Positions 1 through 64,000 of a stretch of DNA of 64,000 bases are shown here, piece by piece; position 1 is the first letter of the stretch; every line of letters begins with the position of its first letter. Where the stretch lies: positions 57,969 through 121,968 of the forward strand of contig CAZFOD010000001.1 in NCBI GenBank assembly GCA_964520545.1, read 5' to 3'. The DNA comes from an uncultured Candidatus Saccharibacteria bacterium (lineage in GTDB: Bacteria > Patescibacteriota > Minisyncoccia > Phycocordibacterales > CAIZLB01). The translations under genes and the position numbers were made by a program. The notes below the pieces were generated by a model, which saw nothing but the letters and a program-made list of their open reading frames with translations, was not told where the DNA came from and ran no database searches.

Positions 1-401
1 CCCCATGATCCCCCTTCTCAAGCGGTGCGTCGCTGGGAGAAGGGGGATAAAATCCCCTTAGTCATTTTTGTCCGAATGTAACTCGTATTCCAGCGCCTGG
101 CCAGCGTAAAGGAGCGAGTGAGGACTGCAGACTGAGGATACTTCGAACCATCACTATTGATAATTCAAATCCGCGATCGCTTGCGATCGTAAATTGGAAT
201 GAAGGTTTGCGGAGCGTGTCTCTCCGTTTCACCTCACGATTCAGTAAGGCTGCATAGCATGACCTATGCCCACCTGCTGAAAAGTGAAAGAAGAATGTTG
301 TGCCAACTACATTCATGTCGCGAGGGACGCACCCCCTCTGCGGAAAGCCATTTAGTTCTTTCGAAAAATATATATGGAGTATGAGTTTACAAAACCCTGC
401 T

Positions 402-460
402 CCGTACTGTCCGAGAATGTAGTTCTCGCTGATGAGCTCAAAAGAGCGAAACAGAATGTT
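402..460 (+). ncRNA. Hammerhead ribozyme (type III), copy 1. Stem I hairpin cgagaa-UGUAG-ttctcg (412-428), core CUGAUGA (429-435), stem II gctc-AAAA-gagc (436-447), GAAA (448-451). Stem III is 402-410 paired with 452-458. GUC cleavage triplet 409-411, predicted cut after C411
   Basis: All 11 invariant core nucleotides are present in the correct order and spacing (CUGAUGA...GAAA). A G10.1-C11.1 pair closes stem II. U410 can pair with A451, and the canonical GUC^ cleavage site is present. The stems covary with copy 2. Confidence 0.8.
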
Positions 461-484
461 CTTAAAAAGTAAGTTGTTTGGTTC

Positions 485-757
485 GTGCAATATGTCTGCA
501 ATTATTTGTCGATATATTGCATGAACCAAGTACTTCGTTTCTTGTTCGGCTCCCCGCAACGGGTCCTCACCACTGGAATCATAGGGTTCGTGGTGTGGGG
601 GATGGTAGACCCACGGTCGGTGAGCTTGCTCATCGCACTATGCTGGAATAATTTCTGGGAGGCTTTCGGGCCACTGTTCCAGATCTTGTTGCAACTCTTC
701 ATCGTGTGTGGAGTGATTTGGCTCTTTGTAAAAAGCCTTTTCAAGAAAACAAAATAG
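485..757 (+). CDS. Hypothetical small hydrophobic protein (90 aa, 2-3 predicted TM helices) encoded inside the ribozyme-bounded fragment. No recognisable RBS
   Basis: ORF track only. The translation is hydrophobic and Trp-rich. No SD-like sequence lies upstream, so this may be non-coding RNA instead. Confidence 0.25.
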   Translation: MQYVCNYLSIYCMNQVLRFLFGSPQRVLTTGIIGFVVWGMVDPRSVSLLIALCWNNFWEAFGPLFQILLQLFIVCGVIWLFVKSLFKKTK

Positions 758-882
758 AAGCTTACAACTTCCAGGTAGAAAAAAACTTCCTGCAACCAAA
801 CCAAATTGATTCGGCTTCGCACTGGCGGATCGCTTGTGCGGGTAGCGTGGCCACTCGGTCGACGCTTTGAACAGTCACTCGA

Positions 883-944
883 CTGTTCTCCTCTCGGAGT
901 GTAGCTCCGACTGATGAGTCCAAAAGGACGAAAGGAAAAAGCGG
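883..944 (+). ncRNA. Hammerhead ribozyme (type III), copy 2. Stem I tcggag-UGUAG-ctccga (894-910), core CUGAUGA (911-917), stem II gtcc-AAAA-ggac (918-929), GAAA (930-933). Stem III is 885-892 paired with 933-941 (imperfect). CUC triplet, predicted cut after C893
   Basis: Same invariant core as copy 1. Stems I and II carry different sequences from copy 1, but every change is compensatory (cgagaa/ttctcg versus tcggag/ctccga; gctc/gagc versus gtcc/ggac). Loops UGUAG and AAAA are identical in both copies. Confidence 0.8.
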
Positions 945-1071
945 CAAATATATTTTCTTAAAAGTACTCACAAGGCCCCAATTTTACGTGCATAGAACAT
1001 TGACAAATCAATAATCATGTGCTAGGTTTCGATCAGGAATTTCAACCAAAACACAAGCTTTTTGACAATCT

Positions 1072-1365
1072 ATGAAAGACTACTACGCCACCCTAGGTGT
1101 TTCCCGACAGGCGTCAATTAATGATATCCGGAAGGCCTTTTGGGGCATCTCCCGGGAACATCATCCTGACGTTGCAAAAGACAAAGCGACTTCCGAAGAA
1201 AAATTCAAGGAAGCAAACGAAGCCAACGCAATACTTAGCGATCCGGAGAGACGTAGGGAATATGATGAGGCGCTCAGTAAAGCACTCATCACTGACTTAC
1301 CTTCTTCGGTCGCTCAAGTTGTCGGAGAATACTTCCGGCAATTCCATCCCGAAAACACAAAATGA
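1072..1365 (+). CDS. J-domain (DnaJ N-terminal domain) protein, 97 aa, with HPD motif
   Basis: KDYYATLGV...IRKAF..ISREHHPD...KFKEANEAYAILSDPERRREYD is a canonical J-domain with the HPD tripeptide. Local GC is higher than the genome background. Confidence 0.75.
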   Translation: MKDYYATLGVSRQASINDIRKAFWGISREHHPDVAKDKATSEEKFKEANEANAILSDPERRREYDEALSKALITDLPSSVAQVVGEYFRQFHPENTK

Positions 1366-1778
1366 CCCAAACAAAACTTAAAGAGCAACTCGCAGAATTG
1401 ATCCAGCTCGTCGATGCCTTTTTCAAGCGCGACACCGTGATCAGAGCTCGAGCTAGCTTCAACAGCCACCGTGCAGAAGTCCTCAAGCAAATCCCCGAAA
1501 TGGGTGAACTGCTCAGGGAATATCCTGCATATGGAGCTATCGCATTCCTGGGAAGATTCAAATTCACAGAGTGTGCCGAAGTCGATTCGCTCGCGAAGGA
1601 GAGCAGTGCACAATTACTGCAAACTATTCGCGACAAAAAGGTTGTTCAGTTGGAAGAAACTGCTCGGCCTGCCTGGTCCTTTCTCCTAGAGAGTGACATG
1701 GAAGCGTCCTGCGCTATCCTTGCTCTTTGCTTTATGGCAAGAAAGAACGCCAAGATTAAACAGGCACTTGTTGCCTAA
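1362..1778 (+). CDS. Hypothetical protein (138 aa), translationally coupled to the J-domain gene through an ATGA overlap
   Basis: ORF in a high-GC island with the start overlapping the upstream stop. No recognisable motif. Confidence 0.5.
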   Translation: MTQTKLKEQLAELIQLVDAFFKRDTVIRARASFNSHRAEVLKQIPEMGELLREYPAYGAIAFLGRFKFTECAEVDSLAKESSAQLLQTIRDKKVVQLEETARPAWSFLLESDMEASCAILALCFMARKNAKIKQALVA

Positions 1779-1804
1779 ACCACAAAACCAACCCAACAGA
1801 AATT

Positions 1805-2524
1805 ATGATCCAAATCGATGCTCTCGCAATCCGCGCGGCAGTAAACAGCGGCGACCTTCGGGCCGCCGAACACCAACTCGCCCTCATCGGCGATACGGTA
1901 GGTGATGATCAGCTCGCGCTGGTCGTAAAAGACCTCACTCCTGGCGAGGTAATGACCCTCGTCGGCGAAGGTGACTACTCGAAACCTTCGTTAGTCGTAC
2001 ACTTCATCTCCGCGGAGCAATTCCTCGGGGCTCTTGTACGCATTGGAGCAAAGTGGGGAAGAATCGGGGATAAGGACGATTACGGTCGCTTCCTCGGTGA
2101 ACTCACAGATCTTTTCCTTTCTGTTTTGCTCGTCATCGAGCCGCAGAAACGGAGGGAGCTACTGACCGCACTCATCGAGCACACCCTCGGTATGCGTTCG
2201 CTCATTTGTGTTGCGATCAGCGTCAAGGAGTACCTCCTGGACTATGATTCGCGCGCAGCTGAGCACGGCACCGTCGGCGAGTTGATGACATTTCTTGAGG
2301 ATGTTGATTACGACGCGTTCGTGACTATCCAAAAGAAGATTGCTTCGATGTGCCTCGAAAATGCTGAAGTGCATCTCGCCGAAGAAGGCGAAGAGTCAAT
2401 CAGCGAAAAACGGTGCCGTTGGTATCAGCGCCGTACATTGAACGCCCTTGTCGATGCCGCCATGAGGCTGGTCGAAAGCAAGCAACCCGAAGCTCCAAAA
2501 GACGAAATCTTCGGAGACGTTTAG
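1805..2524 (+). CDS. Hypothetical protein (239 aa), acidic
   Basis: ORF with protein-like composition in the high-GC island. No recognisable motif. Confidence 0.5.
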   Translation: MIQIDALAIRAAVNSGDLRAAEHQLALIGDTVGDDQLALVVKDLTPGEVMTLVGEGDYSKPSLVVHFISAEQFLGALVRIGAKWGRIGDKDDYGRFLGELTDLFLSVLLVIEPQKRRELLTALIEHTLGMRSLICVAISVKEYLLDYDSRAAEHGTVGELMTFLEDVDYDAFVTIQKKIASMCLENAEVHLAEEGEESISEKRCRWYQRRTLNALVDAAMRLVESKQPEAPKDEIFGDV

Positions 2525-2579
2525 CCAACCGAAACCCGCCCCGGCCGTTGAAAACACGGCCGGGGCATATCTTTACGAA

Positions 2580-3515
2580 ATGGAAACAACATTAGCAGTT
2601 ATCGAAGATCGTCATCCGATCACTGTGGCGATAGCTTGGGCTATTAAGCTTGAGTTGGTCACACCAGCTGGTGAGCAAACACTCATTGCGGATATGCAAG
2701 AGACGGTAACGGAGGCGACGAAGAAATTTGTCAATTTCGTCAATGTTGAATCGGTGCGTCAAGCACTCGATATCACCTTGGGTGTTCTCAGTTTGCCAGT
2801 CGCTCACTCGACGGGTGGAAAAATTAACCCTGAGGCGTGGGCGCAATACTTGCACGGTCGTAGCCTAAAAAAATTGGTTGCGGAAGCGCTCGCGCTGGTT
2901 AAGCCCATTGCGAATGCCCCGTTCGAGGCACAGTTCGAGGAATTCATCCCCGAAGAAGGGGCGTTAAGGAAGACCCTCATAGGGTATGCAACAGCTCGTG
3001 ATAAGAGTAGGAAAAACGTTTGGGCTGGATATGTGGATTTCTCCAGGGATCTTCACAGACAACAAGTTGGCGAGAAACGAAAAGAACTCGCTGACTGGCT
3101 CACTCGTGAATTGTTGAATTGTAGTTCTGAACATTGGTTCAGAGCTCAAATCCGAAAAGCTGGGAACAGTGATAACCCACCTAGCGTTCACGAGACAATC
3201 AACACGCTGATCCTACGGCACTGCTGCGGGTTATCAGTTAGTGGGAAGATCGAAGTGAAGAAGATGCAGTTCGAATGGTTACGAGAAGCTTTTGAAGCAG
3301 ACAAAGCCGTTTGGGTCGCGAAAGTTCGTCTGAAATATGACGCACTTTTCACTCGGATTCCAAAAGAACTCCGACAGTATCTTCTGCACACAGGTGGTGA
3401 CAAGTGGTTCAGTATCTACCTTTCTAAGGGTCCTCCCAAGGTCCCGAAGAAGTGGAACGATGCTGAATTACCGGGAATTACCGGTGTCTTCAGCTTCGAA
3501 ATGTTTGAGGATTAG
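2580..3515 (+). CDS. Hypothetical protein (311 aa)
   Basis: Long ORF in the high-GC island followed by an intrinsic terminator. No recognisable motif. Confidence 0.55.
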   Translation: METTLAVIEDRHPITVAIAWAIKLELVTPAGEQTLIADMQETVTEATKKFVNFVNVESVRQALDITLGVLSLPVAHSTGGKINPEAWAQYLHGRSLKKLVAEALALVKPIANAPFEAQFEEFIPEEGALRKTLIGYATARDKSRKNVWAGYVDFSRDLHRQQVGEKRKELADWLTRELLNCSSEHWFRAQIRKAGNSDNPPSVHETINTLILRHCCGLSVSGKIEVKKMQFEWLREAFEADKAVWVAKVRLKYDALFTRIPKELRQYLLHTGGDKWFSIYLSKGPPKVPKKWNDAELPGITGVFSFEMFED

Positions 3516-3530
3516 CATCCCTTATAACCA

Positions 3531-3566
3531 AAGCGCCGCCCGGCATGACCTGGCGGCGCTTTTTAC
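3531..3566. terminator. Rho-independent terminator, bidirectional (stem gcgccgcc/ggcggcgc plus T-run). Closes the island operon (+) and tig (-)
   Basis: 8-bp GC stem and 11-nt loop, followed by TTTTT on the + strand and a U-rich tract on the - strand. Confidence 0.7.
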
Positions 3567-3582
3567 TTTCCGATATTTTAAA

Positions 3583-4626
3583 TTATTTCTCTAACACCTC
3601 CCAAGCTTTTTCATTCAAGATCATAGTCTCGACATATATTGTTGCTCGCATCTTGTCCGCATCCTTATACATCTTCATGATTTGCTCTACTTCTTTGTTT
3701 ACTTCATCAGCAGGAGCTTCAAGCTTTTCTGCAATCGCAATCTGATTGAGAATGAGTTGTGTCTTTGCTCTTTTTTCAGCATCAGCAGTCCATTCTTCTC
3801 TCAACTGTTCAATTGTCTTGTTTGCGTGTCGAAGATAGCTTTCAATATCGAGTCCCATCTGTGCAACGTTAGAACCAAGTTCACTAATCATCTTGTTGAG
3901 TTCTGATTCTACAAGCATTTTAGGCATCTTGATTTCTGACTTCTCAATGATCGCTTCCATCGCTTTGAGTCGTTTGATATCTCGAGCCTTGTGTTCTTTT
4001 TCTGCTTTGATGCTTTCTGTAATTTTTGCTTTGAATGCATCAATGTTTTCGAATGCACCAAACTTCTTGATGAAATCATCATTCACCTCAGGAAGGGGAA
4101 GATCTCCGTGATCATGTGAGTGATCAGTTGGGTTTGCAATGTGATGATCGTTATGAGCAACTTGCTTTCGAAGTCCGTCGATTGTTTCTTCAACTTCTTT
4201 GTCAGTAACCTCAAGTGTTTCTTTAACTGACATGATTTCCTTAGCAACTTTTTTGTAGTCAGGAAGTTTCACTTCCGGCATGACAGCTGTTTTAATTTTG
4301 AAACCAAAAGCTTCGCCAGGAGCAACCTTTGTGATTGTCACTGCAGGTGATCCAAGAGGGGAGATCTTTGCATCCGTAACTATATCTCCATAGTGTTTTT
4401 CAAGAGCGAGTCGTCCTGCTTCTTCAAGAATCGCTACTTCTCCGAATCGATCGACAATTACTTTCTCTGGAATATGTCCTGGGCGAAAACCATCCATCTT
4501 TACACCACTTGAAATGTTTTTTAGAGCTTCTTCTCTAAAACCTTTTACAATATCTGAAGGAATTTCTCCTTCGATTTCATATTCACTTTCAGGAAGTGCT
4601 CCTTTTTTTATGATTGAGAATGACAT
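3583..4626 (-). CDS. tig: Trigger factor (ribosome-associated peptidyl-prolyl isomerase chaperone)
   Basis: 347 aa. The N-terminal ribosome-binding region and domain order are typical of trigger factor, and the gene is adjacent to ppa. Confidence 0.7.
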   Translation of the reverse strand: MSFSIIKKGALPESEYEIEGEIPSDIVKGFREEALKNISSGVKMDGFRPGHIPEKVIVDRFGEVAILEEAGRLALEKHYGDIVTDAKISPLGSPAVTITKVAPGEAFGFKIKTAVMPEVKLPDYKKVAKEIMSVKETLEVTDKEVEETIDGLRKQVAHNDHHIANPTDHSHDHGDLPLPEVNDDFIKKFGAFENIDAFKAKITESIKAEKEHKARDIKRLKAMEAIIEKSEIKMPKMLVESELNKMISELGSNVAQMGLDIESYLRHANKTIEQLREEWTADAEKRAKTQLILNQIAIAEKLEAPADEVNKEVEQIMKMYKDADKMRATIYVETMILNEKAWEVLEK

Positions 4627-4628
4627 TG

Positions 4629-5153
4629 TTATTTATTGAACTTAGCTTTGTATGCTGATACCGACTTGTCGAATGCTGCTCGCGCTGCCGCTGCATCTTT
4701 GAATCCATGAGTTTCTACAACTTTGTTTTGAAGCTTTTTGTAAGTAAGGAAGAAGTGGTCGATTTCTTTGAGAGTGTGAGGGTTTACATCAGCAAGATCT
4801 TTCACATTGTCCCATCGAGGATCTTCTTCAGGTACAGCGATGACCTTTGCATCTGAATCACCACCGTCTACCATATCGAGTACAGCAACAGGTCGAACAC
4901 GTACCATTATTCCAGGAACAAGCGGGTATGTTGTAAGTACAACTACATCCAACGGATCACCGTCTTCCCAGAGTGTCTGTGGAACGAATCCATAGTCAAA
5001 AGGATAGTCTTGTGAAGTATGGAGAACACGATCAAGTGCTATGAGACCAGTTTTTTTGTCGATCTCATATTTATTTTTTGATCCCTTATTGATCTCGATG
5101 ATTGTGTTGATGCTTTCCGATGTTCCTGATTCTATATCATGCCAAAGGTTCAT
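4629..5153 (-). CDS. ppa: Inorganic pyrophosphatase, family I. Start trimmed to MNLWHDIE
   Basis: YEIDKKTG, DGDPLDVVVL, and a D(x)DxK-like acidic cluster match family I PPase. The track ORF has a 30-codon basic extension overlapping nusA, so the internal ATG at 5151-5153 is preferred. Confidence 0.8.
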   Translation of the reverse strand: MNLWHDIESGTSESINTIIEINKGSKNKYEIDKKTGLIALDRVLHTSQDYPFDYGFVPQTLWEDGDPLDVVVLTTYPLVPGIMVRVRPVAVLDMVDGGDSDAKVIAVPEEDPRWDNVKDLADVNPHTLKEIDHFFLTYKKLQNKVVETHGFKDAAAARAAFDKSVSAYKAKFNK

Positions 5154-5178
5154 ATGTTTTTTATGTTTATCTTTTAAT

Positions 5179-6414
5179 TTAAGCAGATGCTTCTTCTGTT
5201 GTAACCTCTTCCTTTGTGTCAGCTGTCTCAAGAGTTTCAATTCTTTCTTCAGGTTTTACATCAGCATTTATCTCATCAACTTCTCCAGAGTCGGCGACAA
5301 CACCTTTCACTGATTGGATATCAATTCTCCAGCCTGTAAGTTTAGCTGCAAGTCGAACATTCTGTCCTCCCTTACCGATTGCGAGTGACTGCTGATCTTC
5401 TGCAACCTCAACAACCGCAGTCTTTTCTGTTTCGTTAAGTTTAATATCAATGACTTTTGCAGGAGAAAGAGATTCTTTGATGAATTCTGCTGCATCTTCT
5501 GACCATTCGATGATATCAATTTTCTCACCACCGAGTTCACTTGTTACTGTGTTTACTCGAACACCACGCTGTCCAACCATTGATCCTACTGGATCAATGT
5601 GAGAATCAGCAGCAAATACAGCAATCTTAGATCGAGCACCAGCTTCACGTGCAATCGCTTTTACTTCAACAGCACCAGAAACAATTTCTGGAACTTCAAT
5701 CTTGAAAAGTTCTGAGAGGAACTTTGGGTGTGAGCGTGATAGTCGAAGGAAAATACCTCGAGGTGTTTCTTCTACACGCATGAGGTACATTCGAAGTCTT
5801 TCACCTTGTCGGTAGTGTTCACCAGGGATTTGTTCTTCATATGGGAGCATTCCAGTAGCTCGGCCCATGTCGATGAAGACATTTCCTCGCTCTTGTCGCT
5901 GTACTGTTCCTGAAATGATTTCTCCTTCTCGCTTTCCGAATTCACCAAGGACAGAAACCTTTTCAGCTTCTCGAATCTTCTGGATGATGACCTGCTTTGC
6001 AGTTTGTGCGGCGATTCGGCCGTAATCTTCCTTTTCTTCAAGAGGAAAGACCATTTCTTCGGCAACCTGAACGTCTTTTTTGATCTTTCGAGCGTTATCA
6101 ATGAGGATATGTCGCTCTTCGTTGAAGAATACCTTCTCGTCAGTAGTTGGTTCTGCTCCTTCTACAGGGGTAGGGAGTTCACTCTCATCAAAAACTACCT
6201 GATCTGGGTCCACAACGATCTTTACCTGGTAAAAATCAGCCTTACCTGTATTTATATCGAATTTAGCCCGTACAAACTGGTCGCGTCGGCCCCATTCCTT
6301 CTTGTATGCAGTAGCTAGAGCCATTTCAATTGCCTCAAGAATCTTTTCACGAGGAATACCCCGCTCTTCTTCAAGCTGATCTAATACTGAGTGAATTACT
6401 TTAAGATCTATCAT
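5179..6414 (-). CDS. nusA: Transcription termination/antitermination factor NusA (S1 plus KH domains, acidic C-terminal tail)
   Basis: The N-terminal MIDLKVIHSVLDQLEEERGIP and the S1/KH region architecture match NusA. 411 aa. Confidence 0.85.
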   Translation of the reverse strand: MIDLKVIHSVLDQLEEERGIPREKILEAIEMALATAYKKEWGRRDQFVRAKFDINTGKADFYQVKIVVDPDQVVFDESELPTPVEGAEPTTDEKVFFNEERHILIDNARKIKKDVQVAEEMVFPLEEKEDYGRIAAQTAKQVIIQKIREAEKVSVLGEFGKREGEIISGTVQRQERGNVFIDMGRATGMLPYEEQIPGEHYRQGERLRMYLMRVEETPRGIFLRLSRSHPKFLSELFKIEVPEIVSGAVEVKAIAREAGARSKIAVFAADSHIDPVGSMVGQRGVRVNTVTSELGGEKIDIIEWSEDAAEFIKESLSPAKVIDIKLNETEKTAVVEVAEDQQSLAIGKGGQNVRLAAKLTGWRIDIQSVKGVVADSGEVDEINADVKPEERIETLETADTKEEVTTEEASA

Positions 6415-6778
6415 ATATTTGGTTGTTATTTAATTGTATCTATCTATATTCTTAGCCATCTTATGGCTCAATAGAGCCTTTTCTGGCAAAAAATTAAGCC
6501 CGCCGGGAGGCGAACTTCTGATGTACACATTATATATGTATATGGGGAATTGTCAACGGATTATATCGTTGGAAAAGTAAGGTTTGATACCAATGGTTTG
6601 TAACAGTAAGTTACCTTTCTGGGTTATCGGTTGTTTGGGTAATTCTACGGGATTTCAACAGCAATGTTTAAAGAATCTTTCTACCATTTGAGATGTTTAT
6701 CTTTTTAAATTTAAAATAGTAATTTAAAAAAGTGAAATAAAGTTTTATACACTCATATGTAAGGCTTTACTGTAAAAA

Positions 6779-6791
6779 CTTTGGTATAATT
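6779..6791 (+). promoter_or_regulatory. Extended -10 promoter (TGgTATAAT) for the pilus operon, inside a 375-bp AT-rich divergent intergenic region (nusA to pilB)
   Basis: TTTGGTATAATTG, with TATAAT at 6785-6790 about 25 nt upstream of the pilB ATG. Confidence 0.45.
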
Positions 6792-6813
6792 GAAACACAA
6801 ACTGTTCTCAAAA

Positions 6814-8589
6814 ATGTTCATCGATCCTGTACAAATGAAGAAGTTGATATCTGACTCCGGCCTCGTGGCACCGGCTGATGTCATTGCTGCAGAAAAAGCA
6901 GTGAAGGAGGCGGAGGCGCAGAAGAAAAAGATGAATCTCGGTGAAGCTTTGATGATCGCGGGTAAAATCTCTGAGGATGACTATCGTCGCATGCAGGCAT
7001 ATCTGATGGCGATTCCATTCGTTGATCTCAAAACACAGAAACTTAGTTTCGATGTACTCGCTTTAATTCCTGAGCCGATTGCACGTAGTCATAACATTGT
7101 TGCAATAAAGAAAAAGGGGGACACGCTTGAAGTGGCGATGCTCGACTCTGATGATCTTTCAGCTATTGATTTCGTTAAAAAGAAGACGGGACTCAAAATA
7201 TTGCCTCGCATGACAAATACGGAGTCAATGAAGGCTGCGCTCATACAATATCAAAAGAGTCTTAAAGCTGATTTCGGAGATATCATTCAGCAGGAGGCAG
7301 CAACACTTAAAATGGTTGCTCAAGATGGAGCAGCTGCAGGTGAAGAAGCATCTGCAGACGATCTTAAGAAATTAGCGGAAGATCTTCCTGTTGTACGTAT
7401 TGTTGATACGTTGCTTAAGCATGCAGCTATTCAAGGTGCTTCAGATATTCACATCGAACAAACAGAGTTTGAAGTTGTGGTTCGATATCGTATCGATGGA
7501 ATATTGCGTGATGCTATGATCTTGCCGAAAAGTGCAGGTTCAAGTATTACAGCTCGTATCAAGGTGCTTTCAAACCTTAAGCTTGATGAGAAACGATTGC
7601 CTCAGGACGGAAGATTCCGTATTGAGCTTAATGATGAAAAGATTTCATTTCGAGTCTCTATATTACCAACATACTTTGGAGAGAAGACGGTTATGCGATT
7701 GTTGCGAGAGACTGTTTCAGGATTTTCACTTGAGAGCCTTGGTTTTCACGGACCTGCGCTAGATGTGGTGCATGAAGGAACAAATATGGCAGAAGGTCTC
7801 CTCCTCACAACAGGACCAACAGGTTCTGGTAAGACAACAACTTTGTATACAGTCCTCGATATATTGAACAAGCCAGATGTAAATATTTCTACCGTAGAGG
7901 ACCCTGTTGAATATCAGATGAAACGTGTTAATCAGACTCAGGTAAAACCTGAAATCGGATTTACTTTTGCTAATGGTCTTCGTTCTCTTTTGCGACAGGA
8001 TCCAGATGTGATTATGGTAGGAGAAATTCGAGACAATGAAACGGCATCTCTTGCCATTAATGCCGCTCTTACAGGTCACCTTGTGCTTTCAACACTCCAC
8101 ACCAATTCCGCAGCAGGTGCAATTCCTCGACTTATCGATATGAAGTGTGAGCCGTTTCTTTTGGTTTCAACACTCAAGGTCATCATCGCTCAGCGACTTG
8201 TTCGAAAACTTTCAAAAAACAAGGAAAAATATCTTTTAACTAAAGATGAGCTAGCCTCTATTGGAAAAAAGATTGATATGGAGCGTGTGCTTAAGTCTCT
8301 TAAGGATGAGAAGATTGTTGATCAAAAGATTGAGTGGAAGGACGTCCCTTTCTACAAACCAAAGCCAGACTCTGAATCAGAAGACGGATATCATGGACGA
8401 GTTGGTATTCATGAAGTACTTCGTATGAGTTCGGCTATTAAAGATCTAGTTATAAAAGGAGGTACGTCGGATGAGATTCAGGAGCAGGCAAGAAAGGAGG
8501 GAATGCTTACGATGATTGAAGATGGAATCTTTCAGGCTGTGCAGGGGCTGACATCGATAGAAGAAATTCTTCGTGTGGTTTCGGAATAG
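6814..8589 (+). CDS. pilB: Type IV pilus assembly ATPase PilB (GspE family). ATG at 6814; an alternative TTG at 6790 is used by the ORF track
   Basis: Walker A GPTGSGKTTT, a GspE N-terminal domain, and His-box motifs. Followed by pilC. Confidence 0.85.
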   Translation: MFIDPVQMKKLISDSGLVAPADVIAAEKAVKEAEAQKKKMNLGEALMIAGKISEDDYRRMQAYLMAIPFVDLKTQKLSFDVLALIPEPIARSHNIVAIKKKGDTLEVAMLDSDDLSAIDFVKKKTGLKILPRMTNTESMKAALIQYQKSLKADFGDIIQQEAATLKMVAQDGAAAGEEASADDLKKLAEDLPVVRIVDTLLKHAAIQGASDIHIEQTEFEVVVRYRIDGILRDAMILPKSAGSSITARIKVLSNLKLDEKRLPQDGRFRIELNDEKISFRVSILPTYFGEKTVMRLLRETVSGFSLESLGFHGPALDVVHEGTNMAEGLLLTTGPTGSGKTTTLYTVLDILNKPDVNISTVEDPVEYQMKRVNQTQVKPEIGFTFANGLRSLLRQDPDVIMVGEIRDNETASLAINAALTGHLVLSTLHTNSAAGAIPRLIDMKCEPFLLVSTLKVIIAQRLVRKLSKNKEKYLLTKDELASIGKKIDMERVLKSLKDEKIVDQKIEWKDVPFYKPKPDSESEDGYHGRVGIHEVLRMSSAIKDLVIKGGTSDEIQEQARKEGMLTMIEDGIFQAVQGLTSIEEILRVVSE

Positions 8590-8605
8590 ATTTAAGTATC
8601 ATTAG

Positions 8606-9820
8606 ATGAAATTTTCATACACAGCAAAAAAAGCAAACGGAGAAGAATACACATCTGTTATGGATGTTGCTGATAAGGGTACTTTTTTTCGCGAACTTCG
8701 AAAACTTGGAGAGACACCTGTTACGTTTAACGAATCGGGGGAACATCGTGCATTCAACATAGAAGTTAATCTCGATTTCTTGAAACGTATCAAGCCGATG
8801 GACAAGATTACGTTTGCTCGAAACATAAGCGGTATGCTCGAGGCTGGGTTATCTTTATCTCGAGCTCTTGGGGTTATTGAAAAGCAAACAAAGAGTAAGA
8901 AGTTAAAAGCTATTTACAAGAATCTTAACGATAGCATCAGTGGAGGAAAAACATTTCATGAATCTTTAGCGATGGAACCATCGGTATTTTCTACCTTATT
9001 CGTATCGATGGTAAAGGCAGGGGAAGAAGGCGGTACTCTTGCTGAATCTTTGAAGCATCTTGCTTCTCAGATGGAAAAAACGTATCAGATACAAAAGAAG
9101 GTAAAGGGTGCCATGATATATCCTGCCGTTATTCTCGGTGTCATGCTCATTATCGGAGTACTAATGATGTTGTTGGTAGTTCCAAACCTTGCCAAGACCT
9201 TTAACGATCTTAAGACTCCATTACCAACGAGCACAAAGATTGTGATAGGGCTCTCGGATTTTGCTCTGAATCATTATCTAATCCTTCTTTTGATTGTTGC
9301 AGCACTAGGTGCTGGAATTTACTATGCTATGAAAACTACTCTGGGAAAGAAGGCTTTAGACTTTAGTTCACTCCGTATACCTGTAATCGGTACAATAATT
9401 AAAGAATCTAACTCTGCAAGAACAACGAGAACTCTTTCATCTTTACTTTCATCAGGTGTCGATCTTGTTACAGCGGTTCGTATTACAGGTGAAGTAATGC
9501 AAAACACGTACTACAAAGATGTTTTACAGCGTACAGAGAAGATCGTTGAGAAAGGAGAACCAATCTCTACTGTTTTTGTACAAGAAGAAAAGCTATATCC
9601 AATTTTCGTCGGTGAGATGATGAGTGTTGGAGAAGAAACTGGAAAGCTTGCATCTATGCTCATTGGTGTTGCTAGTTTCTATGAGAATGAAGTAGAACAA
9701 AAGACAAAAGATATGTCGACCATCGTTGAGCCGTTTCTCATGGTTATGATTGGAGCGGGAGTAGGATTCTTTGCGGTATCGATGATAACACCGATGTATT
9801 CGGTGATGAATAATATATAA
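8606..9820 (+). CDS. pilC: Type IV pilus inner-membrane platform protein PilC (GspF family)
   Basis: Two GspF-type repeats and multiple TM segments. Immediately downstream of pilB. Confidence 0.8.
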   Translation: MKFSYTAKKANGEEYTSVMDVADKGTFFRELRKLGETPVTFNESGEHRAFNIEVNLDFLKRIKPMDKITFARNISGMLEAGLSLSRALGVIEKQTKSKKLKAIYKNLNDSISGGKTFHESLAMEPSVFSTLFVSMVKAGEEGGTLAESLKHLASQMEKTYQIQKKVKGAMIYPAVILGVMLIIGVLMMLLVVPNLAKTFNDLKTPLPTSTKIVIGLSDFALNHYLILLLIVAALGAGIYYAMKTTLGKKALDFSSLRIPVIGTIIKESNSARTTRTLSSLLSSGVDLVTAVRITGEVMQNTYYKDVLQRTEKIVEKGEPISTVFVQEEKLYPIFVGEMMSVGEETGKLASMLIGVASFYENEVEQKTKDMSTIVEPFLMVMIGAGVGFFAVSMITPMYSVMNNI

Positions 9821-9821
9821 T

Positions 9822-10292
9822 ATGAAGCAGGTGCTCTTAAGAAAAAAAGGTTTTAGTCTTGTGGAACTAGTGATTATAATCGCAATGACTGCCGTTATTG
9901 CAGCTGTAGTATTCTTTTCATTTCGAGGGTTTGCAAATTACCAAGTTCTCGATAAGGAAACAGATATCGTGCAATCATATGTTGATAAGGCTCGAGTAGA
10001 AGCGTTGAATTCGAAGAGCTTTGCAGACTTTGGTATTCGTTTTGCTTCTACGTCGGTTACTCTTTTTCAGGGTTCTGCATATGCCGCTTCGACCTCCAAC
10101 CTTGTGCGCAATCTTCCTTCTGGAGTTCGAATATCTACAATTTCTCTTACCGGTGGGGTATCGGATATGTATTTTAATAATGTAACAGGTGAGCCAAATG
10201 CCACGGGGACAATTACTTTTCAGCTCACGAGCACCCCTAGTACTACAAAATCTATAATAATTTACGGGACGGGACTATCTGAAGTTCGCTAA
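9822..10292 (+). CDS. Type IV prepilin (N-terminal cleavage/methylation motif KGFSLVELV), likely the major pilin
   Basis: Class III signal peptide G|FSLVE with Glu at +5 and a hydrophobic helix. Confidence 0.75.
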   Translation: MKQVLLRKKGFSLVELVIIIAMTAVIAAVVFFSFRGFANYQVLDKETDIVQSYVDKARVEALNSKSFADFGIRFASTSVTLFQGSAYAASTSNLVRNLPSGVRISTISLTGGVSDMYFNNVTGEPNATGTITFQLTSTPSTTKSIIIYGTGLSEVR

Positions 10293-10296
10293 AGGT

Positions 10297-10788
10297 ATGA
10301 ATAAAATAAATTTACAATCTACAAGAGGAATGAGTTTGATTGAGGTTGTTATCGCCGCGGCAATTATCGGCAGCTCTGTAGTTTTTATCATGGGAATTTA
10401 TAGTGGACTCACAAAACTTTCTTATAGAAACACCGCACGGATTCAGTCGGCAATGCTTGCAGAAGAGGGGATAGCTGCAATCAAGACAATGAGAGATTCT
10501 GGATGGACATCAAGAATTGCTTCGCTTTCAACAACGACGACATACAGCTTGTATTGGACAGGTTCAGTGTGGCAAGCAACTACGTCTTCACCGATTATTG
10601 ACGGTCAGTTTTACCGTACATTTACAATCACTGGAGTATCGAGAGATATAGATGCGGATATTGTTACGAGTGGTGGAACTTTTGATCCAAACTCAAAAAA
10701 GGTAACCGTTTCTGTTTCTTGGGCAGATAATGGGGCAACTTCAACTAAGTCTCTCGAAGCGTACATATTTAATGTTTTCAATAATTAA
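10297..10788 (+). CDS. Type IV prepilin-like minor pilin (RGMSLIEVV)
   Basis: Prepilin cleavage motif with Glu at +5. Confidence 0.7.
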   Translation: MNKINLQSTRGMSLIEVVIAAAIIGSSVVFIMGIYSGLTKLSYRNTARIQSAMLAEEGIAAIKTMRDSGWTSRIASLSTTTTYSLYWTGSVWQATTSSPIIDGQFYRTFTITGVSRDIDADIVTSGGTFDPNSKKVTVSVSWADNGATSTKSLEAYIFNVFNN

Positions 10789-10789
10789 T

Positions 10790-11323
10790 ATGAATTATAT
10801 TTCTAAAAAAAATAAAAGGGGTTTGTCAAAAGGATTCTCTCTCGTTGAGACAATCATCTATATATTTATATTAACACTCCTTCTCGTTGGTATTGTTAAT
10901 TCAACTTTGCTATTGGCTAAGAGCTATCGCAGTGTGAAAGCCGTTCGATCTATTGAAAGTTCAGCTATTTCTTCAATGGATAGAATGACGAGGGAAATTA
11001 AAGATGCAACAAGTGTTAATACCGGGGCGAGTAGCTTAAATGTTAACCCTGGCGTTTTAAGTCTCAATGCAACCAATGCTTCGGGAACAGCTGAGGTATT
11101 AAGGTTCTATGTGTCGAGCGGTAAAATAATGATGGATAGGGACGGGGTCAGTGTTGGTCAACTTACGTTTTCAGATTCTAATATCACAACATTAGTATTT
11201 CGCTCCATATCAACCTCGACTTCGGAGGCGGTGAAGATTGAAATGGCAATTCAAAGTGGAACTTCAACCTCTTTTATAACAAAGAACTTTTACGATACAG
11301 CTATATTACGTAGTTCATATTAA
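10790..11323 (+). CDS. Type IV prepilin-like minor pilin (KGFSLVETI). Start trimmed to MNYISKK
   Basis: Prepilin motif G|FSLVE. The track ORF starts 60 nt earlier inside the previous gene. Confidence 0.7.
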   Translation: MNYISKKNKRGLSKGFSLVETIIYIFILTLLLVGIVNSTLLLAKSYRSVKAVRSIESSAISSMDRMTREIKDATSVNTGASSLNVNPGVLSLNATNASGTAEVLRFYVSSGKIMMDRDGVSVGQLTFSDSNITTLVFRSISTSTSEAVKIEMAIQSGTSTSFITKNFYDTAILRSSY

Positions 11324-11330
11324 TAAAATT

Positions 11331-13124
11331 ATGAAAATAAAATCTCACAAAAGATCAACTCCAAAAACTTACCAAGGCGGACAGGCAATGATGGTTGCTG
11401 TGATGTTTGTTCTCGGAATCTCAATTGTCTTCATGGCTGCAGTAGCTACTCCTGTGGCGAATCAGATTCGAGGAGCATCGGGATACATACAGTCAAAACA
11501 AGGATACATACTGGCAGACTCTTCTGTTGAAGATATCATCTACAGATTGAACAACGGGAAAGTTGTTGGGTCTTCGGTGGAATCAGTGTTAAATGGGGGA
11601 GGTGCGACAACAACAATCACTAATGTCTCAGCAAGTTTGAAAAGAATATTAACAACCGCAACAGTTGGCGACTATGTTAGAAAGATGCAGGCTGATGTAA
11701 CGATGGGTTCTGGTGTTGCGTTTAATTACGGTCTTCAGGCTGGTAATGGTGGAGTTACATTAGGAGGAGGTTCAACTATCATTGGAAACATATATTCTAA
11801 TGGTGATATCGACGCAATCAGTGCAACAATTACTGGTTCTGCTACTGCAGCTGATAGTGCGGCACTTAACGCAGATCAGGTAAATGACACTCCTACCACT
11901 CCGACAAATGCGATTACATTTAGAAATGTTGCTGCCTCACAAGATTTTGCTCAGAGTTTCCAGGTGTCTACGAGTTCTCCACTGAACAAAGTACAGTTTT
12001 ATATAAAAAAAGTGGGAACACCTTCTGATGCCACTGTCCGCTTGGTGGCTGATAACGCGGGTTCACCAAGTACTACAGTGATTTCAATCGGAACTATTTC
12101 TCTTCTCTCAAGTCAGGTAACTACAAGTTATGGTTGGGTAGAGGTAGTTTTTCCAACTAATCCATCTTTGGTTCCAGGTACAACATATTGGATAGTACTC
12201 GACAGTAGTACTCAAAGTTCTTCTAACTATTATGTTATAGGAGGAAATACTTCATACGCAGCAGGTACTGCAAAGACAGGTTCATACTCAGGAGCATGGA
12301 CTGCGAGTGGATATGATGGATATTTTAGACTGTACCTTGGGGGCATACCTTCAATGATTGGAGGCGCGGGATATGTAGGAGGTGTGACTATAGGTTCAGG
12401 TGGAGTAGGTGATGCATGGGCGTCAACTGTACGAGGAGCGAGTGTCGCTGGAAATCTATATTGCACGACTGGGACTAATAACAACAAGGCTTGTAATACA
12501 ACTCACGGAACACCTTCTCCTCAGGGAATGCCGTTTTCTGACGCAAATATACAAGATTGGAAAGACGAAGCTGCGGCGGGGGGAACAATTGCCGGAAACT
12601 ATACAGTAGGCTGGGCAGGAGGTACTTTGGGGCCTAAAAAAATAACGGGAAACTTGACCGTGAACGGGGGAGGAACACTTACTCTTACAGGAACAATTTG
12701 GGTACAAGGAACGGTTACTATAACAAGTGGTGGAAGATTAGTACTGCCCGCTGCTTTTGCAGGAAATAGTGGAGTTATGATATCAGATAGTACAATTACA
12801 GTTTCAGGAGGCGGGTCTGCAGGATCTGGTACCGCAGGTAGCTATCTCTTCTTCGTCTCAACAAGTAGGTGCCCAAATGACATAAATTGCTCCGGTAACA
12901 GCGCTATAAACATAACAGGAGGTGCTGGTGCTATTGCGGCTAACGCTCAATCTGGAAATATTGCATTGAGTGGGGGTGCTTCCATAAACGCTGCGGTAGG
13001 GAACACAATCACTGTTTCAGGCGGAAGCACGGTAACGTACGACACAGGTCTTGCAAGTCCAAGTTTCTCAAGTGGCCCTTCGGGAAGTTATATAATCACG
13101 GATTGGTCTGAGTTGACCAACTAG
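11331..13124 (+). CDS. Large Gly/Ser/Thr-rich pilus-associated surface protein (597 aa) with an N-terminal membrane anchor. Putative pilus tip protein or adhesin
   Basis: The N-terminal hydrophobic segment is not a canonical prepilin motif. The rest is low-complexity G/T/S-rich. It is the last gene of the pilus operon before a terminator. Confidence 0.55.
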   Translation: MKIKSHKRSTPKTYQGGQAMMVAVMFVLGISIVFMAAVATPVANQIRGASGYIQSKQGYILADSSVEDIIYRLNNGKVVGSSVESVLNGGGATTTITNVSASLKRILTTATVGDYVRKMQADVTMGSGVAFNYGLQAGNGGVTLGGGSTIIGNIYSNGDIDAISATITGSATAADSAALNADQVNDTPTTPTNAITFRNVAASQDFAQSFQVSTSSPLNKVQFYIKKVGTPSDATVRLVADNAGSPSTTVISIGTISLLSSQVTTSYGWVEVVFPTNPSLVPGTTYWIVLDSSTQSSSNYYVIGGNTSYAAGTAKTGSYSGAWTASGYDGYFRLYLGGIPSMIGGAGYVGGVTIGSGGVGDAWASTVRGASVAGNLYCTTGTNNNKACNTTHGTPSPQGMPFSDANIQDWKDEAAAGGTIAGNYTVGWAGGTLGPKKITGNLTVNGGGTLTLTGTIWVQGTVTITSGGRLVLPAAFAGNSGVMISDSTITVSGGGSAGSGTAGSYLFFVSTSRCPNDINCSGNSAINITGGAGAIAANAQSGNIALSGGASINAAVGNTITVSGGSTVTYDTGLASPSFSSGPSGSYIITDWSELTN

Positions 13125-13132
13125 GTATCTGA

Positions 13133-13161
13133 AAATCCCGCACACCATGCGGGATTTTTTG
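13133..13161 (+). terminator. Rho-independent terminator after the pilus operon (atcccgca-cacc-tgcgggat plus TTTTTT)
   Basis: 8-bp stem plus U-tract. Confidence 0.75.
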
Positions 13162-13183
13162 ATATAATGCATCGCATATTCCT

Positions 13184-14140
13184 ATGAAGAAGAACAAAAG
13201 ACCCCTTATCGTCGGTAACTGGAAGACAAACCCTGCAAGTTTCAGTCGAGCAAAAGAACGTTTCCAAGCTATTAAGCGCGCCGCAGCGGATCACAGTGGT
13301 ATTGATGTTGTCATTTGTCCACCATTTCCATACATTTCTGCTCTTTCCTCTCTTGCAAACATTAAAAATATTGCAGTAGGAGCTCAAGATCTATCTATAT
13401 ATGGAGAAGGATCAAAAACTGGTGAGGTAAGCGCACCAATGATATCTTCTTCAGGTGCTAAAGCTGTAATCATCGGTCATTCTGAGAGGCGGGCGATGGG
13501 AGAAACAGACTCAGTTGTTGCTGCAAAGATTGCTCAAGCATTAAAAACTGATATGCAAATCATACTATGTGTTGGAGAATCTGAGCGTGACAACGATGGT
13601 ACATATCTCGAAGTGATTAAGAAACAGTTAAAAGAAGCTCTTGTCGGACTCGAGCGAGTCCATTTCAGTCAGATAATAGTTGCATACGAACCAGTATGGG
13701 CAATTGGGAGGAAAGATAATGTTGCAATAACATCGCACGATCTTCATCAAATGGTTATTTACATAAAAAAGCTTTTCACCGAATGGTGGAGTGATACGGT
13801 AGCGATGATGGTTCCGATTCTTTACGGAGGATCTGTTACCGCTGAAAATGCACAAGACATTATGTGGAACGGCGAGGTAGATGGACTGTTAGTTGGCAGA
13901 GCAAGTTGGGAGGTTGAAACATTCGGACCTCTTTTTGATGCTGTTGATTCTCGCAAGCGATCAATAGTGGTTTTGACTAAAAAGAAGCCTCGAGAAGATG
14001 CACGTAAAGAATCTCAGTTAAAAGCAAAGAAGATTGCGAAGAAGCAGATAGTGAAGAAATCTAAAGCAATTGTAAGTCGTGTTACTGGAAAACCAAAAAG
14101 AAAATTAGTAAAAAAAGTTTCAAAAAAGAAAAGACAATAA
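13184..14140 (+). CDS. tpiA: Triosephosphate isomerase with a roughly 65-aa lysine-rich C-terminal extension
   Basis: NWKTN near the N-terminus, AYEPVWAIG active-site loop, and GGS near the C-terminus of the TIM barrel. The tail is KKKPREDARKESQLKAKKIAKKQ.... Confidence 0.85.
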   Translation: MKKNKRPLIVGNWKTNPASFSRAKERFQAIKRAAADHSGIDVVICPPFPYISALSSLANIKNIAVGAQDLSIYGEGSKTGEVSAPMISSSGAKAVIIGHSERRAMGETDSVVAAKIAQALKTDMQIILCVGESERDNDGTYLEVIKKQLKEALVGLERVHFSQIIVAYEPVWAIGRKDNVAITSHDLHQMVIYIKKLFTEWWSDTVAMMVPILYGGSVTAENAQDIMWNGEVDGLLVGRASWEVETFGPLFDAVDSRKRSIVVLTKKKPREDARKESQLKAKKIAKKQIVKKSKAIVSRVTGKPKRKLVKKVSKKKRQ

Positions 14141-14142
14141 AT

Positions 14143-15285
14143 ATGAAAATTCCATCAATCAAAGACGCGGGGGATATTAAGGGAAAGAGAGTTATTGCGC
14201 GGTTTGATTTCAATGTTCCAATTAAAGACGGCAAGGTGGTAGATGATCTACGAATAAAAAAGAGTCTCGCAACGTTAAATTATCTTCGAGAGGCTGGTGC
14301 TCGGACAATAATAATTTCTCATATTGAGGGGAAGAATGGGGATGCGCTACCCTTGGAACCAGTCGCGGAATACTTGAAGGCATTGATGCCTATAAATTTC
14401 GTAAAGGATTTTCTGAATAACGACACTGCGCTTCTTGCTGTGACTGGTATGAATGACGGAGACGTAGTCTTCTTTGATAACTTACGTTTTAGTCCTGGGG
14501 AAAAGAAGAATGATGCTGAGTTTGCAAAGTATCTTGCTGCATTCGGAGATCTTTATGTAAATGATGCCTTTTCAGTTTCTCATCGAGAGCATGCCTCAGT
14601 AGTTGGTGTGCCCGCGCTTCTCCCTCATTTTGCAGGCTTTAATTTGCTTGAAGAAATATCAAATCTTGATACTGTCGTTCAACCAGAACATCCTTTTGTT
14701 TTTATTCTCGGTGGAGCGAAGTTTGAAACAAAGTTACCTCTTTTTGAAAAGTTCATTAACAAAGCAGATTCGATTTTTGTTTGCGGAGCGTTGATGAATA
14801 ACTTTTTCAAAGAGAAGGGATTAAATGTGGGAAAGTCTTTGGTTTCTCCGGGAAACTTTAATCTTGTTGAGTTAGATAAGGATCCAAAGATTGTATTGCC
14901 AATTGATGTAGTGGTGAAGAATGATAAGGGAAGTGAAACAAAAAATATTGTTGATGTTGTATATCCAGATGTCATTGTCGACGTCGGTCCAGAATCTTTG
15001 AAGAAATTTGCTCCAATTATCTTTGGAGCAAAACTAATTCTCTGGAACGGGCCTCTTGGAAATTATGAGGAGGGATTTAAAGACCAAACAATTTCTCTTG
15101 CACAGATGATTATTGATTCTGGTGTGAATGCGGTCTTAGGGGGAGGTGATACTACAGCGGCAGTGGCGAGTCTTGGACTCGACGCCAATTCTGAGAAGAA
15201 CGCTATCTTTGTATCAACAGGGGGTGGAGCAATGCTTGAGTATCTTTTGAATGAAACACTTCCAGGAATAGATGCGTTGAAGTAA
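14143..15285 (+). CDS. pgk: Phosphoglycerate kinase
   Basis: The N-terminal RxDFNVP motif and hinge/nucleotide-binding motifs match PGK. 380 aa. Confidence 0.85.
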   Translation: MKIPSIKDAGDIKGKRVIARFDFNVPIKDGKVVDDLRIKKSLATLNYLREAGARTIIISHIEGKNGDALPLEPVAEYLKALMPINFVKDFLNNDTALLAVTGMNDGDVVFFDNLRFSPGEKKNDAEFAKYLAAFGDLYVNDAFSVSHREHASVVGVPALLPHFAGFNLLEEISNLDTVVQPEHPFVFILGGAKFETKLPLFEKFINKADSIFVCGALMNNFFKEKGLNVGKSLVSPGNFNLVELDKDPKIVLPIDVVVKNDKGSETKNIVDVVYPDVIVDVGPESLKKFAPIIFGAKLILWNGPLGNYEEGFKDQTISLAQMIIDSGVNAVLGGGDTTAAVASLGLDANSEKNAIFVSTGGGAMLEYLLNETLPGIDALK

Positions 15286-15290
15286 GGGTT

Positions 15291-15719
15291 TTAAATCTCC
15301 TTCTTTATTTTCTCCGCAGTTGATTCCATCTCTCCTTCTTTGTATGGTTTGTGTCCCCAGTGCTTGTATCCGTCCTCATTGAATCGAGGAATGACATGAA
15401 TATGAGCATGCATCACTTCCTGTCCTGCAGCAGATTCGTTGTTCATTGCTATGTTGATGCCGTCAGAGTCAACGCCGTTCTTCGCCGCAACTGCAATTTT
15501 TTGTGTTGTCATGATCATTCGGCAGAGAGTTTCGCTCGGTGTGCCGTAGATGTTTTCAAAGTGATCTTTTGGGATGACGAGTGTATGTCCGGGATTATTA
15601 GGATGAATGTCTAAAAAAGCTAGCGTCTCGTCATCTTCGTAGACTTTGTTAGCAGGAATCGTTCCAGCTACTATCTTGCAAAATATGCAATTCTCGTCGA
15701 TTTGGTGTTCAGTTTTCAT
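15291..15719 (-). CDS. HIT-family (histidine triad) nucleotide hydrolase. Start trimmed to MKTEHQ
   Basis: HxHxHxx triad (HAHIHVIP) and an N-terminal CIFCKI motif. Confidence 0.75.
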   Translation of the reverse strand: MKTEHQIDENCIFCKIVAGTIPANKVYEDDETLAFLDIHPNNPGHTLVIPKDHFENIYGTPSETLCRMIMTTQKIAVAAKNGVDSDGINIAMNNESAAGQEVMHAHIHVIPRFNEDGYKHWGHKPYKEGEMESTAEKIKKEI

Positions 15720-15757
15720 ATAAATATATATGCCTGATTGTATGATAAAATCGTTGA

Positions 15758-17482
15758 ATGGCAAACTACTCCGTTCGTCCTTGGCAGGGCGACAATCTTC
15801 TCGACCACCTTCTTTTTCATCGGGGAATTACTAATTTGGCTGATCGAGAGGCCTTCCTCTCGCCCGATTATGACAGGGGTATTCATGACCCTATGCTTCT
15901 TGCTGATATTAAACCGGCTATTGAACGAATACGAAAAGCCATCATTGCAGGGGAGCGCATTGCCATATTTAGCGATTTTGATGCAGACGGTCTTCCGGGA
16001 GGAACCATTCTCCATGATTTCTTTAAGAAGGTGTCATACCTCAATTTTGAAAACTATATTCCACACAGACATTTAGAGGGTTTTGGATTGAACAATGAAG
16101 CGATAGACAAGATGCATACGCGCGGAGCAAACCTCATCATTACCATAGACTGTGGAATTACTGATATAGAGAAAGTTGATTATGCGAATTCATTGGGTAT
16201 TGATGTGATAATAACGGACCATCATTTACCTGGGGTAGAGTTGCCTAGAGCTTTAGCTGTAATTGATCCTAAACGTGAGGATTGTAACTATCCAGAGAAA
16301 ATGCTTTGTGGATCAGGAGTCATCTTCAAGGTAATACAAGCGCTTCTTGCTGATGATCGTGCTAGGAAGGAATCAGATCAAATCTTTGGTGCTGCAAAGT
16401 TAGGCTGGGAAAAATGGCTTCTTGATATGGTAGGGCTTGCGACGCTTTCCGACATGGTACCGCTACTGGGAGAGAATAGGGTATTTGCACACTACGGACT
16501 TAAGGTGCTTAGGAAAACACCTCGTCTTGGCATTATGAAATTACTACGCTCTTTAGATGTAAAACAAATTAATTTAGTTGAAGATGATATTGGTTTTCTC
16601 ATTACTCCCCGCATTAATGCTGCATCTCGCATGGCTGATCCAATGGATGCGTTCAAGATGCTTACAGCATCTACGGATGAAGAAGCCGATATTGCAGTAG
16701 CATATTTGAATAAGCTTAATGATGAGAGAAAGGGAACTGTAGCTGCGATGATAAAGGAGATAAAGAAAAAGGTGGAGGAAAGATCTCTTCAGGATCGATC
16801 TATACTTGCTCTTGGTAATCCAAATTGGAAACCTGCGCTTCTCGGGCTTGCCGCTACAACTCTTGTTCGAGATTACGGGCGACCTGTCTTTTTATGGGGA
16901 AGAGACGAAAACAATGTCTTGAAAGGCTCATGTCGTTCAGACGGAAAGACAGACATTGTTGTACTCATGAGATCTTTACCTCCTGAAATATTCATCGATA
17001 AAGGAGGGCATTCAATGGCTGGTGGTTTCTCTTTGTCGGATGAGCATATACATAAGTTTGCGGATGCACTTTGTGATGCCCATGCTGAAATTGCAGCGAA
17101 ACAAAAAGCAGATGAAGATGCAGGTAATGTAAAAGAAGACTATATTGACGCACTACTTACTCCTGATCAAGTAACATGGGATACATGGTCACATCTTGAA
17201 AAGCTTGCACCATTCGGAGAAGCTAATCCGAAACCCTTGTTCATGATTAAGCAGGCACCGCTTACAGGTATTAAGATGTTTGGAAAGACCGGGAATCATC
17301 TAGAGGTAAGTTTTCAAGGAGCTCGAGGGAAGAAGGTTTCTGCTATACAGTTTTTCTGCGAACCAACCCCTAAGATATCGGCACTTAAAGCAGGAGACCC
17401 TGTTACCCTCATTGTTACCCTTGAAAAGTCTATGTTTAGAAACTTTCCTGAGCTTCGATTGAGAATTGTTGATATACTGTAA
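15758..17482 (+). CDS. recJ: Single-stranded-DNA-specific exonuclease RecJ (DHH/DHHA1)
   Basis: DHH motifs (ITDHH, DxD) and a DHHA1 C-terminal region. 574 aa. Confidence 0.8.
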   Translation: MANYSVRPWQGDNLLDHLLFHRGITNLADREAFLSPDYDRGIHDPMLLADIKPAIERIRKAIIAGERIAIFSDFDADGLPGGTILHDFFKKVSYLNFENYIPHRHLEGFGLNNEAIDKMHTRGANLIITIDCGITDIEKVDYANSLGIDVIITDHHLPGVELPRALAVIDPKREDCNYPEKMLCGSGVIFKVIQALLADDRARKESDQIFGAAKLGWEKWLLDMVGLATLSDMVPLLGENRVFAHYGLKVLRKTPRLGIMKLLRSLDVKQINLVEDDIGFLITPRINAASRMADPMDAFKMLTASTDEEADIAVAYLNKLNDERKGTVAAMIKEIKKKVEERSLQDRSILALGNPNWKPALLGLAATTLVRDYGRPVFLWGRDENNVLKGSCRSDGKTDIVVLMRSLPPEIFIDKGGHSMAGGFSLSDEHIHKFADALCDAHAEIAAKQKADEDAGNVKEDYIDALLTPDQVTWDTWSHLEKLAPFGEANPKPLFMIKQAPLTGIKMFGKTGNHLEVSFQGARGKKVSAIQFFCEPTPKISALKAGDPVTLIVTLEKSMFRNFPELRLRIVDIL

Positions 17483-17492
17483 TCCAATATTT

Positions 17493-18248
17493 ATGAATAA
17501 AGAATTGAAACAAGTTGTTTTGTTTACAGACGGGTCATCTAGGGGTAATCCAGGGAAGGGTGGCTGGGGAGCTGTAATGATATATCCTGACTCTCACGGT
17601 GTCTTGAGAGTAGACGAACTTGGTGGTCGTGAAGATATGACTACTAATAACCGGATGGAGATAAGTGCAGCCGCTCTCGGACTTATGCACATAGATGGTT
17701 TCTATGAAAACTTAAGTGACGTATCTTTTGTTATTTACATCGACTCTGCATATGTTGTAAACGGTGCTACCAAATGGATTCATGGTTGGAGAAAAAACAA
17801 TTGGATATCAAGCACAAAAGAACCTGTGAAGAATCAGGATCTTTGGGAACAATTAGCAATTGCAATTGAAGGTAAGAAAATTGAATGGAGATTAGTTCCT
17901 GGGCATGCTGGTGTTCCTGGAAACGAACGGTGTGATGTTATTGCTACTTCTTTTGCTGATAACGAACCGACAGATTTGTATACTGGACCACTATCTCAAT
18001 ATGAAATCAAAGACATCTTAGATGTTCTAAAAACTAACCATGCTGATATCCCTAAAAATCCAAACAAGAAATCATCATCAAATAAGACAAAGGCATATTC
18101 TTATGTGAGTGCAATTGATGGAAAGGTTCAAACTCATGCGACATGGGCAGAGTGTGAAGCAAGAGTAAAAGGAAAAAGTGGTGCTAGGTTCAAGAAATCT
18201 ATTTCCCCACAAGATGAGAAAGATATCATGAGTGAATTCTCAGCGTAG
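17493..18248 (+). CDS. rnhA: Ribonuclease HI with a C-terminal hybrid-binding domain (HBD)
   Basis: The RNase H fold motif TDGSSRGNPG and downstream acidic catalytic residues. The C-terminal segment YVSAIDGKVQTHATWAECEARVKGKSGARFKK matches the HBD/caulimovirus-VI motif. Confidence 0.75.
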   Translation: MNKELKQVVLFTDGSSRGNPGKGGWGAVMIYPDSHGVLRVDELGGREDMTTNNRMEISAAALGLMHIDGFYENLSDVSFVIYIDSAYVVNGATKWIHGWRKNNWISSTKEPVKNQDLWEQLAIAIEGKKIEWRLVPGHAGVPGNERCDVIATSFADNEPTDLYTGPLSQYEIKDILDVLKTNHADIPKNPNKKSSSNKTKAYSYVSAIDGKVQTHATWAECEARVKGKSGARFKKSISPQDEKDIMSEFSA

Positions 18249-18303
18249 GATTTTAAATATATTTTAGGTTTTCTTTGTGTTTGATTGATGCTCTGTTAGT
18301 AAC

Positions 18304-19674
18304 ATGGAGTATGTGAAGAAGTTGGAAGCGGCGATCATTGTTGTAGTGGTGATCGTTTGCGTCTGCAGATTCTTCACAAAGGAACGAGATGATTATGTAC
18401 TTGCCCCGTTTGAGGGTATGAACATTGCAGTTGAAGGGGTGATTGTGGGTGAACCAGAATTGCGAACAAATGGAATGAGAGTGCTTCTTGATGTTGGCAA
18501 GGTTTCTCTTTTTAAGGAAAGAACAAAACAAACTTCTCACGTAATTGAGCGAGATAATCATTTTGTTCTCGCGACTATTCAGACATCAATTGATCTTAGT
18601 TATGGAGACTTAATTGAGATTGAAGGAAAGTTTGAAAGACCGGGGATAATTGTTGGAGATGATGGTCGAAGTTTCGACTACCCTCATTACTTAGGTAAGG
18701 ACGGAATTTATTTTCTTTTAAAGGGAAATAAAGTTACACGTATATCTCGCCATCAAGGAAGTCGGGTGAAGGAATATTTATTCAGTATTAAACAGGCATT
18801 CATTGATCGCATAAATGAATCGATGCCGGAGCCGTATTCACTTTTGGCTAGTGGCCTCGTTGTGGCTGGGAAGGGAGCATTAAGTGATGATCTTGAAGAG
18901 CAGTTTAAGCGAGTTGGATTGATTCACATTGTCGTACTTTCTGGATCGAACGTCACGATTATCGCTGAGGCTATAACAAGAGCTCTGTCGTTACTGCCAA
19001 AGTATATTGCAGCAGCAGGTGGAATATTCGGAATTATTGCTTTCACTATCATTGCAGGTACAAGCGCTACTGTTGTCCGTTCAGCGATCATGTCTATCGT
19101 CGCAGTTCTAGCCAACACTTTTGGGCGCTCGACAGATGCACTGCGCGCATTGGTGATTGCAGCATGCGGTATGACCATATTGAACCCTGACATTGTCCTT
19201 TACGATCCGTCTTTTCAATTGAGTTTCACTGGCACCTTGGGATTGATATTACTTGGAGACCAGACCTCTAGATGGTTCCATTGGATACCCAAGCGAGGCG
19301 GGTTACGGGAAATAGTTTCAGCATCTGTTGCAAGTCAGATTAGTATCACTCCGATGATATTACATATGTCGGGAATGTTTTCTTTCGTCTCACTCCTCGT
19401 TAATATCTTGGTCCTTCCTCTCCTCCCTCTGACAATGCTCATGGTGTTTGTCACTGGGTGCCTGCGTTTCATCAGTTCAGTTTTATCGGTACCAACTTTA
19501 GTTGTTTCATACGCCCTGCTTGGGTATGAGCTCAAAATAGTAGATTTCTTTTCTAGGTGGCAATATGCTGCAACTACGATTCCTGCATTGTCCTGGCTTG
19601 CTGTCTTTGGAATATACGTAATGTATATATTGATATATATGGCGTATCGCATCTACAAAAAATCTCGCCAGTAG
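18304..19674 (+). CDS. comEC: ComEC/Rec2 DNA internalisation channel, N-terminal part (DUF4131 plus competence domain)
   Basis: Polytopic membrane protein with the competence-domain signature (HIVVLSGSNV). It lacks the C-terminal MBL domain, which is encoded separately downstream. Confidence 0.7.
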   Translation: MEYVKKLEAAIIVVVVIVCVCRFFTKERDDYVLAPFEGMNIAVEGVIVGEPELRTNGMRVLLDVGKVSLFKERTKQTSHVIERDNHFVLATIQTSIDLSYGDLIEIEGKFERPGIIVGDDGRSFDYPHYLGKDGIYFLLKGNKVTRISRHQGSRVKEYLFSIKQAFIDRINESMPEPYSLLASGLVVAGKGALSDDLEEQFKRVGLIHIVVLSGSNVTIIAEAITRALSLLPKYIAAAGGIFGIIAFTIIAGTSATVVRSAIMSIVAVLANTFGRSTDALRALVIAACGMTILNPDIVLYDPSFQLSFTGTLGLILLGDQTSRWFHWIPKRGGLREIVSASVASQISITPMILHMSGMFSFVSLLVNILVLPLLPLTMLMVFVTGCLRFISSVLSVPTLVVSYALLGYELKIVDFFSRWQYAATTIPALSWLAVFGIYVMYILIYMAYRIYKKSRQ

Positions 19675-19730
19675 ATGACGAGATTTCTGTGAAACTCCAT
19701 ATATGGGGAGGTTCTTGTCTGGAGAGGGGG

Positions 19731-20324
19731 TTAAGCGATATATGATGCGAAACGTTCCTCAATCTTTTTCCCGTTGATGTTCTTGAAGAATGCGTCAACA
19801 TACTTTTTCTTTTCAGATGGAGCGTAGTCGAGCATGTATGAGTGCTCCCACATGTCGAGTGCGAGTACGACCCTGAGTCCAATGAGATGTCCTAAATGCT
19901 GTTCGTCTACCCACGCATTTAAAAGTCTTTTTGTTGTTGGGTCGTAGTACATGATTGCCCATCCAATACCCCGAGTCATTGCGATAGCCTTGAATCGTGT
20001 TAGTGCTACATCAAGGCTACCCCATTCACTTGCGATTGCTGTTGCGAGTGCGCTGTCAGAAGAAAGATCAGATGCGCCACCTTCAAATTGTTCGAAGTAA
20101 TATTCATGGTTTCTCATACCGTCGAATTCAAATCCAAAACGTCGCTGCAACTCACCGAGAACGTACGCGTTCTTTTCTGAGTCTACAGAATATTCAGCAA
20201 TTTTATCGATAATTAAATTTGAGTGTTTAACATACCCCGCATAGAGCTTTAAATGTTCCTCAATTGACTTTGCTCCGATGCCGTTGAGTGTTCCGATATC
20301 AAACTTTCTTTCTACAAATGACAT
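19731..20324 (-). CDS. sodA: Fe/Mn superoxide dismutase. Start trimmed to MSF
   Basis: DMWEHSYMLDY (D-x-W-E-H metal ligands), a NHEYYF-type His, and an N-terminal helix His. 197 aa. Confidence 0.7.
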   Translation of the reverse strand: MSFVERKFDIGTLNGIGAKSIEEHLKLYAGYVKHSNLIIDKIAEYSVDSEKNAYVLGELQRRFGFEFDGMRNHEYYFEQFEGGASDLSSDSALATAIASEWGSLDVALTRFKAIAMTRGIGWAIMYYDPTTKRLLNAWVDEQHLGHLIGLRVVLALDMWEHSYMLDYAPSEKKKYVDAFFKNINGKKIEERFASYIA

Positions 20325-21247
20325 ATATTTTTTCATTAGTGCAACGTGCCCAAGAGATCTTTAAGCAAACGCGCGAGTTAATAACGGGTCTAGTATATCA
20401 CGCGACGACACCCCTCGTCTGTGTCATATTGGCAGTAGTCTTATGTGCCGTTGATGTGTATATGTACACCAACGAGGTACATACAGATTTGCTTAAAGTT
20501 TCATTTCTTGATGTCGGACAAGGGGATGCAACATTAATTCAGATGCCAGGGAGACAGACGATATTAATTGATGGCGGACAATCTAACAGTCCAATACTTT
20601 CAAGACTCGGTGAAGAAATTCCATTCTATCGTCATCGCATCGATATTGTCATTGCGACTCATCCGGATGCTGATCATATCGGAGGTATTCCGAAAGTCAT
20701 TGAACGATATGACCCGCAACTTGTATTAGAGTCTGGTGTTCATGCAGATACATGGATAGACGAATCTCTACAAAAAAAGATTGTTGAAAGAAATATTCCA
20801 GCACTGCGTGCGAGAAAGGGTATAAAGATTTTGTCTGGCAACGCATCTCTCGAAATATTGTTTCCAGATAGAAATGTTGATTCGTGGATTAAAAAAACAA
20901 ATGATGCATCGATAGTGGCGCGACTAGAATATAGTTCAACGTCATTTATGTTTATGGGTGATTCCCCCGTTGGTGTTGAACATTTGCTCGCTTCCAAGAA
21001 AGCGCTCACGCATATTGATGTTCTTAAGGTAGGTCATCATGGTTCAAGGACTTCTACGTCGGACGAGTTTGTTAAAAAGATTTCCCCAAAGTTTGCAGTC
21101 ATCTCTGCTGGTAAGAAAAATAGATACGGGCATCCTCACGAAGAGGTCTTAAAAGTTCTTGAAAAAAATATGGTGGAGGTTTTTAGAACTGATATGCGTG
21201 GAACTGTTCAAATGCAAAGTGATGGTAAACGTTTGTATGTTGATTGA
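20318..21247 (+). CDS. ComEC C-terminal metallo-beta-lactamase domain protein (separate ORF, start uncertain)
   Basis: VSFLDVGQGDATLIQ...HPDADHIGG (HxHxDH-like MBL motifs). The track ORF start overlaps sodA head-to-head, so the true start is probably an internal ATG/TTG. Confidence 0.65.
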   Translation: MTYIFSLVQRAQEIFKQTRELITGLVYHATTPLVCVILAVVLCAVDVYMYTNEVHTDLLKVSFLDVGQGDATLIQMPGRQTILIDGGQSNSPILSRLGEEIPFYRHRIDIVIATHPDADHIGGIPKVIERYDPQLVLESGVHADTWIDESLQKKIVERNIPALRARKGIKILSGNASLEILFPDRNVDSWIKKTNDASIVARLEYSSTSFMFMGDSPVGVEHLLASKKALTHIDVLKVGHHGSRTSTSDEFVKKISPKFAVISAGKKNRYGHPHEEVLKVLEKNMVEVFRTDMRGTVQMQSDGKRLYVD

Positions 21248-21272
21248 CGGGTATATTGTTTCTCCGTATCAT
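21244..21272 (+). promoter_or_regulatory. Sigma70-like promoter TTGACG-17-TATCAT overlapping the comEC-C stop
   Basis: -35 TTGACG at 21244-21249, 17-nt spacer, -10 TATCAT at 21267-21272. Confidence 0.4.
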
Positions 21273-21283
21273 GCTCGAAAGAT

Positions 21284-21694
21284 ATGGTTAAAATCGAAAA
21301 AGCAGGTGGAATACGCATCATTCATTATTTCCTTCACCGGATACCGACGAATCGCATCCATCTTCACGCAGTATTCCGTTTTGGCGGCCGTCCGCCAGAC
21401 GCACATGGACTTCCAGTGCCAACCCCACCGGAAGTACTACAGTTCATCAAGATTGGTTTTGGGGAAGTAATCCTGTTTGGGGAAGATGAAGTGTCCCCAC
21501 AGGCCGTTATCAGTCTGATCTTAAAGTACGATGAAAGAGCGAAAGGACTTGATGTGTTCGTTGAACTCAAGCAAGTTCTTTGTCCCGATGACATCGCGGG
21601 AATGAATCCGACTCGACTCGACATCCGAATCGCCGCACATACCTCTCTGGTTGTGAAGCTGGAGCATCTGGTCGGTGCGACGGGTTGCCAGTAG
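21284..21694 (+). CDS. Hypothetical 136-aa ORF filling a GC-rich roughly 465-nt transcription unit (promoter to terminator). Alternatively a structured ncRNA
   Basis: GC-rich relative to flanks. ORFs are open on both strands. The unit is bounded by a promoter and a bidirectional terminator. No recognisable protein motif. Confidence 0.3.
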   Translation: MVKIEKAGGIRIIHYFLHRIPTNRIHLHAVFRFGGRPPDAHGLPVPTPPEVLQFIKIGFGEVILFGEDEVSPQAVISLILKYDERAKGLDVFVELKQVLCPDDIAGMNPTRLDIRIAAHTSLVVKLEHLVGATGCQ

Positions 21695-21706
21695 AATGAA
21701 CGTAAC

Positions 21707-21745
21707 GAAAAACGCCGCAGACCCTTGAGGTCCGCGGCGTTTAAC
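21707..21745. terminator. Bidirectional rho-independent terminator (cgccgcagacc/ggtccgcggcg) for rpmB (-) and the GC-rich unit (+)
   Basis: 11-bp stem with one mismatch, flanked by an A-run and a T-run. Confidence 0.7.
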
Positions 21746-21752
21746 CTTTTTA

Positions 21753-21995
21753 TTAGATCAAACCTGCTTTCTTGAGAGTGGCAAAAGCACCATTCTTCTG
21801 GATTGTCTTGATTGCCTTTGTAGAGATAGTAAGAACCATAGTCTTTTTCAACTCAGGGATATAGACCCTCTTCTTCTGGAGGTTTACATACTTCCGGGTC
21901 ATACCCGTTGGGTTAAACTTCTCGGCTCGAGTCTCGTTAGAATAGCCTCCTCCTCGAAGTGAACCTCTTTTTGTGATTGCGCATACTTTTGCCAT
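21753..21995 (-). CDS. rpmB: 50S ribosomal protein L28. Start trimmed to MAKVCAI; the track ORF is a 193-aa run-on
   Basis: MAKVCAITKRGSLRGG...RKYVNLQKKRVYIPELKKTMVLTISTKAIKTIQK matches L28. Confidence 0.8.
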   Translation of the reverse strand: MAKVCAITKRGSLRGGGYSNETRAEKFNPTGMTRKYVNLQKKRVYIPELKKTMVLTISTKAIKTIQKNGAFATLKKAGLI

Positions 21996-22038
21996 GTGTT
22001 CCAACATGCTATCATATTGTTTACGAAACGCAAATCCC

Positions 22039-22647
22039 ATGACCGCCCTCTTTTCCATCCTTATATTGGTAATATCTGTAGTCGTCCATGAGGTAGCCCA
22101 TGGCCTTGCTGCACTTTGGCAGGGAGACCCAACTGCAAAATATGCAAGAAGGTTAACCTTGAATCCTATAAAGCACATAGATCCAGTAGGATCTGTCATA
22201 GTTCCTCTCATTTGCGCCCTATTTCCAGGGGGAATCATGTTCGGCTGGGCAAAGCCCGTGCCTATAAATCCATATAACTTCAGGAATCCTCGAGCAGGGG
22301 AGGCTATTGTTTCGTTCGCGGGACCATTCTCCAATATCGTAATTGCCCTTATTTTCGGCCTTATATTACGCTTTTATGTAGATATGCTGCCTGCTCCTAC
22401 GATTACCATATTGGCTATTGTAGTACTCACTAATATTGTATTGGCCATCTTCAACCTCATGCCTGTACCCCCTTTGGATGGTTCGAAGATACTTTTCTCC
22501 ATACTTCCTGAAAGTATGGCTAATTTCAAGGCCACAATGGATCGATATGGAATGGTTTTGGCCATTTTCTTCATATTTTTCATCTGGCAGATCTTCACCC
22601 CTTTGATATTCAAGGCTTTTACTCTCGTAACAGGGTTGAGTATATAG
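22039..22647 (+). CDS. Site-2 protease family (peptidase M50) membrane metalloprotease. Start trimmed to MTALFSIL
   Basis: HEVAHG (HExxH) lies in a TM helix. Polytopic membrane protein. Confidence 0.7.
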   Translation: MTALFSILILVISVVVHEVAHGLAALWQGDPTAKYARRLTLNPIKHIDPVGSVIVPLICALFPGGIMFGWAKPVPINPYNFRNPRAGEAIVSFAGPFSNIVIALIFGLILRFYVDMLPAPTITILAIVVLTNIVLAIFNLMPVPPLDGSKILFSILPESMANFKATMDRYGMVLAIFFIFFIWQIFTPLIFKAFTLVTGLSI

Positions 22648-22721
22648 TTGCAATTACTACATATATATAGTAATCTAGCCCTACTGTATTTTTGTTTTCA
22701 AAAAGGCAGAAAAAATAAGAA

Positions 22722-23138
22722 ATGCCAACATTAAATCAACTCATTAAGAAGAATCGTTCAAAGACACGACGTAAGAGTAAAGCTATTGCTCTCACTCGTG
22801 GTTTTAACGTTCTCAAGAACCGCCCTATTTTCTACAACTCTCCATTCAAGCGAGGTGTTTGCTCTAAGGTAACTACAAAGACTCCAAAGAAGCCTAACTC
22901 AGCTATTCGAAAGATTGCCCGAGTTCGACTTACTAACGGTATGGAAGTTACCGCATACATCCCGGGTGAAGGTCACAATCTTCAGGAGCACTCAGTGGTA
23001 CTCCTTCGAGGTGGACGAGTAAAGGACGTAGGTATCCGATATACAATTGTTCGAGGAAAACTCGATACAGCTGGTGTTGAAAAGCGACGAAAGGAGCGAT
23101 CAGCATACGGTACAAAGCGACCAAAGGCAGCAAAGTAA
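22722..23138 (+). CDS. rpsL: 30S ribosomal protein S12
   Basis: [10 protein letters not shown]...PKKPNSA(I/L)[26 protein letters not shown] matches S12. Confidence 0.95.
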
Positions 23139-23227
23139 AAGAAACATATAGAGTAAGTATTTCGCAAAGCGGCGAGATGGCTGAATAAAATCTATAAATT
23201 ATTACAGAAAATTAAACAAATAAAGAA

Positions 23228-23698
23228 ATGCGACGAAAAGTAAAAAATCGAAATATTGTAACAGCAGAAGCAAAGTATAACTCTGAGGTTCTTGCTAAGT
23301 TCATCAACTATTGTATGTGGGATGGTAAGAAGGAAACAGCACGACGAGTAGTTTACGATGCTCTTGAAACTATCAAGGAAAAAGCTAAAACAGAAAATCC
23401 AATGGAGATTTTCGATACAGCAATGAAGAACGCTGGTCCAATGGTAGAGGTGCGATCACGACGAGTGGGAGGTGCTAACTACCAGGTTCCACGAGAAGTT
23501 CGACCAGAACGACGATCATATCTCGCTATGCGATGGATCATCGATGCAGCTCGAGCAAAGAAGGGAAAAGATATGCGTTTCAAGCTTGCTGACGAACTAA
23601 TTGCAGCTGCTAACAACGAAGGTGAAGCAATCAAGAAGCGTGATAACACGCATAAGATGGCAGAAGCCAACAAGGCATTCGCACACTTCGCTTGGTAA
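23228..23698 (+). CDS. rpsG: 30S ribosomal protein S7
   Basis: The S7 family signature and C-terminal ANKAFAHFAW-like end. Confidence 0.95.
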   Translation: MRRKVKNRNIVTAEAKYNSEVLAKFINYCMWDGKKETARRVVYDALETIKEKAKTENPMEIFDTAMKNAGPMVEVRSRRVGGANYQVPREVRPERRSYLAMRWIIDAARAKKGKDMRFKLADELIAAANNEGEAIKKRDNTHKMAEANKAFAHFAW

Positions 23699-23714
23699 TT
23701 TAGGGATAAGAAAA

Positions 23715-23745
23715 CAAAAGACCCGAAAGGGTCTTTTGTGTTTCG
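23715..23745 (+). terminator. Rho-independent terminator after rpsG (aaagaccc-gaaa-gggtcttt plus T-rich)
   Basis: 8-bp stem, GAAA loop, U-tract. Confidence 0.7.
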
Positions 23746-23795
23746 GGTAAAGTTCGCACTTAAAAAGTATCAGATTGTTATATAATCGTATCAAT

Positions 23796-24623
23796 ATGGA
23801 AAGTTTCAACATTCATGAATTATCGGGTCCGGTGAGAAATATTGTACGCCCACTTATTGCCCGGGGCTTAGAAGATTCTTTCCAGTCTCAGGGTATCGAT
23901 GGTTTTTATAAATTCACCAGAGAGTATCTTGAAACTGCTAATGCACGTCCAGAATTCGTGAAGGAGTCGGATCCTAAATTTTCAGAATGGAGAAGGAGAC
24001 TGAATACTGAAAGAGGAATAATGATATCTAATCATCCAGGAGTCTTGGATGCGCCGTTACTAGTACAGGCATTGCAGCGATCAGATTTGAAAATTGTAGT
24101 TAATGAGAAACTATATAACGAGACAAAGGGAATGGCTGTAAATAGTCTCTTTATATCAGCACTCAGCAATTCTGTAGCAGAAGTTAAGGGTGTCTTATCG
24201 GAAATGAACAAGCATATTAAAGACGGAGGTCTTCTTTGGATATTCCCAACCGGGATGGTAACAGATGGAGATATAGATGCCGAGTTTGCTTCCGGGTTGA
24301 GACATCTCATTTCAAATCTAGATGACGCTGATATGGTGTATGCATTTCATATAGATAGAGAGAGTCTCGGAACTGCGGGAAATACTTTAAAGATAAATAG
24401 TGGGGTGATTGCGGATTTTCTTGATTTGCCCTATCTTAACCCAAACTCCCATCGAGATATGACAATCGTTAAAATAGATGAATCTTGTACAAGTGCTGGT
24501 GAATGGAAGGAGGCAATGTCACAGGTAACGAAGTCTGATAAAAATAGAGCATTGACTGACCACTACTTAACCATGTTTGGAATAACGGAAGATGAGCTTG
24601 AAAGGCGTCAGAAGGATTCTTAG
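23796..24623 (+). CDS. Lysophospholipid acyltransferase (PlsC/LPLAT family) inserted between rpsG and fusA
   Basis: HX4D motif (NHPGVLD) and an FPTG box (motif III-like). Confidence 0.6.
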   Translation: MESFNIHELSGPVRNIVRPLIARGLEDSFQSQGIDGFYKFTREYLETANARPEFVKESDPKFSEWRRRLNTERGIMISNHPGVLDAPLLVQALQRSDLKIVVNEKLYNETKGMAVNSLFISALSNSVAEVKGVLSEMNKHIKDGGLLWIFPTGMVTDGDIDAEFASGLRHLISNLDDADMVYAFHIDRESLGTAGNTLKINSGVIADFLDLPYLNPNSHRDMTIVKIDESCTSAGEWKEAMSQVTKSDKNRALTDHYLTMFGITEDELERRQKDS

Positions 24624-24768
24624 AGGGCTTATGTTTTGTTGCCAACCCCTCGATTTAATGCTATTTTACTGCTACGACTTTTAGTCTCTCTTAGTTAGCT
24701 AAAACTGCCTTAAGTCGGTGCATTATTAACTGGTGGCGCAAGCCTCAAACTTATTCAATAAATTATTT

Positions 24769-26913
24769 ATGAATCGAGATTATCCATTAGAGAAAGTAAG
24801 AAACTTCGGTATCATCGCCCACATCGATGCGGGTAAGACAACTACGTCTGAGCGTATCCTTTACTACACCGGTATGTCACACAAGATCGGTGAAGTGCAC
24901 GAAGGAGAAGCGACCACCGACTGGATGGAACAGGAAAAGGAGCGAGGTATTACAATTACCGCCGCTGCTATTACTTGTTTCTGGAACCCAACTTACATGG
25001 GTAAGGATAAGTCACAAATGCACCGATTCAATATTATCGATACTCCTGGCCACGTGGATTTCACTGTGGAAGTTGAACGATCTCTTAAGGTACTCGACGG
25101 TGGAGTTGTTGTGTTCGACGGCGTTGCCGGCGTAGAACCACAGTCTGAAACAGTATGGCGACAGGCTGACAAGTACAACGTTCCTCGAGTTTGTTTCATT
25201 AACAAGCTTGATCGAACAGGTGCATCATTCGAACGATCATATGCATCTATTCTTAGCCGATTGAATAAGAACGCTGTACGAATGCAGCTTCCTATTGGTT
25301 TCGAAGGTGATTTCGAAGCTGTTGTAGATCTTCTTACCATGAAGGCATATCACTTTGAAGGTGATATGGGTAGCACAGTAGTTGAAAAGGAAATTCCTGC
25401 TGATATGGTTGCTGATGCAACAAAGTATCGAGCAGAGCTTGTTGAGAAGATTGTTGAATTTGAAGATTCAATGATGAACGCATACCTTGAAGGTAAGACA
25501 GACTTCACAATTCCTGAACTTAAAGCAGCTCTTCGAAAGGGAGTTATCGCTGGTAAAATCTTCCCAGTATTTACTGGTTCAGCTTTGAAGAACAAAGGAA
25601 CACAGCTCATTCTTGATGCTGTTGTCGACTATCTCCCATCTCCACTCGATGTTCCTCCAGTAAAAGGAATTGATCCTAATACAAACGAAGAAATTCTTCG
25701 ACATGCGTCTGATGAAGAACCGTTTGCTGCTCTTGCTTTCAAACTTCAGACAGATCCATTTGTAGGACAGCTTACCTTCTTCCGTGTGTACTCAGGTACT
25801 ATCGAAGCTGGTTCATATATTTACAATTCTACAACAGGAAACAAGGAACGACTTGGACGAATCGTACGACTTCAGGCTAACAAGCGAGAAGAAGTAAAGA
25901 AGGTGTACGCCGGTGAAATTGCAGCTGCCGTAGGTCTTAAGGAGGCGAAGACATCTCATACATTCTGCGATGAGAACAAGCCAATCATTCTTGATCCGAT
26001 TAAGTTTGCTGATCCTGTAGTGTCACTTCGAATCGAGCCAAAGACAAAAGCTGATCAGGAAAAGATGGGAAGCGCTTTGAAAAAGCTTGGCGATGAAGAT
26101 CCAACTTTCCGAATTTCTTCAAACCCTGAAACAGGAGAAACAATCATCTCAGGTATGGGTGAACTTCACCTTGAAATTATGGTTGATCGAATGAAGCGAG
26201 AGTTTGCTGTTGAAGCAAATGTCGGTAAGCCTCAAGTAGCATATCGAGAAACAATTCTCGGTGAAGCAGAGGAGGAGTATAAGTACATCAAGCAGTCTGG
26301 AGGTAAGGGTCAGTACGGACACGTACGACTTAAGCTTAAGAAGCTTGAACCATGGGAAGAAGGAAAGAAACTTCCAAAGAATGTTCATCGAGATGAAAAC
26401 TTTGAATTCATCGACTCAATTAAGGGAGGTGTTATTCCAATCGAATTTATCCCTGCTGTTGAAAAGGGTGTGAAGGAAGCAATGGAACGAGGTATTGTTG
26501 CAGGTTTCCCAATGGTAGGTATTTCATGTGAACTTCTCTTCGGTTCATACCACGATGTAGACTCATCTGAAATTGCATACAAGATTGCTGCTTCTCAAGC
26601 TTTCCAAGCTGGAGCAAAGCGAGCACGACCAGTTATTCTTGAACCGATCATGAAAGTAGAGTGTGTTATGCCTGAACAGTTCATGGGTGACGTAACAGGA
26701 TCTCTTTCATCAAAGCGAGGTCAGATTGAAGGTATGGAAGATCGAGGTTTGAACAAGGTTATTAAGGCAACTGTTCCTCTATCTGAAATGTTCGGATATA
26801 CAACTGACATCAGATCAATGACACAAGGTCGTGGATCAATGACAATGGAATTCGATCACTACGATGTAGTGCCGCCAAACGTTGAGAAGGTGATTGCTGA
26901 ATCAAGAAAGTAA
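24769..26913 (+). CDS. fusA: Elongation factor G. Start at [25 protein letters not shown]
   Basis: GTPase G1-G5 motifs and all EF-G domains. 715 aa. Confidence 0.95.
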
Positions 26914-26925
26914 GGTTACTAAACA

Positions 26926-26955
26926 AAAACTCCCGAGCAATCGGGGGTTTTTGTT
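26926..26955. terminator. Rho-independent terminator after fusA (ctcccga-gcaa-tcggggg plus T-run). The reverse complement also reads as a terminator
   Basis: Stem-loop followed by TTTTTGTTT. Confidence 0.7.
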
Positions 26956-26961
26956 TATATA

Positions 26962-26990
26962 TTGACCATTTTTATGCTTGAGAGTATTAT
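26962..26990 (+). promoter_or_regulatory. Near-consensus sigma70 promoter TTGACC-17-TATTAT driving the GC-rich RNA
   Basis: -35 TTGACC at 26962-26967, 17-nt spacer, -10 TATTAT at 26985-26990. Confidence 0.6.
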
Positions 26991-26997
26991 CAAAAAA

Positions 26998-27436
26998 CCG
27001 AGAGCTTGGAGTTGAATACATCCCATCCGAGAAGTCGAGGTAAGCACACATGAAAAGTTGGAGATTCTTAAGCGGCTTTGCAGCTGCTTTCATTGTTGGA
27101 ATCGCGGGATACGGCACCCCAAAGTTGCCAATTTCCCCGAACTCAGTCGTTCTGACTGTGGTCCCCGAGCAGCCGACGGTCCAGTTGGCAGTTCCTAGGG
27201 GAGTCCACCAACTCCTCTTTTCCACCAGTCAGATTCACCGCACTGCACGTCCTGAGTACGTCGTATGTGCAAAAGAAGCATGGTTACCCAAGGGCCCACG
27301 GCCCTTCCTCGCGGACTCGAGTGGCCCAAAGGGCCAGTTTCGGATCCACGAGGATCCTGGGAAAAGAAATCCTCGGCGGGATTTCATGAGACTGACGCCT
27401 CGCCCCTACACTGTGGGGGCGAGGCGTACTTTTTTA
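26998..27436 (+). ncRNA. Candidate structured ncRNA or long cis-regulatory leader (about 440 nt, GC-rich). Own promoter and strong intrinsic terminator at 27385-27436. Identity unknown
   Basis: Abrupt GC-rich block in an AT-rich genome. Several consecutive short GC hairpins (gggcc-CAC-ggccc, ggccc-AAA-gggcc, ggatcc-ACGA-ggatcc, gaaatcc-ucggcg-ggatttc). A 13-bp terminator stem plus T6. The in-frame reading with tyrA is Pro/Arg-rich, and the terminator lies inside it. Confidence 0.5.
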
Positions 27437-27475
27437 TCTCGGACAATTGTCTTACGTTTGTATATACTAAAGGTT

Positions 27476-28234
27476 ATGAAAATTGCAGTGATTGGAGGAA
27501 CAGGGGGAATGGGACAATCTCTGATTCGTTTTTTTAATCTGCATGGTTTGAATGCCATTGCGGTAGGAAGGAAAACCTCAATCCCAAAGCAAATTCTTGA
27601 AAGTGCAGATGTCATCGTCATCTCAGTTCCATCGAATAGTATTTCCTACGCTGTAAATCTTTTGAAACCTTTAAAGCTTTCAAAGAAACTGATAGTAAGT
27701 TTGGGTTCAGTTATGTCAAAAGATGAAAAAGCCCTAAAGCCTTTGCGCTCTAAGATCCTGCATCTTCATCAGCTTTTTGGCCCAAATACCTTTCCGTACG
27801 ATGGTCAGAAGGTTATTGTATCTGGAAATGTTTCAAATCCGTACGCGAAGAAGCTCATATTACTGTTGAAGAAGAATAAGGTTCAAGTGATGAGTCTCAC
27901 AATTAAAGCACACGACTCCTTGATGTCTAAGATTCAAGCACTTTCACAGTTTTCAATAATTTCACTCGCGAAGACACTTTCTGAGGGAGGAGGTAACAAG
28001 AAAGATCTTCTCGCAGCGTCTACCGTTACTTTTGGTATGACTGCTAGGAATATTGAGCGTATTTTGGCTCAAAAGGCCGATTTGTGGGCTTTTCTTCAGT
28101 TTGAGAACCCATTTGTACTTAAATTATTAAAAGGACATTTAAATAATGTGCAGTTAATGATTAAAACGGCTAAGAATAAGGATTATAAGAAGTTTGAACA
28201 GATTTTTAATAAAACTGCGAAGTTTTGGAAATAA
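27476..28234 (+). CDS. tyrA: Prephenate dehydrogenase (TyrA family). Start at MKIAVIGGTGGMG, not the 394-aa run-on ORF
   Basis: N-terminal Rossmann GxGxxG, the PDH family, and AT-rich codon usage like the rest of the genome. Confidence 0.7.
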   Translation: MKIAVIGGTGGMGQSLIRFFNLHGLNAIAVGRKTSIPKQILESADVIVISVPSNSISYAVNLLKPLKLSKKLIVSLGSVMSKDEKALKPLRSKILHLHQLFGPNTFPYDGQKVIVSGNVSNPYAKKLILLLKKNKVQVMSLTIKAHDSLMSKIQALSQFSIISLAKTLSEGGGNKKDLLAASTVTFGMTARNIERILAQKADLWAFLQFENPFVLKLLKGHLNNVQLMIKTAKNKDYKKFEQIFNKTAKFWK

Positions 28235-28235
28235 A

Positions 28236-28520
28236 ATGGCTAATAATATGAATGAATTAGAGTTACTAAGACAAAAAATCAACCAGCTAGACGCGGAATT
28301 GTTAGATTTACTGGCACTCAGGGGCGGTTTGTCCCAAGAAGTGGCTGAATATAAGGCTAAAAATAGCCTTCCTATATACCAACCACAGAGAGAAGAGGAA
28401 CTTTTCTCAAGAATAAGGACGATGGCGGCAGAAAAGGGCTTAGATCCTGACTACATTGAGTCTATCTTCAGATTAATCATCGAAAACTCAAAAAAACTCC
28501 AACTTAAAACCATTGCCTAA
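28236..28520 (+). CDS. Chorismate mutase (AroQ class), 94 aa, coupled to tyrA
   Basis: LRQKINQLDAELLDLLALRGGLSQEVAEYK is a CM_2 helix-bundle signature. The ATG is 1 nt after the tyrA stop. Confidence 0.7.
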   Translation: MANNMNELELLRQKINQLDAELLDLLALRGGLSQEVAEYKAKNSLPIYQPQREEELFSRIRTMAAEKGLDPDYIESIFRLIIENSKKLQLKTIA

Positions 28521-28552
28521 AAGCCAATATTAAAGTGGCCTTTAAAATAATT

Positions 28553-28582
28553 TGACATTACTAGACTATTTGCTACTATCAC
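28553..28582 (+). promoter_or_regulatory. Sigma70-like promoter TTGACA-16-TACTAT upstream of tuf, giving a roughly 240-nt leader
   Basis: -35 TTGACA at 28553, -10 TACTAT at about 28575. Confidence 0.5.
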
Positions 28583-28823
28583 CAATACGCGTTTTCGCGT
28601 TTTTTTGTCAGGCATCTTGGCTCTCGTTTGGAAATACATTGAGGCGACATACATTGAGACCGGCGTGAGCCACTCTCAAACATCAAAGCCACTCTCTTTC
28701 ACAACACCGAGGACAAAGCACTGTCGACAAAATTTTATTCAAAAATAATTAAATTACGGCTTAGTTGCTAGCTATAAGGCAATCTCGCGCTCTTATAGGT
28801 GGTAACTACTCCGACCCAAACAT

Positions 28824-30023
28824 ATGGCAGAAGCAGCTGTTTTCGATCGATCAAAGCCTCACGTTAACGTGGGTACTATCGGTCACGTAGACCACGGAAA
28901 GACTACTCTTACCGCGGCTATTCTTAATGTTCTTCACCGAGCTGGTATGCAGGCAACCATCAAGGCTGTCGGCGATATCGACAAGGCTCCTGAAGAAAAG
29001 GCTCGAGGAATTACAATTTCTCTTTCACACAGCGAGTACGCTACAGCGACTCGTCACTATGCTCACATTGATGCCCCTGGTCACGCGGACTACATCAAGA
29101 ACATGATTACTGGTGCAGCTCAAATGGACGGTGCTATTCTCGTAGTAGCAGCAACAGACGGAGCAATGCCACAGACACGAGAACACGTTCTCTTGGCTAA
29201 GCAGGTTGGTGTGCCAAAGATGGTAGTTTTCCTCAACAAGTGCGATATGGTTGACGATGCTGATATGCTCGACCTTGTAGAAGCTGAAATTCGAGAACTT
29301 CTTTCAAAGAACGGTTTCGATGGCGACAACGCTCCAGTTATCCGAGGTTCAGCTCTTAAGGCTCTTGAAGCTTCAGGTGTAGACGATGAATGGTCAAAGA
29401 AGATTCTTGACCTTGTTAGCGCTCTCGACACATACATTCCAGTTCCAGTTCGAGAAACAGACAAGCCATTCCTTATGCCAATTGAAGACATCTTCTCTAT
29501 CGAAGGACGAGGTACTGTAGTAACAGGCCGAATCGAACGAGGTATCGTTAAGGTTGGTGAAGAAATCGAAATTGTAGGTCTTAAGGACACTGCAAAGACA
29601 ACTGTTACAGGTATTGAAATGTTCAACAAGCAGCTCAACGAGGGTATGGCTGGCGACAACGCTGGTATCCTTCTCCGAGGTTTGAAGAAAGAAGATCTTA
29701 CACGAGGTCAGGTTATTGCTAAGACAGGTACAGTTAAGCCACACACAGACTTCGAAGCAGAAGTGTACATCCTTAAAAAGGAAGAAGGTGGACGACACAC
29801 ACCATTCTTTACAGGTTACAAGCCACAGTTCTACGTTCGAACAACAGACGTTACTGGTGAGGTAACACTTAACGAAGGTGTTGAAATGGTTATGCCTGGT
29901 GACACTGTAACTTTCAAGGTAAAACTTACAGCTCCTATCGCTCTTGAAGACAAATTCCGATTTGCTATTCGAGAAGGTGGAAAGACAGTAGGTGCCGGTG
30001 TAGTAACTAAGATTGTTGCATAA
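28824..30023 (+). CDS. tuf: Elongation factor Tu
   Basis: [19 protein letters not shown] and SAL motifs. 399 aa. Confidence 0.97.
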
Positions 30024-30048
30024 ACCCCAACACTAAATTATCGCCCCT

Positions 30049-30414
30049 ATGGCAACTAAAGAAGCTCCTAAAAAGAAAACAGCGGCAAAGACAAAAGATG
30101 CAGAAGCTTCATCGAAGCTTCGTATCCGAGTCCGAGCTTATGAGTCAAAGATTCTTGACGCTTCTGTAAAGCAGATCATGGACACAGCGCTTCGTTTCGA
30201 TGCGAAGGTCCTCGGTCCTATTCCACTTCCAACTGAGATCAAGAAATATACAGTTAATCGTTCAGCTTTCGTCTACAAAAATGCGCGAGAACAATTTGAG
30301 ATGAGAGTTCACAAGCGATTGCTCGATATTATCAATCCAGGTGCCAAAGTCATTGAATCTCTTACTAATCTAAGTCTTCCATCCGGCGTCAACATTGACG
30401 TGAAAATGATGTAA
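30049..30414 (+). CDS. rpsJ: 30S ribosomal protein S10 with a short K/A-rich N-terminal extension
   Basis: The S10 core, KLRIRVRAYESKILD.... Confidence 0.9.
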   Translation: MATKEAPKKKTAAKTKDAEASSKLRIRVRAYESKILDASVKQIMDTALRFDAKVLGPIPLPTEIKKYTVNRSAFVYKNAREQFEMRVHKRLLDIINPGAKVIESLTNLSLPSGVNIDVKMM

Positions 30415-30451
30415 TCATTTTCAAAGAAATTATCCTACTTAATCCACGGCC

Positions 30452-31051
30452 ATGAAATTTATCCTCGGTACTAAACAGAATATGACGCAGCTCTTCGACG
30501 ACGAGGGGAAGGTTCATCCTGTAACTGTCTTGAAGACGACACCTATTGTCGTTACTCAGGTCAAGACAAAGGATAAAGATGGTTACGAAGCGATCCAGGT
30601 AGGGTATGGTGAGAAGAGTGTTAAAAGAATCAACAAGCCTCAGCTTGGTCACTACAAAGACATGGGTAACTTCCAGTACCTAAAGGAGGTGGAAGGAACT
30701 TCAGCTCTTGCCGTTGGTGAAAAGGTTGAAAGTACTCTTGAGGCGGGTGACACAGTCACTGTCTCTGCAATATCTAAAGGAAAAGGTTTCCAAGGTGTTG
30801 TTAAGCGACATGGTTTTGCCGGAGGTCCACGATCTCACGGTCAGAAACATTCAGAACGAGAACCAGGTTCTATTGGTGCCGGTGGATACCAGCGTGTATT
30901 CAAAGGACGAAGAATGGCGGGACGAACTGGTGGTGATCGAGTAACGGTCAAAAATCTAGTGGTCGTAGCATTTGATCGAGAAACAGGAGAGCTCTTCGTA
31001 CGAGGTGCTATTCCTGGACGACGTGGCACATTAGTAGAAGTGCGCGGCTAA
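30452..31051 (+). CDS. rplC: 50S ribosomal protein L3
   Basis: L3 signature (GKGFQGVVKRHGF). Confidence 0.95.
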   Translation: MKFILGTKQNMTQLFDDEGKVHPVTVLKTTPIVVTQVKTKDKDGYEAIQVGYGEKSVKRINKPQLGHYKDMGNFQYLKEVEGTSALAVGEKVESTLEAGDTVTVSAISKGKGFQGVVKRHGFAGGPRSHGQKHSEREPGSIGAGGYQRVFKGRRMAGRTGGDRVTVKNLVVVAFDRETGELFVRGAIPGRRGTLVEVRG

Positions 31052-31074
31052 TCTTCCTATCTAATCCAACTATT

Positions 31075-31824
31075 ATGGCAACAACAAAAACAACAGAAAA
31101 GAAGGTAGCTGCTAAGAAAGAAAAAGTAGCAAAGGCTCCAAAGGCTACATCAGCTGACGCACTCGAGGCTAAGGTCTACGCTATTGATGGAAAATCAGCC
31201 GGAACAGTTTCACTTCCTACAGAGATCTTCGGACTAAATTGGAACGCTGACCTTGTTCATCAGGTAGTTACTTCAATGCGAACTGACGCTCGAACTCCTG
31301 TTGCTCACGCAAAGGACCGAGGTGATATTCGTGGAGGAGGTAAGAAGCCTTGGAAGCAAAAGGGAACAGGACGAGCTCGACACGGTTCATCACGATCTCC
31401 GATCTGGGTTGGTGGAGGTGTTGCGCACGGTCCTACTAACGAGCGAAATTTTGATCGAAAGATTAATAAGAAAGCAAAAGTGAAGGCTATCTTCACTATC
31501 CTTTCTCGAAAGTTCCGAGATGGAGAAGTTCTCTTCGTAAAAGAATTAGCACTTGCTGCTCCTAAAACTATTGATGCTAAGGCCGCTCTCCTTCAGATCG
31601 CTACTGCTTCTGGCGTTGAGATGCTCGCTAAGCGAAGAAACAATGCCGCATTCATCGTGTCTCCTGTTGTTGAAACAAACGCAAAGCGTGGTTTCCAGAA
31701 TATGAGTAACCTAGAGGTAAGCGAACTTCGAAATATTAACCCGCTTGCACTTCTACAGTACAAGTATGTATTGATTGCTTCTCCTGAAGCATCAATCGAT
31801 GTGCTTAAGGCTAAGATGAAATAA
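31075..31824 (+). CDS. rplD: 50S ribosomal protein L4 with a K/A-rich N-terminus
   Basis: L4 signature (GGGKKPWKQKGTGRAR). Confidence 0.95.
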   Translation: MATTKTTEKKVAAKKEKVAKAPKATSADALEAKVYAIDGKSAGTVSLPTEIFGLNWNADLVHQVVTSMRTDARTPVAHAKDRGDIRGGGKKPWKQKGTGRARHGSSRSPIWVGGGVAHGPTNERNFDRKINKKAKVKAIFTILSRKFRDGEVLFVKELALAAPKTIDAKAALLQIATASGVEMLAKRRNNAAFIVSPVVETNAKRGFQNMSNLEVSELRNINPLALLQYKYVLIASPEASIDVLKAKMK

Positions 31825-31849
31825 TTGCTGCAATATATAACGAACTATC

Positions 31850-32143
31850 ATGACAATTTCAACACAAAAACACAGCAATCAGGTCATCAAGAAGCCTCGC
31901 ATCACTGAGAAGGCTACGCTTTTAACTGATAAGAATCAGTATGTATTCGTAGTAGAGTCAGATGCTACAAAAGCGTCTGTTGCAAAAGCCATTGAACAGC
32001 TTTACAAAGTTAAGCCTGTCAGTGTAAACATGGTTAGAATTCCTGCAAAGAAAGTAATCGTTCGAGGCCGACAGGGAACAAAGTCAGCGATTAAGAAAGC
32101 ATACGTCTTTCTTAAAAAGGGCGATAAGATTGAGCTCGCGTAA
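31850..32143 (+). CDS. rplW: 50S ribosomal protein L23
   Basis: L23 family. Confidence 0.9.
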   Translation: MTISTQKHSNQVIKKPRITEKATLLTDKNQYVFVVESDATKASVAKAIEQLYKVKPVSVNMVRIPAKKVIVRGRQGTKSAIKKAYVFLKKGDKIELA

Positions 32144-32154
32144 ACCACACATAT

Positions 32155-32997
32155 ATGAAACGATATAAACCAACAAGCAAGTCACGAAGAAATATGATCA
32201 CCATCTCATACCGAGGTGTGATTACGACTAACGAGCCATACAAGCCTCTTACACATGGTTTTCAGCGATCAGTTGGACGAAACAACACTGGACGCATCAC
32301 CACTCGTCACAAGGGTGCTGGTAACAAACGAATGTATCGAGATATCGACTTTGTTTATGACAAAAAGGATATTCCTGCAAAGATTGTTAGCGTTGAATAC
32401 GATCCAAACCGAACAGCTTTCATTTCTTTGGTAAACTATGCTGATGGTGAAAAGCGATATGTAGTTCTCCCTAAGTCACTTAAGGTCGGTGATACATTTA
32501 TTGTCGGAGAAAAGGTAGAGATTAAGGCTGGTAACCGACTTCCTCTCCGAAACATCCCTGTAGGAACATTTATTTACAACATCGAGGTTAAACCTCTAGG
32601 TGGCGCTAAGCTCGCTCGATCAGCTGGAAACTATGCTGAAGTAGTAGCTCAGGACGAAGGCTTTACTCAGATTAAGATGCCTTCAACAGAAATACGAAAG
32701 ATAAAAGATACTGCATGGGCGTCAGTCGGTGAAGTTTCTAATGATGAGAACAGACTCCAGGCGTATGGTAAAGCTGGACGAAGTCGATGGAAGGGTATTC
32801 GACCAACTGTCCGAGGTACTGCTCAGAACCCAGTGGATCACCCACACGGAGGAGGAGAAGGCCGACAAGGACGAGGACGACGACGAGCAATCTCAGTTTA
32901 CGGAAAGCCTACTGGAAAGGGTCAGAAGTCTCGAACACCAAAGAAATATTCAAACAAGCTCATTGTCTCACGACGAAGAGTTGGAAAGGCAAGATAG
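32155..32997 (+). CDS. rplB: 50S ribosomal protein L2
   Basis: L2 signature (GGGEGR-rich C-terminus, HPHGGG). Confidence 0.95.
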   Translation: MKRYKPTSKSRRNMITISYRGVITTNEPYKPLTHGFQRSVGRNNTGRITTRHKGAGNKRMYRDIDFVYDKKDIPAKIVSVEYDPNRTAFISLVNYADGEKRYVVLPKSLKVGDTFIVGEKVEIKAGNRLPLRNIPVGTFIYNIEVKPLGGAKLARSAGNYAEVVAQDEGFTQIKMPSTEIRKIKDTAWASVGEVSNDENRLQAYGKAGRSRWKGIRPTVRGTAQNPVDHPHGGGEGRQGRGRRRAISVYGKPTGKGQKSRTPKKYSNKLIVSRRRVGKAR

Positions 32998-33003
32998 TTT
33001 CAA

Positions 33004-33030
33004 AAAGGCCCCCACAAGGGGCTTTTTTGT
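33004..33030 (+). terminator. Rho-independent terminator immediately after rplB (aaaggcccc-cacaa-ggggcttt plus T-run), interrupting the S10-spc cluster
   Basis: 9-bp stem plus TTTTTT. Confidence 0.7.
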
Positions 33031-33087
33031 TTCTTGTGACTTTCTGTGTTCACATTGTGTTGCACCGTGATAGAATTATTCATACAG

Positions 33088-33954
33088 ATGAATAAGAATA
33101 TTCTTGTTAAAACAATCTTGGTATTTTCAGGGATCGTCCTCCTTTCTTCAGCAGGGTATCAGGCCGCAAAAGGATATTCGAATCTTTTCCCTCCAGGGTT
33201 TATTGAGACTCTTCCGCCAATCCCAACTAATGATGAGATGAAGGATGAAAAGGATAAGAACAAGAAGAAGCCTCCTTTTAAAAAGACAAAACCTGCTTTG
33301 CGTGAGGATGAGGGAAAAATTACTGAAGACGAAAACTTCTCTGAAGAGAATAACCCAGCTCCTACAGAAGCTGAAAAGAAAGCTTTAGAAGACGCTTTGA
33401 ATGGCGGTGAAGACAAGGGAGGAGGTGGTGGTCAAGAGAAAAAGAATGACCCTAATAACCCCCCGGTACAAAAAGAGGAACCACCAAAGAAGAATTTTCC
33501 TCCTGAGAAGGATATAACAAAAGGGGGTAGTAAGAATGCTCGCGGTACTTCAAACCCAAAAAATCAGGGCGGTACACCTATTCCAAATACGCAAGTTCAT
33601 TTCTATTCATCAACGGAATCAGTTAATGATCCTGGCTCTAGGGCATCTAAAGGTGAGGGGAATAGATCTCTGACTCCTTTGGGTGCAGAAGGGAACGGGC
33701 CAGTATCGGCTGCTTCTAGCTACTACAAGCCAGGAACCAGGGGTACTATCGACATTAACGGTAAGAGGGTGGCATTTGAGGTGAGGGATAGCAATATTAG
33801 CCCTAAAACTGGTCGACCTGTAAACGACAGAATTAACAAGCCAAATTCAATCGAGATCTTCACGAGCCAGAAAAATCCCGGAAGTGGCTTAAGGACGTCG
33901 GGAAACATGACGATTACTCATAACGCAGGGGTTCGCCCGAATTATAGAAGATAA
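33088..33954 (+). CDS. Secreted protein: signal peptide, long K/E/P/G-rich low-complexity linker, and a C-terminal roughly 100-aa domain resembling microbial guanyl-RNases (RNase T1/Sa/barnase superfamily). Start trimmed to MNKNILV
   Basis: The N-terminal hydrophobic signal. C-terminal motifs PGTRGT (compare RNase Sa PGARTRGTRR), GKRVAFEVRD (compare T1 GADRVVFNEN), and MTITHNAGVRPN (compare T1 GVITHTGASGNN). Confidence 0.5.
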   Translation: MNKNILVKTILVFSGIVLLSSAGYQAAKGYSNLFPPGFIETLPPIPTNDEMKDEKDKNKKKPPFKKTKPALREDEGKITEDENFSEENNPAPTEAEKKALEDALNGGEDKGGGGGQEKKNDPNNPPVQKEEPPKKNFPPEKDITKGGSKNARGTSNPKNQGGTPIPNTQVHFYSSTESVNDPGSRASKGEGNRSLTPLGAEGNGPVSAASSYYKPGTRGTIDINGKRVAFEVRDSNISPKTGRPVNDRINKPNSIEIFTSQKNPGSGLRTSGNMTITHNAGVRPNYRR

Positions 33955-33958
33955 ATAT

Positions 33959-34648
33959 ATGACTATATATCAAAAGATATTTGCAGGGTTAGTAGGTGCT
34001 GTCCTCACTGTGGTTCTAATTATTGGCGCCCTATTTGTCTTGAATTCATATTTGGGGTTGAAATTAGAATATTCATGGACTCCTGATCACTCTAAGATTG
34101 AAACACCTTCACAAATATACGCGAAAGTAATTGAAGACCTTTCTCCAGAGGTAAACGGTACAACTACGGACTATGTTTTGAAATTTTATAACGGCGAGAA
34201 CGCTATAAGTAGCTACATTGCTGTACCTGTAGAAAGTTTGGTCGCAACAGGCGATGGAAAATTAGCCATCGCAATATATGACGGTAGTAGCGAGGAAAAT
34301 TTAAAGGCCACTTATATCGCTGAAGTAATTGAAGACGAGTCTGCGATGAGCGCGGCTAATAATAATCGTCGTCCACCATTTATCGGACCGATTGTGCCTA
34401 ATGGGGAAGTTTGTTTCTACAATAACGATTCAAAGATAGAAGAATGTGATAAGCGATACAGGTACACAATAGATTGGAGTCCTGACAATGATGATATTTT
34501 TCCGCCATGGCAAGAAGCTGAAGCGTTGGGACCTCTGTTATATATGGATGAATTTGCAGATACAGATGTGTATGTTCGCAAACACATCCCAATTGATATT
34601 CGTTTGATACCAGAAAGTGCCACCACTTTTACATTCGGTAGGCAATAA
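33959..34648 (+). CDS. Membrane-anchored protein (N-terminal TM helix, extracytoplasmic domain), 229 aa. Candidate partner or immunity protein of the upstream gene
   Basis: Starts 5 nt after the previous stop. Single N-terminal TM. No recognisable motif. Confidence 0.5.
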   Translation: MTIYQKIFAGLVGAVLTVVLIIGALFVLNSYLGLKLEYSWTPDHSKIETPSQIYAKVIEDLSPEVNGTTTDYVLKFYNGENAISSYIAVPVESLVATGDGKLAIAIYDGSSEENLKATYIAEVIEDESAMSAANNNRRPPFIGPIVPNGEVCFYNNDSKIEECDKRYRYTIDWSPDNDDIFPPWQEAEALGPLLYMDEFADTDVYVRKHIPIDIRLIPESATTFTFGRQ

Positions 34649-34810
34649 TACGGCTATACAGAGCCATATATGCAGGGCAAAGCCTTAATTGACTTTTCTC
34701 GGTAAATGGTGTATAGTTATGACTAGGAATAGATAGATTCTTTGAAAGAGAACTTTTTTTAACACTGTTGATTTGACTGATTTACTCAGACAAATCTGAT
34801 CAATAGTGTT

Positions 34811-35251
34811 ATGAAAAGAACCACCCAAAATACAGTGGCCACCTTTCGTGGCCTCATGGCGATTCTCATCGCCTTCGTTGTTATCGCAACCCCTTCAACT
34901 GGGTGTGCGAAAGAAAAAAACAAAAACCCTACAACCCTTGGTAACCTTGGCAGTGTCAACATTTACCGCATTGAGTCAGTAGTGCGGGAAGATGAAAACG
35001 GGGCAACCATTACCTACGTAACGCTTCAAGCAAACGGGTCATGGTCCAAGGAGCTGAAGAAAAGCGATGTCCCCTACGTTCAACACTTCAAGGGGCAGTA
35101 CTTCTCGGGAGTGAGCGCTCCCGAGGGGCTCATTACCCTGATGTTCTTCTCGGAGAACGACTCCAGTGCCTGTGACGCCGCCCTAAAGCAACGTCCTGAC
35201 AAGGGGGAAACGGTGCTCTGGATTCGGAAGGCCCTGATAAGCTCGAACTGA
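34811..35251 (+). CDS. Putative lipoprotein (signal peptide with lipobox STGC), 146 aa, GC-rich
   Basis: N-terminal signal plus Cys lipobox. Higher GC than flanks. Confidence 0.5.
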   Translation: MKRTTQNTVATFRGLMAILIAFVVIATPSTGCAKEKNKNPTTLGNLGSVNIYRIESVVREDENGATITYVTLQANGSWSKELKKSDVPYVQHFKGQYFSGVSAPEGLITLMFFSENDSSACDAALKQRPDKGETVLWIRKALISSN

Positions 35252-35308
35252 CGGGAATCCTTCAAGGAAATACACGATTGGCGGGGTTTAACCCCCTTCA
35301 GTTGTAAG

Positions 35309-35339
35309 GCGCGCAACCACCCCTGGTTGCGCGTTTTTC
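35309..35339 (+). terminator. Rho-independent terminator (gcgcaacca-cccc-tggttgcgc plus TTTTT) closing the inserted cassette
   Basis: 9-bp stem plus U-tract. Confidence 0.75.
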
Positions 35340-35345
35340 TTATAT

Positions 35346-35373
35346 TTGACAGGGTATTTTTTTCTGATAGTAT
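35346..35373 (+). promoter_or_regulatory. Sigma70-like promoter TTGACA-16-TAGTAT restarting the ribosomal cluster, followed by a roughly 130-nt structured leader (9-bp stem ctctgttgg/ccaacagag)
   Basis: -35 at 35346-35351, -10 at 35368-35373. The leader hairpin is at 35391-35447. Confidence 0.55.
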
Positions 35374-35506
35374 ACGAGGACAAGCTCTGTTGGGGCTATT
35401 ATTTTTCGCCAACGCGAAGGATAAACGAAAATACCAACAGAGAAGCGTCTCAAACCCGCTTTCCTAGGTTCCTCACGGAATCCGGTGACTTCGAAGACAC
35501 ACCAAC

Positions 35507-35854
35507 ATGACACGATCACTAAAGAAAGGACCATACGTTGAAGAGAAGCTCTTGAAGAAAATCGAGGGCAAAAAACCCACAGATACTGGGGTTATTAAGA
35601 CATGGTACCGACGAAGCCAGATCTCTCCGGAGATGGTAGGTTTCATTTTTGGTGTTCACAACGGTCGACAGCATGTTGAAGTACTTGTCTCAGAAGAAAT
35701 GGTAGGTCACCGACTTGGAGAATTCTCACCTACACGAAAGTTCATCCGACACGGAGGTAAGATGCAGAAAGAGCTCGATCAGGCTAAGAAAGACTCTGAA
35801 ATCGCATCAGCTAAGGCTGCAAAGACAGCCACAGATGCCGCTCCAAAGAAATAA
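35507..35854 (+). CDS. rpsS: 30S ribosomal protein S19 with an A/K-rich C-terminal tail
   Basis: S19 signature ([12 protein letters not shown]...HNGRQHV). Confidence 0.95.
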
Positions 35855-35863
35855 TTTTAATAT

Positions 35864-36244
35864 TTGACCATGAAAGCCGCGCTTAATAACTACCGACAGT
35901 CTCCTCGAAAGGTCCGCCGTGTTGCCGATCTTATGCGTGGTAAGTCAACGGCAGAAGCGCTTAAAACGCTTACTTTTACTACAAAGCGATCTATTTCACC
36001 TTTGAAGAAGCTTCTCGAAAGCGCTATTGCTAATGCAAAGAACGCCGGTATCGAGACAGAGAATCTTATTGTTAAAGAAGTACAGGTTAACAGCGGTGTG
36101 ACTCTCAAGCGAATCATGCCTCGAGCGATGGGTTCTGCTTCTCGAATTAACAAGCGATCAAGCCACATCACAATTGTTCTTGGCGAGAAAGCTGCAAAGA
36201 AGTCGAAGAAAAAGGTGGCTCCTAAGAAAATAACACAGAAATAA
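35864..36244 (+). CDS. rplV: 50S ribosomal protein L22
   Basis: L22 family. Confidence 0.9.
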   Translation: MTMKAALNNYRQSPRKVRRVADLMRGKSTAEALKTLTFTTKRSISPLKKLLESAIANAKNAGIETENLIVKEVQVNSGVTLKRIMPRAMGSASRINKRSSHITIVLGEKAAKKSKKKVAPKKITQK

Positions 36245-36245
36245 C

Positions 36246-36971
36246 ATGACACATCGCGTACATCCATTTGCACATCGATTGGGAATCATCAGAGACTGGA
36301 AGTCTCGAGGTTTCGCGATGCACAGCAAATATCGAAACAACCTTAAGACGGACATTCTCCTCCGAGAATGGCTCGAAAAGAAGTTGCGAGGTATGTACGT
36401 AGCTGATATTGAGACAGAGCGTAATGCTAAGTCTCTTCGTGTCATCATTAAGACATCTCGACCAGGTATGATCATTGGCCGAAGTGGTGAGGGTGCTACA
36501 AAACTCAAGAATGATATCGCTGCATTCGTTACAGATATCAAGAACAAATCTATCAAGCAGATTCAGATTAAATACAAGAACGATCCTGAAACTATCAAAT
36601 CTAAGATTGCTGAATTGCAGTCTGATATCAAGGTAGAAATTGATGAGGTTAAGTCTCCTGAATCAAGTTCTGCAATTGTCGCTCAGATGATTTCTGAGGG
36701 TCTTGAAAAGCGTATGCCTTTCCGACGAGTCATGAAGCAGATGGTAGATAAGGTTATGGCGTGCCGCGATGTGAAAGGGGTTCGACTCTTTCTTTCAGGA
36801 CGACTTGGCGGAGCTGAAATGGCTCGACGTGAAGATCTTAAGAAGGGACAGATTCCTCTTCAGACTTTCCGTGCTGATATCGATTACAAACACTACGAAG
36901 CTAATTTGCCTTACGGTAATATTGGTATCAAAGTGTGGATATATAAGGGCGATATCTTTGCAAAAAAATAA
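36246..36971 (+). CDS. rpsC: 30S ribosomal protein S3
   Basis: S3 KH and C-terminal domains. Confidence 0.95.
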   Translation: MTHRVHPFAHRLGIIRDWKSRGFAMHSKYRNNLKTDILLREWLEKKLRGMYVADIETERNAKSLRVIIKTSRPGMIIGRSGEGATKLKNDIAAFVTDIKNKSIKQIQIKYKNDPETIKSKIAELQSDIKVEIDEVKSPESSSAIVAQMISEGLEKRMPFRRVMKQMVDKVMACRDVKGVRLFLSGRLGGAEMARREDLKKGQIPLQTFRADIDYKHYEANLPYGNIGIKVWIYKGDIFAKK

Positions 36972-36997
36972 TTTATCTGTAGTCTAACGAAACCACC

Positions 36998-37423
36998 ATG
37001 CTTCTTCCTAAGAAAGTAAAACACCGAAAATGGCAGACTTCCCGGGTAAACCCGAAGAAGATTGGCGTTGAGACACGAGGTATTCATCTTAACTTCGGTT
37101 CATTCGGTATTAAAGCTACAAGCGCTTTCCGTATTACATCGAACCAGATTGAATCTGCTCGAAAGGTAATTGCTCGATCATCAGGTAAAACTGGCCGTAT
37201 CTGGATCCGAATCTTCCCTGATCGTCCTTGGACACAGAAAGCTGCGGAAGTAGGTATGGGTAAGGGAAAGGGAGATCCTCAGGGATATTGCGTCGAGGTT
37301 AAGCCTGGACGAATCATCTTCGAAGTTGACGGTATTGATGAGGTTACAGCTAGAGAAGCTCTTAGAAAGGCGGGCAGCAAGCTTCCTATCAAGACTCGAA
37401 TCGTTACTCGACACGACGCATAA
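36998..37423 (+). CDS. rplP: 50S ribosomal protein L16
   Basis: L16 signature (MLLPKKVKHRK). Confidence 0.95.
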   Translation: MLLPKKVKHRKWQTSRVNPKKIGVETRGIHLNFGSFGIKATSAFRITSNQIESARKVIARSSGKTGRIWIRIFPDRPWTQKAAEVGMGKGKGDPQGYCVEVKPGRIIFEVDGIDEVTAREALRKAGSKLPIKTRIVTRHDA

Positions 37424-37438
37424 ATTTAAATACACACC

Positions 37439-37639
37439 ATGTCTGAATTCAAAGATAAAAATCCAAAAGACCTCATGAAAGCGCTTACTGAAAAGAGAAA
37501 TGCGCTCCAGGATTTTCGATTTGGTATATCAGGTGGAAAGGCAAAGAACGTAAAGGAGGGTTCAATCCTTCGAAAGGACATTGCTCGAATCCTTACTGAA
37601 TTGAATGCGCAGGCAAAGACAGTAAAAGCAGCTAAATAA
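37439..37639 (+). CDS. rpmC: 50S ribosomal protein L29
   Basis: L29 family. Confidence 0.9.
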
Positions 37640-37653
37640 TTAATAAAAAAGTC

Positions 37654-37911
37654 ATGACTACCACATCAACAACTAAGACGGCATCAAAGAAGCGAGTACT
37701 CTCGGGTGTGGTCGTTTCTGACAAGATGAAGGACACAATTGTCGTATCAGTAGATCGATACGTAAAGGTTCCTAAGTACAACAAATATATTACTCGATCA
37801 AAGAAGTTCAAGGCACATGATGCTGGAAACACAAAGAAGATCGGTGATAAGGTCGACATTCAGGAATGTGCTCCTATTTCTAAAGATAAGCACTTTACGC
37901 TTCTAAAGTAA
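37654..37911 (+). CDS. rpsQ: 30S ribosomal protein S17
   Basis: S17 signature. Confidence 0.93.
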
Positions 37912-37921
37912 TTTTACTACC

Positions 37922-38293
37922 ATGTTACAACCACGCTCAATCGTAAACGTCGCAGACAACACAGGTGCAAAGCTTGTGCGAGTCTTTAAAATCCTCGGTT
38001 CTTCAAAGAAGCGAACTGCAGAAATCGGTGACATCATCGTTGTTTCTGTTCAGAAGGCTGAGCCACGAAAGGCTGTAAAGAAAAAGGATGTACTCCAGGC
38101 TGTCGTTGTAAGACAGCGAAAGGCATTCCGACGAAAGGACGGATCTTATGTTCGATTCGACGAAAATGCAGTAGTTATCCTAGATAAGGGAAAGAAGGAG
38201 CCATTGGCAGGTCGTATCTTCGGACCAATTCCTCGAGAAATCTCGGAGAAGGGTTTCCAGACAATCGCGTCACGTGCGCCTGAAATCGTTTAA
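37922..38293 (+). CDS. rplN: 50S ribosomal protein L14
   Basis: L14 signature. Confidence 0.95.
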   Translation: MLQPRSIVNVADNTGAKLVRVFKILGSSKKRTAEIGDIIVVSVQKAEPRKAVKKKDVLQAVVVRQRKAFRRKDGSYVRFDENAVVILDKGKKEPLAGRIFGPIPREISEKGFQTIASRAPEIV

Positions 38294-38320
38294 TATTGTC
38301 GCATATATAAATATACTTTT

Positions 38321-38620
38321 ATGAAAATCAAAAAAGGAGACAATATCATAGTGATCGCTGGAAAAGACAAGGGCCTTACAGCCAAGGTTATCAAGGCTAT
38401 GCCTAAAGATGACATGGTGCTTGTCGAAGGAGCTAATATGCGAAAGCGACATAAGCGATCAAACAAGCAGGGAGGTAAGGGTCAGATTGTTGACTTCGCT
38501 ACACCTATTCACGCTTCTAACGTTATGCTCGTAGAAGGAGGAAAGCGGACTCGAGTAGGAAAGAAGCTTGTTGGCGAGAAGTATGTTCGAATCAGCCGTA
38601 AGTCTGGAAAAACTCTCTAA
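38321..38620 (+). CDS. rplX: 50S ribosomal protein L24
   Basis: KOW motif, L24 family. Confidence 0.93.
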   Translation: MKIKKGDNIIVIAGKDKGLTAKVIKAMPKDDMVLVEGANMRKRHKRSNKQGGKGQIVDFATPIHASNVMLVEGGKRTRVGKKLVGEKYVRISRKSGKTL

Positions 38621-38637
38621 TCCTTTAAAGAAATTTT

Positions 38638-39189
38638 ATGAAAAACCATCTTACAATTAAAGAAAAAGGAGCAGGAGTATTCGACTCATTGAAGGGTCAG
38701 TTCGGCTACAAGAATAAACTTCAGGCACCTCGTGTCGTTAAGGTGACTCTTTCTGCCACAACTGGTTCTATCAAAGACCCAAAGAAGAAGGATCTTATCG
38801 GTGATCGTCTTAACAAGATTGCAGGACAGAAGGCAACAGCTACAACTGCAAAGAAATCAGTTGCTTCATTCAAGGTTCGACAGGGAGACAAAATTGGATA
38901 TCAGGTTACTCTCCGAGGTGAGCGAATGTGGAGCTTCCTAGAGAAGCTTGTAAATGTTGCTCTTCCACGAACAAGAGACTTCCGTGGTATTGAAGCTAAG
39001 TCGGTCGACGCTATGGGTAACTATACCCTCGGTATCAAGGAGCACACTGTGTTCCCTGAGACGACAGACGAGGAAATTAAAGATGTGTTCGGATTTGCTG
39101 TCACTTTGGTGACTTCAGCAAAGAAGAAGGAGGAAACTAAGGCTCTTCTAGAACATCTCGGCTTTTTGTTCAAAAAAGCTGAAAAATAA
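38638..39189 (+). CDS. rplE: 50S ribosomal protein L5
   Basis: L5 family. Confidence 0.95.
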   Translation: MKNHLTIKEKGAGVFDSLKGQFGYKNKLQAPRVVKVTLSATTGSIKDPKKKDLIGDRLNKIAGQKATATTAKKSVASFKVRQGDKIGYQVTLRGERMWSFLEKLVNVALPRTRDFRGIEAKSVDAMGNYTLGIKEHTVFPETTDEEIKDVFGFAVTLVTSAKKKEETKALLEHLGFLFKKAEK

Positions 39190-39238
39190 CATTGACTTTA
39201 GCCGTCAAAATTGATAGCATCACGAAACATTACGTATT

Positions 39239-39424
39239 ATGGCAAAAACATCAACAGTCGCACGATCACTTAAAGCACCGAAGTTCCAGAGCCGGGTAGT
39301 TCGACGATGTTTCCGATGTGGTCGAAAGCGAGGCTATATGCGAGACTTCGATATGTGTCGAATCTGCTTCCGAGAAGCAGCTAACGACGGACGAATCCCA
39401 GGAATAAAAAAATCATCATGGTAG
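39239..39424 (+). CDS. rpsZ: 30S ribosomal protein S14 type Z (zinc-ribbon, 61 aa)
   Basis: CxxC...CxxC (CFRCGRKRGY...CRICFRE). Confidence 0.95.
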   Translation: MAKTSTVARSLKAPKFQSRVVRRCFRCGRKRGYMRDFDMCRICFREAANDGRIPGIKKSSW

Positions 39425-39807
39425 ACAGCATTTCATCACTTATCATAAAGCTTAAGAACGCAAACACTGCAGGTAAGACAGTAGTTTCTTTCCCATACTC
39501 AAAGATCCGAGAAGCTATTCTCAATACTCTTGCTAAGGAAGGCTATGTAAAGGCTGTTACAAAGAAGGGAAAGAAAGTTATTAAGGAAATTGAAGCTGAA
39601 CTCGTTTACGAAAACGGTAAGCCTCGAATCACAGGTATCGAACAGGTTTCAAAGCAGTCACGACGTATCTATCAGGGTGCTAATGAACTTCGACCTGTGC
39701 AGAGCGGATTCGGTTCTCTTATTGTTACTACTCCTAAAGGAGTTTTGACAGGAAAGGAGGCTCGAAAGGAAAAGGTCGGTGGAGAGGTTCTCTTTAAGAT
39801 CTGGTAA
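39418..39807 (+). CDS. rpsH: 30S ribosomal protein S8
   Basis: S8 family. Confidence 0.95.
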   Translation: MVDSISSLIIKLKNANTAGKTVVSFPYSKIREAILNTLAKEGYVKAVTKKGKKVIKEIEAELVYENGKPRITGIEQVSKQSRRIYQGANELRPVQSGFGSLIVTTPKGVLTGKEARKEKVGGEVLFKIW

Positions 39808-39819
39808 TCATTTAAATAT

Positions 39820-40353
39820 ATGTCACGAACAGGTAAACAAAAAATCGAAATCCCAGCAAAGACAGAAGTCACTATGGTTGACGGTTTGTTTACTGTGAAG
39901 GGCCCAAAGGGAGAATTGAAGCGTGAGTTCAAGAGCGTTATCGCTATCAAAATCGATGGATCTTCTATTACACTTGAGCCTATGAAGAACTCACTAGAGA
40001 CAAAAGCGCTCTGGGGCACATATGCTTCACATGTTAAGAATATGATAACGGGTGTAAACACTCCTTACGTTAAAAAACTCATTCTCGAAGGTATCGGTTA
40101 CAAATCTGACGTCGTTGGAACCACACTTAAGATGGCACTCGGTTTTTCACACCCAGTAAATGTAGAGATTCCACAGGGTCTTACAGTTACTTCAGAAAAG
40201 GGTACAATTACTGTTACTGGTCCAGATAAGGAAGCTGTTGGTCAGTTTGCAGCAGAAGTTCGTGCTTTGAAGAAGCCTGAGCCGTATAAGGGAAAAGGTT
40301 TTCGATATGAAGGAGAGGTTATCAAGCGAAAGCAAGGTAAGAAGACAGCTTAG
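39820..40353 (+). CDS. rplF: 50S ribosomal protein L6
   Basis: L6 family, two repeated domains. Confidence 0.95.
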
Positions 40354-40367
40354 TTTATAGAACTACC

Positions 40368-40712
40368 ATGAAACAACACATTATTTCATCAACACGAGAT
40401 CGACGACGAAAGCGCATTCGCGCGAAGGTTTCTGGTACAGCAGATCGACCTCGACTTTCAGTGTTCAAATCAAACACAACTATTTACGCACAGCTCATCG
40501 ACGATGATGCTGGCAAGACTTTGGCAATGGCCTCAACAAAAGGGTTGAAGGGGAACAAGACAGAGGCTGCAAAGGCAGCGGGGCTTGCTCTCGCAAAGGC
40601 AGCTCAGGGAAACAAAATCGTTGCTGTTGTATTTGATCGAGGCGGCTTTATTTACACAGGACGAGTAAAGGCTCTTGCCGAAGGCGCGCGAGAAGGCGGT
40701 CTCAAATTCTAA
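40368..40712 (+). CDS. rplR: 50S ribosomal protein L18
   Basis: L18 family. Confidence 0.93.
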
Positions 40713-40716
40713 ATAT

Positions 40717-41373
40717 ATGACTGAAGAAAACAAAACACAGGAAAATACAGAAACAACACCAGTAGCCCCAGCTCCAGCTATTGCATCAGTGCTTGCAGCT
40801 ACGGCAACAGGCCCTCAGGCTGCTCCTACTCCATTCCAGCGAAATGATCGACGTGGTGCCTCAGCAGGTGGTCCTCGACGAGATGGTGGACGTGGTGGAG
40901 AGCGACGAGGTGGTCCTCGACGTGAACCTCGCGCTAAGCCAGAGTTTGATCAGAAAATTATCGATATCCGACGAGTAACACGAGTTGCATCAGGAGGACG
41001 ACGATTTAGCTTTGCTGTATCTCTAGTTGCCGGCGACCGAAAGGGTCGTGTTGGTGTGGGTACAGGAAAGGGGGGTGATACAGCGCTCGCTGTAGACAAG
41101 GCAGCTCGAAATGCTAAGAAGAATATGATTCTTGTTAATCTTACAAAAACAGGAAGCATCGCTCATGAAATCAAGGCTAAATATTCTAGCGCGCGTGTTG
41201 AAATGATGCCTGCTCCTGGAAAGGGAATTGTAGCTGGTAGCTCAGTTCGAGATGTTATTGACCTTGCTGGTATCAAAGATATTACAGCAAAGCTTCGATC
41301 TGGAACAAAGAATAAGCTTAACAACGCACGAGCAGCTGTCATGGCTCTTGGCTTGATAAAGAAAGCGCGTTAA
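40717..41373 (+). CDS. rpsE: 30S ribosomal protein S5 with an RGG/Pro-rich N-terminal extension. Start trimmed to MTEENK
   Basis: S5 dsRBD plus C-terminal domain. The track ORF overlaps the rplR end. Confidence 0.93.
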   Translation: MTEENKTQENTETTPVAPAPAIASVLAATATGPQAAPTPFQRNDRRGASAGGPRRDGGRGGERRGGPRREPRAKPEFDQKIIDIRRVTRVASGGRRFSFAVSLVAGDRKGRVGVGTGKGGDTALAVDKAARNAKKNMILVNLTKTGSIAHEIKAKYSSARVEMMPAPGKGIVAGSSVRDVIDLAGIKDITAKLRSGTKNKLNNARAAVMALGLIKKAR

Positions 41374-41396
41374 TTTAGATATATAATTACACTGCC

Positions 41397-41834
41397 ATGC
41401 AAATGCACAACCTCAAGCGAAAATATCCAACAGTTAAAACTACTCAAATAGGGCGTGGTGGCAAACGTGGTAAGACTTCAGGAAAGGGAGGCAAGGGTCA
41501 GACTGCTCGAGCCGGTGCTAAGGTTCGACCAGAGATTCGAGATACAATTAAGAGACTTCCTAAGCTTCGAGGACGAGGAAAGAACTCTTTCCTTTCTATC
41601 CAGACAAAGCCTGTTGCACTTAACCTTTCACATCTTTCAGTATTTAAGGCTGGAGAAAAAGTAACACCTAAGACTCTCGTTGATAAAGGTGTTATCACTA
41701 TATACAAAGGACGATATCCATCAGTAAAGATTCTTTCTAACGGTGAGGTTTCTACAAAGCTTGTCATTTCAGATTGCGATGTTTCTGCCAGCGCTAAGAC
41801 TAAAATCGAAGCAGCAGGCGGTAACGTAAAGTAA
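41397..41834 (+). CDS. rplO: 50S ribosomal protein L15. No rpmD (L30) gene precedes it
   Basis: L15 family (GRGGKRGKTSGKGGKG). Confidence 0.95.
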   Translation: MQMHNLKRKYPTVKTTQIGRGGKRGKTSGKGGKGQTARAGAKVRPEIRDTIKRLPKLRGRGKNSFLSIQTKPVALNLSHLSVFKAGEKVTPKTLVDKGVITIYKGRYPSVKILSNGEVSTKLVISDCDVSASAKTKIEAAGGNVK

Positions 41835-41835
41835 T

Positions 41836-43107
41836 ATGAATACATTCTTTTCAAAGATAAAATCACTTTTTTCAGACAGGACTCTTCGAAATCGAACATT
41901 GTTCGTTATCGGAGCTCTTATTGTTTTTAGACTCCTTGCGGTAGTTCCAATTCCTGGAGTTGACGAAGCGGCCCTTGCTCAGTTTTTGAACGGAAATCAG
42001 TTTTTTGGACTTCTTAATATTTTCTCTGGAGGAGGGCTTTCAACTCTCTCAATCGTTATGCTCGGTGTCGGTCCTTACATTACGGCTTCCATCATCATGC
42101 AGCTCGTTACGATGATGTCAGACAGAATGAAGGCTATGTATCAGGAAGATGGTGAGGCGGGAAGAAGGAAGTTTAATCAATACACTCGACTCATTACTGT
42201 TCCTCTCGCGTTTGTTCAGGCATTCGCGTTTATCGTTATTCTTCAGAGACAAGGTATTGTTGCTAATCTAGAGACTTTTGATCTCGTTCGGAACGTAATG
42301 GTTATCGTTACAGGCTCAATTCTTCTTATGTGGATTGGAGAACTTATGACAGAGTTCGGTATCGGTAACGGTCTTTCAATGATTATCTTTGCAGGTATAG
42401 TCTCAGGGCTTCCTCAGGCTATTGGGCAGCTTCGAGTGATTTACGATCCAGCTCAGCTTCCTCTGTACATTGGCTTGTTGGTTGCGGCAATTGTTGTAAT
42501 CTACGCTGTTGTATTCATAACGGAGGCAGAGCGACCAATCCCTGTTACTTATGCAAAGCAGGTTCGTGGTGGAAAGGTGTATGGTGGAGCTTCTACATAT
42601 CTTCCTCTTCGACTTAACCAGGCTGGAGTTATTCCAATCATCTTCGCCCTCTCTATACTTCTCTTGCCTCAGATGCTTTTCAACCTACTGTCATATGCTA
42701 ACAATGTGACTATTGCTCGAATTTCAGTTGCTGTATCTGACTTCATGGCTAACCCATGGCTCTATGCTCTTGCATACTTCATTCTTGTATTCCTCTTCAC
42801 ATTCTTCTACACAGCTGTTACGTTCGATCCACAGTCAATTTCAACCAACCTTCAGAAGAATGGAGCTTTCATTCCTGGTGTTCGTCCTGGCGACCCTACA
42901 TCAGTTCACTTGAGCAAGGTGGTTACTCGAATCACACTTGTTGGAGCACTCTTCCTTGGTATCATCGCGGTTCTTCCTCCTGTTGTTCATGCCCTTACAG
43001 GTATTCAGCAGATTACTCTCGGAGGTACAGCGCTCCTCATCGTGGTACAGGTTGTTCTCGACATCGTAAAGAAAGTCGACGCTCAGTTAGCAATGCGAGA
43101 ATATTAA
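41836..43107 (+). CDS. secY: Preprotein translocase subunit SecY
   Basis: 10-TM SecY family, 423 aa. Confidence 0.95.
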   Translation: MNTFFSKIKSLFSDRTLRNRTLFVIGALIVFRLLAVVPIPGVDEAALAQFLNGNQFFGLLNIFSGGGLSTLSIVMLGVGPYITASIIMQLVTMMSDRMKAMYQEDGEAGRRKFNQYTRLITVPLAFVQAFAFIVILQRQGIVANLETFDLVRNVMVIVTGSILLMWIGELMTEFGIGNGLSMIIFAGIVSGLPQAIGQLRVIYDPAQLPLYIGLLVAAIVVIYAVVFITEAERPIPVTYAKQVRGGKVYGGASTYLPLRLNQAGVIPIIFALSILLLPQMLFNLLSYANNVTIARISVAVSDFMANPWLYALAYFILVFLFTFFYTAVTFDPQSISTNLQKNGAFIPGVRPGDPTSVHLSKVVTRITLVGALFLGIIAVLPPVVHALTGIQQITLGGTALLIVVQVVLDIVKKVDAQLAMREY

Positions 43108-43179
43108 TATCTCCATATTAGAATATTGAAATGGCTCCGAAAGGAGCCTTTTCTTTTTGCGTGATATGATATTAATACT

Positions 43180-43794
43180 ATGACACCAAAGACCTTCATA
43201 CTCATGGGTAGGTCCGGATGCGGAAAGGGTACACAATCAAAGCTACTTCGTGATGTTGTTTTAGCCAAAGACGAGGGCAAAAGAAAAGTCGTATATCTTG
43301 AGACCGGTGAACGATTCCGTGAATTCATCAAAATGAAAGGATTTTCCAGTGCGTTAGCAGCTGAGGTTAACAAAACAGGCATGCCTCAACCTGCATTTCT
43401 TGCCGTGTGGAATTGGGCACATCTTTTGGTGGAACAAATGACAGGTGAAGAACATCTTTTCATCGATGGTACACCGCGATCATATCAGGAGGCGTTGGTA
43501 TTTGATTCAGCGGTAAATTTTTACAAACGTGAGAATCCTACAGTCATATATATCGATGTGAGTAAGGATTGGTCCCGTGAAAGATTGGTAAGTCGTGCGA
43601 AAACTGAAGGAAGACTTGATGATCAGAATGCGGAAAGAATCGAGAAGCGTCTTTCTTGGTTTGATACAGAGGTAATTCCAGCGGTCGACTTTTTTCGGGT
43701 GAATGAAAGATATACATATATCCACGTGAACGGGGAGCAGCCCATAGAAAAGGTTCATGCGGACATCATTGCGGAATTGGAGCGAAACAAGTAG
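43180..43794 (+). CDS. adk: Adenylate kinase (short type, no zinc lid)
   Basis: P-loop GRSGCGKGT and LID arginines (RAKTEGRLDD). Confidence 0.8.
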   Translation: MTPKTFILMGRSGCGKGTQSKLLRDVVLAKDEGKRKVVYLETGERFREFIKMKGFSSALAAEVNKTGMPQPAFLAVWNWAHLLVEQMTGEEHLFIDGTPRSYQEALVFDSAVNFYKRENPTVIYIDVSKDWSRERLVSRAKTEGRLDDQNAERIEKRLSWFDTEVIPAVDFFRVNERYTYIHVNGEQPIEKVHADIIAELERNK

Positions 43795-43806
43795 TATGTT
43801 TTTTAC

Positions 43807-44598
43807 ATGACAGCGAGCATAAAGACAGCAGGAGATATCGAGATATTGAGAAAAGCGGGAGCTATCCTTGCTGATATTTTGCGTAAATTAGATATGGCAG
43901 CAAAGCCAGGTGTTTCCTCTCAAGACCTAGAAGATCTAGCTAGAAAGCTAACTGCAGAGGCTGGCGCTACACCTGCATTTCTTGGATATACACCACAAGG
44001 AGCGAATCACCCTTTCCCTGCAGCACTATGTCTCTCAATTAACGACGTAGTGGTGCATGGTATACCAAATGTTAATCCTTCTGTATTGGAAGAGGGTGAT
44101 ATTGTTACTATCGATATGGGCATATCGTACAAGGGGTTGATAGTAGACAGTGCGATTACCGTAGGTATTGGGGAGGTTGATAGCAGGGGCAAGCAACTTC
44201 TTAAGGCGGGTAAGGAAACACTCGATGCTGCAATTGAGCTTTGTAAGAACAGGACGGGGGCTATAAAAACAGGAGATATAGGTGCTGCTATAGAAAAAGC
44301 TGGTGAGTACTATCACAAGACTTATGGTTTTAATTTTGCAGAAGGTCTCGGCGGGCATGGAGTTGGATATGCTGTGCACGAAGATCCATTTGTTCCAAAT
44401 TTTGGTAAGCCTGGACAGGGTGTTGTATTGAAGCCTGGAATGGTCATAGCTATCGAACCGATTTTGAATGAAGGTGACAGCAGAATCACTCTTGATGACG
44501 ATGACTATACATATCGTACATTTGATGGAAAGCGCAGTGTGCACTTTGAACATACGGTTTTGATAACAGAGACAGGGGCAGAGGTTTTGACTGCGTAG
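43807..44598 (+). CDS. map: Methionine aminopeptidase type I
   Basis: Pita-bread fold metal ligands (D, D, H, E, E pattern). 263 aa. Confidence 0.9.
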   Translation: MTASIKTAGDIEILRKAGAILADILRKLDMAAKPGVSSQDLEDLARKLTAEAGATPAFLGYTPQGANHPFPAALCLSINDVVVHGIPNVNPSVLEEGDIVTIDMGISYKGLIVDSAITVGIGEVDSRGKQLLKAGKETLDAAIELCKNRTGAIKTGDIGAAIEKAGEYYHKTYGFNFAEGLGGHGVGYAVHEDPFVPNFGKPGQGVVLKPGMVIAIEPILNEGDSRITLDDDDYTYRTFDGKRSVHFEHTVLITETGAEVLTA

Positions 44599-44660
44599 AT
44601 ATATTTCACAGTTCTCTCTGGCTATCGCTCGGAAGTGAACAATGTCGTATAATAATCCTA

Positions 44661-47471
44661 ATGGAACAACGCGGTTTAACATACGAAGGTAAGCAATTTA
44701 GTTCTCCTGAGGAAGAACTTCAATATTTACGACAAGTTGTCGCTAGTAAGGAACGCGGTCTTAGCTCTATTGGTGAAAAGAAAGAGCGTGAAGCAATAAT
44801 TGCAGAAGAACTTTCTACATACAGCAGACAGCAAATGGATAAGGTGTTGCATGAGAGCTACAAGATGCCTGCTCACGAACAGCGAGAGATTGTTCTTGAA
44901 CTTTCTCCTGAGCCTCATGATAAGAAAATAGAAGAATTGCTTTCTGTGATGTATGAGCGCGGAGTGCTGAATGCTTTAGCTGTTGCTGGTGCGTTCAATA
45001 ATCCTCATATCGATGACGACTTCCACCGATTCCTTGTTGAATATATAAAGAAGGGGTTGCCGACACCTGGGCTTAAAGAGACTTTACCCATAGCTAAGGC
45101 TTTGAAACATACTCTGTACGAAGTTTCATTACCAGAGGCAAAGAAAGATGATCAGAAGAAGGTGTTGAAGGAAATGCTTTCATCTATGGAGCAATTCTAC
45201 TCAGGTATGCTTTCTGTTTCAGGTGGTCGCGAGACTGCTGAGGAGAACCAGTTCTCGCTGGAGCTTGCAGTTGCAGAGGGTGGTGAAGAGTTTGTTTTCT
45301 ATGTATCAGTACCTGACAGTAAAGCTGGGCTTTTTGAAAAACAGTTTCTCTCCATATTCTCGAATGCAAAAATAGTTGAAAAGAAGGATAGCTACAACGT
45401 CTTTAATGTCGACGGTTTTTCTGTTGGAGCTGAAGCTGAACAGACAAAGAATCCCATATTTCCAATTAAGCAATATGAACAATTTGATTACGATCCTTTG
45501 AACGTAATATTGAATACATTGTCAAAGATTGAAAAAGATGGGGAAGGGGCATCAATACAAATCATTTTCAATCCAGTTGGTGATTACTACACAAAGCTTT
45601 ACAAAGACGCTCTTGATGAAATCAACAAAGGTACAAGTGTTAAGAAGGCTATCGATATCCGCCATAGTATATGGGGAGAGTTTACAAAAGTTGCTGGGGA
45701 AATGGCTAAGGATATCGCCAAGGAAGCAGTGACAAGTGGTAAGAAGGATGAAAAGAAAGATAAGCCAATTGATCAGATTGCTGTCGAGCAAATCACTGCG
45801 AAAATCTCAAGCCCAATAGCTGAAACCAACATCCGTATTGTCGCTTCTGCAGCCAATCGCCCTCGTGCAGAACATATTCTTTCTGATATGGAAGCGGCCT
45901 TTAATCAATTTGAGAATCCACTAGGCTCAGGATTGAAATTTAAAAGAAAGGAGGGTGGGGAGCTTAATGAGTTGTTCCATAACTTTAGTTATCGCCTGTT
46001 CGATAAGCGAAAGGCACTCCCTGTGTCTTTGCGAGAGTTGACCACCGTCATGCATTTTCCAGTTGAAAGTGTTGTAAGTTCATCTCAACTTAAACAGTCG
46101 AAAGCAGGAACAGCTTCTGCACCGATTGGATTGCCGAAGCAGGGGATTTTCCTTGGAACAAACAAGCATCGTAATACGGAAACAAAGATATATATGAGTA
46201 AGGAGGACAGATTACGTCACTTCTATGCAATTGGACAAACAGGTACAGGTAAATCCACCATGTTGAAAAACATGATTATTCAAGATATCAAAAATGGAGA
46301 GGGAATATGCTTCATTGATCCACACGGCTCCGATGTTCAGGATATCTTGGCACACATTCCTCCAGAGCGCTACGATGATGTCATATATTTTGATCCGTCT
46401 CATGTTGATCGGCCAATGGCACTCAACATGCTCGAATACAATCGAGATTTCCCTGAACAAAAGACATTCGTCGTAAACGAACTTTTTAGCATCTTCCAGA
46501 AGCTGTACGGAGGTGTGCCCGAATCTATGGGTCCAATGTTTGAACAATATTTCCGAAACGCAACAATGCTTGTGATTGAAGACCCGGATAGTGGTTGTAC
46601 ATTGCTCGATGTTTCTCGAGTAATGGCTGTTAAGAGTTTCCGTGATATGAAGATTTCGAAGTGTAAGAATCCAATAGTCGTACAGTTCTGGAAAGAGATT
46701 GCTGAAAAGGCAGGAGGGGAAGGGTCTTTGCAGAACATGGTGCCATATATCACAAGTAAGTTCGATGTGTTCCTTGCAAACGACATCATGCGACCAATCA
46801 TTGCTCAGGAGAAGTCGAGCTTTAATTTCAGAGAGATTATGGACAGCAAGAAAATCTTGCTTGTAAATCTTGCAAAAGGAAGACTGGGGGATATTAACTC
46901 ATCTCTCATTGGTCTCATTCTCGTCGGTAAAATTCTCATGGCAGCACTTTCACGTGTTGATTCATTCGGTAAAGATATGAATCCTTTCTATCTCTACATC
47001 GACGAATTTCAAAATATCACCACACCTTCCATCTCAACCATTCTTTCAGAAGCCCGAAAGTACAAACTTTCTCTAAACATTGCACATCAGTTCATCGCGC
47101 AGTTGGATGAGAATATAAAGGATGCAGTGTTTGGTAACGTTGGATCTATGGCGGTGTTTCGAGTGGGAAGTGAAGACGCTGAGTTTTTGCAGAAACAGTT
47201 TGAACCAGTATTTACCTCAAGCGATATTATGAATATCGATAACATGAATTGCTACTTGAAAATGCTTTCAGATGGAAAGCCAACTCGTCCTTTCAATATT
47301 GAATTCACATGGCCAGAGCCTGGTAACAAAAAGATTGTTGAGAAAATAAAGGAATTGTCGTATCTAAAGTTTGGACAAGACAGGGAAGAGGTTGAAGCTG
47401 CTATTTTGGAGAAGTATAAAAAAGAGCCTGTTCCCGAAAGACCTGCGAGAGAAAATCCGTTTGGTGTATAA
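44661..47471 (+). CDS. Large P-loop NTPase of the HerA/FtsK/VirB4-TraG superfamily (DUF87-like: Walker A GQTGTGKST followed by FIDPHG; Walker B LYIDEFQN) with a roughly 480-aa N-terminal domain of unknown function
   Basis: The motif order matches HerA/TraG-type ATPases. It occupies the position where infA-rpmJ-rpsM-rpsK-rpoA-rplQ usually follow map. Confidence 0.6.
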   Translation: MEQRGLTYEGKQFSSPEEELQYLRQVVASKERGLSSIGEKKEREAIIAEELSTYSRQQMDKVLHESYKMPAHEQREIVLELSPEPHDKKIEELLSVMYERGVLNALAVAGAFNNPHIDDDFHRFLVEYIKKGLPTPGLKETLPIAKALKHTLYEVSLPEAKKDDQKKVLKEMLSSMEQFYSGMLSVSGGRETAEENQFSLELAVAEGGEEFVFYVSVPDSKAGLFEKQFLSIFSNAKIVEKKDSYNVFNVDGFSVGAEAEQTKNPIFPIKQYEQFDYDPLNVILNTLSKIEKDGEGASIQIIFNPVGDYYTKLYKDALDEINKGTSVKKAIDIRHSIWGEFTKVAGEMAKDIAKEAVTSGKKDEKKDKPIDQIAVEQITAKISSPIAETNIRIVASAANRPRAEHILSDMEAAFNQFENPLGSGLKFKRKEGGELNELFHNFSYRLFDKRKALPVSLRELTTVMHFPVESVVSSSQLKQSKAGTASAPIGLPKQGIFLGTNKHRNTETKIYMSKEDRLRHFYAIGQTGTGKSTMLKNMIIQDIKNGEGICFIDPHGSDVQDILAHIPPERYDDVIYFDPSHVDRPMALNMLEYNRDFPEQKTFVVNELFSIFQKLYGGVPESMGPMFEQYFRNATMLVIEDPDSGCTLLDVSRVMAVKSFRDMKISKCKNPIVVQFWKEIAEKAGGEGSLQNMVPYITSKFDVFLANDIMRPIIAQEKSSFNFREIMDSKKILLVNLAKGRLGDINSSLIGLILVGKILMAALSRVDSFGKDMNPFYLYIDEFQNITTPSISTILSEARKYKLSLNIAHQFIAQLDENIKDAVFGNVGSMAVFRVGSEDAEFLQKQFEPVFTSSDIMNIDNMNCYLKMLSDGKPTRPFNIEFTWPEPGNKKIVEKIKELSYLKFGQDREEVEAAILEKYKKEPVPERPARENPFGV

Positions 47472-47477
47472 AAAAAT

Positions 47478-48054
47478 GAGCCCCGGTGCACGAACGATGT
47501 CGTGCCCGGGGCTGTTAGACGCGGAGGGTGTCCCTCGGCGTCGCTATCCTTTTCTGTCGATGGGCTGCGCGTGCCCGATATCTTCGCGCATTCGCGGCGG
47601 CCTCGAAACGAATCACTGCTCGGCCGCCCGTTTTCACAAGACTAACCCACTAACATGACATTCACGGTCACAATCGCGATTGGTCGCCGAGGATCATGCC
47701 CCGGCTAACGTTTTCGCCATGCCGCAAATGAACGAAGCCCCGTTACAAGTCCGAGTGGCTAAGCTCCTCGGAGGGTGACTTCAAGCCGTTCGCGGTACGT
47801 TACTCATCTGCATCCGATGCCTGTCGGAAGGTGCACTCATTTGATAACGTCTGATTTCCCACAGATATTCGAGCAAAGGCACGCTCGTCTATCCCGACAA
47901 CTTTCTACAAGCTCTACCAGGCTCGTCATCCGTTGTCCTTGCCATCTATCATGTAGTAAAGAACCACACGCTAGGATTGGGATCCTGCGTCCGAATAGTC
48001 TGGTTGTTGACTATATTTAGCGATAACGCCCTTTCGGTCGTTCCCATCGCTCAA
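47478..48054 (-). ncRNA. Candidate novel structured ncRNA (about 575 nt, GC-rich, no ORF). Transcribed from a consensus promoter, ended by a 14-bp hairpin plus U7 terminator at 47478-47520
   Basis: A sharp GC-rich block between the AT-rich genes, with no ORF longer than 81 aa in any frame. The reverse complement of 48062-48089 reads TTGACA-16-TATAAT. The reverse complement of 47471-47515 is hairpin agccccgggcacgacatcgttcgtgcaccggggct followed by CAUUUUUUU. Confidence 0.6.
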
Positions 48055-48061
48055 TACAAGT

Positions 48062-48089
48062 ATTATAGCAGTATATGGGAAATTGTCAA
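48062..48089 (-). promoter_or_regulatory. Consensus sigma70 promoter (TTGACA-16-TATAAT) on the minus strand driving the 575-nt RNA
   Basis: + strand tgtcaa at 48084-48089 (-35) and attata at 48062-48067 (-10), when read on the - strand. Confidence 0.6.
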
Positions 48090-48127
48090 TACCTGAAAAA
48101 AGCCTTTAAATATGGTTAAATGAGAAC

Positions 48128-48757
48128 ATGCACACCAAAAAAACAGTAACTGATCATTACAAATACGAACGAACCCTTGTCATCATCAAGCCAGATGGAA
48201 TACAACGCAGTCTCATAGGAGAGATAATCGGGAGGTATGAGCGACTTGGTTTGAAACTGATTGGTCTCAAGCTCATGGTTCCAACTGAAGAGATGATAGA
48301 ACAGCACTACACTCTCGATCCTGAATGGAGAAGGGTCACGGGAGAAAAAACCATTAAGGGATATTTGGATAAGGGGCTAACTCCTCCAGTTACTGATCCT
48401 TTAGAGGTCACAACAAGATTGTTACTTCGATTGAAGAAATATATGACAGCTGGTCCTGTCATTGCTATGGTGTGGCAAGGTGCGCATGCCGTTGAGGTGG
48501 TGAGGAAGATAACAGGAGGAACTGAACCTCTTAAATCTCCAGTCGGTACAATTCGTGGCGACTATGTTTTAGATTCATATCAAATGTCAGATGTAGACCA
48601 GCGATCTGTTCGTAATTTAATTCACGCCTCAGGATCACCAAAAGAGGCTGATGATGAGATTTCACACTGGTTTAAACCGGAAGAGTTACTTGATTACAAA
48701 CTTGTGCAGGAACAAATCACATATTCAGCAAGTATTGACGGCATATTTGGGGAATAA
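48128..48757 (+). CDS. ndk: Nucleoside diphosphate kinase (long form with insertions)
   Basis: ERTLVIIKPDG, the NxxHxSD active-site region (NLIHASGS). Confidence 0.85.
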   Translation: MHTKKTVTDHYKYERTLVIIKPDGIQRSLIGEIIGRYERLGLKLIGLKLMVPTEEMIEQHYTLDPEWRRVTGEKTIKGYLDKGLTPPVTDPLEVTTRLLLRLKKYMTAGPVIAMVWQGAHAVEVVRKITGGTEPLKSPVGTIRGDYVLDSYQMSDVDQRSVRNLIHASGSPKEADDEISHWFKPEELLDYKLVQEQITYSASIDGIFGE

Positions 48758-49025
48758 GAAAGAATCCATTAATATCGAACTGCAATATTGAAACTTGGTG
48801 TTGTAAAGATTGCAACGCAAAATGAAAGTAGCATAATGAGCACAGGGTTACTGGATATGTTAGCTTAGATTATTTTCAAAACAGGGAGGTCGAGTAGGTT
48901 ACAGCTTTGAGCTCTATCCTCAGACCACCCACCTAGATCACACTAGGTCTAACAATCACGGTAATCCTCGCGGAAACACCCGATGTCGAAAGGCACCGGG
49001 TGTTTGCGCGTCTGGATATTCATTT

Positions 49026-49056
49026 TTTTGTCGGAGGTTCTGGTGTGGGGTATAAT
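49026..49056 (+). promoter_or_regulatory. Sigma70-like promoter TTGTCG-17-TATAAT
   Basis: -35 at 49026, -10 TATAAT at about 49049-49054, upstream of the VanZ-like gene. Confidence 0.5.
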
Positions 49057-49064
49057 TCAACGAT

Positions 49065-49481
49065 ATGTCACTACGTTCTAGATTTATCGCTGTCATAATT
49101 CTCATCATCATCCTTTTTTCGGTTGATATGATTGCCATAAAATTCTACCTTTACTGGTCATATGGATGGTTCGATAAATTTATGCATATCTTTGGGGGGT
49201 TCCTTGCTGGTAATATGGTTCTCATTGGTCGGCAGACAATGTTGCAGCGAAGGTCTAAAGCTCCAATGTCGAATTCTTCAGTCTTTTCCGTTGTGCTCTT
49301 TGGAGGACTTTTGGTGGGCATTTTGTGGGAGGCAATAGAGTTTTCATTTGGTATTTCAAAGCTTGGTCCGAATTTTGTTCCTGACACGATCATCGATCTC
49401 TCAATGGATCTCATAGGAATACTGATTGCATACATGACTTGGATAAAGATACCGCATAAAAATATAACAACACAAATATAA
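49065..49481 (+). CDS. VanZ-like family membrane protein
   Basis: DKFMHIFGGFLAG motif and 4 TM helices. Confidence 0.5.
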   Translation: MSLRSRFIAVIILIIILFSVDMIAIKFYLYWSYGWFDKFMHIFGGFLAGNMVLIGRQTMLQRRSKAPMSNSSVFSVVLFGGLLVGILWEAIEFSFGISKLGPNFVPDTIIDLSMDLIGILIAYMTWIKIPHKNITTQI

Positions 49482-50926
49482 TGATTGATAACTCTGAAGC
49501 AATACAGAAGGATGGGAAGTTGAGACTTACATTCTGCGGGGGAGTAGGTTCCGTTACCGGAGCTAATTTTCTTCTTGAAGGCCCACACCAAGGTGGTGGT
49601 GTATTTAAAATTCTTGTTGATTGCGGTATGGAACAGGGAAATCCTACTGCTGATCAGTCGAACCATGCTCCGTTTGCATACGATCCCAAAACCGCTGACG
49701 TTTTGCTCATCACTCACGCTCACATGGATCATATCGGTAGGATAGGAAAGATATTGCATGATGGTTTTGTTGGAACAATATATTCAACACCTGAGACTCG
49801 AGAGCTCTCCACTCTCATGCTTGAAGATGCATTGAAATTAGCGACACAGGAAGCTGAGCAAAAAAAGATACCTGCAATGTTTACTGAGTCGGATATAAAG
49901 AAAGCATTCTCACTTTGGAAAACAATTCCATATCACACACCAACTATTCTTTCTCCAGGCTTCGAGGTGAATTTGAAAGACGCGGGACATGTGCTCGGCT
50001 CAACAATGTACGAATTGACCTACACTGCTCCAGAAGGAATTACCGACAAGAATGGTAAACCATACAAAAGAAAGATTGTTTTCACGGGGGATTTGGGTAA
50101 TAGTCCAACGCCACTTTTGAAGGATACTGAGGCCATTACAGACGCCGACTACCTACTCATGGAAAGCGTCTACGGAGACAGAAACCATGAAGATAGGGAA
50201 TTACGCCTCCAGAAGCTAGAACAGGCCATAGAGGCCAATATAGCTCGAAATGGGACCCTTCTCATACCATGCTTCTCCCTCGAAAAGACCCAGGAATTGC
50301 TCTATGAAATCCACAAGCTCTTTGACGAAAAGAAGCTCAGCCGAAGTCCTGTATATCTCGACTCTCCACTGGCTATTAAACTCACTGCCATGTACCAGAA
50401 GTTGAGGGGGCAGTTTAACGACGATGCTAAATCTGACCTTGCTCGAGGCCACGATATTTTCAATTTCCCAGGGCTTAAGATTGTAGAGAGTGCTGATGAG
50501 TCTAAATCCATAAAGTACGCACCAGCTCCAAAGATCATTCTTGCAGGATCAGGAATGTCTAACGGTGGGCGTATTCAACACCATGAACTTAATTACCTTA
50601 GTGATCCAAATACTACACTCCTTCTCATCGGATATCAGGCCGTGGGAACTTTAGGACGCCAGATTCAAGATGGATCTAAGAAGGTTGTCATCTACGGACA
50701 TGAGGTGACAGTAAACGCAGCAATTGATCATATTGATGGATATTCATCTCATAAAGATTCAGATCACCTCGTCGAATTCGTTGAGCACTGTGCTGAAAAA
50801 GTTAGACAAGTATTTGTCGTTATGGGAGAGACAAAGTCATCTCTTTTCCTAGTACAGAGACTTCGTGACTATCTTGGGGTTAACGCTAGTCATCCTAATG
50901 AAGGCGACACGGTAACGCTTGAGTAA
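49481..50926 (+). CDS. MBL-fold beta-CASP ribonuclease (RNase J / CPSF73-like)
   Basis: MBL motifs (LVDCGM, HAHMDHIG) and beta-CASP motifs downstream. 481 aa. Confidence 0.7.
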   Translation: MIDNSEAIQKDGKLRLTFCGGVGSVTGANFLLEGPHQGGGVFKILVDCGMEQGNPTADQSNHAPFAYDPKTADVLLITHAHMDHIGRIGKILHDGFVGTIYSTPETRELSTLMLEDALKLATQEAEQKKIPAMFTESDIKKAFSLWKTIPYHTPTILSPGFEVNLKDAGHVLGSTMYELTYTAPEGITDKNGKPYKRKIVFTGDLGNSPTPLLKDTEAITDADYLLMESVYGDRNHEDRELRLQKLEQAIEANIARNGTLLIPCFSLEKTQELLYEIHKLFDEKKLSRSPVYLDSPLAIKLTAMYQKLRGQFNDDAKSDLARGHDIFNFPGLKIVESADESKSIKYAPAPKIILAGSGMSNGGRIQHHELNYLSDPNTTLLLIGYQAVGTLGRQIQDGSKKVVIYGHEVTVNAAIDHIDGYSSHKDSDHLVEFVEHCAEKVRQVFVVMGETKSSLFLVQRLRDYLGVNASHPNEGDTVTLE

Positions 50927-50928
50927 TT

Positions 50929-51636
50929 TTGATTGGGTGCTATGGTACAACCATGAGTTCGATACACAAATTTATTTCCATTTCAAAAGAGGTGGCGGCA
51001 TATATTAACGGTCTCTTAGATCGAAGTGAGAGTGCGAATATGAAAATGACAAGGGAAGACACCGAAGCCTTTGATCACGGAGAGATGCAAGCACCTGTAA
51101 GTCAGTTACGAGTGATTGTTTCCATTATGCACATGATTGGCGCACGTAAGGTTTTAGAAATAGGTACGTTTCGCGGTATGACAGCGGCGCGATTGGCACA
51201 AGCATTTCCGAAAGATATCATTGGGGCAAAGGTGGTTACCCTTGAGAAGGATCTTCGATCTGTCGATGAGCTTAAGCAACGTTGGGCAGACCTAGATGTA
51301 TCTGACAGAATTGAACTTCGAAGTGGTACTGCGACGGATTTGTTGGACAAGCTATCATCGGAAGTTTTGACCGACGGGTATTTTGATTTAGCCTTCATTG
51401 ATGCTGATAAGGAAAACTACCGTACATATGTTGAAAAGACTTTACCCCTGATGAGATCGAGAGGAGTAATACTAGTAGACAACACTCTTTGGGGAGGCGA
51501 CGTTGCTAATGCTAGTGCAGACTCTAACATCACAAAGAACATCCAGAATTTTAATACATGGGTCTTTGATAAGTTTGGTGTAAAAGCAAGTATTGTTCCA
51601 GCTTGGGACGGGATGACAATTATCGTTAAGGAATAG
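50929..51636 (+). CDS. Class I SAM-dependent O-methyltransferase (family 3, caffeoyl-CoA OMT-like)
   Basis: VLEIGTFRGMTA SAM motif and DLAFIDADKENY. Confidence 0.7.
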   Translation: MIGCYGTTMSSIHKFISISKEVAAYINGLLDRSESANMKMTREDTEAFDHGEMQAPVSQLRVIVSIMHMIGARKVLEIGTFRGMTAARLAQAFPKDIIGAKVVTLEKDLRSVDELKQRWADLDVSDRIELRSGTATDLLDKLSSEVLTDGYFDLAFIDADKENYRTYVEKTLPLMRSRGVILVDNTLWGGDVANASADSNITKNIQNFNTWVFDKFGVKASIVPAWDGMTIIVKE

Positions 51637-51749
51637 GTGATTTAAACAATATAACAATGAAGATAACGGAACCATTTAAAGCTGAACCAGAATATGAAGA
51701 CGGTACTCTTATAGAGTTTATGGTTTAGACAAAAACTTAACGGATAAAA

Positions 51750-51941
51750 TTAATAAAATATTCCGTAACAGATAAACAATGACGTGTCCGTAAAATCTTC
51801 AATCCGCATAAATCCAAGACATTCTGGAGGGCGACCAGTTGATACCGGAAACCCAATGGTTTGGTCAGTCTTCGGATAAAAGAAAAATATGCCACCAATG
51901 ACGATCAAAATTATAATGAGAGTTTTTAAGGATTTTTTCAT
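51750..51941 (-). CDS. Small hypothetical membrane protein (63 aa)
   Basis: ORF track only. One TM helix. Confidence 0.25.
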   Translation of the reverse strand: MKKSLKTLIIILIVIGGIFFFYPKTDQTIGFPVSTGRPPECLGFMRIEDFTDTSLFICYGIFY

Positions 51942-52052
51942 TGATTAATTTTAGCTTATCATTGGGAGACTGTCATTTATGAGGATGGTGGTGTCATAGA
52001 GTTTAGAATATTCCACAGGGGGAATGACTCCTCGCGTGATATAATTTGGGCT

Positions 52053-53030
52053 ATGAATATTTACGTTACCCGTCAGATTCCGCAGATCGGCATCGACATG
52101 TTAAAAGCGAAAGGATATACAGTTGTAGTTGGTGATGATAGGGAACCCCCATCAAAAAGGCGTCTTAAGAAGATGGTTTCAAAAAACAAGTACGATGCAG
52201 TTCTTACTCTCCTTACAGACCATATTGATGGGGAATTTTTTGATGTAGCGGGCTCACAGCTTAAGGTGGTTTCAAACTATGCTGTAGGATATGACAACTT
52301 TAACTTGAAGGATGCAGCTGATAGGGGAATTACACTAACAAACACAGTTGGTATTTCAAGTGATTGTGTTGCAGAGCATACTGTTGCCCTCATGCTCGCT
52401 CTCACGACACGTATCATTGAAGCAGACAGCTTTGTTAAAAGAGGAAAGTATAAGGGTTGGGACCCAATGATTTTCATCGGCACAGACCTGTGTGGTAAAA
52501 CCATTGGTCTCATTGGTGCGGGACACATTGGTGCACGAGTAGCAATGCATCTTGTGAAAGGATTTGAAGCTAAGGTCATTTACTACGATATTAAAAGAAA
52601 TGCTGATCTTGAGGCACAGGGAGCGCAATTCGTTGAAAAGCTTGAAGATGTATTGGTGCAGTCAGACATTGTGAGTCTTCACGTACCACTTCTTCCTTCA
52701 ACTCATCACCTGATAAACGAGGAACGATTAAAGATGATGAAGCCAACAGCATTCCTGATTAATACTTCTCGGGGCCCTGTCGTAGACGAAAAGGCACTTG
52801 TTGTCGCTCTCCAAAAAGGCGTCATCAAAGGAGCAGGCCTCGATGTATATGAAGACGAACCAAATCTTGCACGAGGATTAGTGAAGCTTCCAAATGTGGT
52901 TCTCACGCCACATATCGCTTCGGCGAGGGAAAGTGCTCGAAATCAAATGGCGGTAGTGGCTGCGCAGAATATAATTGACGTGCTGGAGGGTAATGAACCT
53001 AAGGGGAAAATAAAGACCGTGATATCATAA
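52053..53030 (+). CDS. D-isomer-specific 2-hydroxyacid dehydrogenase (GhrB / PGDH-like)
   Basis: NAD-binding GLIGAGHIGARVA and the catalytic R/E/H triad region. Confidence 0.8.
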   Translation: MNIYVTRQIPQIGIDMLKAKGYTVVVGDDREPPSKRRLKKMVSKNKYDAVLTLLTDHIDGEFFDVAGSQLKVVSNYAVGYDNFNLKDAADRGITLTNTVGISSDCVAEHTVALMLALTTRIIEADSFVKRGKYKGWDPMIFIGTDLCGKTIGLIGAGHIGARVAMHLVKGFEAKVIYYDIKRNADLEAQGAQFVEKLEDVLVQSDIVSLHVPLLPSTHHLINEERLKMMKPTAFLINTSRGPVVDEKALVVALQKGVIKGAGLDVYEDEPNLARGLVKLPNVVLTPHIASARESARNQMAVVAAQNIIDVLEGNEPKGKIKTVIS

Positions 53031-53034
53031 ACAA

Positions 53035-53700
53035 ATGCCAAAGTTCAATTTACATAATAACGATAAGCACAATCATCTCGTTCACAAGATTGGGGTTTCT
53101 GGTGCAGCAGATGTTGCTTTTCTCGGGCCTGAAGCATTAGAAATCGCGAAGGAGCTTGGAAGAGAAATTGCGAGACAAGATGTTGTGATGCTCTCAGGTG
53201 CGACAACAGGTTTTCCATATTGGGCAGCTGTTGGTTGCAAAGAGGAACACGGAATCTCCATTGGCTTTTCACCTGCAGAAGGTCCAAGAGAACATCAGGA
53301 AGTATATCGACTTCCTGTCGACTATATGGATCTCATCATTTATACAGGATTTGGATACAACGGACGAGACCTTCTTTTCACTCGCTCTACTGATGCTGTA
53401 GTCATTGGTCCTGGAAGAATTGGCACCATTCATGAATTTACCATTGCATACGAAGACGGTAAGCCAATAGGTATTTTGGAAGGAGAGGGTAAATGGCAGA
53501 CAGATGAAGTAATTAAGAACATCCTTGAAAAGAGTCATCGAATTAATCCTAAGATTGTGTTTGATAAGGATCCAAAGGCTCTCATTGCTAAACTGAAATT
53601 GATGATAGACGCAGACAAAAATATGCTCAGGTCATATGAAAGTGCTGCGGAGCCGACTGGTATTGATGCTCCGATAAAGAACAGGGAACGGATCATGTAG
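53035..53700 (+). CDS. LOG/SLOG-family Rossmann protein (TIGR00725-like)
   Basis: IGVSGAAD...VMLSGATTGFPYWAAVG pattern. Confidence 0.55.
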   Translation: MPKFNLHNNDKHNHLVHKIGVSGAADVAFLGPEALEIAKELGREIARQDVVMLSGATTGFPYWAAVGCKEEHGISIGFSPAEGPREHQEVYRLPVDYMDLIIYTGFGYNGRDLLFTRSTDAVVIGPGRIGTIHEFTIAYEDGKPIGILEGEGKWQTDEVIKNILEKSHRINPKIVFDKDPKALIAKLKLMIDADKNMLRSYESAAEPTGIDAPIKNRERIM

Positions 53701-53709
53701 TTAAAACAA

Positions 53710-53740
53710 AAACACCCAGCATGTGCTGGGTGTTTTTGTT
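53710..53740. terminator. Bidirectional rho-independent terminator (acacccagc-atgt-gctgggtgt)
   Basis: 9-bp stem flanked by an A-run and a T-run. Confidence 0.75.
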
Positions 53741-53747
53741 AGGTGAT

Positions 53748-54092
53748 TTACATTACCTGCTTAACGAGTCTTTCGAATGAAGCCGGAACATTCATCGCAA
53801 GGTCTGCGAGAATCTTTCGGTCTACTTCGATATTCTTTTTCTTAAGAGCGCCGATGAAGGTGCTGTAAGTTGCTCCGAGAGGGCGGAGTGCTGCGTTGAT
53901 TCGAACATTCCAGAGTCTTCGGAAGTCTCCTTTCTTATCTCGTCGATGAGAAAATGCTGCTGCATATGAATGAACGAGCTGTTCGTATGCCAATCGCTCC
54001 TTATTCTTTCGTCCGTTTCTGAAACCTTTAGCCTGTTTGAGAATGTTTCGTCGGGTCTTTGCCGCATGAACACCTTTTTTTACTCGTACCAT
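53748..54092 (-). CDS. rplT: 50S ribosomal protein L20
   Basis: L20 signature. Confidence 0.93.
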   Translation of the reverse strand: MVRVKKGVHAAKTRRNILKQAKGFRNGRKNKERLAYEQLVHSYAAAFSHRRDKKGDFRRLWNVRINAALRPLGATYSTFIGALKKKNIEVDRKILADLAMNVPASFERLVKQVM

Positions 54093-54124
54093 AGTAGTTA
54101 AATATTAGAAGATAGTAAGGAGGA

Positions 54125-54316
54125 CTAGATAGAAGAATTAGACAAGAATCGAGACTTGTCTTTATTCGTCATGTGGAATGCAGTTGTTCGAGCCTTACCA
54201 AGCTGCTTTCGACCACTTTCCTTTGAGTTAAAGTGGTTCTGACCGGCCTTGCGAGAGATGATCTTACCGTTTTTGGTGACCTTCAATCGCTTGCTGAATG
54301 ATTTGTTGGTTTTCAT
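54125..54316 (-). CDS. rpmI: 50S ribosomal protein L35
   Basis: Small basic protein with the L35 pattern, between infC and rplT. Confidence 0.8.
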   Translation of the reverse strand: MKTNKSFSKRLKVTKNGKIISRKAGQNHFNSKESGRKQLGKARTTAFHMTNKDKSRFLSNSSI

Positions 54317-54407
54317 GTGTTTACGCGAGGCGTCGTCTCTTTAGGACGAACTTACGCATCTGCCTTGTTGTTTAACTTATAAATTCGAATCTCCAGAAAA
54401 GGGTGGT

Positions 54408-54920
54408 TTACGCCTTTTCTATAAGAATAGTCATGCCTTTTGGACTTTTGACTGCTGGGCCAGCTACATTGTAGTCGACCGTAAGCAGTTTAAGGAGGCG
54501 GTCCATTCTCTCTCTGAGGAACTTCTCATCGAGATACTTGGTTCGGCCGGGGAGGAAAAGGTCCATCTTGATTCGATGGCCTTCCGTGAGCCACTCTGAG
54601 GCCTTTTTAGCCTTGAGAGTGAGATCGTGCTCGCCGGTACCGATTTTGACCTGGAGACTCTTGACTTCAACAACCTTCGCTTTAGCTTTCGAAGCCTTTA
54701 GCTTCTTGTTTTCGTCGTATTGGAATTTACCATAATCCATGATTTTTGCAACCGGTGGATTGGCTTTTGGAGAGATTTCGATTAGATCAAGACCAGCGTC
54801 CCGAGCCCTAGATAGAGCCTCGGAAATGCTGATAACCCCGATGTTTTCGCCCTCTGCTCCGATAACTCGGACTTCTGGGACCCTGATTTGATGATTGATG
54901 CGTACTGAAGGAATCGACAA
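54408..54920 (-). CDS. infC: Translation initiation factor IF-3 (non-ATG start, TTG)
   Basis: RINHQIRVPEVRVIGAEGE...LDLIEISP matches IF-3. The start codon reads TTG. Confidence 0.85.
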   Translation of the reverse strand: MSIPSVRINHQIRVPEVRVIGAEGENIGVISISEALSRARDAGLDLIEISPKANPPVAKIMDYGKFQYDENKKLKASKAKAKVVEVKSLQVKIGTGEHDLTLKAKKASEWLTEGHRIKMDLFLPGRTKYLDEKFLRERMDRLLKLLTVDYNVAGPAVKSPKGMTILIEKA

Positions 54921-54985
54921 TGTGGTGTGATTTAGTAAGGGTAATATAGCACAAAAGTAAAGAATATCAAAGGAAAGAGGGGAAT

Positions 54986-55013
54986 TTTGTCTGATAAATT
55001 GACTTATCGATGA
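54986..55013 (+). promoter_or_regulatory. Sigma70-like promoter TTGACT-16-TATAGT
   Basis: Upstream of the 55080 gene, whose RBS is AAAGGAG plus a TTG start. Confidence 0.5.
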
Positions 55014-55079
55014 AAGGTTGTATAGTTTTTCTCAGACGCGGGATTACCTCGCCTCATAACCTTAACAAAGGAGTCCTTA

Positions 55080-55610
55080 TTGAAAATTCTCTATGCTCTT
55101 GATCGGTGGGTGCTCGAACGAGTGTTTGAGCGCTTTTCTCGCTGGTTCCAGCGAATGACTGGTAAAAACTGTTTTTGGCTCGCGAGGCTGACCTGCCTCA
55201 TTATCTTGGCTGGAATAATTTGCGAGATCGTACTCCAGCCATTTTGGGCTGAAAGTATTCCCAGAATCTTGGTTATCTTTACGCAAGGAGTTTTTTACAA
55301 GGTAACGATACCAATTATCGAGGAGCAGGTTACATCCTCGTTACGAAGGTCACTGCGCAATCACAGGGTTAAAACTTTGCGAAAGCAGAGGATTGGCGCC
55401 CTGGTCCTATTCATGGTAGTGATGGAGGAAGTTTCTCGATCTGGTTTTGTCGATCTTGGTATCTTGTGTCTCGCGCCTTGTTACCTGGCGCAGTTCTATT
55501 TTATCTGCTGCACGCCGCTTCCTCCTGGAATGAGTAAGATTCGCCAGGGCGTTCAACGTTTAAGGGAATTGTTTATCTCTCAGCCGGAGAGTCTTCCTGC
55601 ACCTGCTTAA
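55080..55610 (+). CDS. Hypothetical membrane protein (176 aa, TTG start)
   Basis: Good SD. Hydrophobic segments. Confidence 0.45.
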   Translation: MKILYALDRWVLERVFERFSRWFQRMTGKNCFWLARLTCLIILAGIICEIVLQPFWAESIPRILVIFTQGVFYKVTIPIIEEQVTSSLRRSLRNHRVKTLRKQRIGALVLFMVVMEEVSRSGFVDLGILCLAPCYLAQFYFICCTPLPPGMSKIRQGVQRLRELFISQPESLPAPA

Positions 55611-55688
55611 CCAAGAGTTTGCCTTTCTGTCGATTGAAAGGCCACGCACCCGCGTCATTGTTTTGACGGCGGGTGTTTAGTTTATATA

Positions 55689-56786
55689 TTACAAAAACTT
55701 TCTAATTGGCCATACCAGTATCTCAAGGAATTGTGAGAAGTATGATCGTCGTTGCCACATTTCAAGTGTCAGTTCGTCTGCATGTTGTAAATCGTTGGTG
55801 AAATGGCCGCCAATCTCTGTAGCAAAGTGGTGGTTTAGCGCGACAATGCCGGACTCGAAGTTATATCTCAAGCTAATGTTGTCGAGGTTTAGTGTTCCTA
55901 CCATCGCCCAATCACCATCTATGACAGCGGTCTTTGTATGAATCATATCTCTGTAACGATGTATGCGAATGCCGCTAGAGAGAACTTTGTGAAAATATGT
56001 ATGAGAACCCCTGTCGACTACAGGATGGTCGGAATTGTTTGGAATTAGAATACGAACATTAACTCCTCGTTTACGTGCAAGAATTAATACACGAAGTAGT
56101 CGGTTATCCGGAAGGAAATATGGAGTGGTGAGGTACACATATCTTTGTGACTGACGAATTGCTTCTATGAGTCTTCGATACAGATATCTTTGGCGGGGAA
56201 GTGGAGCTTGTGTCAGGAAACTAAATCCCTCAAGATTTATTTTCGCCCTATCTCCCATGCGTAGAGTTTTCTTGTGAGCCTGTCTCCACATTCTTTCAAA
56301 CGGTGCTTGTGCTTGAGTTATTATATCGCCAGTCATTTCAATGGTTGTTTCCCTCCAATATTTCATTGGATCTCCGATGCACACTCCACCGGTGAAAAAT
56401 ATTTTCTTGTCGATGATGAGTGTCCGTCTGTGATCTCGGAAATACCACGTACGTTTGTTTCCTCTAGAGAAAGGGAATATCCAATTGAAGAAATGCACTT
56501 CGATACCTGCTCGTTCCATTGCTTCAAGGTACATAGATTGTCCTAACCCTACACTCCCCATTGCATCAACAAGAAGCCTTACTTTTACCCCTGCTTGCGC
56601 TCTCTGTATTAATGCTTCGATAAATTGCCTTCCAATATTGTCTGGTGCAATGTTGAATTGCTCGAAGTCGATTGTTTTTTCAGCCTTGAGAATGGAAGAG
56701 AGCATAGCCTCCCACGCATGGTGGGTGGTTGTGTAGAATTTCCACGTTGTTGGATTCTCTATATCGTTCATTGTATTAGTGTACAA
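55689..56786 (-). CDS. cls: Cardiolipin synthase / phospholipase D family (two HKD motifs)
   Basis: HRRTLIIDKK and HTKTAVIDGDWAMVGTLNLD. Confidence 0.8.
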   Translation of the reverse strand: MYTNTMNDIENPTTWKFYTTTHHAWEAMLSSILKAEKTIDFEQFNIAPDNIGRQFIEALIQRAQAGVKVRLLVDAMGSVGLGQSMYLEAMERAGIEVHFFNWIFPFSRGNKRTWYFRDHRRTLIIDKKIFFTGGVCIGDPMKYWRETTIEMTGDIITQAQAPFERMWRQAHKKTLRMGDRAKINLEGFSFLTQAPLPRQRYLYRRLIEAIRQSQRYVYLTTPYFLPDNRLLRVLILARKRGVNVRILIPNNSDHPVVDRGSHTYFHKVLSSGIRIHRYRDMIHTKTAVIDGDWAMVGTLNLDNISLRYNFESGIVALNHHFATEIGGHFTNDLQHADELTLEMWQRRSYFSQFLEILVWPIRKFL

Positions 56787-56839
56787 GAAATGCTCTTTAA
56801 GGCCACTGACTTTTTGATAAATCAGATATATCGTATAAT

Positions 56840-57571
56840 GTGATGAATATGGTAGCTATATTCATCATCCTCACATTCATTGTGACATTCATTGGCGGAC
56901 TAGTCGGTCTTCGTTTTAAAGACCGTATGCATACAATTCTCGGCTTTACCGCTGGAGTTCTTTTGGCGGTTGTTGCGTTCGATATTCTTCCTGAAATATT
57001 CGAGTTAGCGAGTTCAACAGGTGCAGGGCTTGAGATGCCGATGATTGCTCTTGTTGTAGGGTTCCTCATTTTCCATATTGCTGAAAAGGTATTGCTCATT
57101 CATCATTCGCACGAGAAAAACTACGGGGAACACAAGCATCCAACAGTAGGAGTGTTTTCAGCTCTCGCTCTCTCAGCACATTCATTTCTCGATGGTGTTG
57201 GTATCGGTCTTGGTTTCCAGATTTCACCAGAGGTAGGTATTGTTGTTGCGATTGCGGTGCTTGCACATGATTTTTCCGATGGACTTAACACCGTATCATT
57301 GATGATTGCTCATAAAAATACAGATAAGAAAACACTTGCCTTGCTTTTCGTTGATGCTCTCGCACCTGTTTTAGGAGGTCTTTCCACTCTTTTCTTCACC
57401 CTCTCAGATCAAGCGCTCCTTGGATATCTTGGTTTCTTTGCAGGTTTCCTCTTGTATATCGGCGCATCAGACATTTTACCTGAGGCGCATAGTAAAGATT
57501 CGTCATTGCGTACTGTATTTGCCACTATTTTCGGGGTGTTGTTCATATTTCTCGTTTCGAGAGCGTTGTAG
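56840..57571 (+). CDS. ZIP-family zinc/iron permease (ZupT-like)
   Basis: 8 TM helices. HDFSDG and HSFLDG metal motifs. Confidence 0.8.
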   Translation: MMNMVAIFIILTFIVTFIGGLVGLRFKDRMHTILGFTAGVLLAVVAFDILPEIFELASSTGAGLEMPMIALVVGFLIFHIAEKVLLIHHSHEKNYGEHKHPTVGVFSALALSAHSFLDGVGIGLGFQISPEVGIVVAIAVLAHDFSDGLNTVSLMIAHKNTDKKTLALLFVDALAPVLGGLSTLFFTLSDQALLGYLGFFAGFLLYIGASDILPEAHSKDSSLRTVFATIFGVLFIFLVSRAL

Positions 57572-57587
57572 GTGATATAATAAAGGT

Positions 57588-58004
57588 ATGAGAAGTCAAA
57601 ACTTTGGTGCGATGGAGTCGCCTGTAACAAATGAAACAGGTCGACGAAAAATTCTAAGAAATCAGCTCATTTCTATGGTGCGTGAATTGTCTGAGCGTGG
57701 CATTACTGATTTTAGTAAACAGAATGATCCTGGGGTTGGTACTGCGATGGAAAAGTTTCAAGAGTATGCAGAAACAGCTAATGGTATAGAGGATCCTGAA
57801 GAGAAGCTTCGAGCATTTCTCGAAGAATACATGCTTATGTTTGATGCAGGGTTGGTTGTGGACAAGGATAGATTAGCTACGCTTGATGCGGAGCTCGACT
57901 CAGACTACCTCTCAAGGGCGAGAGAAGACAACTTCATTGGTTTGGAGCAAGATGTACTGGCGTATAAAAAGGCGATAGGTGAGAAGTTGAGTCAAATAAG
58001 GTAA
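57588..58004 (+). CDS. Hypothetical protein (138 aa)
   Basis: ORF with protein-like composition. Confidence 0.4.
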   Translation: MRSQNFGAMESPVTNETGRRKILRNQLISMVRELSERGITDFSKQNDPGVGTAMEKFQEYAETANGIEDPEEKLRAFLEEYMLMFDAGLVVDKDRLATLDAELDSDYLSRAREDNFIGLEQDVLAYKKAIGEKLSQIR

Positions 58005-58010
58005 AAGAAC

Positions 58011-58040
58011 AGACGGTCGGCACAAGAGCACCGACCGTCT
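58011..58040. terminator. Bidirectional terminator (agacggtcgg / ccgaccgtct, 10-bp stem)
   Basis: Perfect 10-bp inverted repeat between convergent genes. Confidence 0.7.
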
Positions 58041-58045
58041 TAACT

Positions 58046-58435
58046 TCACGTGAAATTCTCTCGGGGTTTTTCCGGAGGAAGTTCAACGACAAGGTCTCGT
58101 GTTCCAGGTTCTGGGAAGGGAATTGCACCTTTTGGGTACAGCTGACACAACCCAAGTCCGTTGACAGAGAACTCCACGACACCGGTCTCTTTCATGTTGA
58201 GGTTTTCAAGTTCGACATGGAGAGGCTTGTCAGTATGTGCGTGGGAACTCCACGCGCCTTCTTCACGAATTTTGCATTCGTACCAGCCGCCACTGACTTC
58301 AATTGTGACGCACGGCCCGTTGATTTTCAGGGAACTTATTTTTGCCCATTCCATGAACTTCTTTCCTTGTGTCAGAATCACTCCACCGACGAAACGGTCG
58401 TCGTGGATCCAGGACAGATTTTTTTTATTGTGCAT
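58046..58435 (-). CDS. Hypothetical protein (129 aa)
   Basis: ORF. No confident family. Confidence 0.4.
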   Translation of the reverse strand: MHNKKNLSWIHDDRFVGGVILTQGKKFMEWAKISSLKINGPCVTIEVSGGWYECKIREEGAWSSHAHTDKPLHVELENLNMKETGVVEFSVNGLGLCQLYPKGAIPFPEPGTRDLVVELPPEKPRENFT

Positions 58436-58543
58436 ATCAAACTTCCTCGGTAACTAAGGTTGGGTTTAGGGTTTGTACGTCAGGATTTGAACCTAGAGCG
58501 TATCTAAATTTCTATACTATATGACTTTTGGTATAAAGCAAAA

Positions 58544-59221
58544 TTATATCCCCCTTGTCTTTTCTGCGTCTCGAGAGTAGTCATCCCAGGCAAGTACCTT
58601 CCATCGCTCTTCTTTTGGTGGTCCAAACAATCCTTTACGATATTCGCATACGGTAATGGCGGCATTGTTTGAGGCGTTCACGATGCTTAGAGTGTTGTAG
58701 GTGGCAGCATTTAATCTTTCACCGTACTCAATGTATGCAACAACCATACGGAGGAAAATACCATGGGTGACAACGAGGATATTCTTTTCGGGGCGTGCGG
58801 CAAGGTAGTCGAGAAGTGCTCGTGCTCTGTCTTTCAAATCCTGGAAGTTTTCTTCATCAGAATGTCTGAAGTCATCGCTATGATATGACTTGTCGATTGT
58901 ATCGATGATGCGTTTTACTTCTGGATCACTAATTGATTTACCAATGATCTCAGAAGGATTTCTTCGTTCGTGGAGGAGATCCACATATTCAATGTGTTTA
59001 CCTCCTGGTATTTGTTCATTGATGATACCCGCTGTTTCTTTTGTTCGGACATATGGGCTAACCAATATTACGTCGATGACGTGATTTGCTAGTCTTTTAC
59101 CAGTTTCCACGGCTTGTTCTTTTCCTTTGTCACTGAGGCCTCCTTCAGAACCCTGCCTAATGCCAGCAGCGTTCAAAAGGCTCTCACCGTGTCTTACGAA
59201 ATAGAAAATTTTACGTGCCAT
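58544..59221 (-). CDS. Histidine phosphatase superfamily (phosphoglycerate mutase-like, branch 1)
   Basis: RHGES motif near the N-terminus, with a His later in the sequence. Confidence 0.75.
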   Translation of the reverse strand: MARKIFYFVRHGESLLNAAGIRQGSEGGLSDKGKEQAVETGKRLANHVIDVILVSPYVRTKETAGIINEQIPGGKHIEYVDLLHERRNPSEIIGKSISDPEVKRIIDTIDKSYHSDDFRHSDEENFQDLKDRARALLDYLAARPEKNILVVTHGIFLRMVVAYIEYGERLNAATYNTLSIVNASNNAAITVCEYRKGLFGPPKEERWKVLAWDDYSRDAEKTRGI

Positions 59222-59243
59222 ATTGTAGATAGTATACCAAGAG

Positions 59244-60797
59244 TTACGTTTCTGTCTTGCTGACTTTTGCTTGGTCGCTGTGATTTTCTACCATAATCAA
59301 TGTTATATATGTTCCAAGATATTCAACGGTAAAGTCTGATGAGAATTTTAATGCTGGAGAGTTCAACACATCGGCAAGTTCGGTGCGTTTTGCAATGATG
59401 TAATACCTGCCAGTACTTGTGGCTGTATCAATGTTGAAAATCTTAATTTTGTTCTCTGCGCTGTAGAATTTAAAGGTTTCATGTCCATTTTCTGTCATTT
59501 GATACACGCGCCCATTTTCGTTAAGGGGATAGATTTTTAATCCGGCCTCTCGTTCTTCTTTTGCTAATTGATATTGTTCTTGCATTGATTCGAGTCTGCG
59601 TTGTCCGATACTGATTGAGGTAGCTATGGAGACTATGATCAGAACAATACTAGCCACGACAGTAAGTAGGGTCGGAATATGTTTTGCATGTTGAATCTTG
59701 AAGAAGTGATATTGAATAGTTTCAACTCCAATAGCTACTGTGATTGCAAGAAATGGGTAGGTGAATATGGAAGGGGAATCAAAAAATATTGCAGTTACGG
59801 TAAGCAGAGTAATTGTACCCAGCAGTGATGATGTAAAGATATTGTAGTGAATACGATTAATGAAGAAAGGGGGAGCCAAAACCAAAGGAGCAAATATGAT
59901 GAAGAGAATGCTCCATGGTAACCCGCCTCCAATTATCCAAGCAATAGATTTCATAACTTCTGCATTCTCAAATGTGAAGATATTGATTGGGTTGTATCTG
60001 TGCAAAATTGCACCGCCAGAAATTAATATTTGATATATGTGCCATGGAAATATTGTTAAGGCAGCAATGAGAAGACCGTGTCTTCCATTTGTGTCTCTAA
60101 AGAATATTGCAATGTTGCGAGAAAAGTCTTTGTCTTTTTTGTTTGTAATAATATCTAACGCAATGATAGGTATTGCAAGCATGCCTACGAACCCACCCAC
60201 CATGCATCCAGTCGCTATGGCAATCCAGACCCAAAATATCCAAGATCGATCCTCATCTGCGCGGATGTATGCATAATATGCAAAGAGGATACTAGCAATT
60301 ACTAGTACATTAGGATTTACCTGTCTTACACCGTCGATGAATATTCCACTTGTAAGGAGTATGAGTGATGAGATTGTTGCAATCTTTCTGCTTCTGGTTT
60401 TTTGAAGCACAATGAGCCAAACTAAAATTATGGACACAACCCCAGCAATTGCAGTCGGTAAGCGCATGGTGAATTCATTCGGCCGGAAGTCATCGTTTAT
60501 TGCGGGAGTGAATATGGCTTTGAGGGAATGGGATATTTTTTCAACAATCATAACTGACCAAAAATATATGGGAGGGTTTTCTGTCCATTGTTCGTCACTT
60601 AATTTTAAAGTAAACGGATTCTGAGACATGGTCGTGTTTCGAACAACTTGGGCGTATACAGCTTCATTTCTATCAATAAAGGGTTCATCACCAAGGTTTG
60701 TGATATACAGGGCGGATGAGAGAATCCCCATGATCAATAAGGAGATCCACGGATGTAAAAGAGTGCCCCAGCGCTTTAATTGTTGTGTACCCGTCAT
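59244..60797 (-). CDS. GT-C fold glycosyltransferase (ArnT/PMT-like, family 39/83). Start trimmed to MTGTQQLKRW
   Basis: Polytopic membrane protein. The first extracytoplasmic loop carries the DE motif (DEPFIDRNEAVYA). The track ORF has a 100-codon spurious extension. Confidence 0.6.
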   Translation of the reverse strand: MTGTQQLKRWGTLLHPWISLLIMGILSSALYITNLGDEPFIDRNEAVYAQVVRNTTMSQNPFTLKLSDEQWTENPPIYFWSVMIVEKISHSLKAIFTPAINDDFRPNEFTMRLPTAIAGVVSIILVWLIVLQKTRSRKIATISSLILLTSGIFIDGVRQVNPNVLVIASILFAYYAYIRADEDRSWIFWVWIAIATGCMVGGFVGMLAIPIIALDIITNKKDKDFSRNIAIFFRDTNGRHGLLIAALTIFPWHIYQILISGGAILHRYNPINIFTFENAEVMKSIAWIIGGGLPWSILFIIFAPLVLAPPFFINRIHYNIFTSSLLGTITLLTVTAIFFDSPSIFTYPFLAITVAIGVETIQYHFFKIQHAKHIPTLLTVVASIVLIIVSIATSISIGQRRLESMQEQYQLAKEEREAGLKIYPLNENGRVYQMTENGHETFKFYSAENKIKIFNIDTATSTGRYYIIAKRTELADVLNSPALKFSSDFTVEYLGTYITLIMVENHSDQAKVSKTET

Positions 60798-60973
60798 AGC
60801 GCAACAATAACGTAACATCATGAAGACTTTATGAGGGAAAAGCTTGTGGTAAAGATTGCACCAGGACTTGTGCAGTTCATGTGTGATGCAATGTCTGCAT
60901 ATATAGATTTGCAAAAGAAATAATACACAGGAGTAGTCTGTACATCGAAACCCCTGATGTATAATCAAGGGTA

Positions 60974-62170
60974 ATGAAATCTTCATTGCTTCTTTACTCA
61001 ATCCTTGCACTTGTTGCTTTGCTTTCGATTGCCGCCACTTCTGAAAAGGGACAGATGGCTTTGGGAAGAAGTCTTGGTCAAATGTACGCCGCACCAGCCG
61101 CACTTACACTACCTTTAAACGTACCTGCAAATGCAGTTCAGTACGGTGATGAATGGTACTGCAAACCAGGATTCTACGTAAATGGTAATTCTTGTTCTAG
61201 CATTGAAATGACCCTGGGCACCCTCACCGATGGTCAAGGATGGTTTTGTGCGAATGGATACAAGAAGATGGGTAATTCCTGCGTAGCAGTTATTCCTCCT
61301 ACAAATGCTTTTGTCCATTATGATAAATGGTTCTGCAAGGCTGGATATATGAATAGCACTGACTATCAAACCTGCGTTCAGGTTGATAGGGCGGAGGATC
61401 TTAAGACATCTTCAACGGGTAAGAAGTATTGTATTAATGGATATACACAGGTAGGTAATTCGTGTCAGAAAGTTTCGGTACCTCAAAACGCTAGAGCATA
61501 CGGAACAGGATGGATTTGCGTTGATGGCTACAAGAAAGTAGGTAATCAATGTGAAGCTATTAGTAAGCCAGCAAATTCTCTTTTGTACGGTGATGATTGG
61601 TATTGCATACATGGATACAGGGCCGAGGGGAATTCTTGTGTCCCATTCTCAGTACCTGATGGAGCGTTTGTGTATGAAAATAAAATATATTGCTACGACG
61701 AACTAAAAGAAGTAGATGGAACATGTGTTACTGAGAATATCGGTGATACCAAATCTGTAGCAGATACATCAGGGAAGGGTGATGTTGGTACTAAGGATGT
61801 TGCGGTAAACAGAGCGGGGGATGTTACTACAAAAGATGTGCCTGTAAACGGGAGGGGTGATACTTCCAGCAGAGGTGATGTTGGCACAAAGGATGTTGCG
61901 GTAAACAGAGCAGGTGATGTTGCAAGAGACTCTATCGGGGATATGTCTCAAAAGAGTGATGTTGGTGGTGGGGATGTGTCTTCAGACAAGGTATCAGACA
62001 TGTCAGTTAAAAAAGGAGATGTTGTAAAAAATGACATCGGTCAAAAAGATTTGGGAGTTTCTGATAAGTTGAGGGCGGCAACAGACGCGGTGATTAAAAA
62101 AACAAAATCAATAATTGGAGATGTAGTAGGTAAGATAAAGGATTCTACACGTTCAATCTTTAAGAGGTAA
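60974..62170 (+). CDS. Secreted repeat protein: signal peptide, seven tandem roughly 38-aa modules each with a W-x-C-x-x-G-Y...G-N-x-C cysteine pair, then a GDV(G/A)xKDV low-complexity tail
   Basis: Repeats are visible in the translation (e.g. YGDEWYCKPGFYVNGNSC, GQGWFCANGYKKMGNSC, YGTGWICVDGYKKVGNQC, YGDDWYCIHGYRAEGNSC). Confidence 0.7.
   Translation: MKSSLLLYSILALVALLSIAATSEKGQMALGRSLGQMYAAPAALTLPLNVPANAVQYGDEWYCKPGFYVNGNSCSSIEMTLGTLTDGQGWFCANGYKKMGNSCVAVIPPTNAFVHYDKWFCKAGYMNSTDYQTCVQVDRAEDLKTSSTGKKYCINGYTQVGNSCQKVSVPQNARAYGTGWICVDGYKKVGNQCEAISKPANSLLYGDDWYCIHGYRAEGNSCVPFSVPDGAFVYENKIYCYDELKEVDGTCVTENIGDTKSVADTSGKGDVGTKDVAVNRAGDVTTKDVPVNGRGDTSSRGDVGTKDVAVNRAGDVARDSIGDMSQKSDVGGGDVSSDKVSDMSVKKGDVVKNDIGQKDLGVSDKLRAATDAVIKKTKSIIGDVVGKIKDSTRSIFKR
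61777..61917 (+). repeat. Two roughly 48-nt near-identical direct repeats inside the GDV tail coding region (ggtgatgttggYacWaaggatgttgcggtaaacagagcRggKgatgtt)
   Basis: Copies at about 61777-61824 and 61870-61917, differing at 4 positions. Confidence 0.6.
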
Positions 62171-62217
62171 AGCGGTTTGATTCGGCATGCTCTTATTAAG
62201 TTAGTAATTTAAACAAT

Positions 62218-62613
62218 ATGCAAAACAAAAATATAGTTATAGGCGTTCTCGCCCTCATCATTGCTCTTGGTGTTGGATATGCTATCGGAGCATCAATAAA
62301 TCGTTATGATAATGATGACTACGGTAGGGGCGGTATGCATATGATGCCTAATGGAAGTATGATGAATAACAGCATGGAGGGAATGATGATGGACATGAAC
62401 GCAGCTTTGATTGGAAAAACAGGAGACTCATTTGATAGAGCGTTCCTTGCAGAGATGATCGTTCATCACCAGGGTGCGGTAGAGATGGCAGGGCTCGCTC
62501 TTAAAAGCGCAAAACATCAAGAAATTAAAGATTTAGCAACTGCAATTATTGCTGCGCAAAACAAAGAAATTGCGGATATGAAAGCATGGGAAAAGACTTG
62601 GTACGGAAAGTAA
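62218..62613 (+). CDS. DUF305-family protein (ferritin-like four-helix metal-binding fold), membrane-anchored
   Basis: HHQGAVEMA motif. N-terminal TM. Confidence 0.6.
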   Translation: MQNKNIVIGVLALIIALGVGYAIGASINRYDNDDYGRGGMHMMPNGSMMNNSMEGMMMDMNAALIGKTGDSFDRAFLAEMIVHHQGAVEMAGLALKSAKHQEIKDLATAIIAAQNKEIADMKAWEKTWYGK

Positions 62614-62635
62614 AAAGGTAGAGAAATTGAAACTA

Positions 62636-62668
62636 AAACACCCGAGCGAAAGTCAGGGTGTTTTGTTT
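62636..62668. terminator. Bidirectional terminator between the DUF305 gene and ssrA
   Basis: acaccc...gggtgt stem followed by TTTTGTTTTT. Confidence 0.65.
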
Positions 62669-62676
62669 TTGATGTG

Positions 62677-63079
62677 TGGAGATGCCGGGAATCGAACCCG
62701 GGTGCAGGTGAGTTTCTTAGATGAATCTACGCGACGTAGAGGGTCTTTGCGGCAGAGCCGTTTTAAAGTTCGTTACTAGAAGACAGACAAAACGTAACGA
62801 ACCCGAGCTTTATGGTTTCGGCGGACGATTAAAGCAAATCGTCAACCTATTCTGAATATATACCACCGGCAGTTCTGCTTCAGAAAGACAGAACTGTGAT
62901 GTCGCTAGGCGTGGAGCGTTAGGCTCGGGCTGTTGCGAAGGCGAAGTCCTTCACCGCAAAAAACGGAGAAGCTACCGCTTGTCGTGCTTTAGCACTTAAG
63001 GGTTCCAGCAGTTTTACTAGTTACTGGAGCTAGATCGCGCACAAAGAAGAAATGACACTTGTCGAAGCCAATCATCCCC
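62677..63079 (-). ncRNA. ssrA: tmRNA (transfer-messenger RNA), about 403 nt, immediately downstream of smpB
   Basis: 5' GGGGAUGAUUGGCUUCGACA (tmRNA 5' consensus). Acceptor stem GGGGAUG/CAUCUCC with the G3-U70 alanine identity pair. 3' T-arm GGGUUCGAUUCCCGG, then discriminator A. An internal tag-like frame ends at UAA. Confidence 0.85.
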
Positions 63080-63086
63080 ATGTGTG

Positions 63087-63533
63087 TTATTGATTTTTCA
63101 ATGTTCTCCGAATCTCGCGGTCGGTATCACGCTTTTTGATAGATTCACGCTTATCGAACCGCTTCTTACCTTTAGCAATGCCAATTTCAATCTTGACCTT
63201 GCCCTTATTGTTGTACAGTGAAATTGGCACTATTGTCAATCCCTTACCGCTTTCAATATCAGAGAGTTCCTGTATCTCTTTTTTCTTAAGAAGGAGCCGT
63301 CTGTTTCGAGCTGGTTCATAGCCCTTTGGTGTATTGTTCTGTTGAAATGGGGGAATGGTAGCACCCACAAGATATGCTTCACCTCCACGCACTACAATAT
63401 ACGCTCCTTCGAGTGAACCGTGCCCTGTCTTTATTGCCTTTACCTCAAACCCAAAAAGCTCGATGCCAGCTTCGAAGGCTTTCTCGACATCGTAGTTGAA
63501 CCTTACCTTTCTGTTTTGGACAAAGGTTGTCAT
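63087..63533 (-). CDS. smpB: SsrA-binding protein SmpB
   Basis: SmpB family (GIELFGFEVKAIK...GTEIKSL-like region, C-terminal basic tail). Confidence 0.9.
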   Translation of the reverse strand: MTTFVQNRKVRFNYDVEKAFEAGIELFGFEVKAIKTGHGSLEGAYIVVRGGEAYLVGATIPPFQQNNTPKGYEPARNRRLLLKKKEIQELSDIESGKGLTIVPISLYNNKGKVKIEIGIAKGKKRFDKRESIKKRDTDREIRRTLKNQ

Positions 63534-63618
63534 TGGTTAAAAGTATATCAGAAGACATATATATACAATTCATTTTCATATAGCCAAACCTTATGCATGT
63601 ATTGTATACTCCAACTCT

Positions 63619-64000
63619 ATGACATCTCGAAAAACATCACATAAAAATGAAAGGGTAGAGAATCAGGGAGATCAAAAACCTCCGGTTAGAATCCCACGTC
63701 CTCCACGTAAGAGTCCAAAGGAACCAAAGCATCTCGTGTTTAATAATATTGTGGGCACTATTATCATTTTTGCTGCCATCATTGGCCTCTACACATATAC
63801 CGTAATTGGTACAGAAGTACCTGCGGTAATCAGCGTGTCTGAACTTGCAACAGATATTTCTGCTGGAAAGGTATCTTCAATCACTGTGTCAGGAGATGAT
63901 CTTTCAATTACATATACCGATGAATCAAAGAAAGAGTCAAAGAAAGAAACACAAAGTTCTCTTACCGAAACATTAAGTAACCTCGGGGTTGCAAAAGATC
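63619..64000 (+). CDS. ftsH: ATP-dependent zinc metalloprotease FtsH, N-terminal fragment (runs off the window)
   Basis: Basic N-terminus, TM helix, then the ISVSELATDISAGKVSSITVSGDDLSITY periplasmic-domain pattern typical of FtsH. Confidence 0.6.
   Translation, partial: MTSRKTSHKNERVENQGDQKPPVRIPRPPRKSPKEPKHLVFNNIVGTIIIFAAIIGLYTYTVIGTEVPAVISVSELATDISAGKVSSITVSGDDLSITYTDESKKESKKETQSSLTETLSNLGVAKD

Follow-up and report, generated by a model that had tools for sequence, protein, structure and literature searches.

The 64,000-nucleotide stretch of DNA that was analysed (the window) carries on its + strand, as do all features described below, an S10/spc cluster in which rplB (uL2, 32155..32997; Pfam Ribosomal_L2_N/C on an identical contig) and rpsS (uS19, 35507..35854) are separated by 2509 bp, whereas all other S10/spc junctions in the window measure 1-37 bp. 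The two ribosomal protein genes form the conserved left and right flanks of the locus. As stated in the original prediction, rplB and rpsS are split by three genes whose products are exported or membrane proteins, each with an export or anchor hydrophobic segment at the N-terminus, and two terminators bound these genes: a terminator-like hairpin 3' of rplB (33001..33029, 12 bp stem and T-run) lies inside the high-identity left flank and another after ORF3 (35306..35337, 14 bp stem) inside the high-identity right flank. ORF1 (33088..33954, 288 aa from the ATG) encodes, also as proposed, an exported protein with a low-complexity linker and a C-terminal domain: the signal peptide or anchor is followed by a linker of about 137 aa rich in K, P, E, N and G, by the junction motif KDITKGGSKNARG (33508..33546) and, directly downstream of the motif, by the C-terminal domain of 128 aa (33568..33951), hereafter the head. 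ORF2 (33959..34648, 229 aa) starts 4 nt after ORF1 and has the expected single transmembrane segment, an N-terminal anchor, and an ectodomain with two invariant Cys. The product of ORF3 (34811..35251, 146 aa) has a hydrophobic N-terminal segment that includes a lipobox-like STGC. Cassette orthologs occupy the same site in the genomes L081-L083 and L085, whose ribosomal proteins are 99% identical to those of the window, and in L084 (89%). The promoter-like site of ORF1-ORF2 (TTCACA-16-TGATAGAAT, 33049..33076), both hexamers of which are conserved in L081 and L085, ends 11 nt 5' of the ATG, so little or no leader is predicted on the ORF1-ORF2 mRNA. ORF3 is preceded by a promoter-like site of its own (TTGACT-17-TATAGT, 34689..34717), with both hexamers conserved in L081, L085 and L084.

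With a GC content of 0.517 and a GC3 of 0.62, the highest GC3 among the 72 ORFs of the window, ORF3 is indeed GC-rich as predicted. Its designation as a lipoprotein became doubtful because the lipobox Cys is replaced by Tyr in orthologs that are 86-87% identical (STGC in the window, STGY in L081 and L085, QTAC in L084). Structured mRNA as a cause of the high GC3 was inconsistent between genomes (z = -1.1 in the window, -3.1 in L084).

The promoter in front of rpsS (TTGACA-16-(TG)ATAGTAT, 35346..35373) is matched by a site in 54 of 69 relatives and is followed by a leader (35374..35506) with a 5'-proximal hairpin at 35383-35397 and a U-run to about 35406; in an alternative long-range helix, 35385-35393 pairs with 35434-35442. 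Folding of the leader is stronger than that of shuffled sequences (z = -2.7). Furthermore, a 5' hairpin followed by a U-run was found in 32 of 57 leaders compared with 0.77 ± 0.82 in shuffles, and the stems covary. A search of Rfam over the region returned one sub-threshold chance match only. The promoter and the leader can be aligned across relatives with different cargo between rplB and rpsS. Thus the TTGACA-16-TAGTAT promoter and the structured leader described at the outset are present, but they are not fresh, since they also precede rpsS in relatives whose cargo is different or almost absent; they are ancestral to the clade.

Although the S10 cluster normally serves as a textbook example of constant gene order, the rplB-rpsS junction is an accessory-gene hotspot in this Paceibacteria clade. 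Among the 69 of 80 relatives in which both rplB and rpsS were found, the gap between them had a median of 809 bp and exceeded 300 bp in 50 and 1 kb in 32 genomes. Eight of eleven other junctions never exceeded 300 bp, rplW-rplB and rpsC-rplP did so once each, and the only other variable junctions were tuf-rpsJ (above 300 bp in 12/73) and rpsJ-rplC (22/75). The cargo at rplB-rpsS (0.3-7 kb) is unrelated between species and functionally heterogeneous, including toxins of TA systems (PemK), a reverse transcriptase, a GIY-YIG-like ORF and even rplJ-rplL, and a terminator follows rplB in 35 of the 69 relatives. The interruption of rplB-rpsS is therefore real but not unique to the source genome, the junction being a hotspot in most relatives. 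Our literature searches yielded no report of a rplB-rpsS interruption in CPR.

The three-gene cassette itself is restricted to a genus-level group and absent from the 80 species-level relatives, so its description as a lineage-specific insertion stands. Gene order 1-2-3 is kept down to 40-53% amino acid identity. All three ORFs are under purifying selection, with dN/dS of 0.10-0.11 (0.10 for ORF1), and, as judged from this coding signature, they are real genes. Nucleotide identity falls from 95-100% in the flanks, the non-coding leader among them, to 60-88% across about 33040-35260, stepping sharply at either end, and dS is 0.58-1.08 in the cassette versus 0.07-0.25 in flanking genes. Weaker codon constraint than in ribosomal protein genes could be a partial source of the higher dS, but the near-identical non-coding leader argues against its being the sole cause. 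No integrase was detected in the window, nor were there repeats, direct or inverted, on the two sides of the cassette.

The head, 128 aa as delimited above and about 110 aa as a domain, has 18 invariant columns in a 6-sequence alignment (invariant residues Y13, E17, G31, S47, A49-Y53, G56, T57, V72, D74, N76, G82, V85, N86 and T99), among them two carboxylates (E17, D74), two Asn and three Tyr, a set that would be typical of carbohydrate-active or carbohydrate-binding sites. No family match to the head was found in sequence searches of Pfam, NCBIfam, PHROGs, PADLOC and PDB, and the cassette proteins matched nothing in PHROGs, NCBIfam and PADLOC except for a weak endolysin match of an L084 paralog. 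An AlphaFold2 model of the head from a 5-sequence alignment was all-beta with six strands and no helix, at an unreliable pLDDT of 39.4; Foldseek comparison of this low-confidence model with the PDB gave only matches with E>1. The AlphaFold2 model of the ORF2 ectodomain (5 sequences, pLDDT 39.8) was unusable. Viral contigs gave no match to the head or ORF2 alignments. When 1.84 billion representatives were searched exhaustively with phmmer, only three homologs of the head emerged beyond the cassette orthologs, namely P0009, P0012 and P0014 (E values among the three of 2e-7, 2.4e-5 and 8.4e-4; query residues 5-117 covered). In all three, an N-terminal PF18895 T4SS_pilin domain is present and the homology to the head resides in the C-terminal extension. 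The ORF1 head belongs with these C-terminal extensions of Patescibacteria VirB2-like pilins by domain-wide homology and invariant motifs in common. A gene for a VirB4-like ATPase lies about 1.9 kb upstream of P0014, with two genes between, and a metagenome scan with the head alignment added one locus, essentially the same as that of P0014, and two short matches. From these searches and alignments, the head represents an uncharacterised exported domain family.

In L084 two cassettes are found at the site, the triplet architecture having been duplicated as a unit. The two gene-1 paralogs of L084 have in common the signal peptide, the linker, the junction motif and a 60-nt junction block (77% nucleotide identity), but their C-terminal domains differ. 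The other L084 head matched Pfam NLPC_P60 (E=0.0038, below the curated cut-off), a PHROG endolysin (E=7.5e-4) and PDB 7cfl; these three independent weak matches are all to wall hydrolases and cover the same stretch, pointing weakly to an NlpC/P60-like wall-hydrolase domain. This swap of two head types was seen in one genome. The N-terminal halves of the ORF2 paralogs show 32-39% identity, and the C-termini have diverged.

We propose, with a probability of roughly 0.5, that an ancestral operon boundary turned into a hotspot, which in the source genome holds a swappable three-gene module acting on the envelope. The rplB-rpsS junction of the clade would have originated as an operon boundary, with a terminator after rplB and a strong promoter and 5' hairpin leader before rpsS, and this boundary would later have become a hotspot for accessory genes. 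The cargo in the source genome and its genus-level group would be a fast-evolving module of three orphan genes in two transcription units (ORF1-ORF2 and ORF3) with an extracytoplasmic mode of action. ORF1 is presumably modular, with a signal peptide, a disordered spacer and the conserved junction motif preceding a C-terminal head that can be exchanged, and the head may target cell-envelope glycan or peptidoglycan, either of its own cell or of a partner cell. Since the head has neither a family nor a fold match and both structural models have low pLDDT, the suggestion of an envelope enzyme is drawn entirely from context. The membrane-anchored ORF2 and the exported ORF3 might be cognate partners of the head, serving as extracytoplasmic inhibitors or immunity proteins or as regulators or adaptors. 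Finally, whole-cassette alleles would be exchanged or preserved as one block with the conserved flanks on either side, and we infer that the exchange is recombinational. VirB1 is reported to be missing from most of the Patescibacteria genomes that have VirB2-like pilins, and other glycosidases may fill its role (PMC12102498). A bolder extension, which we put forward tentatively and hold to be less probable than the proposal itself, is that the boundary is a clade-wide cargo-exchange site with the ribosomal genes as homology arms, and that the cassette encodes a novel extracellular effector family, common to the T4SS pilin fusions, for contact with or attack on the partner envelope, together with extracytoplasmic immunity or adaptor proteins.

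The alternative that survives best, possible though somewhat less likely again than this extension, is that ORF1 has no enzymatic activity and serves as a surface adhesin or lectin whose head binds a glycan of the host or partner, just as the homologous domain would do from the end of a pilin in the T4SS fusions, with ORF2 and ORF3 as accessory surface proteins. The placement of the head on a long flexible spacer, or its fusion to VirB2-like pilins in relatives, agrees with such a role, the invariant Tyr and Asn are compatible with sugar binding, and the fast evolution and the divergent allele block are as expected of host-interface proteins. Moreover, the role is unfilled in Patescibacteria T4SS loci, where no adhesin homologs were found (PMC12102498). 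On the other hand, the position of the head is taken in a paralogous cassette by an enzyme-like NlpC/P60 domain, and the two invariant carboxylates suggest, but do not prove, catalysis. We consider it rather improbable that the head is a divergent double-psi beta-barrel lytic transglycosylase of the RlpA/3D/MltA type. The order of its conserved motifs is reminiscent of this fold, a resemblance that we treat as a lead only, and the low-confidence model is likewise all-beta with six strands; nevertheless, five family members gave no Pfam DPBB_1 or 3D match at E<=10, and hhalign comparison with approximate sequences of an RlpA segment and of a 3D-like consensus gave probabilities below 1%. There is even less to recommend the notion that the three ORFs have no joint function and are functionally unrelated or decaying genes that hitch-hike in a permissive gap between genes: heterogeneous hotspot cargo in relatives and the separate promoter and deviant GC3 of ORF3 would fit it, whereas the low dN/dS of all three ORFs, the conserved cassette promoters, the retained gene order and the duplication of the triplet as a unit in L084 speak against it.

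Least probable of all, and by a wide margin below even odds, is the originally predicted function of ORF1 as a secreted guanyl-specific RNase of the T1/Sa/barnase superfamily, a toxin or scavenging nuclease with ORF2 and ORF3 as immunity proteins, which had in its favour the short spaced motifs PGTRGT, GKRVAFEVRD and ITHNAGV and a signal peptide and nothing further, and against which stand the lack of any Pfam match (PF00545 included) and of any RNase in PDB phmmer or profile searches at E<=10, hhalign probabilities of 0.12% against T1 and 0.05% against Sa obtained with verified sequences, the variation of the motifs in homologs (PGTRGT to NGTEGV or GGTVIY, GKRV to DGTK or TGTY, and ITHN to ITKF, VVKV or IVYT), the absence of an invariant His or Arg from the head family in the 6-sequence alignment, and the exported or membrane-anchored nature of ORF2 and ORF3, unlike that of barstar-type inhibitors, which act in the cytoplasm. 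The PDB library contains RNase Sa and T1, and the query sequences used for both match library entries over their full length. The fold of this superfamily is alpha+beta, with a helix packed on an antiparallel sheet, and the strand-only model of the head is too unreliable to be set against it. The resemblance of the spaced motifs to RNase T1/Sa is thus not above chance in Pfam, PDB and hhalign comparisons, the Arg, Arg and His that had been matched vary even in a 40%-identical ortholog, and the RNase identity of the head is largely refuted at the level of sequence by profile searches and varied residues.

Returning to the operon boundary with its swappable envelope module, the split of the clade's S10 cluster at rplB/rpsS into two transcription units, filled in about 70% of species by variable cargo that looks partly foreign, bears on CPR phylogeny from blocks of ribosomal proteins and on bin checking, where contiguity of the S10 cluster is assumed. 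The junction also offers a concrete and easily located place for studying the flow of accessory genes in ultra-small symbionts, and the 5' hairpin conserved ahead of rpsS may be a new kind of leader that regulates ribosomal proteins. In addition, the ORF1 head links a free-standing secreted protein with T4SS pilin fusions, and therefore the cassette is a candidate component of the interface between episymbiont and host, which is poorly understood.

Among known systems, RNase T1, RNase Sa and barnase (PF00545) resemble the ORF1 head in being small secreted domains of about 100 aa with a few short look-alike motifs, but similarity is otherwise undetectable, the set of catalytic Glu, Arg and His is not conserved, and instead of a cytoplasmic inhibitor gene the cassette carries ORF2 and ORF3 with transmembrane or signal segments. 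The E. coli S10 operon leader, which mediates attenuation by L4, likewise presents a terminator-like hairpin in the 5' leader of a ribosomal protein transcription unit. It differs in lying before rpsJ rather than rpsS, the leader studied here has no Rfam match, and no more than about 3-5 nt separate the rpsS hairpin from the predicted start of the transcript. The junction itself is comparable to known accessory-gene hotspots, for instance the cps locus of pneumococci (between dexB and aliA) and the O-antigen locus (between galF and gnd), in that unrelated cargo occupies one fixed junction across species, with highly conserved flanks and an abrupt divergence step at the edges; here, in contrast, genes for ribosomal proteins within the S10 cluster form the flanks, and the cargo is small and heterogeneous.

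Patescibacteria T4SS loci with VirB2-like pilins (PF18895) share with ORF1 the homology between pilin C-terminal extensions and the head, although ORF1 has no pilin domain and the cassette lies outside a T4SS locus. From the VirB1-type hydrolases of monoderms (TraG of pIP501, PrgK; PMC12102498) the head differs in having no similarity to SLT, CHAP or M23 domains. A further parallel is given by polymorphic effector-immunity cassettes, from which ORF1 departs in that its sole export signal is of the Sec type and it has neither a T5/T6/T7SS, RHS or LXG trafficking domain nor a Pfam domain, and the cassette in that only two head types have been seen and that two genes follow ORF1, one of which has a promoter of its own. 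Effector-immunity pairs of this polymorphic type include T6SS Tse1/Tsi1 and CdiA-CT/CdiI, and extracytoplasmic immunity proteins are known for wall-targeting effectors. As in those systems, a constant N-terminal part and a junction motif are combined with alternative C-terminal domains, small genes directly downstream diverge with the head, and rapid evolution is accompanied by a divergent allele block.

The tuf-S10-spc ribosomal cluster in the window belongs to a Patescibacteria genome, and its closest uL2 matches come from Paceibacteria/Parcubacteria MAGs (67-82% identity). Between the end of rplB (32997) and the start of rpsS (35507) lies a gap of 2509 bp, and the remaining cluster junctions in the window measure 1-37 bp each. 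The cassette anatomy outlined in the original prediction was correct: the gap holds three ORFs on the same, plus strand, ORF1 (33088-33954, 288 aa), ORF2 (33959-34648, 229 aa) and ORF3 (34811-35251, 146 aa), and consensus scans located terminator-like hairpins at 33001-33029 and 35306-35337 and promoter-like sites at 33049-33076, 34689-34717 and 35346-35373. All three proteins have a hydrophobic segment at the N-terminus, followed in ORF1 by a K/P/E/N/G-rich linker of about 137 aa and a C-terminal domain of 128 aa (33568-33951), termed here the head. ORF1 and ORF2 are spaced by 4 nt. The promoter hexamers ahead of ORF1 and ORF3 are kept in the cassette-bearing close relatives, the latter even in the relative L084, despite an ORF3 protein identity of only ~40%; therefore the cassette is composed of two transcription units, ORF1-ORF2 and ORF3. 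As the -10 element of the ORF1 promoter-like site ends 11 nt before the ATG (33076-33088), the ORF1-ORF2 mRNA would lack a leader entirely or almost entirely, and a Shine-Dalgarno sequence is not apparent ahead of ORF1. ORF1-ORF3 proved to be near-orphans in a search of 5.8 billion proteins, with matches confined to this genome itself and to two to four close relatives. Their dN/dS ratios against the close relative L081 are 0.10, 0.10 and 0.11, respectively, and mark all three as genuine genes under purifying selection.

Every cluster junction was measured in 80 species-level relatives gathered via uL2, and the rplB-rpsS junction is very probably an ancestral operon boundary that serves as a hotspot throughout the clade. 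Among the 69 relatives with both genes, the gap has a median of 809 bp and a maximum of 7152 bp, exceeding 300 bp in 50 and 1 kb in 32 of them. The rpsJ-rplC and tuf-rpsJ junctions are variable to a lesser degree (gaps above 300 bp in 22/75 and 12/73 relatives), and each of the ten other junctions shows at most one such gap. The cargo is varied and includes DUF3298 and PG_binding_1 proteins, CAP, PemK toxins, a nucleotidyltransferase pair, reverse transcriptase, patatin, a sigma factor, a mechanosensitive channel and rplJ-rplL; homologs of ORF1, ORF2 or ORF3 were not found in these 80 loci by tblastn or local HMMs. In two relatives rplJ (L10) lies between rplB and rpsS (L061, 9805-10669; L074, ~9565-10483), followed in L061 by rplL (L7/L12). 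Compared with the r-protein genes of the same locus, GC3 was more than 0.15 higher in 22 and more than 0.15 lower in 3 of 95 cargo ORFs, suggesting that part of the cargo stems from GC-richer sources.

The rpsS promoter and structured leader had been taken as a fresh restart accompanying the cassette. Instead, both are conserved in the clade and did not arrive with the cassette, since they are present in relatives with unrelated cargo, between which the promoter and leader start can be aligned. A TTGACA-N15-18-T[AG]NNAT promoter at most 260 nt upstream of rpsS was identified in 54 of 69 relatives, some of them with an rplB-rpsS gap of only 45-150 bp, and 35 of 69 have a terminator after rplB. 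A hairpin with a U-run occurs in 32 of 57 distinct leaders versus 0.77 ± 0.82 in shuffles, starting 9-12 nt past the -10 hexamer in 30 of the positive leaders and 5 nt past it in the other two, with covarying stems (AGCTC/GAGCT, GCCGCC/GGCGGC, TCCGCC/GGCGGA, AAGCGT/ACGCTT). No Rfam match was obtained for the leader, and its hairpin may act as an attenuator or as a 5' stabiliser for the rpsS-rplV-rpsC unit. In the window the terminator-like hairpin and U-run lie at 35383-35406; the U-run can alternatively pair into a downstream hairpin, and an alternative helix (35385-35393/35434-35442) encloses the hairpin 35399-35409/35414-35424.

The cassette occupies the same rplB/rpsS site in the close relatives L081-L083, L085 and L084. 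Between L081-L083 and the window, six r-proteins are 99% identical and the cassette proteins only 82-86%. In a sliding comparison, nucleotide identity is 95-100% in the flanks on both sides, 60-88% from ~33040 to ~35260, and 98-100% in the non-coding 35263-35506, with steps directly after the rplB terminator and directly before the ORF3 terminator. Synonymous divergence (dS) is 0.58-1.08 in the cassette versus 0.07-0.25 in the flanking genes, and no repeats flanking the window cassette were found. This pattern would fit an allele, either old or imported, sitting between conserved flanks, with exchange of the block through homologous recombination or prolonged upkeep of divergent alleles as candidate routes, and does not appear to fit site-specific insertion.

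The L084 locus (1-7100), with 89% r-protein identity to the window, contains between rplB and rpsS two paralogous three-gene cassettes in tandem, and a PMT_2 glycosyltransferase gene on the minus strand lies between the two. Copy A is the ortholog of the window cassette. Gene 1 of copy B retains the signal peptide, the Pro-rich linker and a junction motif, NDPNDWKD.TKG.KQ.ARG (window version KDITKGGSKNARG, 33508-33546), and carries a different C-terminal domain with a Cys...His pattern; therefore gene 1 is probably a modular carrier whose head can be swapped. A 60-nt block with the motif, positioned at the junction ahead of the differing domains, is 77% identical between the paralogs (877-936 vs 4751-4810). 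Three independent weak matches of the copy B head, to Pfam NLPC_P60 (E=0.0038), a PHROG endolysin (E=7.5e-4) and PDB 7cfl, fall on one shared stretch and are all to wall hydrolases. Thus the sole alternative head seen so far looks, from its sequence, like a peptidoglycan hydrolase. Gene 2 of copy B is an ORF2 paralog (32-39% identity), and no similarity to ORF3 could be detected in gene 3 of this copy. Nevertheless, gene 3 has a GC3 of 0.61-0.72 in all cassette copies, the unrelated copy B gene included (window 34811-35251; L081 2096-2539; L084 2211-2651 and 6308-6754), while genes 1 and 2 and the r-protein genes range from 0.25 to 0.45. ORF3 (GC 0.517, GC3 0.62) ranks first in GC3 among the 72 window ORFs (mean 0.39, sd 0.07). 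Simple expression-linked codon bias was rejected as the cause because tuf does not share the elevation, and a structured-mRNA test gave inconsistent results. Another composition outlier in the window is the ORF at 1805-2521 (GC3 0.61, GC1 0.66).

Searched exhaustively with phmmer, 1.84 billion representatives yielded only three true relatives of the window head (E 2e-7, 2.4e-5 and 8.4e-4), in all of which an N-terminal T4SS_pilin domain (PF18895) and a linker precede the head. For one of them, two genes separate the coding sequence from a VirB4-like ATPase gene ~1.9 kb upstream, and yidC and rnpA are nearby. A 2025 survey of Patescibacteria T4SS reported that VirB2-like pilins are abundant and variable, that most genomes with them have no recognisable VirB1 wall hydrolase and that the VirB1 role may fall to other glycosidases (PMC12102498). 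In a 6-sequence alignment, Y13, E17, G31, S47, A49-Y53, G56, T57, V72, D74, N76, G82, V85, N86 and T99 of the head are invariant. With its two carboxylates, two Asn and three Tyr, the set seems typical of carbohydrate-active or carbohydrate-binding sites. The main rival to the reading preferred below is a non-enzymatic adhesin or lectin head, which we regard as unlikely. AlphaFold models were of low confidence (pLDDT 39.4 for the head, 39.8 for the ORF2 ectodomain) and Foldseek with the head model was uninformative. PHROGs, NCBIfam and PADLOC scans yielded nothing further on the cassette proteins beyond the copy B endolysin match, and two viral-contig scans added nothing.

The proposal of an RNase T1/Sa-like domain in ORF1 was not borne out by sequence comparison. 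The head has no Pfam match at E≤10 and nothing relevant among PDB sequences, whether searched singly or with the family profile. With hhalign, the family alignment reached a probability of 0.12% against RNase T1 and 0.05% against RNase Sa, both represented by full-length matches to PDB entries. Moreover, the supposed catalytic and phosphate-binding residues vary, as PGTRGT is replaced by NGTEGV or GGTVIY in homologs, GKRV by DGTK or TGTY, and ITHN by ITKF, VVKV or IVYT, and no His or Arg is invariant. Furthermore, a barstar-type inhibitor is cytoplasmic, whereas ORF2 and ORF3 are exported or membrane-anchored. The guanyl RNase reading is not supported, and a head of the T1/Sa type is very improbable. 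A double-psi beta-barrel lytic transglycosylase likewise found no support in Pfam or hhalign.

Our preferred reading, a boundary cargo site holding an envelope-acting module, has as a whole a probability of about 0.5. With a terminator on one side and a promoter on the other, the rplB/rpsS boundary would be permissive for cargo, and the extremely conserved flanks would ease replacement by recombination. The cargo here would be a module acting outside the cytoplasm, in which ORF1 displays an exchangeable head on a long spacer, directed at envelope glycan or peptidoglycan of its own cell or of a partner cell. An envelope-directed enzymatic activity is tentative. ORF2, membrane-anchored and present in both cassette types, and ORF3 might be the partners of the head, as extracytoplasmic inhibitor or immunity protein or as adaptor; such a role is somewhat unlikely.

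We searched the literature for an earlier description and found none. Neither a hotspot flanked by conserved core genes nor a modular secreted effector is new as a kind. New are the position within the S10 cluster, the extent across the clade and the conserved promoter-plus-hairpin boundary, together with an uncharacterised head domain common to ORF1 and T4SS pilin fusions.

What the first reader, a model, noticed from the sequence alone, without database searches (positions are those of the whole stretch)
47471..48127. About 575-nt GC-rich non-coding transcript with consensus promoter and strong terminator, convergent with a HerA/TraG-like ATPase
Between the 936-aa ATPase and ndk lies a roughly 600-bp GC-rich segment with no ORF longer than 81 codons. 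On the minus strand it is preceded by a textbook TTGACA-16-TATAAT promoter and ends in a 14-bp GC hairpin followed by U7, which is exactly the architecture of a stable structured RNA gene. I could not fit RNase P (no GGAAAGUCC / ACAGAA...GGCUUA P4 strands), SRP, 6S or tmRNA (tmRNA is elsewhere, at 62677-63079). The identity is therefore open. It could be a divergent housekeeping RNA or a new large ncRNA class. The tail-to-tail arrangement with a HerA/DUF87-type ATPase, which is frequent in defence and conjugation modules, makes an RNA-protein system conceivable. This locus also replaces the usual infA-rpmJ-rpsM-rpsK-rpoA segment after map.
Basis: partly seen in the sequence, partly recalled or inferred. 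Interest (0 to 1): 0.8.

Follow-up and report, generated by a model that had tools for sequence, protein, structure and literature searches.

The report
Hypervariable orphan RNA gene cassette
A real, strongly promoted non-coding RNA gene of about 585 nt sits in an insertion hotspot of a tiny Patescibacteria (CPR) genome, but close relatives carry unrelated RNAs, toxin genes or nothing there, so it is a strain-specific accessory RNA of unknown role, not a missing housekeeping RNA or a partner of the neighbouring ATPase.

Summary
Window 47470-48089 (minus strand) is a self-contained, non-coding transcription unit: a perfect TTGACA-16-TGcTATAAT promoter, a ~585-nt body at 55% GC in a 43% GC genome, and a 14-bp hairpin followed by U7. 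It has no coding signal and no Rfam match.

The interpretation mostly fails. The organism is a Paceibacteria (Parcubacteria) MAG. In most relatives retrieved with both genes, the ATPase and ndk genes abut or overlap. The closest GTDB species has an empty site, so the RNA is a 619-bp insertion bracketed by T-runs.

Relatives that keep the same -35 context carry at least six mutually unalignable GC-rich RNAs of about 175, 200, 320, 385, 480 and 575 nt, or a 60-nt stub. More distant relatives hold toxin-antitoxin or unknown genes at the junction. Only one ~27-40-nt module, GCGCG..GGGC(U)ACGCGCAGCCCA, is shared by three allele types.

The RNA is therefore neither housekeeping nor ATPase-linked. 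A probable miniature 6S RNA lies on the other side of ndk and is conserved with covariation.

Best reading: one allele of a hypervariable accessory ncRNA locus. Its function is unknown and was inferred without expression data.

The parts
48062..48089 (-). Sigma-70-type promoter: -35 TTGACA (48089-48084), 16-nt spacer with TG extension, -10 TATAAT (48067-48062).
   Evidence: One search gives 12/12 matches. One search shows that perfect sites are expected 0.05 times per window. The -35 and its upstream context (AACCATAT..GG.TTTTT.CAG...TTGACA) are conserved in L082, L083, L085 and L089. L090, L176 and L177 keep the TTGACA in a similar but not identical context.
47470..48055 (-). Predicted ~585-nt non-coding transcript, from a TSS inferred 7 nt after the -10 element to the end of the U-run.
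   Evidence: Sequence. No called gene. No periodicity and no ORF signal. MFE -227.6 kcal/mol, z = -4.8. No Rfam family. Expression was not tested.
47561..47601 (-). The only module shared with other alleles: GCCGCCGCGAAUGCGCGAAGAUAUCGGGCACGCGCAGCCCA. It has a possible GCGCG/CGCGC stem and a GGGC/GCCC pairing.
   Evidence: The local alignment to L082 is 27 nt, score 35 against a shuffle mean of 19 and sd 2.8. The motif ACGCGCRGCCCA is found at this locus only in window/L081, L082, L089 and L090/L091. The proposed pairings are invariant, so covariation neither supports nor contradicts them.
47518..47542 (-). Penultimate hairpin GACGCCGAGGG-ACA-CCCUCCGCGUC, between the shared module and the terminator.
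   Evidence: Predicted in the MFE and centroid folds. L082/L089 have a different hairpin at the equivalent position. On the plus strand the same palindrome, followed by CCUUUUCU, was flagged as a weak terminator-like site for the ATPase transcript.
47470..47513 (-). Intrinsic terminator: 14-bp GC-rich hairpin (47513-47479) followed by U7 (47476-47470).
   Evidence: The local 150-nt folding z is -4.0. Every allele in relatives ends in its own GC hairpin plus U-run.
47477..48095 (.). The 619-bp segment present here but absent from empty-site relatives. It is bracketed by T6 (48101-48096) and T7 (47476-47470) runs, read on the minus strand.
   Evidence: the blastn alignment to L001 jumps from window 47475 to 48096 with no intervening DNA. 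Searches show the empty sites in L001 (..CTTTTTTATATCCCAAAAGG..) and L095 (..GGTTTTTACAAAGCAAACGG..).
48043..48049 (-). 5' strand CGAUGGG of a predicted long-range helix that closes the RNA body. It pairs with CCCAUCG at 47564-47558, which overlaps the end of the shared module.
   Evidence: Seen only in the MFE and centroid predictions. No comparative support is available.

Best explanation
The segment is a lineage-restricted, stand-alone gene for a structured non-coding RNA. It is one allele of a hypervariable accessory RNA cassette inserted at the ATPase|ndk junction in a narrow clade of Paceibacteria.

**Shown.**
- RNA polymerase has a near-perfect sigma-70-type promoter to start from, and a strong intrinsic terminator stops transcription at the ATPase stop codon.
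- The ~585-nt product is GC-rich, folds better than shuffled controls on this strand, and does not encode protein.
- The cassette is absent from the nearest species. In close relatives it is swapped for unrelated RNAs behind the same -35 element.

**Inferred.**
- The RNA is abundant and acts in trans.
- The conserved 3' part (the GCGCG..GGGC(U)ACGCGCAGCCCA module, a hairpin and the terminator) is the functional handle that binds a conserved partner, either a protein or another RNA.
- The large 5' body is a replaceable, rapidly exchanged domain.
- Alleles move between strains by homologous recombination through the conserved ndk and ATPase flanks.

It is not a housekeeping RNA and is not functionally tied to the ATPase.
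For: - **Transcription-unit architecture and chance levels:**
- **Non-coding:**
- **GC content:** the RNA is 55% GC, against 43% for the genome and 49% for the tmRNA in the same window. Insertions of 100-600 nt at this junction in other relatives, some of which contain ORFs, are 25-42% GC.
- **Strand-specific folding:** body z = -2.8 on the minus strand and -1.4 on the plus strand.
- **Insertion relative to an empty site:**
- **Allele series behind the same -35:**
  - L089/L082, ~200 nt
  - L083, ~175 nt
  - L090/L091, ~320 nt
  - L177, ~385 nt
  - L085, ~480 nt
  - L176, a stub
- **Allele properties:** they cannot be aligned to each other apart from one module. Those tested fold with z = -3.5 to -4.2.
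- **Purifying selection on the 3' domain:** L082 and L089 are 90% identical overall. The last ~105 nt of their RNA is 100% identical, matched only by the neighbouring 6S-like RNA at 98-99%.
- **The junction is an accessory hotspot:** it holds PemK/MazF, Phd-like, MNT/HepT and RelB-like genes and unknown ORFs in other lineages.
Against: - There are no expression data.
- No second, diverged copy of the 575-nt allele was found, so its structure has no covariation support.
- In 150-nt windows only the terminator region folds significantly better than shuffled sequence.
- The shared module is short and is absent or degenerate in L083, L085 and L177. The alleles may therefore not form a single family.
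- The length series from 0 to 575 nt, including a 60-nt stub, also fits a dispensable or decaying sequence.
- No target or partner was identified. Complementarity to the rest of the window is at chance level.
Confidence: 0.55

Rival explanations
1. The RNA is a transcribed but functionless filler. The cassette matters only for its promoter and terminators. The near-palindromic TTGACAA/TTGTCAA -35 could also serve ndk on the other strand. The hairpins insulate ATPase and ndk from each other. The RNA body is a by-product or an eroding remnant of earlier cargo.
For: - Only the -35 context and the U-run end are conserved across alleles.
- Lengths range from 0 to 575 nt, including a 60-70-nt AT-rich stub in L176.
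- Apart from the terminator, local folding is not significant.
- On the plus strand, TTGTCA-17-TTAAAT upstream of ndk can be read from the sequence, and a weak plus-strand terminator-like site follows the ATPase gene.
Against: - Non-functional DNA in these AT-biased genomes should be AT-rich. Other fillers at this junction are 25-35% GC, whereas six independent alleles are 49-59% GC.
- The 3' domain of the L082/L089 allele is perfectly conserved against a 90% background.
- Alleles differ by wholesale replacement, not by graded decay.
Confidence: 0.25
2. The RNA is part of a conflict system, for example an antitoxin or decoy for an endoribonuclease toxin, or an anti-phage or host-interaction RNA. 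It is kept hypervariable by diversifying or balancing selection, and the alleles behave like idiomorphs.
For: - The same junction carries toxin-antitoxin cargo in other lineages.
- In L085 the 480-nt RNA, with its own terminator, sits directly upstream of an orphan PemK/MazF-like toxin gene with no called antitoxin. This resembles the RNA-terminator-toxin layout of type III systems.
- Sequence-unrelated alleles sit between 80-92% identical flanks.
Against: - There is no toxin or other partner gene next to the RNA in the window or in L082, L083, L089, L090 or L177.
- There are no tandem repeats of the type III antitoxin kind.
- There is no small hydrophobic ORF for a type I system.
- There is no match to phage or plasmid records or to viral contigs.
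Confidence: 0.15
3. It is a highly divergent housekeeping RNA (RNase P RNA, SRP RNA or 6S RNA) that Rfam models miss, as reported for some CPR RNase P RNAs.
For: - CPR RNase P RNAs can fall below Rfam thresholds and carry large helix extensions (PMC8172020).
- The promoter is as strong as the nusA promoter and nearly identical to it.
Against: - No RNase P, SRP or 6S hit appeared even when scores down to about 12 bits were reported on a 596-nt slice.
- The RNA is absent or replaced in genomes whose flanks are 75-92% identical.
- A much better 6S candidate lies at 48845-48968.
Confidence: 0.02
4. It is the RNA partner of the convergent DUF8128/TraG-VirD4-like ATPase, forming an RNA-protein system.
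For: Only the tail-to-tail adjacency.
Against: - The ATPase has more than 400 relatives in GTDB genomes, and the 80 best loci contain no homologue of the RNA.
- In most relatives retrieved with both genes, ATPase and ndk abut or overlap.
- The closest species lacks the RNA.
Confidence: 0.03
5. It is a protein-coding gene or a recent pseudogene, possibly read in another genetic code or captured from a GC-rich donor.
For: An 81-codon ORF on the plus strand at 47775-48020.
Against: - There is no 3-periodicity.
- Stop-free stretches are at shuffle expectation in every allele.
- No gene is called, and the flanking genes read normally in code 11.
- There are no Pfam hits.
- The only database hit is an artefact: 13 summed weak matches to a tandem-repeat ORF.
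- There is no similarity to the 146-aa cassette protein of L092.
Confidence: 0.03

Closest known systems
Stand-alone bacterial sRNA/ncRNA genes in variable intergenic regions (own sigma-70 promoter plus Rho-independent terminator)
   Same: Independent promoter and intrinsic terminator, no coding capacity, narrow phylogenetic range, and a location between conserved genes at a spot that also takes up toxin-antitoxin cargo.
   Different: At about 585 nt it is far longer than typical sRNAs. At least six sequence-unrelated alleles sit behind one conserved -35 element in a single small clade. I know of no described precedent for that; this statement rests on my own knowledge.
Large GC-rich bacterial ncRNAs found by GC-rich intergenic-region searches (OLE, ROOL, GOLLD, HEARO, raiA)
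   Same: Similar size to OLE and ROOL, a GC-rich island in an AT-rich genome, and no ORF. This is the signature used by the DIMPL/GC-IGR approach (PMC8723152, PMC11109978).
   Different: No covariance-model match to any of them. Those classes are conserved across many genera with covariation. This RNA has no detectable homologue outside its own strain cluster.
6S RNA (SsrS, RF00013)
   Same: An abundant stand-alone RNA next to housekeeping genes.
   Different: There is no 6S hit for this RNA. A separate conserved RNA at 48845-48968 (+) scores 21.4 bits against RF00013 over the full model. It is found in 13 related loci, and 9 of 31 predicted pairs covary in an 11-sequence alignment.
Diverged RNase P RNA of CPR bacteria (PMC8172020)
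   Same: The host is a CPR bacterium. The RNA is strongly promoted, GC-rich and missed by default Rfam thresholds.
   Different: There are no recognisable CR-I or CR-V/P4 strands and no sub-threshold model hit. It is not conserved even between strains whose ndk proteins are 99% identical.
Type III toxin-antitoxin RNA antitoxins (ToxI-like)
   Same: A promoter-RNA-terminator unit at a hotspot rich in toxin-antitoxin genes. In L085 it is followed by a MazF/PemK-fold toxin gene.
   Different: There is no tandem repeat array and no toxin gene downstream in the window.

Membership tests
Stand-alone bacterial ncRNA gene (generic) | Own promoter upstream of the RNA | tested here: met
   12/12 match to the sigma-70 consensus with a TG extension. 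Expected 0.05 times per window. The -35 is conserved in seven related loci.
Stand-alone bacterial ncRNA gene (generic) | Intrinsic terminator at the 3' end | tested here: met
   A 14-bp GC hairpin plus U7. Local folding z = -4.0.
Stand-alone bacterial ncRNA gene (generic) | No protein-coding capacity | tested here: met
Stand-alone bacterial ncRNA gene (generic) | A discrete transcript is actually made | not testable with these tools
   No transcriptome data are available here.
RNase P RNA (RF00010/RF00011 and relatives) | Match to the covariance model, including the P4 strands (CR-I, CR-V) | tested here: not met
   There was no RNase P hit in E<=10 searches of 1001-nt and 596-nt slices, where hits down to 12.4 bits were listed. 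Smith-Waterman alignment to E. coli M1 RNA is at shuffle level.
RNase P RNA (RF00010/RF00011 and relatives) | Essential RNA conserved among close relatives | tested here: not met
   It is absent in L001 and L095, and replaced by unrelated RNAs in L089, L082, L083, L177, L085 and L090. Whether a true rnpB lies elsewhere in this genome could not be checked.
6S RNA (RF00013) | Model match or rod-like fold with a central bubble | tested here: not met
   No hit, and the predicted fold is multi-branched. A better 6S candidate exists at 48845-48968.
OLE, ROOL, GOLLD, HEARO, raiA, tmRNA, SRP, group I/II introns | Match to the Rfam covariance model | tested here: not met
   Only the tmRNA at 62674-63079 reaches its gathering score in the window. 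Nothing from these families appears at E<=10 in the region or in the other alleles.
Type III toxin-antitoxin RNA antitoxin | Tandem direct repeats in the RNA | tested here: not met
   TRF finds none at score >=30, and the repeat scan finds only short chance pairs.
Type III toxin-antitoxin RNA antitoxin | Endoribonuclease toxin gene immediately downstream | tested here: not met
   Downstream of the terminator is the convergent ATPase gene. Only the L085 allele is followed by a PemK-like gene.
REP/MITE-type repeated extragenic element | Multiple copies per genome | tested here: not met
   No second copy was found in the 64-kb window, where the best match is an 18-nt chance hit, or in the 175 related loci held at that point. 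The whole genome was not available.
RNA-protein system with the DUF8128/TraG-like ATPase | Co-occurrence of RNA and ATPase across genomes | tested here: not met
   The 80 best ATPase loci from GTDB genomes contain no homologue of the RNA. In most of the 36 GTDB loci where both genes were found in order, ATPase and ndk are adjacent without it.

The most novel reading that the evidence does not exclude
The ATPase|ndk junction of this Paceibacteria clade is a dedicated, strongly transcribed 'RNA idiomorph' locus. It would hold a family of structured accessory RNAs that share a promoter, a short 3' handle and a terminator. Their 175-575-nt bodies would be exchanged wholesale between strains under diversifying or balancing selection, for example as decoys or antidotes in phage, toxin or host conflicts of these episymbionts. 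That would be a kind of hypervariable RNA-only locus not described so far.
Probability: 0.15. Interest if true: 0.7.

Novelty: new member of a known kind. Interest (0 to 1): 0.4.

Why it matters
Almost nothing is known about non-coding RNAs in CPR/Patescibacteria, whose reduced genomes leave little room for dispensable DNA.

If the best reading is right, a ~600-bp, strongly promoted, GC-rich RNA gene is being kept and swapped among closely related strains. That would suggest RNA-based accessory functions in these episymbionts. The locus would also be a compact natural experiment: one promoter driving many different RNAs.

If the filler reading is right, the finding is an ordinary strain-specific insertion. 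In that case its main value is a caution. A GC-rich, promoter-plus-terminator 'RNA gene' signature does not by itself indicate a conserved RNA class.

The work also places a likely miniature 6S RNA next to ndk. That is of practical use for annotating CPR genomes.

Tried and rejected
- **Rfam 15.** I ran gathering thresholds on the whole window, then E<=10 on slices of 1001, 596, 226, 361 and 441 nt covering the window, L082, L090 and L177 alleles. Five loci (L001, L082, L083, L084, L085) were also searched at E<=1. Only generic terminator-hairpin noise appeared.\n- **Local sequence searches.** nhmmer and blastn of the RNA against 80 GTDB loci around ATPase homologues, 80 metagenome loci around ndk homologues and 18 contigs of close relatives found nothing. 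The exception was the 3' ~140 nt, including flank, in L082/L089.\n- **Public collections.** blastn against phage and plasmid collections gave no match.\n- **Pattern scans.** The promoter-context pattern found nothing in viral or metagenome contigs. The shared-module pattern gave three hits in GC-rich viral contigs, consistent with my rough chance estimate. Two 20-mers from the RNA body found nothing in viral contigs.\n- **Pseudogene of a cassette protein.** tblastn with the L092/L093 146-aa protein gave only chance hits.\n- **The 81-aa ORF.** A search of 1.84 billion protein representatives returned one artefactual hit.\n- **CsrB-like sponge.** GGA motifs are not enriched.\n- **Repeats.** No tandem or dispersed repeats, MITE or REP elements.\n- **RNase P.** An apparent AGAUGAGUAAC..GAACGGCUUG resemblance to CR-IV/CR-V, and AGAAAGUUGUCGGG to CR-I, is post hoc. 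It sits in the wrong order and spacing and is not supported by alignment statistics or models.\n- **Trans targets.** Complementarity of the shared module or the body to the rest of the window is at chance level.\n- **Common motif.** A search across alleles gave only a marginal CGCGGCGAA(A) signal, present in 5 of 6 alleles against a null maximum of 4.\n- **Covariation.** It could not be tested for the 575-nt allele, because every contig carrying it found by the exact-ndk look-up has the same neighbouring genes as the window contig and was not returned separately.

Full report
**What is there**

On the minus strand of window 47470-48089 lies a complete transcription unit. It starts with a -35 TTGACA at 48089-48084, a 16-nt spacer carrying the extended -10 TG, and a -10 TATAAT at 48067-48062. 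It ends with a 14-bp GC-rich hairpin with one bulge at 47513-47479, followed by U7 at 47476-47470. The last two U positions overlap the stop codon of the convergent ATPase gene. With a start near 48055, the RNA is about 585 nt long.

Perfect consensus promoters are expected 0.05 times in this window, and two exist. The segment is 55% GC, up to 60% locally, in a 42.8% GC window. The other GC-rich 300-nt windows all fall within long ORFs.

**It is not coding**

- The source assembly has no gene call here.
- All six frames are interrupted by stops.
- Three-base periodicity is 1.3, against 7.3 for the ATPase gene and 4.2 for ndk.
- Stop-free stretches are at shuffle expectation.
- The 81-codon plus-strand ORF has no Pfam hit. 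Among 1.84 billion representative proteins its only hit sums 13 weak matches to a tandem-repeat ORF.
- The flanking genes read normally in code 11, so an alternative genetic code is not an issue.

**It fits no known RNA family**

Rfam 15 finds only the tmRNA (62674-63079) in the window at gathering thresholds. Searches at E<=10 on 1001-nt and 596-nt slices list only terminator-hairpin noise at 12-22 bits. They list nothing for RNase P, SRP, 6S, OLE, ROOL, GOLLD, HEARO or introns.

Some CPR RNase P RNAs are known to fall below Rfam cut-offs (PMC8172020), so I checked further. An apparent CR-IV/CR-V-like string is post hoc and in the wrong position.

**Folding**

The whole RNA has an MFE of -227.6 kcal/mol and z = -4.8. 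Without the terminator region, the minus strand gives z = -2.8, with 0 of 100 shuffles as stable. The plus strand gives z = -1.4. In 150-nt windows only the terminator stands out. So the structure signal is real but moderate, it depends partly on long-range pairs, and it has no comparative support.

**Comparative result, the key point**

The organism is a Patescibacteria/Paceibacteria (Parcubacteria) MAG. The identical locus occurs in five contigs.

The closest GTDB species is L001, whose ATPase is 89% identical at the protein level. Its alignment to the window jumps from 47475 straight to 48096. ATPase and ndk are about 30 nt apart there, and the 619-bp segment is simply missing. In most of the 36 GTDB loci where both genes were found in order, the two genes abut or overlap. 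Comparison with empty sites shows the cassette (47477-48095) bracketed by T6 and T7 runs.

I fetched closer relatives through ndk and ATPase homologues. Contents of the ATPase|ndk junction in those relatives:

| Locus | Relatedness to the window | What sits at the junction |
|---|---|---|
| Window / L081 | identical | ~585-nt RNA (the '575-nt' allele) |
| L089 | ndk 99% aa, flanks 91.5% nt | ~200-nt RNA |
| L082 | ndk 95% aa | ~200-nt RNA, ~90% identical to L089's |
| L083 | ndk 94% aa | ~175-nt RNA |
| L177 | flanks ~81% nt | ~385-nt RNA |
| L085 | ndk 84% aa | ~480-nt RNA, followed by a PemK-like gene |
| L090 / L091 | ndk 80% aa | ~320-nt RNA |
| L176 | ndk 89% aa | promoter plus a 60-70-nt stub |
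| L095 | ndk 82% aa | nothing |
| L092-L094 | ndk 80% aa | 146-aa ORF of unknown family |

The RNA-bearing relatives keep the same TTGACA. L082, L083, L085 and L089 match the full context pattern AACCATAT..GG.TTTTT.CAG...TTGACA. L090, L176 and L177 have a similar context.

All RNA alleles are 49-59% GC, show no coding signal and end in their own hairpin plus U-run. Those tested fold with z = -3.5 to -4.2. Pairwise they cannot be aligned, and none matches Rfam.

The only significant shared sequence is a 27-40-nt module, GCGCG..GAAG..UCGGGC(U)ACGCGCAGCCCA. It lies about 80-90 nt before the 3' end in the window and in L082/L089, and further upstream in L090/91.

Further away in the class, the junction holds PemK/MazF with a Phd-like partner, MNT/HepT pairs, RelB-like antitoxins and other ORFs. 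It is therefore a general hotspot for accessory cargo.

**Evidence that the RNA is more than filler**

L082 and L089 are 90% identical over 4.1 kb. The last ~105 nt of their shared RNA allele is 100% identical. The only other 100-nt bins at 98-99% identity are those of a neighbouring RNA, described below.

Other 100-600-nt insertions at this junction, some of which contain ORFs, are 25-42% GC. Repeated GC enrichment across six unrelated alleles therefore argues for selection on structure, not neutral decay.

Against this stand several points. Expression data are lacking. The structure signal in the body is weak. The L176 stub and the empty sites show the RNA is dispensable. No partner or target was identified.

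**Positive control and by-catch**

The intergenic region on the other side of ndk contains a second stand-alone RNA. It has a TTGCAA-16-CATAAT promoter at 48810-48837, a body from about 48845, and a terminator ending near 49030. It gives a sub-threshold full-length 6S hit (21.4 bits, E = 0.016) and folds with z = -5.7.

nhmmer finds this RNA in 13 related loci, including L001, L012 and L002. In an 11-sequence alignment, 9 of 31 predicted pairs show compensatory changes. A conserved functional RNA is therefore easy to detect in exactly the set of genomes where the target RNA is not. This RNA also fills the 6S slot.

**Interpretation**

The housekeeping and ATPase-partner ideas do not.

The best-supported reading (confidence about 0.55) is an accessory, stand-alone structured ncRNA that is one allele of a hypervariable RNA cassette locus. 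By inference, the conserved 3' module, hairpin and terminator form a functional handle, the 5' body is replaceable, and alleles are exchanged by recombination through the conserved flanks.

The rivals are:

- Functionless transcribed filler or insulator, about 0.25.
- A conflict-system RNA such as an antidote or decoy under diversifying selection, about 0.15. The toxin-antitoxin-rich hotspot and the RNA-terminator-PemK layout in L085 hint at this. The absence of repeats and of any toxin gene in the window weakens it.
- A disguised housekeeping RNA, an ATPase partner, or a coding gene or pseudogene, each 0.03 or less.

**Limits**

I could not search whole genomes for copies elsewhere, find the origin of the alleles, test covariation for the 575-nt allele, or check for rnpB and ffs in the rest of this genome.

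Noticed in passing
window 48810-49030 (+): A second stand-alone RNA lies between ndk and the DUF2238 gene. It has a TTGCAA-16-CATAAT promoter, a ~125-nt core at 48845-48968 and a terminator with a U7 run. The core gives a sub-threshold full-length 6S/SsrS hit (21.4 bits against a gathering score of 46.4). It is found in 13 related loci, with 9 of 31 covarying pairs in an 11-sequence alignment. It is probably a shortened 6S RNA that default Rfam thresholds miss.
   Followed up: partly
window 6529-6556 (-), upstream of nusA (5179-6414, -): This is the only other perfect TTGACA-N16-TATAAT promoter in the window. It is 24/28 identical to the promoter of the target RNA, with the shared spacer AATTYCCCATATAC. 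This suggests promoter duplication or conversion, or a shared spacer element. It is followed by a GC hairpin plus U-run in the nusA leader.
   Followed up: partly
L090 1929-2181 and L091 267-519: A ~250-nt AT-rich imperfect palindrome, resembling a MITE, is inserted between the RNA terminator and the end of the ATPase gene in this relative.
   Followed up: no
ATPase|ndk junction in L020, L042, L050, L064, L066, L085, L092 and others: Across Paceibacteria the junction is a hotspot for small accessory cassettes. These include PemK/MazF with or without a Phd-like partner, nucleotidyltransferase plus HepT pairs, RelB-like antitoxins, a 146-aa ORF with no Pfam family, and a small putative membrane or secreted protein.
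   Followed up: partly
L085 3019-3935 (-): An orphan PemK/MazF-like toxin gene has no called antitoxin. It lies directly downstream of that genome's 480-nt RNA allele and its terminator. The layout resembles type III toxin-antitoxin systems, but the RNA has no evident repeats.
   Followed up: no
protein P0121: A 1027-aa predicted 'protein' consists of 13 perfect tandem copies of a 76-aa unit. It is probably a spurious ORF through a 228-nt tandem or rolling-circle-type repeat in some assembly. It matched the 81-aa ORF only through summed weak hits.
   Followed up: no
window 40675-41373 (+): The ORF between the putative L18 and L15 ribosomal-protein genes, presumably S5, appears to carry an N-terminal extension of about 90 aa rich in Ala, Pro, Gly and Arg. 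This accounts for one of the GC-rich outlier windows. The gene identity was judged by eye and not checked against Pfam.
   Followed up: no

Follow-up and report, generated by a model that had tools for sequence, protein, structure and literature searches.

The 64,000-nt stretch of DNA analysed here (the window) carries a gene whose product contains a tandem array of cysteine-containing units followed by a second, GDV-type repeat. This locus raises three questions: whether the gene is real, to which family its repeated unit belongs, and what such a protein could do for the cell. A first-pass annotation, which did not recognise the unit as a named domain, proposed a secreted protein belonging to a cell-surface cluster.

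The repeat gene is real

The open reading frame had been placed exactly by the first-pass annotation, and it is a real gene:

60974..62170, + strand: coding sequence for the 398-aa repeat protein, stop codon included, from the ORF list and the full-length orthologues

The identical 398-aa protein is present on 5 contigs, and its orthologues P0001 (76% identity to the repeat protein) and P0002 (45% identity) are full-length proteins. The dN/dS ratio against the nearest orthologue, that of the relative L001, was 0.18 for the whole gene, 0.13 within the modules and 0.35 in the tail; judging by these ratios, the gene is under purifying selection. Comparison of the repeat copy number, a check suggested at the outset, gave the same seven position-specific units in all three orthologues, which come from different samples and sequencing runs, and the repeats did not prove to be an assembly artefact. 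Mis-assembly of the repeats, or a non-coding ORF, has nothing in its favour beyond the general point that repeats can be mis-assembled. It is refuted by the five contigs, by the seven units in orthologues from separate sequencing runs, by the dN/dS of 0.18 and by the lack of a tandem repeat at the DNA level, and we give it a negligible chance.

Relatives close in sequence are few. The scan of genome contigs returned only one distant relative (32% identity, in the Alphaproteobacteria MAG L003), as did the scan of metagenome contigs (32% identity, in the JGI contig L005). Using the single protein as query, a word-indexed protein search matched P0001 only, and with a profile it recovered at least 12 proteins, all without informative names. 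The rest of the 64,000-nt window contains no paralogue of either the module or the tail. The lineage to which the seven-unit protein belongs has no close sequenced relatives. Note that, measured against the closest relative (L001), the repeat protein has a dN about ten times as high as the flanking genes have, which agrees with an exposed protein; from this high dN and the variable length of its tail, the repeat protein is a candidate surface-exposed protein.

Anatomy of the repeat module

The array is made up of the following modules, given with their scores against the Pfam model PF12946 where obtained:

61118..61204, + strand: module 1 (VPANAVQYGDEWYCKPGFYVNGNSC), aa 49-77, Cys63/Cys74, PF12946 15.5 bits
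61205..61291, + strand: module 2, aa 78-106, Cys92/Cys103, degenerate PxNA lead-in, PF12946 15.1 bits
61292..61387, + strand: module 3, aa 107-138, Cys121/Cys134, 32 aa long, C-C spacing 13, weak cEGF match
61388..61474, + strand: module 4, aa 139-167, Cys153/Cys164, lacking the PxNA lead-in, with Tyr in place of Trp
61475..61561, + strand: module 5, aa 168-196, Cys182/Cys193, nearest to the family consensus, PF12946 20.6 bits alone
61562..61648, + strand: module 6, aa 197-225, Cys211/Cys222, aligned by phmmer to the MSP1 chain 1n1i
61649..61735, + strand: module 7, aa 226-254, Cys240/Cys251, with degenerate G-Y and G-N positions

The 14 cysteines of the protein fall into seven pairs, as had been proposed. 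The spacing within the pairs had been described as fixed; it is 11 in six units and 13 in unit 3. The units are shorter than the roughly 38 aa first suggested, with successive periods of 29, 29, 32, 29, 29 and 29 aa, and the Trp described as conserved is present in five of the seven, units 4 and 7 being degenerate. The module consensus is [VI]-P-x-N-A-x5-G-x2-W-x-C-x2-G-[YF]-x3-G-x2-C. A regular expression for the cysteine motif, [WY]-x-C-x2-G-[YF]-x3-G-N-x-C, matched the repeat protein six times, compared with a mean of 0.011 and a maximum of 1 in 5000 shuffles.

Both the 32-aa length and the C-C spacing of 13 of module 3 are kept in all three orthologues. Compared with P0002, units at matched positions are 50% identical and unmatched units 30%; on these identities the cysteine-module array is old and position-specific. 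Tandem Repeats Finder detected no tandem DNA array between 60500 and 62600; in their DNA the protein repeats have diverged too far, and slippage within the array was rejected for that reason.

The modules match the EGF_MSP1_1 family

The view that the repeat is not a named domain had to be abandoned. The whole protein matched PF12946 (EGF_MSP1_1) with 34.7 bits (E 1.8e-08) over four stretches, above the curated gathering cut-off of 27 bits; a match to a known repeat family was what the first-pass annotation itself had named as counting against it. It had also suggested running Pfam on one unit, and module 5, when framed from the preceding Cys, reached 27.3 bits in a match that spans positions 2-37 of the 37 in the profile, while the other single units scored 13.6-20.6 bits, under the cut-off of 27. 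Since the array exceeds the cut-off and most single units do not, membership of PF12946 is clear for the array and borderline per unit. For comparison, genuine MSP1 EGF domain 1 scores 74 bits, against 13.6-27.3 for the single units here.

The family is well populated in bacteria. PF12946 was matched by 90 of the 111 sampled relatives at E<=1e-3 (best 1.9e-20) and is listed in the precomputed Pfam labels of relatives; the module was found in at least 1150 bacterial protein clusters at 50% identity, and 74% of all cysteines in the relatives fall in the paired motif. Moreover, a profile of bacterial two-unit segments searched against the PDB retrieved Plasmodium MSP1-19 (1n1i) with E=0.0021. The aligned stretch reads C...VPxNA...WxCxxG[FY]xxxGxxC, and the two cysteines of each unit correspond in the alignment to the final two in the MSP1 EGF1 stretch of 1n1i, the C5-C6 pair. 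By these profile matches the modules are part of the bacterial wing of PF12946, and the protein is an added member of a known, functionally unstudied repeat family. NCBIfam gave no match for the repeat protein and holds no model for the module, the relatives matching partner-domain models only; a literature search on PF12946, EGF_MSP1_1 or bacterial MSP1-like EGF domains returned nothing relevant.

The units fall outside the classical EGF definitions. A canonical EGF-like domain has six cysteines forming three disulfides (C1-C3, C2-C4 and C5-C6), whereas each 29-aa unit here has two cysteines. The C-terminal signature EGF_2 of PROSITE is C-x-C-x2-[GP]-[FYW]-x4-8-C; the units read W-x-C-x2-G-[YF]-x6-C instead, the first Cys being replaced by Trp, Tyr or Ile. 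No PF00008-type EGF match was obtained for the repeat protein, its sole match to the calcium-binding EGF model (cEGF, PF12662) reached 9-14 bits (E 0.04) against a cut-off of 26.6, and the calcium-binding consensus D-x-[DN]-E was not detected in it.

A bolder reading is that the bacterial VPxNA-WxCxxG[YF]xxxGxxC repeat and MSP1 EGF domain 1 of apicomplexans are truly related in evolution, the repeat being the source of that domain or the two being connected by horizontal transfer. On this reading the seven-unit rod, with its length-variable tail and cationic helix, would be an adhesin for host or partner cells that is subject to diversifying pressure. We regard this as rather unlikely; if the relationship with MSP1 EGF domain 1 held, single-disulfide 'mini-EGF' modules would make up a large class of extracytoplasmic domains that is still unstudied.

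Putative export signal and architecture of the relatives

Two features precede the array:

60974..61039, + strand: N-terminal hydrophobic segment (MKSSLLLYSILALVALLSIAAT), aa 1-22, from Kyte-Doolittle hydropathy and an AlphaFold helix
61040..61117, + strand: linker, aa 23-48, with a short helix at aa 24-35 and then a low-confidence stretch; pLDDT 52-70

The Kyte-Doolittle mean over aa 3-21 is 2.24, and AlphaFold places a helix at aa 2-22. An n-region MK is followed by a 17-residue hydrophobic core and then by SIA/A or IAA/T (the slash marks the cleavage site, read by eye), and the sequence SIAATSEKG is kept in all three orthologues. Residues 1-22 are thus a putative Sec-type signal peptide or signal anchor.

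A crude hydropathy scan found a hydrophobic export or anchor segment in 99 of 149 relatives. Hydrophobic segments lay only upstream of the array in 96 of the 149, with an N-terminal segment alone in 64 and a TM segment before the array in 32; the other three combine a signal peptide with a TM segment after the array. The module therefore usually has a signal peptide or membrane anchor ahead of it. Partner domains among 111 relatives included PG_binding_1 (12), Trypsin_2/HtrA-like (3) and PEGA. Together with the N-terminal hydrophobic helix and the hairpins predicted by AlphaFold, the figure of 99 in 149 bears out the original idea of a small, probably disulfide-stabilised extracytoplasmic module arranged in an array.

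Predicted fold and structural neighbours

An AlphaFold model of two units, another of the suggested checks, returned hairpin units at a pLDDT of 94.1, and in the full-length model the modules have a pLDDT of about 90. In both models each unit has four strands forming two β-hairpins (in module 1, strands 54-57, 60-63, 67-70 and 73-76), and in each unit strand 2 ends with one Cys while strand 4 contains the other. From these strand positions, and by analogy with EGF C5-C6, it is probable that one disulfide joins the two cysteines of each unit and closes it.

Using Foldseek, the nearest PDB folds of the two-unit model were MSP1-19 chains, with rmsd 2.8-3.5 Å over 37-38 columns and 27-38% identity; 8dfi matched with probability 0.99 and rmsd 3.3 Å, and 1b9w with probability 0.94 and rmsd 2.8 Å. 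The E-values of these MSP1-19 matches, 0.14-0.9, are not significant, because the unit is tiny. After MSP1-19 came the Pvs25/Pfs25 EGF arrays, the EphA2 CRD and TNFR. The top matches of the full-length model were tandem EGF-like arrays (Pvs25/Pfs25/Pfs28, NELL2 EGF1-6 and uromodulin), with E 0.003-0.01 and TM-scores of about 0.1-0.2. A Foldseek search of viral structures gave nothing significant.

The full-length model also retrieved the TcdA/TcdB CROPs and the choline-binding protein CbpJ. These matches bear on a different function, in which the modules would bind peptidoglycan or wall glycan as choline-binding or CROP hairpins do, using Trp and Tyr/Phe pockets between hairpins, and the protein would be a wall-anchored scaffold. 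The presence of PG_binding_1 in 12 of the 111 relatives, and of HtrA-like proteases or SleB-like regions in several relatives, would fit such a role. However, the CROP and CbpJ matches had probabilities of 0.08-0.14 only, ranked under the EGF arrays and did not appear among the 50 matches listed for the two-unit model; no Pfam CW_binding match was obtained for the repeat protein or its relatives, and most relatives carry no PG-related partner domain. The aromatic residues have a counterpart too, since the aligned MSP1 EGF1 has W (or Cys) and F/Y at the equivalent positions. Aromatics placed there in EGF domains are usually regarded as packing onto the disulfide. We consider wall binding unlikely, and continue to read the modules as EGF-like.

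A predicted disordered tail and a predicted C-terminal helix follow the array

The C-terminal third of the protein has the following features:

61736..62056, + strand: tail rich in GD[VMT]/KDV, aa 255-361, predicted disordered, with no Pfam match
61778..61825, + strand: direct DNA repeat, copy 1, 48 nt, encoding GDVGTKDVAVNRAGDV, 44/48 identical to copy 2
61874..61921, + strand: direct DNA repeat, copy 2, encoding GDVGTKDVAVNRAGDV, starting 96 nt downstream of the start of copy 1
62057..62167, + strand: cationic amphipathic C-terminal helix, aa 362-398, net charge +6

The GDV-type repeat reported for the tail was recovered, with nine copies of GD[VMT] in 108 aa; shuffled sequences had 0.85 ± 0.88, and none of 2000 reached nine. 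The tail contains 19 D, 17 G, 17 V and 11 K, has a net charge of -3 and 17% Ser+Thr, and is modelled with pLDDT <50 over aa 259-359. The two 48-nt repeats are indeed near-identical (44 of 48 positions), but with starts 96 nt apart they are not tandem. In length the tail differs from that of P0001 by 13 aa and 5 aa, and it has three 16-aa units here versus two in P0001. The proneness to slippage that had been suggested is consistent with this variation in the tail, but not with the cysteine array, which is old, position-specific and without tandem repetition at the DNA level.

The C-terminal helix is predicted at aa 362-397 with a pLDDT of about 80-87 and a hydrophobic moment of 1.2-1.9, and it is kept in P0001, in P0002 and in the fragment P0125.

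The neighbourhood holds no conserved cell-surface cluster

The repeat gene is flanked as follows:

59244..60731, - strand: PMT_2/PMT GT-C glycosyltransferase by Pfam, 495 aa as called in L006
60732..60973, no strand: divergent intergenic region from the GT-C start to the repeat gene, holding TGATGTATAAT
62218..62613, + strand: DUF305 protein by Pfam, 47 nt downstream of the repeat gene

The element TGATGTATAAT is extended -10-like and ends 8 nt before the ATG, and is a candidate promoter. A GT-C glycosyltransferase on the opposite strand upstream had been reported, and Pfam identifies it as PMT_2/PMT. The repeat gene had been said to follow the DUF305 gene; in fact it precedes it, with no terminator-like site between the two.

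One possibility raised by this arrangement is that the repeat protein is a substrate or partner of the adjacent PMT-type GT-C, within a cell-surface glycoprotein cluster. The PMT_2/PMT gene is divergent and 242 nt away, and the tail, with its 17% Ser+Thr, is predicted disordered; Ser/Thr-rich disordered segments are the usual target of O-mannosylation. However, L001, the closest relative, has 97-98% identity in the flanking genes and yet no GT-C at the syntenic position; L002 lacks it there too, and tblastn finds no match to the GT-C in either. Moreover, the third orthologue lies in an unrelated gene context, on a short contig without a GT-C gene. The adjacency of the GT-C and the repeat gene is, in this comparison of loci, not conserved, and we find a glycoprotein partnership distinctly unlikely. 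The broader claim of a cell-surface cluster is not supported either, given the absence of the GT-C in L001, the CsoR and HMBD/MauE pair interposed there before DUF305 and the unrelated context of the third orthologue.

The same locus in L001 bears on a role in metal handling, in which the protein would be an extracytoplasmic copper/zinc buffer using its 14 cysteines as ligands and working with DUF305, CsoR, HMBD and ZIP. The repeat gene, CsoR, HMBD/MauE and DUF305 follow each other in L001 on one strand, a ZIP transporter lies three genes upstream of the repeat gene, and DUF305 is here 47 nt downstream with no terminator-like site in between. Against this, the interval from the repeat gene to csoR in L001 contains a promoter-like site (10 of 12), so that transcription of the metal genes probably starts from a promoter of their own; the context of P0002 lacks metal genes; and the families listed for the 111 relatives include no metal-related partner domain. 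Both the conserved W/G/[YF]/G pattern and the confidently modelled hairpins agree with a structural disulfide instead, and we judge a metal-buffering role very improbable.

Elsewhere in the region, no L30 gene lies between S5 and L15, and there are genes for a type IV pilus, ComEC and a VirD4-like protein; these features give no more than a hint of a Patescibacteria/CPR origin, with which a PDH_C/CM_2 gene pair, also found, agrees less well.

Proposed function

The reading that we favour, with moderate confidence, is that of a Sec-exported envelope or surface protein in which seven mini-EGF modules form a rod, followed by a flexible linker and a cationic helix, and which serves as a passive tether, spacer or adhesin. 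The N-terminal signal peptide or anchor would direct Sec export to the envelope or surface. There, the seven 29-residue modules, each with two short β-hairpins and one disulfide at the position of EGF C5-C6, and lacking the four N-terminal EGF cysteines, would stack head to tail into an extended, semi-rigid rod providing reach and a binding surface. Behind the rod, the GDV/KDV-rich stretch would be a flexible, fast-evolving linker of variable length, and the C-terminal cationic helix may attach to an anionic surface or oligomerise. In the cell envelope, the most likely role would be passive: tether, spacer or adhesin. Here we infer disulfide formation, the geometry of the rod and the tether or adhesin role alike.

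The main consequence is that the protein should be annotated as an exported EGF_MSP1_1-like repeat protein rather than as an unknown domain. That bacteria commonly carry a module to which Pfam gave the name of a malaria vaccine antigen is a modest but real point. As modelled, a minimal 29-residue, one-disulfide EGF-like unit predicted confidently by AlphaFold would be a useful small scaffold, and it would offer a handle on the origin of EGF-type folds.

Comparison with known systems

The closest resemblance is to MSP1 EGF domain 1 (1n1i, 1b9w, 8dfi), which shares the signature C-x3-VPxNA-...-W-x-C-x2-G-[FY]-x3-G-x2-C and has its final two cysteines at the same spacing of 11; 1n1i has a Trp where that of the module aligns. 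The MSP1 EGF1 stretch of 1n1i has four aligned cysteines whereas the bacterial unit has two, and the first Cys of the PF12946 model is here supplied by the last Cys of the preceding unit. MSP1-19 is GPI-anchored and has two EGF domains; the repeat protein, in contrast, is bacterial and exported, with seven tandem units and without that arrangement. The tandem EGF arrays of Pvs25/Pfs25/Pfs28, NELL2 EGF1-6 and uromodulin are elongated extracellular strings of small, disulfide-stapled two-hairpin modules, as the array here would be, but the C1-C3 and C2-C4 disulfides are missing in the repeat protein.

Choline-binding (CW_binding_1) and clostridial CROP repeats are also short, aromatic-rich β-hairpin tandem repeats of exported bacterial proteins. 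Their period is about 20 aa and they have no cysteines or disulfide, whereas the repeat protein has Cys pairs and another period.

Finally, the Myxococcus xanthus surface adhesin CglD is reported to have a Cys-rich stalk built of repeated, antiparallel, single-disulfide EGF-like domains, in which 11 of its disulfides lie, and is a lipoprotein with VWA/MIDAS and calcium-binding domains (bioRxiv 10.1101/2023.10.19.562135). The repeat protein has neither the VWA/MIDAS nor the calcium-binding domains, nor the lipoprotein character. Likened by description rather than by sequence, CglD would nonetheless be, in functional terms, the best precedent for an EGF-like rod in bacteria.

A conserved seven-unit protein with a variable tail

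The repeat protein is encoded exactly where the first-pass annotation had placed it, and two direct DNA repeats lie in the part of the gene encoding its tail:

60974-62170, + strand, repeat-protein ORF, 398 aa
61778-61825 and 61874-61921, + strand, direct DNA repeats of 48 nt, 44/48 identical, each encoding GDVGTKDVAVNRAGDV

The translation contains 14 cysteines arranged in seven pairs (63/74, 92/103, 121/134, 153/164, 182/193, 211/222 and 240/251), separated within the pair by 11 residues, or by 13 in the third unit. Since the spacing from pair to pair is 29, 29, 32, 29, 29 and 29, the unit is 29 aa long and not about 38 aa, as had been proposed; apart from this length, the original description was largely right. 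In support of the repeat structure, the core-motif regular expression found six copies in the protein, compared to a mean of 0.011 (maximum 1) in 5000 protein shuffles. Note that units 4 and 7 are degenerate: both lack the Trp, and unit 7 also lacks the G-Y.

The same 398-aa protein was called, identical, on five contigs of public run assemblies, and an exhaustive HMMER search of 1.84 billion representative proteins revealed two full-length orthologues, P0001 (76-79% identity, 380 aa) and P0002 (45%, 381 aa), as well as a C-terminal fragment, P0125. The 14 cysteines and seven units are common to the three full-length proteins, which also keep the odd unit 3, with its spacing of 13, and the degenerate units 4 and 7. 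Units matched by position between our protein and P0002 are on average 50% identical and unmatched units 30%, while the units of our protein share just 19-52% identity among themselves, which shows that the array is old and position-specific, without recent amplification. Against the orthologue on L001, the contig of the closest relative, dN/dS was 0.18 overall (modules 0.13, tail 0.35, C-terminal helix 0.21), with a dS close to that of the neighbouring genes, which indicates purifying selection in the + strand frame. The identical protein on five contigs, the seven-unit orthologues and this dN/dS rule out an assembly artefact or a non-coding ORF. The protein evolves fast: its dN of 0.121 exceeds the values of the neighbouring ZIP (0.016) and His_Phos_1 (0.010) genes about tenfold, consistent with an exposed protein.

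The protein starts with a hydrophobic helix, residues 1-22 (Kyte-Doolittle 2.24), followed by a conserved SIAATSEKG, and this segment suits a Sec signal peptide or an anchor alike. Residues 259-359 are predicted to be disordered (pLDDT below 50); the tail that contains them is rich in D, G, V and K, with a net charge of -3. The first-pass annotation had described this tail as a GDV repeat carrying two near-identical 48-nt DNA repeats, and both observations were borne out. Thus, GD[VMT] occurs 9 times in the tail (aa 255-361), compared to 0.85 +/- 0.88 in shuffles; the DNA repeats are real but not adjacent, because their starts lie 96 nt apart, and Tandem Repeats Finder reported nothing in the repeat gene. 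These two repeats mark a recent duplication or conversion. The 16-aa GDV..KDV.VN..GDV unit is present three times in our protein and twice in P0001, and the two proteins differ by another 5 aa further downstream in the tail; within the repeat protein, copy number varies in the tail alone. For residues 362-397 a single long helix is predicted (pLDDT ~80-87); it carries a hydrophobic stripe, has a net charge of +6 and is conserved in all orthologues.

The module belongs to a named and widespread family

The sole Pfam match of the protein above the curated cut-off (27 bits) was PF12946, EGF_MSP1_1, with 34.7 bits and an E-value of 1.8e-08 over four stretches. The repeat had not been recognised as a named domain in the first-pass annotation, according to which a match to a known repeat family would leave it simply to be annotated; since PF12946 is such a family, annotation is what the repeat calls for. 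Isolated units cut at PxNA scored 13.6-20.6 bits, strong units of relatives 16.5-23.7 bits, and unit 5, when framed from the last cysteine of the preceding unit, 27.3 bits, with an alignment that covers positions 2-37 of the 37 in the profile. For the MSP1 chain of PDB 1n1i, the EGF1 stretch scored 74 bits. NCBIfam gave no match to the module. A profile built only from 38 bacterial two-unit segments (alignment A3) found one PDB sequence below an E-value of 0.01, the MSP1-19 chain of 1n1i (E 0.0021). Since the aligned span was C...VPENA...WRCLLGFKEVGGKC, the similarity covers the whole unit, beyond the cysteine hairpin.

With the threshold at E<=1e-3, the exhaustive search matched 1150 proteins, of which 504 remained at <=1e-10 and 23 at <=1e-30. 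The best 150 of the 1150 carry 3-18 motif copies each, except the C-terminal fragment, with periods of 31 (306 cases), 33 (155) and 29 (95), and a C-C spacing of 11 in 786 of their 866 units. Near-invariant positions in the relatives' units are W (95%), G (94%) and Y/F (100%, a value fixed by the regular expression that located the units); a P-x-N-A lead-in is frequent, and the paired motif holds 74% of all their cysteines. PF12946 was matched by 90 of 111 members. Most members have no other domain; the partners found were PG_binding_1 (12), Trypsin_2/HtrA-like (3), MORN with TerB (2) and, once only, Peptidase_C14, EAL, PEGA and SHOCT. One relative came from an Alphaproteobacteria MAG. Source names were either 'uncharacterized' or taken from the partner domain, and our literature search found no paper on the bacterial module. 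The repeat protein is a new member of a repeat family that is known and widespread but functionally unstudied. Judged by the placement of membrane segments, the array is consistently extracytoplasmic.

Membrane-segment placement in relatives, from a crude hydropathy scan
N-terminal hydrophobic segment only: 64 members
Internal TM segment before a C-terminal array: 32 members
Signal peptide and TM segment after the array: 3 members
No segment passing the stringent threshold (some of these may be truncated predictions): 42 members

MSP1-19 leads the structural matches of the predicted fold

A full-length AlphaFold2 model, run with 111 family sequences, gave a pLDDT of ~83-96 across residues 50-250, with four short strands forming two beta-hairpins in most units and fewer or shorter strands in the atypical units 3 and 4. 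A two-unit model (residues 168-228; mean pLDDT 94.1, pTM 0.67) was searched with Foldseek against 350,542 PDB chains. MSP1-19 structures led the ranking, with 1n1i on top, and included 8dfi (probability 0.99, rmsd 3.3 A, 38 columns), 1b9w (0.94, 2.8 A, 37 columns), 6xqw and 9fp9; these were followed by Pvs25, the EphA2 cysteine-rich domain, uromodulin EGFs and TNFR. All E-values were 0.14 or worse, as expected because the domain has only ~30 residues. The full-length model matched tandem EGF arrays (NELL2, Pvs25/Pfs25/Pfs28, uromodulin) with E-values of 0.003-0.01.

Viral proteins also appeared among the matches. Residues 40-66 of PDB 8jov_G (phage GP4 gp81) contain a module-like LWRCDDEFNVGADECAEVAVPYGAALY, its cysteines likewise 11 apart and followed by VP, in a match to the A3 profile that was not significant (E 0.16). 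The viral BFVD entry M1I1Q1 aligned with the two-unit model (TM-score 0.61, rmsd 2.8 A, 55 columns, probability 0.99), though at E 0.09, and one bacterial relative matched the Pfam Chlorovirus glycoprotein repeat (Chlorovi_GP_rpt, 4e-09). The last two matches may further link the module to giant-virus surface repeats.

A variable locus

Upstream of the repeat gene lies a GT-C glycosyltransferase gene; downstream come DUF305 and then tmRNA and SmpB:

59244-60731, - strand (opposite to the repeat gene), PMT_2/PMT GT-C, 495 aa as called in contig L006
62674-63079, - strand, tmRNA (Rfam RF00023, 86.5 bits), directly adjoining smpB
63087-63533, - strand, smpB

L001 shares ZIP, two small ORFs and His_Phos_1 with the window at 84-98% identity. 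The repeat gene there is the immediate neighbour of His_Phos_1, without GT-C between, and is separated from DUF305 by CsoR and HMBD/MauE genes. Comparing window positions 59244-62217 with L001 1668-5022, the window and L006 have GT-C, which L001 and L002 lack, while L001 and L002 have the CsoR and HMBD/MauE genes, which the window lacks. P0002 adjoins unrelated genes. The proposed cell-surface cluster is therefore not conserved, and the locus appears to be a variable site flanked by conserved genes. That the repeat protein is a substrate of GT-C is less likely, given that this gene is missing beside it in L001. A metal-binding role, as the CsoR and HMBD/MauE neighbours in L001 might suggest, is also less likely: this operon link is not conserved in the window or around P0002, and csoR in L001 is preceded by a 10-of-12 promoter-like site.

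In the stretch 60953-60973, an extended -10-like element, TGATGTATAAT, stops 8 nt short of the ATG at 60974, a position suggestive of a transcript with a very short leader or none. The two small ORFs, 57588-58004 (+, 138 aa) and 58046-58435 (-, 129 aa), had no Pfam match; they are probably real genes, function unassigned, because both are kept in L001 (91% and 84% identity, dN/dS 0.07 and 0.18).

Other features of the window

The window is chromosomal, with EF-G, SecY, NusA, RecJ, PilB/PilC, ComEC and a VirD4-like gene. An S5-like ORF (40675-41373), whose N-terminus is extended by ~70 aa with many R and G residues, precedes an L15-like ORF (41397-41834) by 23 nt, and SecY comes next, identities being read by eye. 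No L30 gene lies between the S5-like and L15-like ORFs (40675-41834), which is compatible with, not proof of, a Patescibacteria/CPR origin. The beta-CASP/MBL ribonuclease-like protein of 49481-50926 (+) had as best NCBIfam match 'type VII CRISPR-associated Cas14' (369 bits, far under the cut-off of 800) and also matched aCPSF1 (274 bits); it is probably no CRISPR component but a beta-CASP RNase with a housekeeping role. Regions 6790-9820, 18304-19674 and 44661-47471 contain type IV pilus/T2SS ATPase (PilB/GspE-like), platform (PilC/GspF-like) and ComEC-like genes, and a protein of 936 aa whose VirD4/TraD-like matches were weak. After EF-G, ORF 27050-28234 (+) carries a precomputed PDH_C label and precedes a CM_2 (chorismate mutase) gene. 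Since its product and the SecY of the window are each the sole member of their 90%-identity cluster, the clustered collection contains no close sequenced relative of this lineage.

Proposed architecture and comparison with known systems

In the best-supported model, the protein would be exported by Sec; each of the seven modules would fold as two hairpins held by one disulfide, and the seven combined would build an extended rod, followed by a flexible, variable linker and a final cationic amphipathic helix, a candidate for oligomerisation or for binding an anionic surface. Such a protein may serve as an envelope tether, spacer or adhesin; that the modules are instead a cell-wall-binding repeat is less likely.

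The two cysteines of a unit align with the last two of MSP1 EGF1, which in EGF numbering are C5 and C6; the Trp two residues before the first of them aligns with a Trp of the 1n1i chain and sits at the C4 position. EGF C1-C4 have no equivalents within the unit, and the cysteine aligned with the first one of the PF12946 model comes from the preceding unit. Thus, although the array scores as PF12946, the module does not fit the definition of a classical EGF (six cysteines, three disulfides), and is best described as a stripped-down EGF-like hairpin pair with a single putative disulfide. The nearest published precedent is CglD, a surface adhesin of M. xanthus for which eleven disulfide bonds were reported within the repeating antiparallel EGF-like domains that make up a Cys-rich stalk (bioRxiv 10.1101/2023.10.19.562135).
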